From: Candidatus Odinarchaeota archaeon
Lineage (GTDB): Archaea > Asgardarchaeota > Baldrarchaeia > Baldrarchaeales > DXJG01
Assembly (NCBI GenBank): GCA_021158895.1
Contig: JAGGSW010000033.1
Span: 1-38,381, forward strand
Length of the DNA: 38,381 bases
Reading direction: 5' to 3'
The notes beneath the pieces are model-generated. The model was not told the origin of the DNA, made no database searches, and saw only the letters and a list, made by a program, of their open reading frames with translations. The position numbers were made by a program, and so were the translations under genes. Shown here in pieces: positions 1 through 38,381 of the stretch (positions within the stretch are counted from its first letter, which is position 1; each line of letters opens with the position of its first letter).

Positions 1-120
1 GTTTAAAAATCGTATTTGTTACGTATCCAACTGTCTAGCAAATTATGATTTTTTTACTTGCAAGTTGTTGACAGAAAGTTTAATAAGGGAAAGCTAAGAG
101 GATAGGTTTGGTGATAGATT

Positions 121-282
121 ATGCCTGGTTCACATGGCTCGTTAAGTAAGGCTGGAAAGGTTAGAAATCAGACTCCGAAAGTGGAGGCTAAACCTAGGAG
201 AAGTCCTGTTCCACGTGTGAGAAATAGAAAGAACTATATTAAGTATGTAATTCTTAAAAAGTCTAGTGGACAAGCTATTTGA
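121..282 (+). CDS. rps30e: Ribosomal protein eS30 (S30e), 53 aa. Missing from the supplied ORF track because it is under 60 aa.
   Basis: Hand translation of ATG121..TGA282 gives [53 protein letters not shown]. The N-terminal HGSLxKAGKVRxQTPK block is the eS30 signature. A GGTGAT Shine-Dalgarno-like element lies at 110-115, 5 nt before the ATG. Confidence 0.85.
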
Positions 283-312
283 CATTTCTATTTGACTTTG
301 TTGTTTGTTTAC

Positions 313-318
313 TTTTTT
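313..318 (+). terminator. Oligo-T tract (T6) about 30 nt after the eS30 stop; possible archaeal intrinsic terminator.
   Basis: The sequence acTTTTTTct follows the TGA at 280-282. Archaeal RNA polymerase terminates at oligo-T runs. Confidence 0.3.
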
Positions 319-340
319 CTCATAGAAATACTCATATTTT

Positions 341-376
341 ATTCTGGCTTGTTAGTTTTGTAGAAGAAGCCAGAAT
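341..376. repeat. Perfect 10-bp inverted repeat ATTCTGGCTT / AAGCCAGAAT with a 16-nt spacer.
   Basis: Read directly: 341-350 is the exact reverse complement of 367-376. It sits between the eS30 T-tract and the TATA-like box upstream of elp3. Confidence 0.7.
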
Positions 377-380
377 TTGA

Positions 381-388
381 ATATAATA
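381..388 (+). promoter_or_regulatory. TATA-like box (ATATAATA) upstream of elp3.
   Basis: An AT-rich octamer about 50 nt upstream of the TTG start at 438. A GAGGGA SD-like element lies at 430-435. Confidence 0.3.
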
Positions 389-437
389 AGGTACTATAGA
401 GTGATTTTAATTAAAGCGTAGTTCGATGTGAGGGATA

Positions 438-2039
438 TTGTTGGAAGTTGTTTATAAGGAAATTGTCGAGGAAATTTTGAGCCGTGAAGTTCTAACGGAA
501 GAAGAAGTTAATCGTATTAAAGCTTTAGTTTGTAAAAGGTATGGTTTAGATAGGATGCCTAGTAATTCTGAGATTTTAAATTTTGTTTCTCCCGATTTAA
601 GGGAAAAGTTTCTGAGAATTTTGAAGAAGAAGCCTGTTCGTACAATTTCCGGTATTGCTGTAGTTGCTGTTATGGCTAAACCTTATCCGTGTCCTCATGG
701 CCGTTGTATTTATTGTCCCGGCGGTCCTAATTCTGTTTTTGGCGATGTCCCCCAAAGTTATACTGGCCGTGAACCCGCTACTATGAGAGCTTTGCATAAT
801 GTATTTGACCCTCATGCTCAGGTTAAAAATCGTTTAGAACAGTTGAAAACTATTGGTCACCCTATTGATAAAGTTGAATTAATAATTATGGGCGGTACTT
901 TCCCTGCCTATCCGCTTTGTTATCAAGAGTGGTTTGTTAGACGATGCTTGGACGCTATGAGCAATGAAACAACTTTAACCTTAGAAGAAGCCCAGAATAA
1001 GGCTGAAAAGGCAGCCGTTAGGAATGTTGGCATTACTGTGGAAACTAGACCTGATTATTGTAAAATAGATCACGTGGATCGCATGTTAAAGATGGGAGTT
1101 ACAAGGGTGGAACTCGGTGTACAGACAATTTACAACTACATTTATGAACTGGTTCAAAGAGGACACACGGTAGAGGATGTTGTAGAAGCTACTAGAATAT
1201 TGAAAGATGCAGGGCTTAAAGTAACTTATCATTTGATGCCTGGGCTACCTGGGTCAAGTTTTGAACGTGATATTAGAGTGTTTCAACGTGTTTTCTCCGA
1301 CTCTAGGTTTAAACCTGATGAATTGAAAATTTACCCTACATTAGTTATTCCTGGCACCATTCTATACGATATGTGGCAGAGAGGTGAATACACCCCCTTA
1401 ACCGATGAAGATGTTATTCGACTACTGGTTGAGGTTAAGAGGAAATATATTCCGAGATATGTGCGTATTAAGCGAGTTATGCGTGATATTCCAGCAACAG
1501 TTATAGCTGCTGGACCTAAGAAGGGTAATTTAAGAGAGCTCATTTGGAAAGAACTTAGGAAATTAGGGACACGATGTTACTGTATTCGTTGCCGAGAAGT
1601 TGGCCATGTAATGTTAAAATTAGGATTAGACCCTGACGTTGAAAACATCAAGTTAAAGACTATGATGTATGAGGCATCTGAAGGTATAGAGTTGTTTCTT
1701 TCATACGAAGATATTAAAAACGATATTTTGATAGGTTTTCTTAGATTACGAATACCATCGGAGAAAGCGCACAGACCTGAGATTAGTGAAATGCCTTCAG
1801 CGATTGTTAGAGAATTGCATGTTTACGGGCCTCTTGTGCAGCTTGGAAAAACTCCCAAAAGGAAAGAATGGCAACATAGAGGTTATGGTAAGAAACTATT
1901 AAGAGAAGCTGAGAGAATAGCTAGGGAGGAATTTGATGCCAAAAAGATTTTAGTGACTAGTGGCATAGGGGTAAGAGAATATTATTATTCTTTGGGTTAT
2001 CGAAGAGATGGACCTTATGTTTCTAAATATTTAGTTTGA
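438..2039 (+). CDS. elp3: Elp3-family tRNA uridine(34) acetyltransferase (radical SAM plus GNAT domains).
   Basis: 533 aa. Contains the Elp3-type radical-SAM cluster motif CPHGRCIYCPGG, a C-terminal GNAT region (QHRGYGKKLL), and full-length Elp3-like architecture. The start codon is TTG. Confidence 0.9.
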   Translation: MLEVVYKEIVEEILSREVLTEEEVNRIKALVCKRYGLDRMPSNSEILNFVSPDLREKFLRILKKKPVRTISGIAVVAVMAKPYPCPHGRCIYCPGGPNSVFGDVPQSYTGREPATMRALHNVFDPHAQVKNRLEQLKTIGHPIDKVELIIMGGTFPAYPLCYQEWFVRRCLDAMSNETTLTLEEAQNKAEKAAVRNVGITVETRPDYCKIDHVDRMLKMGVTRVELGVQTIYNYIYELVQRGHTVEDVVEATRILKDAGLKVTYHLMPGLPGSSFERDIRVFQRVFSDSRFKPDELKIYPTLVIPGTILYDMWQRGEYTPLTDEDVIRLLVEVKRKYIPRYVRIKRVMRDIPATVIAAGPKKGNLRELIWKELRKLGTRCYCIRCREVGHVMLKLGLDPDVENIKLKTMMYEASEGIELFLSYEDIKNDILIGFLRLRIPSEKAHRPEISEMPSAIVRELHVYGPLVQLGKTPKRKEWQHRGYGKKLLREAERIAREEFDAKKILVTSGIGVREYYYSLGYRRDGPYVSKYLV

Positions 2040-2050
2040 GGTGAATTAGA

Positions 2051-3430
2051 GTGAGTGAAAATGCTTACGAAGGTTATAGAGGGAAAGCGAGAAAAATTTT
2101 GGAGAAATTTAATGTTAAAGTTTGGAGCGTTGTAGAAATTACCACAACGATAGGCGTTTTTCGCGGTATTATTTTGCCCAGATATCAGCTTGCTGACGAT
2201 AAACATATTACAATTAAGCTTCCCACAGGGTACAATACTGGGTTGAATGTTGACGAAATTATTGAAATAAAAGAAATTGGCTATGAACCTGGACGATACA
2301 AACTTCCATCCCCAAGTGTTAAACCTGATGAAAATAAGCCAAGGATTCCTTTGTTAGGATGCGGAGGTACGATTGCCAGTAGGCTCGATTACCGTAGCGG
2401 CGCTGTCATTCCTGCTTTAACTCCTGAAGAACTTTACAGCATGGTTCCTGAACTAGCAGATATAGCATTCGTATACCCAAGACTTCTATTTGAACTATTT
2501 AGCGAAAATATGACCCCTGAGCATTGGATTAAAATAGCGAAGGAAGTTGAAAAGGAAATTAATGAGAGGGGTGCATACGGAGTTGTTTTGGGTCACGGAA
2601 CAGATACTATGAGCTTTACTGCTGCTATATTATCTTTTATGTTAAGAGATTTGCCTGTTCCTGTCGTATTGGTTGGTTCTCAAAGAAGTAGCGATCGACC
2701 TTCCAGCGACGCTGCTATGAACTTGATAAATGCAGTCACTCTTGCTTCCAAGGGTGATATTGCTGAAGTTACTGTCTGTATGCACGGCACCACAAGTGAT
2801 AATTATTCGCTAATTCATAGAGGCACCAGAGTTAGAAAGATGCATTCTTCCCGTAGAGATGCATTCAGAACCATTGGCGACATACCACTCGGTAAAGTTG
2901 AGAATAGAAAAATAATCATGTTTAAGAAAGATTACAGGAAAAGATCCAGTGGAAACGTTGTTGCAGATATAAAACTTGAGGATCATGTAGCCCTAATATA
3001 TTTTTATCCAGGCATGAAACCAGATGTTATACACCATTTTATTGATACTGGGTACAAAGGGATCGTAATCGCTGGAACTGGCTTAGGACATGTCTCAATT
3101 TACCTTTTTGATGCTATAAAGAGGGCAATTGATGAAAACATCCCAGTTGTTATGTCCACTCAATGCCTCTGGGGCTTTGTAGGCATGAATGTTTATGAAA
3201 CCGGTAGAAATCTCTTAAATTTAGGTGTAATTCCTGCCATGAACATGCTTCCAGAGGTGGCTTACGTGAAATTGATGTGGATCTTAGGACATACGCAAAA
3301 CATGGATGAAATAAGGAAGCTTGTACAAACAAATATTGCTGGTGAGATTAGTGAGGGAGAACCTTATAATGGATACGTTGTCTTACAAGGGGGAATTCCG
3401 GAGGTCGATGAGTTTATTAAACAGCTTTAG
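2051..3430 (+). CDS. gatD: Glutamyl-tRNA(Gln) amidotransferase subunit D (asparaginase-like).
   Basis: 459 aa with asparaginase-type motifs (GCGGTIAS, HGTDTM). The N-terminal GatD-specific domain is present. Convergent with gatE. GTG start. Confidence 0.9.
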   Translation: MSENAYEGYRGKARKILEKFNVKVWSVVEITTTIGVFRGIILPRYQLADDKHITIKLPTGYNTGLNVDEIIEIKEIGYEPGRYKLPSPSVKPDENKPRIPLLGCGGTIASRLDYRSGAVIPALTPEELYSMVPELADIAFVYPRLLFELFSENMTPEHWIKIAKEVEKEINERGAYGVVLGHGTDTMSFTAAILSFMLRDLPVPVVLVGSQRSSDRPSSDAAMNLINAVTLASKGDIAEVTVCMHGTTSDNYSLIHRGTRVRKMHSSRRDAFRTIGDIPLGKVENRKIIMFKKDYRKRSSGNVVADIKLEDHVALIYFYPGMKPDVIHHFIDTGYKGIVIAGTGLGHVSIYLFDAIKRAIDENIPVVMSTQCLWGFVGMNVYETGRNLLNLGVIPAMNMLPEVAYVKLMWILGHTQNMDEIRKLVQTNIAGEISEGEPYNGYVVLQGGIPEVDEFIKQL

Positions 3431-3441
3431 ACCTATTATCA

Positions 3442-5373
3442 TCATTTGTTGGATGTAATCTCTTTTAATTTTTGTTGAAGTATTCTACTAACTGTTGCAC
3501 CGTCAATCTTGCCCCTAACTTTGTTCATAACCATGCCCATTAGGGGACCAAAAGCTCCCATCCCACGTTTTTTGACTAGGTCTAAGTTTTCTTGAATAAT
3601 TTTTTGGATAATTTCCTTAAGTTCATCTTCTGAAATGGCTAAAACCCCTGCCTCCTTTACGATGTAATTTAGATCATGATTTGGATTTTTAGCCCACAAA
3701 GTTAATATGGTGGGAATTGCTTCTTTTGCAAACATTCCACGAGATAGTGCTTCAAACATTTCCCTCAAATGTTTTTCTGTAAGATTTTCTACCGGCACTC
3801 CATCTCTATGTAAAGCTTTTAATGTCTGAAGCAAGGTGGATGCTACAAGAACTGGTGATAACTTGTATTTTTTCACTATTTCTTCAAAAAATCTGTGCAG
3901 TCCATCGTAAACAAGCATTTCTGCGAATTCTTTAGTTAGATTATACTCTTTAATTATTCTTTTTACTGCATCCCAGGGATATTCTGGGAGCTTCTTTCTT
4001 ATTTCTTCTATCCTCTCTCTAGAGATCGTGAAGGGTGGAGTATCTGTATCAGGATATAATCTTGCCTGACCATGCAACTCTCTAATTAAAGAAGATGTTC
4101 CATCTTCTTTTACTTGCCTAGTTTCTTCTAGCACTCCTTTTAAGGCCATTTGGGCGCGCTCAACGACCAATTTTAATGCTCGTCTAGCCTCTTTTTCCTC
4201 GCCGACGACTATTACAGCAGCATCATTCTCAGTTTTTCCTACTTGTTCAAAGAGCTTTTTGATTTCCTCTTCGGAAAAACCGTAAGATACTAGGTTTTCA
4301 TCCGAATGTATTATGCCTTTTAGTGTTGTATAGGCTTTTACCCTGTCTGCAAATTCTGTTCCAAACCTTCTATTTGGCTGTATTTCTCTGCCCAGTAATC
4401 CTCCAAATCCCTTAAGGTTTAAAGCTAGTACTTTTTCTCCTCTCTCTATGGCTTTCTTTACAAATTTACATTTTGTGTTTTTAAATATCTGTGTTACGTC
4501 AACAAAATTCTCCTGAATATCTTCTGATTTTATGTTTCTATTATTAAGTTCTTTTTTTATTTTTATGAGTTCGAGTTGCCTTTTTATTTCCATGTTTATG
4601 GCTTTAGGGATTAAATCTAAAAGCTGTACTCCCTTAAGCTCTACTCTTGCTCCACCTTCAATGCTTACATTAATATCTTGTCTTATGGTTCCTAAGCCTC
4701 TTCTAGCTTTTCCAGTTGCTTTTAAGAGTGTGCCTAAACGCCTTGCAGCTTCTACTACTTCTTGAGGTGTTTTCATATCTGGTCCTGTTACTATTTCTAC
4801 GAGAGGTATTCCAAGTCTGTCAAGCTTATAGTAGACAATTTTTCCTCTACTTTTTTTATCGTCTTTTCTTGCTGCTTCTTCCTCGAGATAAACGTGTAAA
4901 ATACTTATTTTCTTCCCGTCAATGGGGATGTAGCCACCACCGCCCATGTATATTGTTCTTTGAAAGCCGCAAGGAACTGAGCCGTCTAGGTAGTTTTTTC
5001 TGCAGACATGCAGTTCGTCAACGATATTACAGTTTAATAGTAAGCAGATCATGATTGCTATATCTACAGCTTCCTTGTTTGGCGGAAATGGTGGTGTTTC
5101 ATCGAATTCATATGAACATGTGGTGTCATTGTATCCTTCATAAATTATGGTTAGTCCTTTTTCGAATTCTCTTAGCATGGCTTTATCAAATTCTCCCATT
5201 TCTCCCATAACTGGCCTAAAAAATCTTTTAACGTAGAAGTCAGGCTCATCTGTACGAAGAAGTACCGGACAACGGCAAAAAAGTTTTTTCTTTGTATCAA
5301 GTTGGACGTGAATCTCCAAACCAGCCTTAAACCCAAGTTTTTCGTAGTCAAATTCTTGTGTCATATTTTTCAC
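3442..5373 (-). CDS. gatE: Glutamyl-tRNA(Gln) amidotransferase subunit E.
   Basis: 643 aa. The N-terminus DYEKLGFKAGLEIHVQL and the C-terminal YqeY/GatB-like tail are typical of archaeal GatE. Confidence 0.9.
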   Translation of the reverse strand: MKNMTQEFDYEKLGFKAGLEIHVQLDTKKKLFCRCPVLLRTDEPDFYVKRFFRPVMGEMGEFDKAMLREFEKGLTIIYEGYNDTTCSYEFDETPPFPPNKEAVDIAIMICLLLNCNIVDELHVCRKNYLDGSVPCGFQRTIYMGGGGYIPIDGKKISILHVYLEEEAARKDDKKSRGKIVYYKLDRLGIPLVEIVTGPDMKTPQEVVEAARRLGTLLKATGKARRGLGTIRQDINVSIEGGARVELKGVQLLDLIPKAINMEIKRQLELIKIKKELNNRNIKSEDIQENFVDVTQIFKNTKCKFVKKAIERGEKVLALNLKGFGGLLGREIQPNRRFGTEFADRVKAYTTLKGIIHSDENLVSYGFSEEEIKKLFEQVGKTENDAAVIVVGEEKEARRALKLVVERAQMALKGVLEETRQVKEDGTSSLIRELHGQARLYPDTDTPPFTISRERIEEIRKKLPEYPWDAVKRIIKEYNLTKEFAEMLVYDGLHRFFEEIVKKYKLSPVLVASTLLQTLKALHRDGVPVENLTEKHLREMFEALSRGMFAKEAIPTILTLWAKNPNHDLNYIVKEAGVLAISEDELKEIIQKIIQENLDLVKKRGMGAFGPLMGMVMNKVRGKIDGATVSRILQQKLKEITSNK

Positions 5374-5397
5374 CTATTTTTCGATTTTATCTTTAAT

Positions 5398-6360
5398 TTA
5401 CTCAAGGAATTCTACGGTGTCTATTATTCCATCACTATCCTCATCTATTCCTTTAACCACTCTTGCTGGGACATCCGGGTTGTAAAAGTTATTTTCAGCA
5501 ACTTCATCAAGATGTTTAACAAAGGCAATTATTGCTGCTCGCGTACCCCAGTATCGTTTTCCAGCCAAGATTAGGATGCGAGTTTCATCAGGGTTGAAGG
5601 GATTGGGTATTTTAACGATTATGCCGCATTCATCCTCGTAATATGTTTTGTTAGAGATTTTTGAAACGATGCGACTTTGATGCATTATGTCAAAATATAT
5701 AGGTAATTTTTCGTTTATTTTATATGTAACTGTATTAACAATTGGCCCGCCGACCAATATTAGGTTTCTTTTCATGTCTCCCTCCCTTATTTCTGTATCT
5801 AATCGAGTAATAAATTCTGGTTCGCAACGGGAAATTGATCCAAGAAATAGAGCTAAGTCTACTGCGTAATGTCCATCTCTTGCTTGACTTCTATATGGAC
5901 CGTGAGAATCCGGACTTCCAATAACGATAAGGGTATCTAATTTTCCGTTCTTCACATGAGGATATAGAAACTGTCTGGATTTTTCACTTAGCGGGATAGC
6001 GGGTAAAGGAAATTCTTCAACATCTCTTGGTTCAGCTAGGTTTAGTACTAGGTTGAGTGATTCTACTACGTAATATTTGGCTACAGCCCCCTTTTTTTCC
6101 TCTCTTTTTTGAAGCTTTATAAGACCGGTTTTTTCTAATAGTTTAATATGATAATATATGGTTTGTTCATCAACCTTAAGGTAGTTGGCTAATTGACGTG
6201 AATACATTGGTTGAGAAGCAAGTGTTTTTAAAATTTTTAATCTTAATGGATTAGCGACCGCCAATATCTTATTAAAGTCATCAAGTAATGTGGCTGGAGT
6301 TGCAACGTACTTTCCTTCTTTTTTAAATAATATGTAGGGTTCCAATGAATACCCCTCCAT
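5398..6360 (-). CDS. ArsR-type winged-helix transcriptional regulator fused to an uncharacterised C-terminal domain of about 200 aa.
   Basis: Residues about 35-100 (NPLRLKILKTLASQPMYSRQLANYLKVDEQTIYYHIKLLEKTGLI) form a classic ArsR/HTH_20 pattern. I cannot assign the C-terminal alpha/beta region (LIVIGSPDSHGPY..., LILVGGPIVN..., ILILAGKRYWGTRAA). Confidence 0.6.
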   Translation of the reverse strand: MEGYSLEPYILFKKEGKYVATPATLLDDFNKILAVANPLRLKILKTLASQPMYSRQLANYLKVDEQTIYYHIKLLEKTGLIKLQKREEKKGAVAKYYVVESLNLVLNLAEPRDVEEFPLPAIPLSEKSRQFLYPHVKNGKLDTLIVIGSPDSHGPYRSQARDGHYAVDLALFLGSISRCEPEFITRLDTEIREGDMKRNLILVGGPIVNTVTYKINEKLPIYFDIMHQSRIVSKISNKTYYEDECGIIVKIPNPFNPDETRILILAGKRYWGTRAAIIAFVKHLDEVAENNFYNPDVPARVVKGIDEDSDGIIDTVEFLE

Positions 6361-6593
6361 ACAAATATATTTTATAATATTATAAATTGTTTTATAATAG
6401 TTACCATAAAATTCCTCGATAGCTTTAGATAACTTAAAAGTAATTTTTGACTTTCCAGTCGTCTAAAAGGGTTTTGGCTTTTGGAACAATTCGTTATATG
6501 TAAAAAGATGACTTAAACAATTCTAAATGTATTCTTAATAATGTTTAATTAGGTTACTAAAAATATCCCCCTATCAGCGTTGGAGGTTTATCA

Positions 6594-8411
6594 GTGTGCG
6601 GTATTATCGGTATTGTTTCGAATGATCGACATGTTGCAAGCTTACTAAGAGAGTGTCTTAAGAGATTGGAGTATCGTGGATATGATTCTGTGGGAATAAC
6701 AACAATATATAATTCTACATTACACACTAAAAAAGATAAGGGTAAAATTGATGAAATACATCAGAAATTAAATTTTGATACGCTTCCTGGACATATAGGT
6801 ATAGGACATACTAGATGGGCGACACATGGTCCTCCTTCGAAGCGTAATGCTCATCCACATATGGACTGTACGAGGAAAATAGCTGTTGTACACAACGGGA
6901 TCATAGAGAATTTTTTAGAGCTGAGAAAGCAACTTGAAGAAAAAGGTCATGTATTCCAATCAGACACCGATACTGAAGTTATTCCGCATTTAATTGAGGA
7001 ATATATAGCAACGGGTTACAATTTGGCAGATGCTGTGCGAGAAGCACTTAAGCAATTAAAGGGCTCGTACGCTATAGCTGTTATATATGCTGAAGAACCA
7101 GATAAGATTGTTTGTGCTAGGAAAGATAGCCCCTTAGTTATTGGAATTGGTGAAAAAGCTGTCTATTGCGCATCCGATATACCAGCCTTCTTACCAATGA
7201 CCAACAAGGTAATTTTTCTTAATGACGGCGAACTTGCAATATTGACGCCCTATAGTGTGACTGTACAAAATCTTGAAGGTGAAGTTTTAACGAAGGAAAT
7301 CAAAATCATTAACTGGACTGCAGAGATGGCCCAAAAAGGAGGATTTCCTCATTTCGTTTTAAAAGAAATTCACGAACAACCTAGAGCAATAAGAGACACC
7401 CTAAGGACACGACAGGAATACGTGGATGTTTTTGTTGAAAGCATAATGAAAGCAAAGCGAATATATTTTGTAGCTGCTGGAACTTCTTACCACGCAGGAT
7501 TAACTGCCACGTACATGTTTTCAAAGCTTGCAAAAACATATTCACAAGCAGTAATTGCCTCTGAGTTTCCAGAGTTTATTGGTGAAACTTTAGATGAAGA
7601 TACTGTGATTGTAGCAATAACTCAATCAGGTGAAACAGCAGACACATTGACCGCCGTAAGACATGCAACGAAATATGGTGCAAAAATTTTGGCAATAACA
7701 AATGTCTTAGGAAGTTCAATAACAAGACATGCTCATCACACCTTCTACATGCAGGCAGGACCAGAAATAGGCGTAGTAGCAACAAAAACTTTTACAACTC
7801 AACTCGCAACTTTAGCATTAATAACAATAAACCTAGCAAGACAAAATGGAGCATTAACAGACATGGAAGCAAAGCAACTATTTGAGGAACTATACCAGAT
7901 ACCAGCGAAGGTAAAGGAGATTATAGAAACCCATGAAGAAAGAGCAAAAACTCTTGCAGAGAAATGCTATCTTAAGAATAATTTTTATTTCCTAGGAAGG
8001 GGAATAAGCACTGCAACAGCATTAGAAGGCGCTCTGAAACTTAAAGAAATATCGTATATTCATGCAGAAGGATACCCAGCAGGTGAATCAAAACATGGTC
8101 CCATAGCTCTTATAGAACCGGGTTATCCATGCGTCTTTATAGCACCAATGGACGAAACTCATAAGCATATAATAGGAAATATTATGGAGATGAAAGCAAG
8201 AGGTGCGGAAATAATAGCGGTAATAGATAAAAGCGATCAAGACGTGTTACAACTAGCAGATACTGCCTTTAAAATGCCATCTACACCCGCTATATTCACA
8301 CCAATAACCTACATCATCCCTCTTCAACTATTCGCCTATTATGTAGCAGTAAAAAGAGGGGTTGATCCAGATAAACCTCGTAACTTAGCAAAATCAGTAA
8401 CAGTAGTTTAA
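6594..8411 (+). CDS. glmS: Glutamine--fructose-6-phosphate aminotransferase (isomerising).
   Basis: 605 aa. GTG start followed by the catalytic Cys (MCGIIG), two SIS domains, and a C-terminal KPRNLAKSVTVV. GGAGG lies at 6582-6586. Confidence 0.95.
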   Translation: MCGIIGIVSNDRHVASLLRECLKRLEYRGYDSVGITTIYNSTLHTKKDKGKIDEIHQKLNFDTLPGHIGIGHTRWATHGPPSKRNAHPHMDCTRKIAVVHNGIIENFLELRKQLEEKGHVFQSDTDTEVIPHLIEEYIATGYNLADAVREALKQLKGSYAIAVIYAEEPDKIVCARKDSPLVIGIGEKAVYCASDIPAFLPMTNKVIFLNDGELAILTPYSVTVQNLEGEVLTKEIKIINWTAEMAQKGGFPHFVLKEIHEQPRAIRDTLRTRQEYVDVFVESIMKAKRIYFVAAGTSYHAGLTATYMFSKLAKTYSQAVIASEFPEFIGETLDEDTVIVAITQSGETADTLTAVRHATKYGAKILAITNVLGSSITRHAHHTFYMQAGPEIGVVATKTFTTQLATLALITINLARQNGALTDMEAKQLFEELYQIPAKVKEIIETHEERAKTLAEKCYLKNNFYFLGRGISTATALEGALKLKEISYIHAEGYPAGESKHGPIALIEPGYPCVFIAPMDETHKHIIGNIMEMKARGAEIIAVIDKSDQDVLQLADTAFKMPSTPAIFTPITYIIPLQLFAYYVAVKRGVDPDKPRNLAKSVTVV

Positions 8412-8553
8412 CCTAATTTAACAACTATTTAAATTATTTACGAATTCTTTTGCAGGTTTTGCAGCAATAACTTAAGTTGAAGAGAAGTTCATAGAAATGT
8501 AGATATAATGCTTAGTATCTTAGTTTTATTGGTAGTAATCGGAGGTTTATGAT

Positions 8554-9675
8554 TTGTGGATGATTTATAGGCCTGATGCTGTTACTGTTTGGCGTAATTC
8601 CGAAGTTAAGGATAGGCTTAGTCGGTATTATGCAATTATGAACGATAAATTACCTGCTAAGTTTCTAGTTGCAAAAAAGGTTTCGGTTAACGTGGATTTA
8701 AATGAAAATATTGAAAAGCTTTGGTATATACACGAGAAAACTAGTGAGAAGTTTAGGTCTTTACTTAAGAAAATAGATGCTGGTGAGGTCAATCTTGAGA
8801 ATTTAGATACTCCTAAGGTTTCTTATCTGGATCTAAAAATAGAAATCGCTTACCGTATTCTTCAAAAATGTTGCTTTTGTGAAAGGCGATGTAAAGTCAA
8901 TAGATTAAGAGGGGAAAGAGGTTTTTGTAGGATTGATGGGAAAGCAAGAGTTTCTACAGCTTTTCTCCATATGGGAGAAGAAGCTCCACTAGTTCCTTCT
9001 GGGACAATCTTTTTTGCTGGATGTAATTTTGGCCCTTGTGTTTTCTGTCAGAACTACGATATTTCAAATTATCCCGAAAATGGTGAAGAGGTAACACCGG
9101 AAAAACTAGCTAGAATTGTTAACAGTCTCAAAAGGGAAGGTGCGCGGAACGTCAATTGGGTAGGTGGAGAACCTACACCAAATGCGTATCATATAATTGC
9201 TTCTATGAAGCATACTACTGTAAATATTGCCCAACTATGGAATTCTAATATGTATTGTTCAAAGGAATTAATGAAACTACTTTTAGATATCATTGATTTT
9301 TGGCTTCCGGATTTCAAATACGGAAATGACAAATGTGCTGAGCGTCTCTCAAAGGTTTCAAACTATTGGAATATAGTTTCCAGAAATCATAAGATGGCTT
9401 ACGATGAAACTGTCGCACAGGGCACATCTGGTATGATCATTAGACATTTAGTATTACCGAACCATGTAGAATGCTGCACCCGTCCGATATTAGAATGGAT
9501 AGCTAAAAACTGCCCCAAAGCATTAGTAAACATCATGGGACAATACCGACCCCTATTTCAAGTCCCAGGAAACCCAGAATATAGCGATATAGATAGGCGC
9601 CCCACGGGAAAGGAAATGGAAAAGGCATACAAAATTGCAGACGAATTAAATATTTTGTGGAGACCGGTTAGCTGA
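8554..9675 (+). CDS. Radical SAM protein, PflX-like (COG1313-type pyruvate formate-lyase activase homologue).
   Basis: 373 aa. The motifs CERRCKVNRLRGERGFC...HMGEEAPL...GTIFFAGCNFGPCVFCQNYDIS match the PflX pattern. The start is TTG 8554 (8 nt after GGAGG) or ATG 8560. Confidence 0.75.
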   Translation: MWMIYRPDAVTVWRNSEVKDRLSRYYAIMNDKLPAKFLVAKKVSVNVDLNENIEKLWYIHEKTSEKFRSLLKKIDAGEVNLENLDTPKVSYLDLKIEIAYRILQKCCFCERRCKVNRLRGERGFCRIDGKARVSTAFLHMGEEAPLVPSGTIFFAGCNFGPCVFCQNYDISNYPENGEEVTPEKLARIVNSLKREGARNVNWVGGEPTPNAYHIIASMKHTTVNIAQLWNSNMYCSKELMKLLLDIIDFWLPDFKYGNDKCAERLSKVSNYWNIVSRNHKMAYDETVAQGTSGMIIRHLVLPNHVECCTRPILEWIAKNCPKALVNIMGQYRPLFQVPGNPEYSDIDRRPTGKEMEKAYKIADELNILWRPVS

Positions 9676-9725
9676 ATATTTAAACTATCAACACGGAGTA
9701 AACGAAGTGCATAAGTGAAGAAAAG

Positions 9726-9947
9726 CTATTTTTTCTCTTTTGAAAGCCACCATTCTAAGTACTCTCTTCTCCTTCTCTTTCTCTCTTCCTCTTCTGTAAG
9801 GTAGTTTTTTCTTTGCTCATTTCTAATTCTATCTAGTTCTTCTCTTTTTAAGGAAAGCCCGCATGTTTTACAAACATACATAAATCTATTGCGGTCCCAT
9901 TTCATTTCTCCTCCACATTCCGGACATATGGGCATATTTACCACCAT
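9726..9947 (-). CDS. Small zinc-ribbon protein with a highly charged C-terminal tail.
   Basis: 73 aa with CPECG...17 aa...CKTCG followed by an Arg/Glu/Lys-rich helix. Its ATG directly abuts the TAA of the upstream radical-SAM gene. The alternative start MPICPECG is at 9935. Confidence 0.55.
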   Translation of the reverse strand: MVVNMPICPECGGEMKWDRNRFMYVCKTCGLSLKREELDRIRNEQRKNYLTEEEERKRRRREYLEWWLSKEKK

Positions 9948-11003
9948 TTAAATTATAAATGACATCCATCCACCTCTTTTAACAAATTTTCCTTTTATAG
10001 CTATTTTTTCACCACAATATTTACATTTATTTCCTTCGGCTAAATTCCATTCAACTACATCAAAACCGAATCGTCTCACCAAAAGCTTACCACAGTTCGG
10101 ACAATAAGTATTTTCACCGTCGTGACCCGGAACATTACCTATATACACATAATACACTCCTTCTTCTAAAGCTATTTTTCTAGCTTTTTCTATGGTGGAT
10201 ACTTGGGTTGGTGATACATAAGTCATTTTGTAATGGGGATAGAACCTCGAAAAGTGTAGAGGGGTATCGGGGCCGAGACTTTCAACCAGCCACTTGCAGA
10301 GAGATCTAATCTCGTCTGTATCATCATTATAGCCTGGAATAATAAGGTTGGTGATTTCAACATGTACGCCTTTTTCCTTCATCATTTCGCATGCTTCGAG
10401 TACAGGTTTTAAACTCGGTGCTCCACATAGCTCTTGATAAAAACTATCTTTAAAAGCTTTAACGTCAACATTAGCAGCGTCTATATGTGGTAAGAGTTCT
10501 TCTAATGCTTCCAGGGTAATATAACCGTTAGTGACAAGAACGTTGAATATGCCTTCTTTATGTGCAATTTTGGATACGTCGAAGACATACTCCCACCAAA
10601 TTATTGGTTCATTATATGTGTAAGCAATAGATTCACATTTGTAGCGCTTTGCTAATTCTACTATTTTTTCCGGTGAAATTTCTTCAGTTTTTATTTGACC
10701 TGGCGACGATTGTGATAAATGCCAGTTTTGACAAAATTTGCAGAAAAGATTACAGCCTACTGATGATATTGAAAACGCTAAACTTCCGGGGTAGAAGTTG
10801 AAAAGCGGCTTTTTCTCTATTGGATCAACGGCCATTGCTGATACTGATCCGTAAATTAATGTATACAATTTTCCATCTATGTTTTTTCTTGTTCTACATG
10901 CACCCACTTTATTGATTTCTAATACACAATGTCGTGGGCAGAGATCACATCTCACCCTGTTATCTGGTAGCTTCGTGTAAGGTGCAGTTGCTTCCTTTAT
11001 CAT
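9948..11003 (-). CDS. amrS: AmmeMemoRadiSam-system radical SAM enzyme (PflA-like activase).
   Basis: 351 aa. Contains an N-terminal Cys cluster (CDLCPRHCVL...GACRTR), the radical-SAM motif GCNLFCKFCQNWHLSQ, and a C-terminal zinc ribbon (CPNCG...CKYCG). Confidence 0.8.
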   Translation of the reverse strand: MIKEATAPYTKLPDNRVRCDLCPRHCVLEINKVGACRTRKNIDGKLYTLIYGSVSAMAVDPIEKKPLFNFYPGSLAFSISSVGCNLFCKFCQNWHLSQSSPGQIKTEEISPEKIVELAKRYKCESIAYTYNEPIIWWEYVFDVSKIAHKEGIFNVLVTNGYITLEALEELLPHIDAANVDVKAFKDSFYQELCGAPSLKPVLEACEMMKEKGVHVEITNLIIPGYNDDTDEIRSLCKWLVESLGPDTPLHFSRFYPHYKMTYVSPTQVSTIEKARKIALEEGVYYVYIGNVPGHDGENTYCPNCGKLLVRRFGFDVVEWNLAEGNKCKYCGEKIAIKGKFVKRGGWMSFII

Positions 11004-11201
11004 TTTGCTTCCTCCTACTCGTATTCACCATTGTTTTGAATAAAAGTCTTTCTATACTTTTGTAAATTATCTAGTTTAGAATTAGCATCTTCCGATACAT
11101 GTTAATAACTATTAATCTTATGTGTAGTTAATTTGAAAACTAAATTCATGATTTTATTATGAACAATCGCTATTAAACTCACGCACGATTAGTGAAAGAA
11201 G

Positions 11202-12248
11202 GTGCAACATATGGGTCAATATTTCTTTGTTGTTTCGGGGGAACTGGAGTCTTTACCTTTTGCCGAGATAAAAGCTATTTTAGAAAGTGAAAATATCAAC
11301 TACAGAGTTATTGACACGTTGGATCAAGTAATTATATTAGAATGCTCTGACAACCCGTGCAAAATTATTGCTAAACGAGCTGCTTATACACATGTATGTT
11401 GCAAGCTAATATTTTATTGCGAAGCTAACATTTTTGATATCGAAAGCCGTATAAAGGACTTATCATTTGATGATTTTTTGACCGGGAAATCTAGTTTCTC
11501 TATTAGAGTTAAACGTATAAAACAATCTTCTCCCCACATAAGTACCATCAAATTAGCGAAACATATCGGGAAAAACATACTGAAAGATGTAAAGAATATC
11601 AAAGTTGACTTAGAAACCCCTGATATTTCCTTTTACGGCGTTTTAACAGGAGAGGATTTCATTTTTGGTATTTGTGAAGCTGAAATTGATCGAGGCGCCT
11701 TTAATTTCAGGGCTACACATTTGCGTCCATATATGCATCCAAGTTCTATGAGCCCGTTCCTTTCTAGACTTTTAGTTAATCTTTCTAGAGCGAGAAATAA
11801 CAGTATTTTCTACGATCCTTTTTGTGGAGCAGGTGGGATTCTAATTGAAGCTGCCTTAATAGGCTGTAGAATTATTGGTTCCGATATCAGCCCTAAAATG
11901 GTTAAAGGCGCTATGTATAATTTGAGACATTACGGTTTAAATGTAAATGCGCTACTTGTTGCCGATGCGAGACACGCAAGAATTTTGGAAGTTGATTCTA
12001 TTAGTACTGATCCCCCCTATGGGATTTCTTCCTCTACCATGGGTAGTCCTCTTAAAAAACTAATTTACGAATTTATTGAAAATATTCCATCAATGCTCAG
12101 AAAAGGGAGTTGTGCTGTGGTTGCTACCCCTATTTGGGTTCCAACGGAAGAATTTATCGTGTCTTCCGGCCTTAAACTTGTTGAAGTTTATTTAATGCGT
12201 GTTCATAAGAGTTTAATACGTAAAATAATCATTTTTAGAAATATATGA
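11202..12248 (+). CDS. THUMP-domain tRNA (guanine-N2)-methyltransferase, Trm11/Trm-G10 family.
   Basis: 348 aa with an N-terminal THUMP-like region, a SAM-binding motif (DPFCGAGGILIEA) and a DPPYG catalytic motif. The likely true start is ATG 11211, 6 nt after GGTG. Confidence 0.8.
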   Translation: MQHMGQYFFVVSGELESLPFAEIKAILESENINYRVIDTLDQVIILECSDNPCKIIAKRAAYTHVCCKLIFYCEANIFDIESRIKDLSFDDFLTGKSSFSIRVKRIKQSSPHISTIKLAKHIGKNILKDVKNIKVDLETPDISFYGVLTGEDFIFGICEAEIDRGAFNFRATHLRPYMHPSSMSPFLSRLLVNLSRARNNSIFYDPFCGAGGILIEAALIGCRIIGSDISPKMVKGAMYNLRHYGLNVNALLVADARHARILEVDSISTDPPYGISSSTMGSPLKKLIYEFIENIPSMLRKGSCAVVATPIWVPTEEFIVSSGLKLVEVYLMRVHKSLIRKIIIFRNI

Positions 12249-12249
12249 G

Positions 12250-13176
12250 GTGTCCGATTTGAAAGTCATTTTTTTGGGAACCTCGGGTGGCGTGCCAACA
12301 AAAGAAAGAGGATTACCAGCCATTGCCATTAGGAAAGAAAGAGAATTGCTACTTTTTGATTGTGGAGAGGGTACTCAAAGACAAATGTTTAGATTTAATT
12401 TAAAAATAGGAAAATTATCTAAAATATTTATTACTCACCTTCATGGTGATCATGTACTTGGCGTACCAGGTTTAATTCAAACTTTTTCACTTCTAGGTCG
12501 AAGTAAGCCTCTAGAAATTTATGGTCCTCCAGGTTTACACGGGTTTCTTGAATCCATTTTAAAAACTGTTAAATTTACATTAACTTTCGATATAAAAGTC
12601 CACGAAGTCGAAAAAGGAGTTGTGGTCGACAGCCGAAATTACTACGTAGAATGCATGCCAGTTGACCACGGAATTTATACTCTTGCCTACGCTTTAATTG
12701 AAAAGCCTAGACCCGGAAAATTTTCTCCTGAGAAAGCCGAGTCACTTGGAATACCTAGGGGTCCCTTGTGGAAGAAACTTCAATTAGGCGAACCAGTTAC
12801 GTTAAAAAATGGGAGAGTTATTCATCCAGAACAGGTTATCGGGAAGCCTAGACCTGGAAGAAAAATAGTTTATAGTGGGGATACTAGACCTTGTGATGAA
12901 ATGGTTAATTTTGCGCGCAAAGCTGATCTTCTAATTCATGATGGAACTTTTAGCTGGAGTTTAAGAGAGAAAGCTCTGGAGGGTGGCCATTCAACAATCG
13001 TTGATGCGGCGGAAATCGCTTTAAAGGCTGGTGTAAAAAAATTAGTACTCTTCCACATTAGTCCAAGATATACTAAGGATGATATACCAAAATTAGAGGA
13101 AGAGGCTAAAAACATATTTTCTGAGAGTATTATCTCCTATGATTTTTTAACTATCGATATACCTTATTCATCTTGA
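12250..13176 (+). CDS. rnz: Ribonuclease Z (tRNA 3' endonuclease).
   Basis: 308 aa with metallo-beta-lactamase motif HLHGDH and N-terminal VIFLGTSGGVP. The start is GTG 12250 or TTG 12259 after GAGGTG. It begins 1 nt after the upstream methyltransferase stop. Confidence 0.9.
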   Translation: MSDLKVIFLGTSGGVPTKERGLPAIAIRKERELLLFDCGEGTQRQMFRFNLKIGKLSKIFITHLHGDHVLGVPGLIQTFSLLGRSKPLEIYGPPGLHGFLESILKTVKFTLTFDIKVHEVEKGVVVDSRNYYVECMPVDHGIYTLAYALIEKPRPGKFSPEKAESLGIPRGPLWKKLQLGEPVTLKNGRVIHPEQVIGKPRPGRKIVYSGDTRPCDEMVNFARKADLLIHDGTFSWSLREKALEGGHSTIVDAAEIALKAGVKKLVLFHISPRYTKDDIPKLEEEAKNIFSESIISYDFLTIDIPYSS

Positions 13177-13598
13177 ATATCTATTTCAAATATGGGCTGT
13201 CCTCTTTTTGTTGGAGGTGCAAGCCAATCTATAACTTTATGAGGATCATCTGACGTAATTTGTACAACAATGGGGCCAAGGGGAGTTTCAGCATAAGCAT
13301 CGCAAAAATGTATCTTACCCATAAATGCAGCTTGTTTGCGAAGATAAAATATAATGGTATTCCCACTTATACTTCTTTTAAATACTGAGCGAGCTGTATC
13401 AAGTATCTTTTGTTCTCTTAACAAGCGGTGAAGAGATTTTAACCCTTTGCTTCCCTCTATTTCTCCTATTAGGTACGTTTTTCTACCTATTTTCTCTATT
13501 TTACAATCCATGTTTGGTATAATATTTTCAATTGCCTTTTTCACTTTATTTACGTCTTCAGTTGGATATATTGGAGTTTCAACTCTTATTTTTATCAT
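13164..13598 (-). CDS. UPF0201-family predicted RNA-binding protein (DUF54 type).
   Basis: 144 aa. The N-terminus IKIRVETPIYPTEDVNKVKKAIENI is typical of the archaeal UPF0201 family. It lies next to a P-loop kinase, as is common in archaea. Confidence 0.65.
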   Translation of the reverse strand: MIKIRVETPIYPTEDVNKVKKAIENIIPNMDCKIEKIGRKTYLIGEIEGSKGLKSLHRLLREQKILDTARSVFKRSISGNTIIFYLRKQAAFMGKIHFCDAYAETPLGPIVVQITSDDPHKVIDWLAPPTKRGQPIFEIDIQDE

Positions 13599-13619
13599 GA
13601 ATTAACCTCGATTACGTTG

Positions 13620-14270
13620 TTAGGTGTCAGAGGTCAAAATTATTAGAATGTTTTTTAAGATGCTAATCACTTTTTCCTTAAATTCCTCTTTGGTTCCTTT
13701 ATTTGCTATTTTGAAAAATCTTACGTTTTCTTTTAATATTTTTTCGGCAGTATTGATTACTTTTTTATATTTTTCGTCTTCCCAGACGTCTCTCTGTACA
13801 AATTCTTCTTCCTGAAGTTTGTCCTTCTCTCCTTCGCTTCTTTTAAGCACTCTTTTTAATCGGGTTTCTAGTGGGGCCTCTATTGCAATTAAGTAAAATA
13901 TGTCGTTGAACTTCTTGTTGAAATATTTGACTTCACCTGAATCTCTTATTCCATCAATAAATATGGCATCTGTGTCACGTTCTTCAATACGTTCATTTAG
14001 TAAATTGTAAGTTAAAATTGCTATGGCATCTTCGCCTAGTTCGTTTCTTGCAATATCACCTATTTCTTGGAACATGTATCTTTTTACTTCATTGTAGCTT
14101 TTTACACCAAATTTTTTTTCGAACAATTCTCTGTAATGGGTAAATAATGCATAGCTCATCTTTACGGAAAGAGAAGACCATCCGTTTTGTTTTAACCATT
14201 CTTTGGAAAAATTTATAAAAGTAGTTTTTCCGGAAGCAGGGAGGCCGCAAACTCCTAAAACCAGCTTCAA
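13620..14270 (-). CDS. P-loop nucleotide/nucleoside kinase-like protein (UPF0200 / dephospho-CoA-kinase-like).
   Basis: 216 aa with Walker A GLPASGKTT near the N-terminus and a size and layout typical of small NMP-kinase-fold proteins. Confidence 0.6.
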   Translation of the reverse strand: MKLVLGVCGLPASGKTTFINFSKEWLKQNGWSSLSVKMSYALFTHYRELFEKKFGVKSYNEVKRYMFQEIGDIARNELGEDAIAILTYNLLNERIEERDTDAIFIDGIRDSGEVKYFNKKFNDIFYLIAIEAPLETRLKRVLKRSEGEKDKLQEEEFVQRDVWEDEKYKKVINTAEKILKENVRFFKIANKGTKEEFKEKVISILKNILIILTSDT

Positions 14271-14319
14271 ATATTTTCACTCCCCGGTTAAAGGAACATA
14301 CCTGACCATCCGTTTTGTT

Positions 14320-15432
14320 TTAGTTGCTTTTTCGCAAATCTAGTGCTTCTTTTAAAATTTTTTCATCGATTACTTTTTTATTCTTTAAAATTGCCATGTG
14401 TAAAGCGTTCTTTAACACTTTCTCTTTTAGATCTCTACCGGAGAAACCTTCGGTTTCTTCTGCTAATTTCCATAAATTAGCCTTTACTGGGATAGGTAAA
14501 CGTTTAGCGTAAAGGGTTAATATTTGAAATCTTTCTTCTTTTGTGGGTAATGGAAATTCTATTTCCTCTTCGAACCTGTTTCTTATGGCTGGATCAAGCA
14601 ATTCTGGAGCATTTGTTGCACCAATGGTAACAATTCCTAGGTTAGGATGTAGTCCGTCCATTTCTGAAAGTAATGCATTAACTACTTCCGAAACGTCACC
14701 TCTAATAGATTGATATCTTCTATCTAGACCTATTGCATCAAGTTCATCTATGAAAATTATACAGGGAGCAGATTCTCTAGCTTCACCAAAAAGTTGGTGA
14801 ATTCTTCTCGCCCCATCTCCTACGTGAAGCCCAATAAGATCGGTTGCTCTAGTTAGGAAAATAGGTACATTTGTTTCGGAAGCTAAAGCTTTAGCCATCA
14901 TTGTTTTCCCAGTTCCAGGAGGCCCGTAGAAGAGTATATTTTTTGGAGCCCATTCTCCGAATTTTTCGGGATGTTCCAAATATTTTTGAATAATTTTACA
15001 TTTGCTCTTAGCTTTTTCATGGCCTATAACGTCTGAAAATTTTACTTTCGGAATTTCGCGAACAATCGGACTTACATTGGACACTTCAAGTTGAATCTTG
15101 GTTTTGCTACTAATTCTACCTCCGCTACGAGGTGAAACTTTTACTACTTCAAAGGCAAAATCGGGGTACATAAATTGATCAAAGAGAAAGTCTCCCTCTT
15201 TAACGTAAAAACCTGACCATTGTTCTTTAGCATATGCCTCAAAAAGCCTTAGATTATCTGTTGTAATTGCTGTAGGTCTGTCATCACTAATGGATCTAAG
15301 CGGATAACCCACTGGTTTCAAAACTACTAACTTTAGGGAAGGTATACTGATCCTTTTGCCACTTGCTTTTACCTTGTCTACCTCGCCAGCACTTGTCGAT
15401 GCATGACGTAATTTCTGGTTTTTTCGTGTCAC
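14320..15432 (-). CDS. AAA+ ATPase with a single AAA domain and a Cdc48-N-like beta-rich N-terminal domain (COG1223-type archaeal AAA).
   Basis: 370 aa with Walker [14 protein letters not shown], Walker [12 protein letters not shown], and second region of homology ([16 protein letters not shown]). GTG start preceded by GAGGTGAT. Confidence 0.85.
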
Positions 15433-15710
15433 TTAATCACCTCATGATTTGGTAGTATTAGTCCTTTCTTTTCTCCTTTTTCCTTTTTACTTCAAAAAAC
15501 ATTTAAATCTTTTGTAATAAGTAGGAAAATTGTTGTAAGATTATTAATTTTAAATTGTAAAATGTTTTTGTTGTTTTTTGTTTCTTTATGGCGTGCTGTT
15601 TTATTTTCATTTACGTGCATAATTTGTAATCCTAGGTATTTTGACGGCCCGAGAAGTTAACAACTGCATCGACATTTTATTCCAATTAAATTTGATAGAA
15701 ATATTTTTGT

Positions 15711-16442
15711 TTATTTCTTTTTCATGTCGTTTTCTATTTTTGATAAATACCAATTATACTTCGGATCTTTCTTCAGTAGATCTTTCAATAAGTACGCGCC
15801 ATTCTTAACTATAAGCGAAAGGTAGGCAACTCGTCTTCCCAGACTCTCTGCAGCTCTGAGAGTGGTTTCCGCGTCAAAATCCTTTTGTTCGAGTAACCGT
15901 TCGAAACTGTCGGTGAACCACGATCTTTTTGTCCAGCCGTATGCACCTATATATGATTCTGGACCATCCCCTGCAATTGGGATACTTCCCATGACAAGTG
16001 CATGGGTTATGGCTTGGATCATTGTTAGTTCTGCTCCACCACCTAGATCTGTGCCTTGAGCTATTACACCTATAACCTTCATGAATTTGGGGGGAATATC
16101 TCCACTTGATCCATAGACGGTTTGTCCTAGTCTGTCTATGAAGGCTTTAAGATGAGCTGGCATACCTAGGTGATATACTGGTATACTGTATATTATTCCG
16201 TCAGCTTTTAACCATTTTTCCTTAAGTTCGTGAAAATCGTCTTTAACCATACAATCCTTATACTCTAAACATAACAAACAGAAATCACAGGTGTATATTG
16301 TCTTTCCCGCTAGTGTGTAAAACTCGGTCTCCACATATTCTGGTGCAACACTTTTTGCAGCCTCTAAAGATTTCTTTAACAAAAACTCGCTATTACCATG
16401 CCTAAGGCTTCCGCATATACCCAAAATCTTAACCTTAATCAT
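15711..16442 (-). CDS. Iron-sulfur flavoprotein / NADPH-dependent FMN reductase family.
   Basis: 243 aa with a flavodoxin-like N-terminus (KILGICGSLRHGNS) and a compact Cys motif CDFCLLCLEYKDC (CX2CX2CX5C) as in Isf proteins. Confidence 0.75.
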   Translation of the reverse strand: MIKVKILGICGSLRHGNSEFLLKKSLEAAKSVAPEYVETEFYTLAGKTIYTCDFCLLCLEYKDCMVKDDFHELKEKWLKADGIIYSIPVYHLGMPAHLKAFIDRLGQTVYGSSGDIPPKFMKVIGVIAQGTDLGGGAELTMIQAITHALVMGSIPIAGDGPESYIGAYGWTKRSWFTDSFERLLEQKDFDAETTLRAAESLGRRVAYLSLIVKNGAYLLKDLLKKDPKYNWYLSKIENDMKKK

Positions 16443-16486
16443 ATTTTAGCACCTTCACGAATTTATTTGCCTATAATTACAGATAT

Positions 16487-18436
16487 TCATATGGCTAACA
16501 GCTCCTCAACCTTTTTCGTAAAGCGAGACCACCACTCTTTTGCAGATTTTTCAAGGTTGCTTGTAAATTGTTTACACCATTCTTCTGATTCAAATTCGCA
16601 TGCAGCTGACTTCATTAACTCCAATAGTCTTTTACTGTCCCAGAATGTTGGCAAAGCATTCGCTTTCCTCTGATATTCCACTAGCAGTTTATAGTACTTC
16701 TTTGCATGTTCAAACGGATCGATATTTAGCCCATAAACTTCCCGATAGAGCTTTGATAATAGTCCCTCTGCTAATCTTCTGTGAAATCTGCACCAACCAG
16801 CATTGTCCATCGCATATTCTTTCACGGCTCTATCTAACGCTACTGATGCAAATAGTTCTGGGTCTGAAAAAACATTAGCATAGTAAGTCCAATACCTTCC
16901 AAGAACATACAATGGAGCTATCATTCCAGGAGTCCAATAGTAATTTGGTGTTATATGTCCATTTTCTCCATAAGGAACATAAACAGCTACGTCTTCAAAA
17001 CGTATATTTTGCTGTTCAATTCTATCTTTAAACATTTCGTCTAATTTTTTAGCAGCTGCCCTAAGACCATTATCCATAACTAATCCGAGTATGCTGTTAT
17101 CTCCCCGTATTATTTCATTAATAAGTTTAACAGCAAGTTGAGCATTATGTTTAGAATATTTAACGTCGTAATTCTGTGGATCAAAATAGGGTTTAGCATC
17201 AATTCCCACTTCTTCTGGTTTCAACAAATCTTTTTCAAGAAGTTCAAATATCCACCCTAAAATATTACCAGTTTCTATAGCATCTAAACCTGCTGAATCA
17301 ATTTCTCTTATGACCCTGTCGGCTTCATATATGTCGAAAACCCCTATCATTGGACCTGCGCCGTGATACGGTTCATAATCTACATGTTTACCTTGTCTAA
17401 CTTTTTTACATTTGACAGGGCACGGTTCTCCACACGTGAACCAGTTGCCAGTATCTATAGCTTCCTTTTTAAAGGGCTTATGGAAGTACTCCATTAGAAT
17501 GTTAAAGAGTTTTTTACGTTCCTCCTTAGATAGATATATCATTTTCCAATTAAATAAAGGAACTTTATCCTGATAGTGTGGATAATTTGAACCAAATGTT
17601 CCTCCAGCTCTATACTCATGCGCGTAGTGATACTTATTGGTTGAAAGACGTAGAGATTCAATATAGGAACTATCAAGAACTTCTGCAATAATACTATCCG
17701 CCACAATGAATTTTGATATATCTTTTAATGGGAAACGTGGCTGATACTGTCCTCCACCTATAATCCCTGCAATCCCGTGCGATCTAAGTAGAACGCTTCC
17801 CCCTCCACCTCTAGCAGCCCAATCTTCCACGAGTATTCGGCGCTGATTATAATCTAGGCTAGGAGCATAAAGTCCTGCCAGTGATGTTTTAGCGGCTGCG
17901 GGACCTACTAGAATCATACGCGCTCTATTCTCTCCAATAAAATCCCAATAATTATCAATTATATAATATGCCAGAGCCTCGGTTCCTTTGAAATTCTTAT
18001 AACCCGTATATATGTCCCAAAGTTTCCTTTCCTCCAATGTTATGATATTTACGTCTACTTTTCCGTTTTGGTCTCCTTTTACGAAAATTAATGAAGGCAA
18101 TTCAGATTTACCTTCAATGCAGATCGCATCAACACCTGTTCTCATGAAACTATAGGCAGCGCCGCCTACTGCTGATACATGTAAACCTCTAGTCAGGGGG
18201 CTTCTAAAAACGGCAATAAGTCTATGGCTTCCATAAAACATACTTCCTGCAAAAACACCTTTCCCAACAAGAAGAACATTATGTGAATCATAGACATCAT
18301 ATTTATAACTCTCATAGATGTCTAAATGCAATTTTATACCAGCATCTAAGGGGCCTAAAACATCATTCTCAGATTCTTCAACTCTAAATTTACCCGTTGA
18401 AGCATTGATGTAAAGTATCTTGTACTTAAGGCTCAC
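16487..18436 (-). CDS. Aldehyde:ferredoxin oxidoreductase family tungsto/molybdopterin enzyme; tentatively the GAPOR subfamily.
   Basis: 649 aa with AOR N-terminal and catalytic domains. From memory, the GSHRLIAVFRSPLTRG segment and the length resemble glyceraldehyde-3-phosphate:ferredoxin oxidoreductase rather than AOR proper. The subfamily call is unverified. GTG start after GGAGG. Confidence 0.8.
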   Translation of the reverse strand: MSLKYKILYINASTGKFRVEESENDVLGPLDAGIKLHLDIYESYKYDVYDSHNVLLVGKGVFAGSMFYGSHRLIAVFRSPLTRGLHVSAVGGAAYSFMRTGVDAICIEGKSELPSLIFVKGDQNGKVDVNIITLEERKLWDIYTGYKNFKGTEALAYYIIDNYWDFIGENRARMILVGPAAAKTSLAGLYAPSLDYNQRRILVEDWAARGGGGSVLLRSHGIAGIIGGGQYQPRFPLKDISKFIVADSIIAEVLDSSYIESLRLSTNKYHYAHEYRAGGTFGSNYPHYQDKVPLFNWKMIYLSKEERKKLFNILMEYFHKPFKKEAIDTGNWFTCGEPCPVKCKKVRQGKHVDYEPYHGAGPMIGVFDIYEADRVIREIDSAGLDAIETGNILGWIFELLEKDLLKPEEVGIDAKPYFDPQNYDVKYSKHNAQLAVKLINEIIRGDNSILGLVMDNGLRAAAKKLDEMFKDRIEQQNIRFEDVAVYVPYGENGHITPNYYWTPGMIAPLYVLGRYWTYYANVFSDPELFASVALDRAVKEYAMDNAGWCRFHRRLAEGLLSKLYREVYGLNIDPFEHAKKYYKLLVEYQRKANALPTFWDSKRLLELMKSAACEFESEEWCKQFTSNLEKSAKEWWSRFTKKVEELLAI

Positions 18437-18585
18437 TTAATAAACCTCCTTCTGAAGTATGAAAATTAAAGTCCTTTTAAATCTTTAGTCCCTCTCCTCG
18501 TAAAAAATATATTATATAAAAATCAAATTAGTTCCCTCAAAGCATTTAAAACCACATATCAAAAATAGTCCAAGAGGGAACAACT

Positions 18586-19152
18586 ATGGAAAAAATTAGA
18601 GCCTTTATAGCAATTGACATCGATGTCCCAGATATTGTAAACAAAATTATACAAATACAAAAAGAAATAGAAAGTTTAAATGCTGCAAAAATGAAGTCAG
18701 TGGAACCACAGAACCTTCATTACACAATACGCTTCCTAGGAAACATAACAAACGAACAAGTGGATGAGATATACAAAATAATGCAAAAAGTTGAAATAGA
18801 ACCATTCCAACTCATTGTGAAAGGAATAGGAGCATTCCCAAGTATTAGTAGACCTAGGGTGATTTGGGTAGGAGCTGGAGAAGGCTCTGAAAAAATTATA
18901 AATATATATAACCAAATAGAAAAGGGATTAAGAAAATTGGGCTTTAAATCAGAAGGAAAACAATATGTACCTCATTGCACAATTTTCAGAGTAAAATTCA
19001 TCACTAAAAAACCGATGTTAACTAAAAAGCTAATGGATTTAACGGATATCACACTAGGGGAAATGGAGGTAAAATCTGTGAGACTAAAAAGAAGCCAGCT
19101 AACACCAAAAGGCCCTATATACACTACACTAAGAGAAATAAAAGTAAAATAG
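18586..19152 (+). CDS. thpR: RNA 2',3'-cyclic phosphodiesterase (2H family, ThpR/LigT).
   Basis: 188 aa with two HxT motifs (HYTIRFLG and HCTIFRV) at the expected spacing. Confidence 0.85.
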   Translation: MEKIRAFIAIDIDVPDIVNKIIQIQKEIESLNAAKMKSVEPQNLHYTIRFLGNITNEQVDEIYKIMQKVEIEPFQLIVKGIGAFPSISRPRVIWVGAGEGSEKIINIYNQIEKGLRKLGFKSEGKQYVPHCTIFRVKFITKKPMLTKKLMDLTDITLGEMEVKSVRLKRSQLTPKGPIYTTLREIKVK

Positions 19153-19310
19153 ATATATGAACTTAAAATTAAGCTAAACTAGCTTCACGTAATGCAAGAT
19201 AAACCTTAAATGTCAAATATATAGATACAACTCAGATATAACAGCCAGCCAAAAACCGTCCAACCCACTTACGCAGATTTTCCAAAACTAAAGATGGGGC
19301 CGTAGTCTAG

Positions 19311-19335
19311 AGGAAAGCAAAAGCCTTCCGGAGAA
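19311..19335 (+). other. Non-canonical tRNA intron in the D-loop (about position 15/16, about 25 nt); boundaries uncertain by about 2 nt.
   Basis: There are 34 nt between the D-stem halves, where 8-9 nt are expected. Removing AGGAAAGCAAAAGCCTTCCGGAGAA leaves the standard D-loop AGCTTGGTA. The insert forms the hairpin GGAAAGC-AAAA-GCCTTCC, flanked by TCT:AGA pairing and a 3-nt AGA bulge. This is a relaxed bulge-helix-bulge. Confidence 0.6.
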
Positions 19336-19358
19336 CTTGGTAGGATGCCAGCCTGGGG

Positions 19359-19385
19359 ACCTGCAAAACTAAAAGCAGGCCAGTC
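19359..19385 (+). other. Canonical 37/38 tRNA intron (27 nt) with a textbook hBHBh' motif.
   Basis: The motif reads outward to inward as follows: anticodon stem; 4-bp central helix CTGG (19353-56):CCAG (19380-83); 3-nt bulges GGA (19357-59) and TCC (19384-86); inner helix CCTGC:GCAGG. Confidence 0.8.
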
Positions 19386-19606
19386 CGCTGGTGGTCCCGG
19401 GTTCAAATCCCGGCGGCCCCACCAAATTAAGTTAAAGAATATGAAAAGTGAGTTTTCTTCGATGTAATCTATTTACCTGTTTTGAAAAATTGTGTTTGAG
19501 ATTTTTGTACCAAAGTAGCAAGAAATTTGTATTAGCATCTAACTTAGAAATTAATTGCATGTAATCATAGTTTTTGCTGCGTCATTAATGGCTTATTGAA
19601 ATTTTG

Positions 19607-20983
19607 TTATTTTGCTGTTTGTAGGTAGTTTCTTACTTGTTTTATTATGTTTTCTATTTGGGTTTTTGCTGTTCCAGCGTAGTTGTATGGATTTAATGCT
19701 TGTTTTATTTCCTCTTCTGTTAGGTAGTTCTGAACAGTTTTATCGGTTTTTAAAACATCGAAAAAGTCTATGTTGTTTTTGTATGCTTTCATTGCGCATC
19801 TTCTAATTATTTCATGTGCCTCTTGTCGTCCTATTCCCTTTTTGACTAGTGTTAACATAACTGCTTCAGCCATTATTAGTCCTTTTGTCAAATTAAGGTT
19901 TCTTTTCATGTTTTCTGGGTAAATTCTTAATCCTTTGAGTACTTTTTTCATAGTTTTTAACTGTTCATCTAGGAGGATACATGCCTCCGGTACCATTGTT
20001 CTTTCGCACGAACTGTTTGTGAGATCTCTCTCATGTTCTATCACTACGTTTTCTAATGCAGCAACAGCTAGGCTTCTTAGTATTTTTGCCAGTCCGCATA
20101 TTTTTTCGGAGCTTATTGGATTTCTTTTTTGAGGCATTGTGCTTGATCCTACTTGCACTTCTTCTTTAAACGGTTCTTCCAGTTCATGAATTTCTGTTCT
20201 TTGAAGATTTCGTATTTCTCTTCCAAATTTGTCTAGTGAGCTTGATATTAGTGCTAGTAGGCATATGAATTCTGCTAGTCTGTCTCTTGGTACTATTTGT
20301 GAAGATATTTCTGCAGGTTTTATGCCTAGGTATTTCATGGTGAGTTCTTGTACTTTTAGCGCATTTGGTCCGAATCCGGCTTGCGTTCCTACTGCTCCGC
20401 TCATTTTTCCAACGCATACTCTTTCTTTACATTGTCTTAGTCTTTCTATGTGTAGTTTGATTTCGTTTGCCCAGATGGCAAATTTGTGGCCTAATATGTA
20501 GGGTATTGCATGCTGTCCGTGCGTTCGTCCTACACAGATTGTTTCTTTATTTTTTTCTGCTAGATCTATTAGTAGGTGTGCTATTTCGATAAGATCTTTT
20601 TCAATTATGTTGATGGCTTCTTTGATTTGCAGAGCTAACACTGTGTCTAGGATATCTGAACTTGTTGCTCCTAGGTGTATGTATTTTCCATAGGGGCCAC
20701 ATACTTCTGTAAGGGCTTTTATGACAGCCATTGTTTCATGTTTAATTTCTTTTTCTATTTCGTTTACCCTTTCAAGTTTTACGTGTTCTATTGTCGCCAT
20801 TTTTGATATATGTTCAGCTGCTTTCCTTGGGATGTTTCCAACTTCTGCATGGGCTTTTGCTAGTGCTGCTTCTACTTCTAGCATTTTTTGTAGCCAGTTT
20901 TCTCTGTCAAAGATTTTTCTCATTTCGTAACTGCCGTATCGATAATCGATTGGATGAATTAAGAAGAACCTTTTATCTTCCAT
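19607..20983 (-). CDS. purB: Adenylosuccinate lyase.
   Basis: 458 aa. The N-terminus HPIDYRYGS and the fumarate-lyase signature region (GSSTMPQKRNP) are present. Confidence 0.9.
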   Translation of the reverse strand: MEDKRFFLIHPIDYRYGSYEMRKIFDRENWLQKMLEVEAALAKAHAEVGNIPRKAAEHISKMATIEHVKLERVNEIEKEIKHETMAVIKALTEVCGPYGKYIHLGATSSDILDTVLALQIKEAINIIEKDLIEIAHLLIDLAEKNKETICVGRTHGQHAIPYILGHKFAIWANEIKLHIERLRQCKERVCVGKMSGAVGTQAGFGPNALKVQELTMKYLGIKPAEISSQIVPRDRLAEFICLLALISSSLDKFGREIRNLQRTEIHELEEPFKEEVQVGSSTMPQKRNPISSEKICGLAKILRSLAVAALENVVIEHERDLTNSSCERTMVPEACILLDEQLKTMKKVLKGLRIYPENMKRNLNLTKGLIMAEAVMLTLVKKGIGRQEAHEIIRRCAMKAYKNNIDFFDVLKTDKTVQNYLTEEEIKQALNPYNYAGTAKTQIENIIKQVRNYLQTAK

Positions 20984-21048
20984 TTTTTACACCTATTTAA
21001 GTTAAAGATTTGTTTTGTAAGATTTAATAGATCGGGCTTTAGGAAATA

Positions 21049-24000
21049 TTAGCTATAGTCTGTTAGTCTTTTTTGTTTTTTCTCTTCTTTCTTCAATAGA
21101 ACTACATCATTTTCAGAAATCTCCCCGCCAATTTGTTTCTTAATGTTTTTCACGATTTCTGGTCCAATTAATGGTAGGGATAATAGTTCCCTTACTGTTG
21201 CTTTTTGTAGGTCAAATATGGTCTTGAAACCGTATCTGTAAAGTATCCTTGCTCTGACTCTTCCAATTCCTTTCAAACGAACCAGTTCTAATAGTTCTTC
21301 TCTTACACCGTGTTTTACTCTTTGTCTTACCTTCCATATTTCTGAAATTAGATCGTCTCTTTTAATTATTTTTGCTATTTCTTCGGCAGCATAGAGAAGC
21401 CAGTCCGCTGTTTCAACTATTCTTAGGAGATCTCCCGATCCTATTCCGTAGTTTTCAAGCATCTCATCTTCTGTCTTTTCATCTATCCAATCTTGTAAAA
21501 GCTGAGCTACTTTAACCTCTGAAAGAAACCATTCATACTCGGTGGGTTGTGCTAGGTAGTCCGGTACTTCAACTAGAAATTCATCGTAGTGCATATCTAC
21601 AATTTCCATGAATTTTTGGTAATCTTTGCGGCGAAGATACAATTTTACCATATCAGGAGTATGAGAAATTAGGTGGAGGAAAGATAGTGTGGTGGCTTTT
21701 TCTTTTTCAGCATTTAGTAGACCATCACGTATAATTACGGCTGTGAGAGGGTCAATGTAGAGTTCAGATACTCTTTTGCCTAAAGGTGTTGGTAAGAATA
21801 CTTGTTCCCTCTTTACTAGGAGCTCTTCAGTAATTAAAAAGTTTAAAATTCTTCTTATAACGGATTTTATGTTTTCAGGATCATATTGGTAAGCATAAAA
21901 TGTTTCGTTTATGAATTTTAAAAGGGATCTTTCGCTGTTTGCGTAACCCGCAGCGACAGTTGAGAGCACATGTGTTCTGAGTACTTGTTCATTTGCAAGC
22001 TTTGACCAGATTTTTTCAGGTTCACCGAATATGTAGGTTTCGAATAGTTGTTTCTTTTCTTCTTCGCTTTTAGCTATTAGTATGGCTTCCCCATATTTAT
22101 CATATTTTGGCCTTCCTGCCCTTCCTGCTTGCTGTTTATATTCTAGTATTGGAATAGGGTAACGTCCTAGATCTGATTCATAGCGATAATAATCTCTTAT
22201 TATAACACGTCTGGCTGGAAGGTTTACTCCAGCCGCTAGAGTAGGTGTTGCACATATTATTTTGATAATATTTTGCCTGAAAGTGTTCTCAATTATTTTT
22301 CTATGTTCGTAGTGTAGTCCAGCATGGTGAAAGGCGACTCCTCGTTTAACTAGCTCGGCAAGTTTCTCGCTCTGCTGTGTTCTAGTCCCTCTCCTCAATA
22401 TTTCGTCAGCTACTTCCGCAAGTGCTCTTTGCTGCGTTTTTGACAGAAGCTTTGGCAAGATTTTTGCTATTTTTGTTGCCATGCTTACAGCTGCCCTACG
22501 AGTGCTGAGGAAAACAAGGGATTGTCCTCCTTCGTATACCGTGTCTATGGCCAATGATACCACAGGGTTACTGTCAAATATTTTAAGTCTTTTTATAGTA
22601 CCATCATTAAACTCTATTACCTCCCCGTCAAATATTCCCTCTTTTAGAATCACTGGCCGCCAGTTACTTAGCACTAGTTTGGCGTTTAGCCAGTCAGCAA
22701 TCTCTTCTGCATTTTTTATCGTTGCACTTAAAGCTAAGAATTGTGCGTTTGGATTTACCTGTTTTAGTCTAGATAAGACTACTTCTAAGGTTGGTCCTCT
22801 ATGGGGATCATTAATTAAATGAATTTCATCCGCAACTATTACAGTGAGTTTATTAATCCATGGGGAATGATGACGTAGAAGTGAATCGATTTTTTCATTT
22901 GTATTGTGGCATATGACTCCGCCGATGCCCGCAATGAAGTTCTCACACCTAGGAACGGATAAGTCATATACGTAGTTTGATGATGGAGGTACTTGAACGA
23001 TTTTCTTAACTTTTGCAAAAGCAAAGTCCGAGTTCAAGATTCTTTTTATTTTTTCAAGTTCTTTAAGTAATGTTAATCCTGTTTTGGAAATATCGTAGAG
23101 ATAAAATTTGTTTTTGCCTTTTATTCTTATTAGTCCCTTTTTTAATAGAATTTTTAGATGAAAATTAACTTTTGACTCGTCAATCCTTAAGAATGAGGAT
23201 ATCTCTCTGATATTGAGTTCTCCACGATTTGCTAGCAAATTAAGAATTCTGGTTTTTGTAGAATTTTCCTCAGAATTTATTAATTTGAGGAGGTCTTCTC
23301 TACTAATTCTCTCTGCGGGATAATTGGGCGTTTTGTTGCTTAAGTGTCTCAATACGGTTTTTATTTGGTCTATAGGTAACATGCAAACAGTGTCTGTTTC
23401 TTGTACTTGTGGAGAATTTGAATAGTTTGATTTCACCTCATGATTAGTAATTTTGAAAGGAAACTTTTTAGGAATGAGTACATAGTCTCCTATTTGGATT
23501 TCAGATGTCTTTTTTGCTTTTATATTTAAATTTTCAAGAACATACACACTGTGACTACCAGTTACAGTTACTTCTCTTCCAGTTTCAAGCTGTAGTTTAT
23601 AGAGTGGCTCTGTTATTTTATGTCGAACTATTTTACTGATTTTTCTAAAACTTATACGATAACTCTCAGGATCAAATGCTAGGGTTTCGTAATTAAGATC
23701 TGATATGTCCAAAATTTCACATCCACTTGAATAGATTACTCTGTTTGATTTTTCTATTAATTTATCTACGAATTCCCCTATTTTAACGATTTTAACAGTT
23801 TTGTTTTCTTTAATTACTACGGGTTCATTATAATCTACAGAGCAAACAATAATGTCATAGTTTTCGAGCCATTTATCTGATGAATCGTAGTCACCTGTAG
23901 ATAATGCTACTTTTACCCCTATTTGTTCATATTTTTTGAATTCTTCGTATTTTTCATTGGCTAGAGCTCTTAATGGTACTAAATATAGGGCTTTGCCACC

Positions 24001-24138
24001 TTCATTTAAGATTGATTTTAACATTGCTAGCTCTGCTACAAGAGTTTTTCCAGAGGCTGTTGGTATGGCTAAAACTAAATTCTCATGATTAAGAGCCCCT
24101 TTTTTGATGGCTTCTTCTTGTGGAGGATATAAATTCAC
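21049..24138 (-). CDS. hel308: Hel308/Hjm (Ski2-like) DNA helicase interrupted by one intein. The true start is probably upstream, at 24201 (see findings).
   Basis: 1029 aa with Q-motif LYPPQ, Walker A PTASGKT, DEIH box, and a C-terminal winged-helix/ratchet/HhH region. The extein is 715 aa once the 314-aa insert is removed. Confidence 0.9.
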   Translation of the reverse strand: MNLYPPQEEAIKKGALNHENLVLAIPTASGKTLVAELAMLKSILNEGGKALYLVPLRALANEKYEEFKKYEQIGVKVALSTGDYDSSDKWLENYDIIVCSVDYNEPVVIKENKTVKIVKIGEFVDKLIEKSNRVIYSSGCEILDISDLNYETLAFDPESYRISFRKISKIVRHKITEPLYKLQLETGREVTVTGSHSVYVLENLNIKAKKTSEIQIGDYVLIPKKFPFKITNHEVKSNYSNSPQVQETDTVCMLPIDQIKTVLRHLSNKTPNYPAERISREDLLKLINSEENSTKTRILNLLANRGELNIREISSFLRIDESKVNFHLKILLKKGLIRIKGKNKFYLYDISKTGLTLLKELEKIKRILNSDFAFAKVKKIVQVPPSSNYVYDLSVPRCENFIAGIGGVICHNTNEKIDSLLRHHSPWINKLTVIVADEIHLINDPHRGPTLEVVLSRLKQVNPNAQFLALSATIKNAEEIADWLNAKLVLSNWRPVILKEGIFDGEVIEFNDGTIKRLKIFDSNPVVSLAIDTVYEGGQSLVFLSTRRAAVSMATKIAKILPKLLSKTQQRALAEVADEILRRGTRTQQSEKLAELVKRGVAFHHAGLHYEHRKIIENTFRQNIIKIICATPTLAAGVNLPARRVIIRDYYRYESDLGRYPIPILEYKQQAGRAGRPKYDKYGEAILIAKSEEEKKQLFETYIFGEPEKIWSKLANEQVLRTHVLSTVAAGYANSERSLLKFINETFYAYQYDPENIKSVIRRILNFLITEELLVKREQVFLPTPLGKRVSELYIDPLTAVIIRDGLLNAEKEKATTLSFLHLISHTPDMVKLYLRRKDYQKFMEIVDMHYDEFLVEVPDYLAQPTEYEWFLSEVKVAQLLQDWIDEKTEDEMLENYGIGSGDLLRIVETADWLLYAAEEIAKIIKRDDLISEIWKVRQRVKHGVREELLELVRLKGIGRVRARILYRYGFKTIFDLQKATVRELLSLPLIGPEIVKNIKKQIGGEISENDVVLLKKEEKKQKRLTDYS
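22903..23844 (-). mobile_element. Intein in hel308 (314 aa) lacking LAGLIDADG motifs and containing an ArsR-like wHTH.
   Basis: The host sequence DIIV | C...HN | TNEKIDSLL restores the conserved helicase motif Ia region. Cys1 codon tgc at 23842-44 and Asn codon aat at 22903-05 were checked on the DNA. Block B is TGSH. The C-terminus is NFIAGIGGVICHN followed by Thr+1. Confidence 0.85.
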
Positions 24139-24220
24139 TATTCCCTGTGAGATAAGTAGTTCTTTTATTTTTTGTGGTATGTCTAGCTCTTCTATTTTAA
24201 TTCTTTATTTCCCCCGTTTG

Positions 24221-27200
24221 CTAAGCTTTCTTGACATGGTCCGGTCTTGGCTCGAAAATTATACCTTCCTTTTTCATTCGTTCTATAGCTCTTTTAACAA
24301 ATTCTTCATCAATACCTTCTATGCTTGCTCTTTCAATAAGCTTTGATACTGGAACTGCTTTATCTACGTCTTCACTCAGTTCATCTATTAAATCTAATAT
24401 TTTTTCCATTTTGTCTCTTTGCGACTTGCTGTGCCCTGTCATTATTAGGTCTATGTCAAGTTGCCCCGTTTCGCTATCTATTCCTACTTGTTGTAAGGAG
24501 AGTTTCATAAGGCGTATTGCTTCCTCAGCATCTTCAACAGTTACTTTATCTCTGAGAGCCATCCTTGCATGAGCTTCAGCTAATCTAATTAAGGCTTCTA
24601 ATTGCCTCGCCGTTATAGGCACAGGGGATGTTGGAGCTTCACCTATACTCCTAAGCTCTAAATAGAACTGTTCAATTCTTTTCGCTGCCTCAGGAGTTAA
24701 CACCGGATGAACATTTTTCCTAGCATATGCAATGTATTTTCTAAGAAGGTCAGGAGGTATAGGTGGCTCAACGGTTCTCATTTGATGCAAAGCAAGAATA
24801 TGCTCAGCTACCTGTTTATCCACCTCTACCCTAGGCCTATCTGTCAAAATAAAAATCAAATCAAAACGAGACAAAATAGTCGGTGGAAGATTAATGTTAT
24901 CCGCTGGAGGCCTATAATGATCATACCTACCAAGCTTAGGGTTAGCAGCAGCCAAAATAGCTGTACGAGCATTAAGAGTAGCGACAATACCAGCCTTAGC
25001 AATACTAATTGTATTGTGGAGCACAAGTCCATGACTTATGAAATTCCTTGTTGGCTCCACTGTAACATCATAAACCCATTCTGTTTCGAACTTTCCATTA
25101 TTTTCTACGATTTCCACTTTCTCTATTTTTTCACCATTTATGCTTATTTCTAACTTCTTATGTCCTTCAGATGAGATTTCTCTAACTGCTGGAACAAGAA
25201 GCCCCACTTTTAATTCTTCTGCACTTACAGTTTCAATCTTTCCATCTTTGAAAACAAACACAGGATGTTCTGGGGTCACGAGTATCTCTTTACCATTTGA
25301 ATATAGTATTCTTATAAATCGACTCGGTGCTTTATGTCTGCTAACCCTGTTGATTTTTGTCCTGAATATTTTATCAAAGTCTGTAGTGAGAATTTCGATA
25401 TTTAGATCCGATACTGGAAGAATTTCACAATCTATCCCGTATATTTTCCTATCTAGAAATTGTTCGAAAAGATTATCGACAAAATCTCCGATTTTAACCT
25501 TGGTTCCATCTGCTAAAGTAATTTCAAAGAAAGGATGATAAGACTGCTGTTCCATCGCTTCGTGGATAGCTACCCTGTCCTGTGGGTTCATTTTGTCAAA
25601 TTCGTCAATGCATGCGACACCGCGATCTGAGAGCACTAGTGCTCCTGCTTCTAGACTCATTCCACCCGTTTCTGGGTCTCTTATTACCGCTGCGGTGTTG
25701 TGAACTATAATTCCGTTGGCTATGAAATTATGGGTTTCTTTAACTGTTAGGTCGTAAACATAGGGGATATTCTTTGAATCTAAAATTTCTACGTTCTTTA
25801 TTTTATCCCAGAATATGTCTGAATTAGCTAGTTTGTCGAGGTATTGTATCACTTTTCTGGCGAGTTCTATTTGAATGCGGGTCTGATTGATCTTAATATT
25901 TAGTTTGTGAGCTAATTTTTTGTTTTTCTCATTTAGTAATGTTGCTAGTTTTTCTAAAATGTCTAGAGGCACCTTTATATTCCTGTTCTTTCTTCTGAAA
26001 TATTCGTAGAATTGACTTTTATCAATTCCTAAGTCTTTCTTAAGATCTTTCGATTTATAGCTTGATAAGACAGAGGCTAACTTTTCTTTAATTTCATATG
26101 GTAGGGCTATTTTTACTTTTTTAGCTTCTGCATTTCTTAGATGAATAACTATTTCTTGAAGTTTCCTTCTTGAGATGCTACTTCCGTTGTATTTCTTCTT
26201 TATTTTTAGGTCGTAAAATTTGCTGACTATTTCTAAGATTTGCCCGATTTTTGGAATAACGTCTACATTGGTGCTAGCTTTTGTTCTTTTTGAAAGAACT
26301 TTTTCAAGTTTTTCCTTTTTCGCATTGTATTTAAAACCAATTAGGTCTCTAAACTTTTTCATATTCTCCCCATAAATTGTTAGAACGTACCTATCATGGA
26401 TGGTTCTTATTACTTTTTTACGCCCATTCATATCTGTAAATTCTTCAACCTTTCCTGCGGAACTTCTTTTTCTTAAGAAAGATATTATCCCGAATCTTAG
26501 CAATACTAGTTGTAGTTTTTTCGCTAATTTTTCACTCGTAGTATCAAATTCTATAATTGAAGATCCCGTTTCTCTTTCTACTACACTGGCATCGCAATCG
26601 AATAAACCAGAAATAAATGCTGCTAGTTCATTATTGGATAGTGATAACATTATTTCACTCATATCTATTTTGTGTGCCTTTGGAGATTCTGGTATTCCTA
26701 ATTTTTTAAGTATGTGAGCCACTATTTTTGAATGAAACCTTAAGTAGGGCGTCCCGTGTTTATCGATTCCCTCTTCGACGCTGGCTCCGAAAAGATTTTT
26801 AACTAGTTTTTTGAATTTATTTCTAAGTTCTGTTGAGGTATTTGAAAATCTTATTGAATATCCGCCGTAATTTGTTCTTGAAATAGATCCATCTCCTGCG
26901 ACTAACCCCGCAAAGTACATGAAATCTTGATTAATGCATTTTGGGAGTTTAATTTTACTTCCCATTCTCTGTGAAAAGAAGCCTATGTGATTTGAAATTT
27001 CATCATAGGTGTATCCTGCCATTTTTGCTAACTTAATTAATTCATGTAGGGGAATATTGCCTTTTGCATTTGGGTTAACCCAGTTGTAATAGAGTTTATT
27101 TTCATTTATTCCTAGTTTTCTGGCAAGTTCTCTTGTAGTTAGATTATATTTTGACTTAAGTTCTTCAAGAATTTTCTTAACAAAAGTCTTAGCTCCATAA

Positions 27201-28735
27201 ACAACTATGTTATCTTGATCTTCTACGAGTTCCAAGGTGAATACTTTTCTTCCCTTTTGTTCTAGTTTTCTTGCAACAGCAACATTGTCTCCCGGAACAA
27301 AATCTTTTGCTTCCTTCCATACTATTACTCCGTTTTCGATAGTCATCATCTTTGTTTCTGGGGTTAAGATAATTTGCCTTCCTGTTCTCGTTGTAACCTT
27401 TATTAGTTTTTCAGGTGATTTTAGCTTCCAAAACTCACCTGATGGCCTTGTTGAAACATTTAATGGATTTATTGTTTGTATTTTTACTGGGTCTGCACTT
27501 TTAGCTACAAGTACGCCATTTTTAATCTGCGTAAGTCCATCTTTTACCTTCTCTTCAAATAGGACTTCTATTGGTAAAAGAGTACTATCAAGTGCAACTA
27601 AAGTTCCTGGTGCTACGCAGAGCCCTGCTGCGGTTGAGCCTTTTCCTGATGTGTATATTCCTCTTGGGGCTATTCTTGCGACGTATCTTAGTAGTTGGCT
27701 TTTGGCGGTTCCTGGATCGCCTACTAGGAGTATGTTTGGTTCTCCTCTTATTCTCATTCCGTCTGGGAGTGTTTTTGGTACTCCTCCGAATAGTAGGAGT
27801 GCTATTGCTTCTTTTATGTCATCGTAGCCGTAGATTGATGGTGCGATGGATCGTATTATTTTTTTGTGTATCCATTGGTCTTTTGCTAGTTCTAGTATTT
27901 TTTGTTCTTCTTCTGGAGCTATTTCTAGTCTTTCTGCTTCTTTTTCGGTTAGTTCTACGTAGTTTGTTTCTATGAATACTCTGAATGTGGCTGTTTTTCT
28001 TCCTCGTTGCCCGAATTCTGGGGAGGTTTTTAATATGCCTATTACTGTTACTCGGTCTCCTGGTCTGGCGATGTCCACTAGGTCGTCTTTGAGGTAGGCA
28101 TCAATGAAGCGGGGAAGTTGTCCTGGTGGTAGGTCTTCAGGTCTTTCTTGTACGCGTATTTTTTGCCAGTCGATAAATTTTGATTCTTCGACTATTAGTT
28201 TGAATGGTCCTTTTCTTCTACATGTTGGATTTGTACATTGGACAGGGGGGGTGTATTTCCCCTCTTCTTGGAGGACCACTATTTTTTCGTGGCATCGTTG
28301 GCATTCAAAAACAGCTTCAATTAATTGTGGTTTTACTTCGCTTGCCCTTGTTATTATGCCATCTATAGCCACGAGTTGCCCTATGTGGTGGGATCTTATT
28401 TTTCTTAATGATATTTTTTCTGGGAGGTTTTTAAATCTAGGGTAGAATTTTTCTATTTTTTTAGCGTAATCGGGGTCCTCTATTAGCATGACATTTTTTA
28501 TTGCTCTTGAAGCTGATTCAATAAATTCCTCTGGGTTTTCAAGTGTCTTTTTAGCGAGTTCAGGATCGAATCTTAATAAATCTTCAAAGTCTATTATAAG
28601 CGACTTACTGCCTGTTAACGACATTTTTTGTAGCATAACACGATATTTGTAGGTTCCATCCTCTGTTCTGTAGCTTTTAATAAAATCTTCAAATCTTTCA
28701 ATGGGGTCAAATATTCCTTCAATCTTCATATTCAT
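24221..28735 (-). CDS. mcm: Minichromosome maintenance (MCM) replicative helicase interrupted by two inteins.
   Basis: 1504 aa with an N-terminal OB/zinc region (CQRCHE...CTNPTC), Walker A GDPGTAKSQ, Walker B CIDEFDKM, arginine finger SRFDL, and a C-terminal wH. The extein is 686 aa after removing 641 and 177 aa. Confidence 0.95.
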   Translation of the reverse strand: MNMKIEGIFDPIERFEDFIKSYRTEDGTYKYRVMLQKMSLTGSKSLIIDFEDLLRFDPELAKKTLENPEEFIESASRAIKNVMLIEDPDYAKKIEKFYPRFKNLPEKISLRKIRSHHIGQLVAIDGIITRASEVKPQLIEAVFECQRCHEKIVVLQEEGKYTPPVQCTNPTCRRKGPFKLIVEESKFIDWQKIRVQERPEDLPPGQLPRFIDAYLKDDLVDIARPGDRVTVIGILKTSPEFGQRGRKTATFRVFIETNYVELTEKEAERLEIAPEEEQKILELAKDQWIHKKIIRSIAPSIYGYDDIKEAIALLLFGGVPKTLPDGMRIRGEPNILLVGDPGTAKSQLLRYVARIAPRGIYTSGKGSTAAGLCVAPGTLVALDSTLLPIEVLFEEKVKDGLTQIKNGVLVAKSADPVKIQTINPLNVSTRPSGEFWKLKSPEKLIKVTTRTGRQIILTPETKMMTIENGVIVWKEAKDFVPGDNVAVARKLEQKGRKVFTLELVEDQDNIVVYGAKTFVKKILEELKSKYNLTTRELARKLGINENKLYYNWVNPNAKGNIPLHELIKLAKMAGYTYDEISNHIGFFSQRMGSKIKLPKCINQDFMYFAGLVAGDGSISRTNYGGYSIRFSNTSTELRNKFKKLVKNLFGASVEEGIDKHGTPYLRFHSKIVAHILKKLGIPESPKAHKIDMSEIMLSLSNNELAAFISGLFDCDASVVERETGSSIIEFDTTSEKLAKKLQLVLLRFGIISFLRKRSSAGKVEEFTDMNGRKKVIRTIHDRYVLTIYGENMKKFRDLIGFKYNAKKEKLEKVLSKRTKASTNVDVIPKIGQILEIVSKFYDLKIKKKYNGSSISRRKLQEIVIHLRNAEAKKVKIALPYEIKEKLASVLSSYKSKDLKKDLGIDKSQFYEYFRRKNRNIKVPLDILEKLATLLNEKNKKLAHKLNIKINQTRIQIELARKVIQYLDKLANSDIFWDKIKNVEILDSKNIPYVYDLTVKETHNFIANGIIVHNTAAVIRDPETGGMSLEAGALVLSDRGVACIDEFDKMNPQDRVAIHEAMEQQSYHPFFEITLADGTKVKIGDFVDNLFEQFLDRKIYGIDCEILPVSDLNIEILTTDFDKIFRTKINRVSRHKAPSRFIRILYSNGKEILVTPEHPVFVFKDGKIETVSAEELKVGLLVPAVREISSEGHKKLEISINGEKIEKVEIVENNGKFETEWVYDVTVEPTRNFISHGLVLHNTISIAKAGIVATLNARTAILAAANPKLGRYDHYRPPADNINLPPTILSRFDLIFILTDRPRVEVDKQVAEHILALHQMRTVEPPIPPDLLRKYIAYARKNVHPVLTPEAAKRIEQFYLELRSIGEAPTSPVPITARQLEALIRLAEAHARMALRDKVTVEDAEEAIRLMKLSLQQVGIDSETGQLDIDLIMTGHSKSQRDKMEKILDLIDELSEDVDKAVPVSKLIERASIEGIDEEFVKRAIERMKKEGIIFEPRPDHVKKA
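25013..25543 (-). mobile_element. MCM intein 2 (177-aa mini-intein with no endonuclease domain), starting with Ser.
   Basis: The junctions are HEAMEQQ | S...GLVLHN | TISIAKAGI. Codons tct 25541-43 and aat 25013-15 were checked. Block B is TPEH. Removing it restores the universally conserved MEQQTISIAKAG motif. Confidence 0.85.
25697..27619 (-). mobile_element. MCM intein 1 (641 aa) with a LAGLIDADG homing-endonuclease domain.
   Basis: The junctions are GKGSTAAGL | C...IIVHN | TAAVIRDPE. Codons tgc 27617-19 and aac 25697-99 were checked. There are two LAGLIDADG motifs (FMYFAGLVAGDGSI and LAAFISGLFDCDASV), plus an HTH-like segment (TTRELARKLGINENKLY) and a Lys-rich helical region of about 170 aa. 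Confidence 0.9.
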
Positions 28736-29288
28736 GTTTTTCTCCTTCTAATACTCTTCTCTTCCAAGTAGACAAGATTTTTGAAAGATATTTGTAAAGT
28801 ATTTTTTCTTCTGGTAGTAATGATCTGGTGGATGTTGATAATTCGGAGTTTTGCATGGATAGCTTTATGATTTTCCCTGTTCTTACAGTGATAAGATCTC
28901 TTAATGCTATTTTAAACTTCTCGTTGTTTTCTTTTGTCGTTTTTCTCAGCTTTTCTCCATGCTTTAACCCTATATACGACATGTTTTTTAGTTCTTGAAT
29001 TTCTGGTATTTGTGTTTCTTTCCATACATATTTGTAAATGTCTGTATACGATACATTAATTGGAAATTCTTTAAGTTCAGCTTTCCCCTCCTCTATTAGT
29101 GGTATTGCTTGCCAAAGTCGAAGTTCTATAATATCATCTTTTTTAAAAGGTCCGATGTTTTTCTTTCCCAGAGATAACTGTGGTATATCTTCAAGTATCT
29201 TTATTTTTACAATCATATTTTTTAGTTTAAAGGAAAGTCTTTTTAGCTCCGTGTCTTCGTCAGTAAAGAAAGTTGACATTAATGTCAC
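28719..29288 (-). CDS. gins23: GINS complex subunit, Gins23-type (B-domain at the N-terminus, helical A-domain at the C-terminus).
   Basis: About 186-189 aa. The segment GPFKKDDIIELRLWQAIPLIEEGKAEL resembles the Psf2/Psf3-like beta domain. It lies immediately upstream of mcm and overlaps it by 17 nt, as in crenarchaeal gins23-mcm operons. The likely start is ATG 29279, after AGGTGA. Confidence 0.7.
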   Translation of the reverse strand: MTLMSTFFTDEDTELKRLSFKLKNMIVKIKILEDIPQLSLGKKNIGPFKKDDIIELRLWQAIPLIEEGKAELKEFPINVSYTDIYKYVWKETQIPEIQELKNMSYIGLKHGEKLRKTTKENNEKFKIALRDLITVRTGKIIKLSMQNSELSTSTRSLLPEEKILYKYLSKILSTWKRRVLEGEKHEYED

Positions 29289-29364
29289 CTAATGAAATTA
29301 TAACGAATAGCTTAAAAAATGTGGGATTATTTCAATTAATAGCTTTTGTGGAGTTGAAAATTTT

Positions 29365-30774
29365 ATGACGTACATTTTAAAGTGTCCGAAATGTGGAAAT
29401 GTTTCTAAAGAAATGGGGCCTAATTATCTATGTGAAAAATGCGGCACATTATTAGAATATGTTTATGACTATGAAAACATCGATTTTAATTTTGAAGCCA
29501 CTAGAAATGGTAATATTTGGAGATACGAAAAAATTTTGCCCAATATACGAAGAAGAATAACTTTAGGTGAAGGAGGAACTCCGCTCAAGATAGCTGAAGA
29601 TTTAGCGAGAAAAATAGGATTAAAAACTATATTTCTTAAGGATGAAACTTTAAACCCAACAAATTCATTCAGAGACCGGGCTGCAGCTTTAATGGTTTCT
29701 CAAGCATTAGATTATGGATATAAGAAGATAGTTTGCGCGTCTAATGGTAATCTTGGTGCATCTATTGCTGCGTATTGCGCAAAAGCTCATATTCATGCAA
29801 AGATCATTGTTCCTAAAGCAACTCACATTGGGAAACTCGCTCAAATGTTTATTTATGATGCAGAAGTGGTGGAAAAAGGAGAAACATTAGACGATTCTTT
29901 AATTTTCGTTAAAAGAATCCTTACAGATAAGAATTTTTATGATGCAACCGCCGAACATAATTCTTTAACTATCGAGGGCCAAAAAACTATATCTTTCGAA
30001 ATAGTTGAGAAAATGGGGATCCCCGATTGGGTTATAGTCCCCATGGGGAGTGGTGGAACAATCTATTCTCTTTGGAAAGGATTTATCGAGTTAAGGGAAA
30101 TGGGTATTTTGGAAAATTTACCCCATATGGTGGGTGTTCAAGCAGAAGAATGTTCTCCAATAGTAAAAATGTTTTTAAATAAAAAAGACCACGGTTTTGA
30201 GAAAATGGGTATAAATACGCAGGCATTAGCTATATTGGTTAAGAAACCTGCTAACAGTTTTCTTGCTTTAAAAGCTATTAAAAATTCTAATGGTATTGCT
30301 GTAGCTGTTTCTGATAATCAAATCATGTTGGCAGAAAAACTTCTCGCCAAAACTGAAGGCTTATTTGCCGAACCAGCGAGTGCTTCAACTATAGCCGCTC
30401 TTTCAAACTTATTGAACGAAGGAATTATCAATAAAAGCGATAAGGTTGTCTGCTTGATAACAGCAAGCGGATTAAAAGCCCCATATGTTTTAGAAGCAAT
30501 TATTCGTAGAGGAAAGAAAATTAGCTTTAGAAAGAGCCTAGGTGTCAAGCTTCAAATTTTAAAACTCCTTGATATGGGAGTTTCTTATGGATATGAATTG
30601 TGGAAAGCTTTGGGAAGGGATATAAGTATTCAAGCTGTTTACCAGCACTTAAATGAGTTGGAAGAAAAGGAGCTTGTAAAAAGTGATTGGAAAGAAAGAA
30701 GAAAATATTACCAACTGACAGAGAAAGGCAAACATGTCTTGAACTTGCTTGAAACTTTGATCTTGCTATTTTAA
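29365..30774 (+). CDS. Threonine-synthase-like fold-type-II PLP-family protein with an N-terminal zinc ribbon, a substituted PLP lysine, and a C-terminal PadR-like wHTH.
   Basis: 469 aa. CPKCG...CEKCG is followed by a ThrC-like core (GEGGTPL, NPTNSFRDRAA, EGQKTISFEI, VGVQAEE, EPASAS). Residues about 393-469 (LQILKLLDMGVSYGYELWKAL...VYQHLNELEEKELV...YYQLTEKG) form the PadR/wHTH pattern. Confidence 0.8.
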   Translation: MTYILKCPKCGNVSKEMGPNYLCEKCGTLLEYVYDYENIDFNFEATRNGNIWRYEKILPNIRRRITLGEGGTPLKIAEDLARKIGLKTIFLKDETLNPTNSFRDRAAALMVSQALDYGYKKIVCASNGNLGASIAAYCAKAHIHAKIIVPKATHIGKLAQMFIYDAEVVEKGETLDDSLIFVKRILTDKNFYDATAEHNSLTIEGQKTISFEIVEKMGIPDWVIVPMGSGGTIYSLWKGFIELREMGILENLPHMVGVQAEECSPIVKMFLNKKDHGFEKMGINTQALAILVKKPANSFLALKAIKNSNGIAVAVSDNQIMLAEKLLAKTEGLFAEPASASTIAALSNLLNEGIINKSDKVVCLITASGLKAPYVLEAIIRRGKKISFRKSLGVKLQILKLLDMGVSYGYELWKALGRDISIQAVYQHLNELEEKELVKSDWKERRKYYQLTEKGKHVLNLLETLILLF

Positions 30775-30782
30775 ACGGTTAA

Positions 30783-32072
30783 TTATATAGATTCTATTTT
30801 TAAGAATCTTGCTGCACATGAAACGCACGGATCATAAGCGCGGACAAGTTTCTCTGCTTCTAAAGTCATTTTGTCTCTTGGAAGGTTTAATATTTGGGGC
30901 ACGTATTTTTTTAGGTCCTCTTGTAAGTTTCTGAGATTTTGTGCGGTTGGGGTAATTATATTGGCTGCTTCAACTTTTCCGTGCTTATTTATTTTGTAGT
31001 GATGAATTAGTAGCCCTCTGGGTGCTTCTGTTGCAGCTACACCCTCTCCTTCCCTGATTTCAAAGTCGACCCTATTCTTTGATGGTTGTGATTCGATTAA
31101 TTTTTCTACGAGAGAAATTGCTTCATCGATGAAGTGTATTATTTCTAATGCTTGAGCAACATTATTCATAAAGGGAGAGTAGCTAGGAAACTTTAGTCCG
31201 TAAGTTTTTAAAAATTCCTTAGCGGTATCGGAAAGACACTTGTAACTTATATTAATTCTAGCTAGTGCGCCAACCATATAACTACTCTCACTATTTCTGA
31301 GGAGATAGTGTCTCGCTGTGGAATATGGTACCCTTATACCCTTTATAAAGTCACAATACATTTCAGGAGGGAAACTTGATCCGTGGAGTAAAGTTACATT
31401 TCCTTCAAGCAGAGGTATTCTGCCCTCTTTGCTTACAGCTAAGTAATCGGTTTTTCTTTCAAAAGACGGCATTTCAAGCGAAAATATTAAATTAACGGCT
31501 TCTAAAGCTTCTTCTTTAAATTCTTTAGCCACCCTGAGTAGGCTTTCTAATTTATGCTTTGTCGGTAGAGTCGAAAAACCCCCTACTATAGGAGTAACTG
31601 GGTGAACTGATCGTCCACCTATAATTTCGGTTATGATGTTTGCTAATTTTTTCATTTTAAGCGCTTTCTTCACGTCTTTTTCATATTTTGGAAGCATTGA
31701 CAATACGCTTTCGTATCCCAAAAAATCTGGTAGAACGAAAAAGAACAGGTGAAGCACATGGCTTTGTAGATGGCCTCCGATTACTAATATTTCGCGTAAA
31801 TATTCAAGTTCTTCGGGTAATTCTATTCCAAGAGCTTTCTCCACTGCCTGAGTTGATGAAACTTTATGTATGACAGGACATACTCCGCACATTCTGCTTG
31901 CAATGTCTGGTATTTCTCTATAGCTCTTTCCTTTCAATATTTCTTCAACTAGACGAATACCTTCTGTAGCCTCTACTCTTAACTCTTTAACTACTTCATT
32001 TTCAAGTTCCACCGTCACAGTTAGATGACCTTCAATTTTTGGAATATCTTTTATTGTGATTACGTCATTCAA
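30783..32072 (-). CDS. hydA: [NiFe] hydrogenase large (alpha) subunit, group 3b (sulfhydrogenase/NADP-coupled) type.
   Basis: 429 aa with N-terminal RMCGVCPVIH and C-terminal DPCVSCAAR Ni-Fe ligand motifs. It is the last gene of a beta-gamma-delta-alpha operon. Confidence 0.85.
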   Translation of the reverse strand: MNDVITIKDIPKIEGHLTVTVELENEVVKELRVEATEGIRLVEEILKGKSYREIPDIASRMCGVCPVIHKVSSTQAVEKALGIELPEELEYLREILVIGGHLQSHVLHLFFFVLPDFLGYESVLSMLPKYEKDVKKALKMKKLANIITEIIGGRSVHPVTPIVGGFSTLPTKHKLESLLRVAKEFKEEALEAVNLIFSLEMPSFERKTDYLAVSKEGRIPLLEGNVTLLHGSSFPPEMYCDFIKGIRVPYSTARHYLLRNSESSYMVGALARINISYKCLSDTAKEFLKTYGLKFPSYSPFMNNVAQALEIIHFIDEAISLVEKLIESQPSKNRVDFEIREGEGVAATEAPRGLLIHHYKINKHGKVEAANIITPTAQNLRNLQEDLKKYVPQILNLPRDKMTLEAEKLVRAYDPCVSCAARFLKIESI

Positions 32073-32078
32073 TTCAGA

Positions 32079-32807
32079 TTACCTCCTCTCGACCTCGCTT
32101 TTTTGCAGTTTTTGAAGATGTTTAAGGAAGCTTGGCACTTCTATTTGGTGTTTCTGGAAAATTTCAATAAGCGAATCTATGTTTGCATCTTCGGCAAGTC
32201 CACGGCAACCTATACATTCTTTACCAACGGATGGACAAATTGCGTTGCATCCTCCCCTTATGATTGGTCCGAGACAAGGTAATCCTGCTTCGATGAGACA
32301 AGCTTTTTCATGTAGTATACATTCGGCACAGACATTGTAAGATTTAGGTCTTGGCGTTTTTCCAATTAAGAGATTCTTGAAAAGCTCTAAAAACTCGTTT
32401 TTGTCTATTGGGCATCCATATAAATAATAATCAACAGTTACGTACTGGTCAAGTGGTTGCGCGTTAACTAATGCTTCTTTCAGCTGTAATGGATTTTCGT
32501 AGTTTTTAAAATCCTTCACTAGGAATTTTCCGCCTGTACAGGCACATTCACCGAGTGCTACTAAAATTTTTGAGTTTTCTCTTAATTCTTTCACTTTTTT
32601 AACTTCTTTTTCGCTTGTTATGCATCCCTCGATAAACGCTATGTCAAGAGGTACTTTTTCCTTTTCTTCCTTCAGTACCCTAAAATCTACAATATCCACT
32701 TTACTTAATAAGTCAAGTATTTGATCTTCTAGGTTTAATATTTGTACTATGCATCCTTCACATGACGCTAAACTAAATATTCCAACCTTAGGTTTTTTAT
32801 TAATCAT
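32079..32807 (-). CDS. hydD: [NiFe] hydrogenase small (delta) subunit.
   Basis: 242 aa. The N-terminus VGIFSLASCEGC and further Cys clusters (GECACTGG, CAEC, CLGP, CIGC) are present. Confidence 0.85.
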   Translation of the reverse strand: MINKKPKVGIFSLASCEGCIVQILNLEDQILDLLSKVDIVDFRVLKEEKEKVPLDIAFIEGCITSEKEVKKVKELRENSKILVALGECACTGGKFLVKDFKNYENPLQLKEALVNAQPLDQYVTVDYYLYGCPIDKNEFLELFKNLLIGKTPRPKSYNVCAECILHEKACLIEAGLPCLGPIIRGGCNAICPSVGKECIGCRGLAEDANIDSLIEIFQKHQIEVPSFLKHLQKLQKSEVERR

Positions 32808-32817
32808 TTATATCCCT

Positions 32818-33642
32818 CTAAATTGCTGTTTCTAGGAAATCTTTAGTTTCTTTATAGGTAAAGACTGGCCCGTGTTTGCATACGTATTTTCTTCCTATGT
32901 TGCAGTGTCCACATATCCCTATGCCGCATTTCATTAATCGCTCAAGAGATAGAAATATTTGATCTTCTGGAAACCCTAATTTCAGGAGTTCTTTTGTCAC
33001 AAAGTGCATCATTATTGGTGGACCACACATTACAGCAACGGTGTTCTTCGGATCTACTTCGATTTCCTTAAATAGTACTGTTACAACCCCTACGGTTCCT
33101 TTCCAAGTCTCGTCGCCTACATCAACTGTTAAATGTACGTCCACGTGTTTTTTCCATGTTTCTATTTCCTTTTTGAATACTATGTCTTTTGGTGTTCTTG
33201 CTCCATACATTAATGTTAATTCGCCGTATTTTTCGCGATTTGAGAGAACGAAATTTATAAGCGATCTCAATGGTGCAAGTCCTATTCCGCCGCCGATAAA
33301 CAGTATGTTTTTATCCTCAAATTTGTGTGTTGGAAAGCCGTTTCCAAAAGGACCTCGTACTCCAACAGCGTTTCCTTCATTTAATTTAAATAACGCGTTT
33401 GTGACATCGCCTACTCTTTTTACTGTTATCTCGAAGAAGTTCTGCTGATTCGGTGATGACGATATCGAGAATGGTGCCTCACCATAACCGAAAACTGATA
33501 ACTCGATAAATTGTCCTGGCTTGTAGTTAAAGTTTCTTTGAACTTCCTTATCTTTAAAGATAAGTTTGAAGGTTTTTATGTCGGGAGTTTCTTCTCTAAT
33601 TTCTGATATTGTTACAATATCGGGAATGTATACGTTTTTCAT
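32818..33642 (-). CDS. hydG: Hydrogenase gamma subunit (FAD/NAD(P)-binding oxidoreductase with a C-terminal [2Fe-2S] cluster).
   Basis: 274 aa with an FNR-like fold (RPFSISS-like PFSISS, GGGIGLAPL) and C-terminal CGIGICGHC. Confidence 0.85.
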   Translation of the reverse strand: MKNVYIPDIVTISEIREETPDIKTFKLIFKDKEVQRNFNYKPGQFIELSVFGYGEAPFSISSSPNQQNFFEITVKRVGDVTNALFKLNEGNAVGVRGPFGNGFPTHKFEDKNILFIGGGIGLAPLRSLINFVLSNREKYGELTLMYGARTPKDIVFKKEIETWKKHVDVHLTVDVGDETWKGTVGVVTVLFKEIEVDPKNTVAVMCGPPIMMHFVTKELLKLGFPEDQIFLSLERLMKCGIGICGHCNIGRKYVCKHGPVFTYKETKDFLETAI

Positions 33643-33643
33643 T

Positions 33644-34723
33644 TTACATCCCTAAGACTTTTTTGAGAATTTCTCTTATGTCGATTCCAGCAGTACAGAC
33701 ATGTATACAACGACCACATCCTACACAAAAGATACTTCCAAATTCATCTACAGGATAACAATATTTATCGTATATTCTTTGTTTAACCCGAGATATTCTC
33801 TCTTTTCTGAATATTTCTCCTCCAGCAACTCGAGTGAAGCTTAAAAAGTGACACGCATCCCATTTTCTTACTCTTTTGCCCTCCTTAAGTGTTAGTTCCA
33901 TTACGTCGTATACGTCAAAACAATGGCAAGTTGGGCACGCAAAGTTACATTTCCCACAAGCAACACACTTCCTTCCATATTCATTCCAGAGTTCATCATT
34001 AAAAACTCTTATAAGCTTTTGATATAGCTCATTAGCCCCTGTCAGTTGGTTTCTTGATAATTTTTCTTCAACTTCACGTATTTTCTGATCACGCTTGATA
34101 AGATCATTTTCAGTTGCCTCTTGGAATAGATCTGAGTTGGAGTTTATAATATCCTTTCCCTTCTCACTTCCTATTTCAACAAGAAAGAACTGGCCGATAT
34201 CCGTAAGCAGTAAATCGAACCCCTCTTTAATTGATGGCCCGCTTTTAGTAAAATTACAGAAACAATACTCAGTTGGATTATTGCAGGTTATACAGATTAT
34301 TATCGTGTTTTTCCTGCGAGTTACGTAATAAGGATCAACTATTTCACTAATGAACACTTTATCTAGTAAAGTTAATCCATGTACATCACAAGGCCTAATT
34401 CCAATAAGAACTCGTTTTTCTTCCTTTATTTTGTCCAAGGGGTCACCAATTTCTACATCGTTATTATTTCTTATTTTAAAGGTGAAAAGAACCTCTTCTG
34501 GGGGGAAAAATATTTTTTTGGGTGGAAGCAGTGGAACCCCAGCCACATCCAACCTAAGTTCTGACCAATCCGATATTTTTTCAAAAGCAATTATTCCGTT
34601 TTTTTCCGTTGGACCATAAACTTGAAATTCTTTCAAGAATCGTTCAACTAGCACACCAAGTTTTTTCTTCGACAATACCATATATTTTTCCATCTTTTGC
34701 ACCCAGCTCCTACAGTTTAACAA
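33644..34723 (-). CDS. hydB: Hydrogenase beta subunit (4Fe-4S ferredoxin-domain protein).
   Basis: Two CxxCxxCxxxC-type motifs are present (CVACGKCNFACPTC and CVGCGRCIHVC). The track start is TTG 34723. ATG 34693 (MEKYMVLS...), 6 nt after GGGTG, is more likely. Confidence 0.8.
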   Translation of the reverse strand: MLNCRSWVQKMEKYMVLSKKKLGVLVERFLKEFQVYGPTEKNGIIAFEKISDWSELRLDVAGVPLLPPKKIFFPPEEVLFTFKIRNNNDVEIGDPLDKIKEEKRVLIGIRPCDVHGLTLLDKVFISEIVDPYYVTRRKNTIIICITCNNPTEYCFCNFTKSGPSIKEGFDLLLTDIGQFFLVEIGSEKGKDIINSNSDLFQEATENDLIKRDQKIREVEEKLSRNQLTGANELYQKLIRVFNDELWNEYGRKCVACGKCNFACPTCHCFDVYDVMELTLKEGKRVRKWDACHFLSFTRVAGGEIFRKERISRVKQRIYDKYCYPVDEFGSIFCVGCGRCIHVCTAGIDIREILKKVLGM

Positions 34724-34995
34724 AAATTGATATTTATTGTTTATTTTCGGTTAGGTTTCTAACTATAGGTGAAATCCGCCATCTATTTTGTGTAAACCGC
34801 CTATGCCCACGATATTTGTTTTTTCGCCCATTTCTGGTAATTTAGACTTAAATACTTTTTTCTCAGTTTTTTCTTTATTAACATATGATATTATTATAGA
34901 TGGGATTTATAGATCATGACGTTTCAATGTTTGTTAGAGAAAAATTTAAAAATGCATCAGACCCCCCCATTACTTTACTTCCCGGAGGTGTGTAT

Positions 34996-35670
34996 ATGAC
35001 CGAAAAAATAGCTGTTATTGGAGGAACAGGAGACTTAGGGTTTGGCTTAGCGCTACGTTGGGCTAAGGCTGGGAAACATATCATTATCGGTAGTAGAAAA
35101 GAGGAGAAAGCTAAGAAAACTGTTGAAAAAATGCGGACAATATTAGGAAAAGATGTAAAAGTAGAAGGAAAGGTTAACTATGAAGCCGCAGCAGAAGCCG
35201 ACATAGTTGTTTTGTCAGTTCCATTTTTTGCACAAATTGGTATCTTAAAAAGTATTAGAGACGCTTTAGAACCTGGAAAAATTCTTGTAGATGTGATTGT
35301 ACCGCTGGCAACGGCTATAGACGGACCACCTACCAAGACTCTCGGAGTTTGGACAGGTTCTGCAGCAAAATTAACCGAACAACTAGTACCAAAAGGAGTT
35401 AAAGTTGTTGCAGCTTTTAAGAACGTGCCTGCTGACGCCGTGCAGAACTTAGATGAGGATGTTGATTGCGATGTTATCGTTTGTGGTGATGATGAAGAAG
35501 CAAAAAGGAAAGTCATGAAACTGGCGGAACTAATACCGGGGGTAAGGGCAATAGATGGAGGTCCCTTAGAAAATGCTCATGTAATCGAAGAATTAACTGC
35601 ATTCTTAATTGGCATCAATATAAAGTATGGAGTTAAAAATGCTGGAATTAGAATCACAGGCATTAAATAA
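34996..35670 (+). CDS. fno: F420-dependent NADP oxidoreductase (NpdG/Fno family).
   Basis: The Rossmann N-terminus is KIAVIGGTGDLGFGLALRWAKAG. At about 224 aa it is typical of Fno. ATG 34996 is chosen because GGAGGTG lies 6 nt upstream. The track ORF from 34900 adds a non-homologous 32-aa leader. Confidence 0.8.
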   Translation: MTEKIAVIGGTGDLGFGLALRWAKAGKHIIIGSRKEEKAKKTVEKMRTILGKDVKVEGKVNYEAAAEADIVVLSVPFFAQIGILKSIRDALEPGKILVDVIVPLATAIDGPPTKTLGVWTGSAAKLTEQLVPKGVKVVAAFKNVPADAVQNLDEDVDCDVIVCGDDEEAKRKVMKLAELIPGVRAIDGGPLENAHVIEELTAFLIGINIKYGVKNAGIRITGIK

Positions 35671-35891
35671 ATCTTAAAGTAGCAACTAGCGATTTTCACT
35701 TAATTATACAGCCAAAACATTAAATACCTCTTTTTACGAATCTTACTTCTAGAGCAAATTAATAGAAAAAGTATCTTAACAATTTAAAGGTGGGTTTTGC
35801 ATCGTTTGAAGACAACTTGTATCGAGAGTTATTTAAGTTGTGTTAAGAAAATATATACGATGTTAAACTATCGATTTTATGATGTTGGAGG

Positions 35892-36880
<989 letters not shown>

Positions 36881-36884
<4 letters not shown>

Positions 36885-38134
36885 GTGCTATTCCATGGAC
36901 AGAGAAGTACGCCCCTAGAAGAGTCTCTGAAATAGTTAGAAACACTGAGGCTGCTATGAAATTATTAAGGCTCGTGAAAGAGTGGAAACCTGGTAGTAAG
37001 GGAATTTTACTTTATGGACCGCCAGGTACTGGTAAAACCGTTAGTGTTTATGCTGTTGCAAACGAACTAAATTATGAAGTCATCGAGATGAATGCTAGTG
37101 ATACAAGAAATGTTCAAAATGTTATGCGTATTGCTGGTTCTGCTGCTATGCAAGCACCTCTCTTTGCAAAGAGAGGAAGAATAGTTTTAATTGATGAAAT
37201 CGACGGCCTCAGTGGAAGGGAAGATAGAGGGGGGCTCGGAGCCATTATAAAGGTTATTAAGAACGCACGAGTACCTGTAGTTCTTACGGCAAATGATCCA
37301 TGGGACCCCCGATTTGCTTCATTAAGACAATACTGTAAACTTATAGAGTATAAAAGATTGACCATGTGGGACGTTGTTAAGGTTCTTCGTTCAATTTGCC
37401 AGAAAGAAGGAATCATTGCTGATAATGAAGTTCTAAAGGAAATCGCGAAAAATGCCGAGGGTGACCTTCGCTCAGCAATAAACGACCTTCAGGCCCTAGC
37501 TGAAGGAAGGAAAAGATTAACAAAGGGGATGCTAGGTATTCTTGCCCGCAGAGACAGAGAAAAGAATATTTTTGAAGTTTTAAGAATGCTTTTCTCGGCT
37601 AAGACTGCTAGGATGGCGACTTTTGCTTTGAGCACAGCTGATGTTGACTATGAAATGTTAATGCGATGGATAAGTGAAAACATTCCTTATCATATGAATG
37701 ATGTGGAAGAATTAGCCAAAGCTTACGATGCCCTTTCGCGTGCAGATGTATTCCTTGGAAGGATTAAGCGTGAACAAAATTGGAAACTTTTGCCTTATGC
37801 TTTTGAACTTATGTCTGCTGGTGTGGCGCTTGCACGTACTAAGTCCAAATTTAAGTTTGTTAAATATAGTTTTCCCTCATTACTTAGGGAACTTAAATCG
37901 TCCAAGGAACAAAGAGATCTACAAAAGAAAGTCGGAGAGAAAATTAAAAAGCGCTGCCATACCTCCGTAACAAGGGCTATCAATGATTTTCTACCATTTA
38001 TAAGAACTATCTTCAGAAGTAATCCAGAGATGGGAGCTAAAATGGCTAGGTGGTTCAGATTTAATGAAGAAGAAATAGCTTTTATTACAGGTGATAGCAA
38101 GTCCTCAAAGGAGATTATTAAACTTTTAAGGTAA
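36881..38134 (+). CDS. rfcL: Replication factor C large subunit.
   Basis: 417 aa with [15 protein letters not shown], Walker A GPPGTGKT and IDEIDGL. Its TTG start overlaps the rfcS stop within TTGA (36881-36884). Confidence 0.9.
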
Positions 38135-38381
38135 TGTTTGCTTTCATGAAGTACGATTTAAATGAAAGAAATATCTGCTCTAATAAATTATTGCCACTTA
38201 GTACGTTTTTTATATGTTCAAGAAAGTTAATTACTGCTTTTGGGATAAGATAAAAAGTAACAGAGTATTTTATGTTGTATAGTATTAAGCCGTTAGGAGA
38301 CGCGTATTTTAGTGGTATTATGTTTTTAATTATTGGGTTTAAGAGCAGAGATAATCTTTATGGGTTATATTTCGTTTTTCT

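Follow-up and report, generated by a model that had tools for sequence, protein, structure and literature searches.

A lysine-less threonine synthase-like protein fused to a PadR winged helix, a candidate vitamin B6-responsive regulator of Archaea

We propose, with a probability of about 0.6, that a threonine synthase (ThrC)-like gene of a Baldrarchaeia (Asgard) archaeon, located in a 38,381-nucleotide stretch of DNA (hereafter the window), encodes a one-component transcription factor and not a threonine synthase. The protein would be a repressor of vitamin B6 uptake genes that responds to pyridoxal phosphate (PLP) or B6. The comparative evidence supports a ligand-sensing role for its ThrC-like domain, which is predicted to be non-catalytic and is fused to a winged helix-turn-helix (wHTH). 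The original prediction of a metabolite-sensing regulator with a dead ThrC-like domain was strengthened by this evidence, although loss of the catalytic lysine proved not to be universal in the family. The features of the gene and of its upstream region are as follows.

29289 to 29364, no strand: region between the fusion gene and the divergent GINS-like gene, presumed to hold the promoters (alignment, repeats)
29365 to 30774, plus strand: fusion gene (zinc ribbon, ThrC-like PLP-fold and PadR winged helix); ORF of 469 amino acids, stop codon included
29377 to 29463, plus strand: four-Cys zinc ribbon, residues 5 to 33 (Cys7, Cys10, Cys23 and Cys26); weak Pfam zinc-ribbon matches
29557 to 30462, plus strand: ThrC-type fold-type-II PLP-enzyme (PALP) domain, residues 65 to 366; PF00291, E-value 1.8e-70
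29671 to 29673, plus strand: codon AGA for Arg103 in the Schiff-base lysine column, read directly and aligned to solved ThrC
29740 to 29754, plus strand: "asparagine loop" S126-N-G-N-L130, canonically S-T-G-N-T (alignment to 1uim)
29950 to 29970, plus strand: A196-E197-H-N-S-L-T202 in place of canonical N154-S155-V-N-P-x-R160 (alignment to 1uim)
30046 to 30060, plus strand: PLP-phosphate loop G228-S-G-G-T232, canonically G-N-A-G-N, with the glycines kept (column statistics)
30460 to 30477, plus strand: T366-A-S-G-L-K371 motif (column statistics)
30478 to 30537, plus strand: flexible linker, residues 372 to 391; pLDDT below 50 at 372 to 379 and 381 to 391
30544 to 30768, plus strand: PadR-type wHTH and C-terminal helix, residues 394 to 468 (PF03551, AlphaFold2 model)

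The ORF with its zinc ribbon, ThrC-like core and C-terminal PadR-type wHTH had been predicted from the sequence, and the Pfam matches (PALP, PadR) confirmed it. All motifs quoted for it, GEGGTPL, EGQKTISFEI, VGVQAEE, EPASAS, ASNGNLGAS, MGSGGT, LAILVKKP, GYELWKAL, VYQHLNELEEKELV and YYQLTEKG, are present. The zinc-ribbon match (residues 6 to 33) was weak, with an E-value of 9.5e-4 under the cut-off, and the columns of the four cysteines were kept across the family. Canonical archaeal ThrC paralogues also carry the ribbon, indicating that it was inherited and is not specific to the fusion. Solved ThrC enzymes matched the protein with E-values of 1e-53 to 1e-67 (1.5e-67 for 2zsj) and identities of 34 to 42%. 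Furthermore, the PALP domain gave target-normalised TM-scores of 0.81 to 0.86 with 2zsj, 6cgq and 1uim in Foldseek.

The linker and the wHTH together extend about 100 residues beyond ThrC. Residues 398 to 459 matched the PadR family PF03551 (E-value 4.8e-11; 42.9 bits versus a gathering cut-off of 27), covering model positions 1 to 73 of 75, and the PadR proteins 9qbc, 9qbd, 7wjp and 4ejo of the PDB matched the wHTH with E-values of 2e-4 to 9e-3. The AlphaFold2 model of the whole protein had a mean pLDDT of 91.4 and a pTM of 0.80. It placed helices at residues 394 to 403, 409 to 416, 422 to 434 and 453 to 468 and strands at 438 to 443 and 446 to 451, an alpha-alpha-alpha-beta-beta-alpha topology with pLDDT mostly between 84 and 97. 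The protein scored above the cut-offs of two models, TIGR00260 (216.3 versus 167.1 bits) and NF004170 (457.9 bits versus a curated cut-off of 421). The NF004170 match ran end to end (protein residues 5 to 462, model positions 2 to 441 of 442), so this model includes the wHTH.

The window protein does not carry the Schiff-base lysine that characterises a threonine synthase. Direct reading of the codon context, cca aca aat tca ttc aga gac cgg (P-T-N-S-F-R-D-R), gave Arg103 as originally reported, and HMMER aligned this residue with the SFKDR lysine of 2zsj, 2d1f, 6cgq and 1uim (Lys61 in Thermus thermophilus). Among the 120 closest homologues, 119 had Arg in this column and one had Met. The 90%-identity cluster of the window protein, with 30 members from several sources, agreed. 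A sequencing error at codon 103, against which the prediction had also argued, was therefore ruled out.

Beyond the lysine, we compared the active-site loops with 1uim and with the canonical paralogues. The loop sequences expected for canonical enzymes in the prediction were correct, as archaeal ThrC in related loci read ASTGNTSAS, NP(Y/F)RLEGQK, VGNAGN and AIRIGSP. In the asparagine loop of the window protein, Gly128 and Asn129 were kept and the substrate-contacting Thr was replaced by Leu. In the 71 lysine-less fusions, the corresponding columns held Gly in 70, Asn in 64 and, at the Thr88 position, Leu in 48. The PLP-phosphate loop was similarly constant (G228 in 67/71, G230 in 71/71), as was the T366-A-S-G-L-K371 motif (T in 69/71, G369 in 71/71, K371 in 69/71), whose Thr we assign to the hydrogen bond that ThrC-type enzymes form with the ring nitrogen of PLP. 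Overall, F60, D62, R63, G86, N87, G187, G189, the ring-nitrogen Thr and the GLK motif were at least 90% conserved in these 71 proteins. The phosphate of O-phosphohomoserine, on the other hand, is presumably bound by Thr88, Asn154, Ser155, Arg160 and Asn188 (T. thermophilus numbering), a list that reportedly goes back to Omi et al. in 2003; the segment N154-S155-V-N-P-x-R160 is the canonical site. All five contacts were altered in the window protein compared to 1uim, namely T88L, N154A, S155E, R160T and N188S (Leu130, Ala196, Glu197, Thr202 and Ser229), including a change from Ser to Glu. At these positions T, N, S, R and N are still present in the canonical paralogues of related loci, as is the N-S-x-N-P-[YF]-R motif. 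These alignments support a PLP pocket that has been kept under selection next to a substrate-phosphate pocket that has been remodelled.

The window protein is a member of a large family found across Archaea and described by the curated NCBI model NF004170 (PRK05638, equivalog). NCBI names this family "threonine synthase", and the members of the 90% cluster bear the same name. A search for homologues sharing the substitution and the wHTH had been suggested, and our survey of 150 cluster representatives showed that wHTH and lysine loss are coupled: the lysine was lost in 71 of 73 wHTH-bearing representatives versus 3 of 74 without the wHTH (Fisher p = 1.5e-35). L, I, R, V, T, M, F and other residues occupied the position in the wHTH-bearing group. 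The minority of fusions that keep the lysine are Lokiarchaeial, Hermodarchaeial and, in some cases, Bathyarchaeial. In a rough neighbour-joining tree the fusion proteins formed their own clade, apart from canonical ThrC. A canonical, lysine-containing ThrC (TIGR00260, 362 to 377 bits) adjoins the fusion in four Bathyarchaeial loci (L008, L010, L011 and L014), and two MAGs contain both genes. The original remark that no described example was known was borne out in that we found no published description of the family in the full-text literature, although the curated NF004170 family already exists. In a survey of fusion proteins in Archaea from 2024, the only thrC fusion mentioned is cysH-thrC.

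The gene neighbourhoods of relatives point to a specific set of targets. A PdxU2/HmpT-like ECF S-component was encoded at 28 of 38 fusion loci versus none of 42 non-fusion loci (p = 1.6e-13), in co-directional, convergent or divergent orientation to the fusion depending on the phylum. The cluster has a third conserved gene, which is HypE/PurM/ThiL-like and lies adjacent to the S-component gene. In these relatives, a 22-bp palindrome, TAGTAWAGTT-RT-AACTWTACTA, precedes the S-component gene; the candidate operator DNA for the Bathyarchaeial or Odinarchaeial orthologue is TAGTATAGTTATAACTATACTA. The core WAGTT-NN-AACTW had 26 exact matches in 1.29 Mb, of which 19 sit 7 to 71 bp upstream of an S-component gene (p = 2e-43). 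Two of the seven background matches are directly upstream of canonical thrC (L037 and L049; p = 1.6e-4). Another, in L032, lies within the coding region of a GlyA-like gene and was put down to chance.

A reverse test, in which metagenomes were scanned with the 22-bp operator, returned 120 loci. The S-component gene started 1 to 74 bp downstream of the operator in 104 of them, and 95 of the 120 had the fusion gene within the same locus. The matches in L098 and L193 came from unrelated bacterial phage-repressor loci. A search for further operator copies in the 120 loci gave six core matches, none informative for the regulon. The lysine-keeping fusions share both the neighbour gene and the operator with the lysine-less ones, which indicates that the lysine is dispensable and not always absent; such fusions could be catalytically active. 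Upstream of the Thor- and Nitrososphaerota-type fusions lies another element, ATATATA-N10-TATATAT, perhaps no more than a pair of TATA boxes.

The link to vitamin B6 comes from the genomic context, which favors B6 or PLP as the sensed signal over O-phosphohomoserine or an amino acid. The S-component profile had a single match in the PDB, 4hzu_S (E-value 1.8e-26). Four of the six pocket residues of that protein, HmpT, were kept in the S-component, and two were changed (His84 to Lys and Gln87 to Glu). PF07155, to which the bacterial transporter PdxU belongs, also includes riboflavin transporters. Operator or fusion was linked to pdxST in two cases only, in two phyla: the reverse scan recovered pdxS-pdxT once, with the operator 18 bp upstream (L203), and in L071 a Nitrososphaerales fusion and pdxS-pdxT are divergently oriented. 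HmpT, or PdxU2, has pyridoxamine as its substrate (PMC4860826), and B6 transporters are poorly known in prokaryotes (PMC9997740). Homology to this one characterized S-component, with its two changed pocket residues, and the two pdxST links suggest that the signal is probably B6.

In the mechanism that we envisage, the target genes would have a palindromic operator overlapping their core promoter, and the PadR winged helix would bind it, probably as a dimer, since the ThrC and PadR folds both dimerise. The ThrC-derived domain would retain an intact PLP pocket; having neither the Schiff-base lysine nor the residues for the O-phosphohomoserine phosphate, it would perform no ThrC chemistry, and its binding of PLP or a B6 vitamer would be reversible. 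Occupancy of the pocket would thus report the B6 status of the cell. With its ligand, the protein would occupy the operator and so repress the uptake genes, that is, the PdxU2/HmpT-like S-component and the adjacent HypE/PurM-like gene and, in some lineages, pdxS-pdxT, and it would leave the DNA when B6 falls. We infer that the palindrome is bound by the fusion protein, that the ligand of this protein is PLP or B6, that regulation is by repression, and that the Baldrarchaeial copy acts in the same way as its orthologues from the Odin, Bathy and Loki lineages. A broader and more tentative proposal, to which we give slightly less than even odds, is that an archaeal B6 regulator arose from a duplicated threonine synthase, lost the Schiff-base lysine in favor of reversible PLP binding, joined this lysine-less PLP domain to a PadR wHTH, and controls a hitherto unrecognised PdxU2-like/HypE-like salvage module and sometimes pdxST. 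The HypE/PurM-like protein could be the missing vitamer kinase of this module.

In the window itself, the fusion gene is flanked by divergent GINS-like and MCM genes and convergent NiFe-hydrogenase genes, as had been noted before. The divergent gins-mcm arrangement is a conserved Asgard synteny (Odin, Frey and Jord) and provides no evidence of a regulatory link. The intergenic region was nearly invariant compared to relatives whose proteins are 88% and 76% identical. It contains a direct repeat, AATAGCTT, at 29306 to 29313 and 29338 to 29345, and an inverted repeat, 29293 to 29301 with 29326 to 29334, upstream of the fusion gene. The palindrome TGACATTAATGTCA at the GINS start (29274 to 29287) was considered as a regulator site and rejected; the window has no other good copy, and no connection to the fusion protein emerged. 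Searching the window for the family operator (Bathyarchaeial and Lokiarchaeial forms, up to three mismatches) gave chance-level matches only, all of them away from the start codons of interest. The family HMM found no S-component gene in the window, and no pdx gene was found there either. The targets of the proposed Baldrarchaeial regulator must lie outside the 38 kb.

Three other explanations were weighed against a B6-responsive regulator. The protein might be a genuine threonine synthase whose extra C-terminal domain serves oligomerisation or makes it a "trigger enzyme" that also regulates. The scores above both model cut-offs, the identity to solved ThrC, the conserved PLP pocket and the lysine kept in a minority of fusions would all fit an enzyme. 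However, Arg takes the place of the lysine here, with various hydrophobic or polar residues across the family, every substrate-phosphate contact is altered, canonical thrC paralogues coexist with the fusion, and the extra domain has a genuine DNA-binding fold; we therefore regard this explanation as highly improbable. A regulator of the threonine pathway that senses threonine or a related amino acid is also unlikely, but less so. PLP would then be held non-covalently and the effector captured as an external aldimine, like GABA in GabR, with thrC and an uptake system as the regulon. Such a role would suit the ThrC-derived sensor, with its PLP pocket and its carboxylate-binding S-x-G-N loop, and also the canonical thrC genes that adjoin the fusion or follow the core palindrome. 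The most constant partner by far, however, is the PdxU2/HmpT-like S-component, and in two phyla the operator or the fusion is associated with pdxST, which has no threonine link. Moreover, the thrC adjacency can be a relic of local gene duplication, and bacterial PdxR regulons also hold PLP-dependent enzymes (PMC5320631).

The remaining explanation is that the ThrC-like domain binds a ligand other than B6 and regulates uptake of another micronutrient, such as the thiamine precursor hydroxymethylpyrimidine. HmpT was first predicted to be a hydroxymethylpyrimidine carrier (PMC4860826), the third cluster gene is PurM/HypE/ThiL-like, and two pocket residues of the S-component are unlike those of HmpT. 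Nevertheless, the sensor retains its PLP-contacting residues, links to pdxS-pdxT exist, and no thiamine genes were present in any locus inspected, which leaves little probability for this explanation.

If the B6-responsive reading is true, Archaea would have in this fusion their first proposed PLP/B6-responsive regulator. It would also be the first case in which a fold-type-II PLP domain forms the basis of a transcription factor, and a counterpart of bacterial PdxR that arose by convergence. Its lysine-less pocket would be a natural experiment in which an enzyme active site became a reversible cofactor sensor. Uncultured Bathyarchaeia and Asgard archaea would gain a testable operator and a candidate regulon, and an uncharacterized archaeal module for B6 uptake and salvage would be indicated. 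In addition, a systematic annotation error would come to light: because of the family name, metabolic reconstructions of many archaeal MAGs may credit an absent thrC, and under the broader proposal thousands of NF004170 "threonine synthase" annotations (Asgard, Bathyarchaeia, Nitrososphaerota and others) would be wrong.

With ThrC (TIGR00260; 2zsj, 1uim and 6cgq) the fusion shares the fold, clear homology and the PLP pocket, and with archaeal PRK08197-type ThrC the N-terminal zinc ribbon, but it has Arg in place of the catalytic lysine, a replaced phosphate site, and an added linker and wHTH. With PadR regulators (PF03551; 9qbc, 4ejo) it shares the Y-x-x-L-x-x-L recognition-helix signature followed by a helix. 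In those proteins of about 110 to 180 residues the wHTH is N-terminal and a small C-terminal helical part forms the ligand site, whereas in the fusion an enzyme-derived domain of 390 residues precedes the wHTH (residues 394 to 468 of 469). The archaeal vitamin regulators ThiR, with a ThiN-like domain, and RbkR, with a riboflavin kinase domain, were reportedly tested experimentally by Rodionova et al. in 2017. They are alike in combining an archaeal DNA-binding domain with a copy of a vitamin-related enzyme domain and in having palindromic operators near promoters of synthesis and uptake genes. They differ from the fusion, known here by sequence comparison, in the vitamin, the enzyme fold and the DNA-binding family. 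The MocR/GabR-type PdxR of Bacteria is likewise a transcription factor with an effector domain of PLP-enzyme fold. MocR proteins are reported absent from Archaea, and the PdxR regulons hold pdxST, pdxK and the PF07155 transporter gene pdxU (PMC5320631). In our loci, pdxST and such a transporter are the kinds of genes tied to the fusion or its operator. PdxR has an N-terminal GntR wHTH and a fold-type-I aminotransferase-like domain with its PLP-lysine, as opposed to fold type II, a PadR wHTH, the reversed domain order and the absence of the lysine in most members of the fusion family. The originally drawn analogy to MocR/GabR in a different fold thus holds, with the fusion as an analogue of PdxR and not a member of that family; candidate regulon genes of these kinds are linked to the fusion in relatives and are absent from the window.

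The original prediction described a protein with a ThrC-like core, a zinc ribbon and a C-terminal PadR-type winged helix (wHTH). Pfam searches agreed with this description, with the PALP and PadR domains above cut-off and the ribbon matching weakly.

Features of the window fusion gene and its protein
29365..30774 (+): fusion ORF, 469 residues (ORF list, translation)
Residues 6-33: zinc ribbon, weak Pfam matches
Residues 65-366: PALP domain, Pfam E 1.8e-70
Residues 398-459: PadR winged helix, Pfam E 4.8e-11, 42.9 bits vs cut-off 27

Direct reading gave AGA at codon 29671-29673, within P-T-N-S-F-R-D-R, and HMMER alignment with the solved structures of four threonine synthases placed this arginine in the column of the Schiff-base lysine (T. 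thermophilus Lys61, 1uim), which bears out the predicted replacement of the PLP lysine. The loop sequences quoted in the prediction were all present, and the canonical motifs that it expected were found in archaeal ThrC of related loci as ASTGNTSAS, NP(Y/F)RLEGQK, VGNAGN and AIRIGSP. An AlphaFold2 model of the window protein, with 76 family members as input, was confident (mean pLDDT 91.4, pTM 0.80). In it, a disordered linker (372-391) connects a ThrC-like body to a winged helix of alpha-alpha-alpha-beta-beta-alpha topology at the C-terminus. The body matched threonine synthases in Foldseek (TM normalised to target 0.81 to 0.86), and no solved structure found there covered the full fusion architecture.

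The window protein was mapped onto T. thermophilus ThrC by alignment, with residue roles that we take from ThrC structures. All five positions that contact the substrate phosphate in ThrC were altered: Thr88, Asn154, Ser155, Arg160 and Asn188 correspond to Leu130, Ala196, Glu197, Thr202 and Ser229, respectively. The cofactor-contacting positions, however, were strongly conserved among 71 lysine-less fusions, namely Asp62, Arg63 and Gly189 (71/71 each), Gly86 (70/71), the ring-nitrogen Thr (69/71), Gly187 (67/71), Asn87 (64/71) and Phe60 (63 F and 7 Y), as were the Gly (71/71) and Lys (69/71) of the G-L-K motif. Because the cofactor positions are conserved and the substrate-phosphate contacts changed, the pattern fits a domain that retains binding of PLP or a close analogue but has lost the processing of O-phosphohomoserine.

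Both the arginine substitution and the wHTH fusion recur in homologues. A word-indexed search returned 4830 matches, and the best 120 of these all combined PALP and PadR domains in 463 to 494 residues, with Arg in the lysine column in 119 and Met in one. An exhaustive phmmer search over 1.84 billion cluster representatives gave 1375 matches (E <= 1e-30), among the best 150 of which the winged helix and the loss of the lysine were strongly coupled (Fisher p 1.5e-35).

Winged helix and lysine column in the best 150 of 1375 representatives
wHTH present: not Lys 71, Lys 2, gap in column 3
wHTH absent: not Lys 3, Lys 71, gap in column 0

The residues in place of Lys were varied (L19, I16, R14, V6, T5, M4, F3 and others), which fits a site no longer constrained by catalysis. 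In a genome scan, full-length fusions came from Jordarchaeia, Hermod- and Promethearchaeia, Thorarchaeota, Bathyarchaeia, Methanomethylicota, Nitrososphaerota, a Thermococci MAG and Desulfurococcales.

Lysine column in 38 genomic fusion loci
Arg, the same state as in the window: 18/38 (Bathyarchaeia, Jordarchaeia, Thermococci, Desulfurococcales)
Hydrophobic: 13/38 (Thor, Nitrososphaerota, Methanomethylicota)
Lys retained: 7/38 (Loki/Hermod clade, L017-L021; Bathyarchaeia, L007 and L009)

Lysine loss is frequent in the family, not obligatory. In a rough NJ tree, the fusions formed a single clade separate from canonical ThrC, divided into a 'hydrophobic' and a 'K/R' subclade, with the Lys-bearing sequences nested in the latter. 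Neighbour and operator are the same in these Lys-bearing fusions as in the others, and the lysine is dispensable for whatever function the family has.

The archaeal family to which the window protein belongs is large and mis-named. NCBIfam's 'equivalog' model NF004170 (PRK05638), named threonine synthase, takes the fusion architecture as its basis, as compared with window 29365-30771 and the relatives L019, L025 and L031, and it matched the window protein end to end, including the wHTH (457.9 bits vs 421). Its cut-off excludes many divergent fusions, which nonetheless pass TIGR00260 (167 to 216 bits vs 167.1) and are therefore named threonine synthase too. Proteins more than 90% identical to the window protein carry the NCBI name 'threonine synthase [Candidatus Baldrarchaeia archaeon]', which places the window in this Asgard class. 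The naming by these two models feeds systematic mis-annotation of MAGs from Archaea.

Clustering across the 38 fusion loci revealed an ECF-transporter S-component (PF07155, E 1e-25 to 1e-38) as the dominant neighbour. The family HMM found it in 27 fusion loci as opposed to 0/42 loci holding canonical ThrC alone; L005 has a more distant S-component, together with its ECF A, A' and T genes, in divergent orientation to the fusion, and the total was 28/38 fusion vs 0/42 non-fusion loci (p 1.6e-13). The S-component gene is co-directional downstream of the fusion in Bathyarchaeia, Odin and Desulfurococcales, convergent in Loki/Hermod, and divergent in Thor, Nitrososphaerota and some Bathyarchaeia. 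These lineage-specific orientations indicate that the adjacency was retained through rearrangements.

Upstream of the S-component gene lies a palindrome, TAGTATAGTT-AT-AACTATACTA in Bathyarchaeia and two copies of ATAAGTT-NN-AACTTAT in Loki/Hermod. The 1.29 Mb of loci retrieved contained 26 copies of the common core WAGTT-NN-AACTW, and 19 of these stood 7 to 71 bp upstream of an S-component start (0.07 expected, p 2e-43). In the reverse test, a metagenome collection scanned with the 22-bp pattern TAGTAWAGTTRTAACTWTACTA gave at least 120 loci. Among the 120 matches listed, an S-component start lay 1 to 74 bp downstream of the site in 104, a ThrC-like + wHTH gene occurred in the same locus in 95, and both were found in 87. 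The candidate operator abuts or overlaps the presumed TATA-to-start region of short-leader genes, which would be where repressor sites usually lie in Archaea. Because other regulator genes are not consistently present, the fusion protein is the putative palindrome-binding factor.

The third conserved cluster member, located after the S-component in 9 genome loci and in 70/120 metagenome loci among the matches listed, is a gene for a 335-aa AIR-synthase/PurM-superfamily protein (PF00586 + PF02769).

Examples of the PurM-superfamily gene
L013, 12026-13033 (+)
L002, 3105-4118 (-)
L122, 8006-9013 (+)

Its best PDB match was HypE (E 2e-24), and none of these proteins reached an NCBIfam equivalog cut-off; speculatively, it might be an ATP-dependent enzyme acting on an imported vitamer, e.g. 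a non-orthologous B6 kinase. Thor- and Nitrososphaerota-type fusions share ATATATA-N10-TATATAT just upstream (L024-L028, L031, L046, L071, L072; GGATATATAATCTGCAGCCTATATATCGG in L071). This element could represent a bidirectional promoter with two TATA boxes back to back, or may be an operator with a different half-site spacing, because L072 retains it although its upstream gene is co-directional. In a Thermococci MAG, a 107-aa ORF separates the fusion from ribose-5-phosphate isomerase A, two ORFs downstream (L022 7894-8577 (+)), and a NAD-kinase C-terminal-domain protein follows the S-component in Bathyarchaeum-like loci (L083 10031-10753 (+); 9 metagenome loci among the matches listed). Either could be a coincidence. 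Ribose 5-phosphate is a substrate of PdxS.

The S-component profile matched a single PDB entry, 4hzu chain S (E 1.8e-26, 157/177 profile positions), and RibU, ThiT, BioY and FolT were unmatched at E <= 1. This chain is L. brevis HmpT/PdxU2, with pyridoxamine identified as the bound substrate (PMC4860826), and the known B6 S-components are PdxU and PdxU2/HmpT, family PF07155 (PMC9997740). Four of the six HmpT pocket residues (Glu41, Tyr120, Asn140 and Gln143; list from PMC4860826) have conserved counterparts in the archaeal S-component, and His84 and Gln87 are replaced by invariant Lys106 and Glu109 (alignment A3; numbering of L019 11419-12057 (-)). Because of these replacements, the substrate may be a different B6 vitamer, conceivably an aldehyde-bearing or phosphorylated form. 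There are two independent links to de novo PLP synthesis, for which PdxS/PdxT is the sole route in Archaea (PMC9997740). In the metagenome locus L203, a perfect operator match (1735-1756) lies 18 bp upstream of pdxS, followed by pdxT (NF003215, 494 bits vs 395; TIGR03800, 214 vs 106), and in L071 (Nitrososphaerales), ~130 bp separate the fusion gene from a divergently oriented pdxS-pdxT pair (pdxS NF003215, 441 vs cut-off 395).

We estimate a probability of about 85% that the window protein is a regulator, not an enzyme. The metabolite-sensing regulator first proposed is supported by the wHTH/lysine-loss coupling, the remodelled substrate site and the operator-linked partner gene, and it is sharpened here into a regulator that more likely than not responds to B6/PLP. 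A genuine threonine synthase is very unlikely, given the changed substrate-phosphate contacts and the coexistence of canonical ThrC with the fusion. A ThrC with full catalytic motifs adjoins the fusion, divergently, in four Bathyarchaeial loci (L008, L010, L011, L014), where those of L010 and L014 score 362 to 377 bits with TIGR00260 compared to 216 for the window protein, and both genes occur within one MAG in L022 + L034 (Thermococci) and L028 + L069 (Bathyarchaeial).

The same adjacency favours the main alternative, a threonine-pathway sensor, as do exact operator-core matches (TAGTTGTAACTA, TAGTTGGAACTA) just upstream of canonical thrC genes with the lysine, one in a Bathyarchaeota and one in a Thaumarchaeota MAG (L037 759-770 and L049 777-788; p 1.6e-4). 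However, the adjacency may come from an origin by local duplication, and bacterial PdxR regulons also contain PLP enzymes. Proximity of thrC to the core or the fusion could reflect either membership in the regulon or a relic of that duplication. Another micronutrient, e.g. HMP, is an improbable ligand, as it leaves the pdxST links unexplained. We lean slightly towards a B6/PLP-responsive fusion. Its ligand would be PLP or a B6 vitamer, the lost lysine would make binding reversible, as suits a sensor, and the ligand-bound form would repress.

As predicted, the window gene is divergent from a GINS-like/MCM(inteins)/Hel308(intein) block and convergent with a four-gene NiFe-hydrogenase operon. The 38-kb window held no S-component and no pdx gene, and its operator matches were not above chance. 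The 76-bp region upstream of the fusion gene is almost invariant despite 88% and 76% protein identity in relatives, which suggests a functional promoter or operator. The window protein is 53 to 54% identical to the Odin and Jord/Frey proteins, and the Odin locus has the same gins-mcm synteny, with the S-component directly downstream of the fusion, in the place taken by the hydrogenase operon in the window lineage. By orthology, the sole argument here, the window copy would behave as its relatives do.

Head-to-head GINS-like/MCM and fusion genes
Window, 28719-30774
L084, 7215-9419
L085, 7261-9428
L001 (Jordarchaeia), 9233-11410, apparent from ORF sizes alone

This arrangement is kept in Baldr-, Odin- and Freyarchaeial loci. 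The GINS-like gene begins in a perfect 14-bp palindrome, TGACATTAATGTCA (29274-29287), and both the listed GTG (29288) and the likelier ATG (29279) fall within it. The palindrome is also conserved in two relatives, L081 and L082, and no second good copy was found in the window. Intein sequence interrupts the MCM gene (24221-28735 (-), 1504 aa), and the Hel308-type helicase (21049-24138 (-), 1029 aa) has an intein with an embedded ArsR/MarR-like wHTH. The intein load varies among relatives, with MCM of 1747 (L081), 1325 (L082), 1050 (L084) and 684 aa (L085). Elsewhere in the window, a 320-aa protein (5398-6360 (-)) unusually pairs an S-layer-like outer domain (PF05124) with an ArsR-type HTH.

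The searchable full-text literature, beyond which papers may exist, yielded no account of a ThrC-like/PadR regulator. In a 2024 survey of fusion proteins in Archaea, cysH-thrC is the only thrC fusion mentioned, and a recent B6 pathway survey lists PdxR-type regulators alone. The bacterial MocR-type PdxR regulon comprises pdxST, pdxK and pdxU, and Archaea are reported without MocR regulators (PMC5320631). Because of this regulon content and absence, and because the S-component and pdxST are tied to the fusion or operator in relatives, the fusion family looks like an archaeal equivalent of PdxR that is not homologous to it. An enzyme-derived sensor joined to a DNA-binding domain is a known concept, and MocR, GabR and PdxR share this design with the fusion. 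Archaeal ThiR and RbkR are further enzyme-derived sensors fused to a DNA-binding domain.
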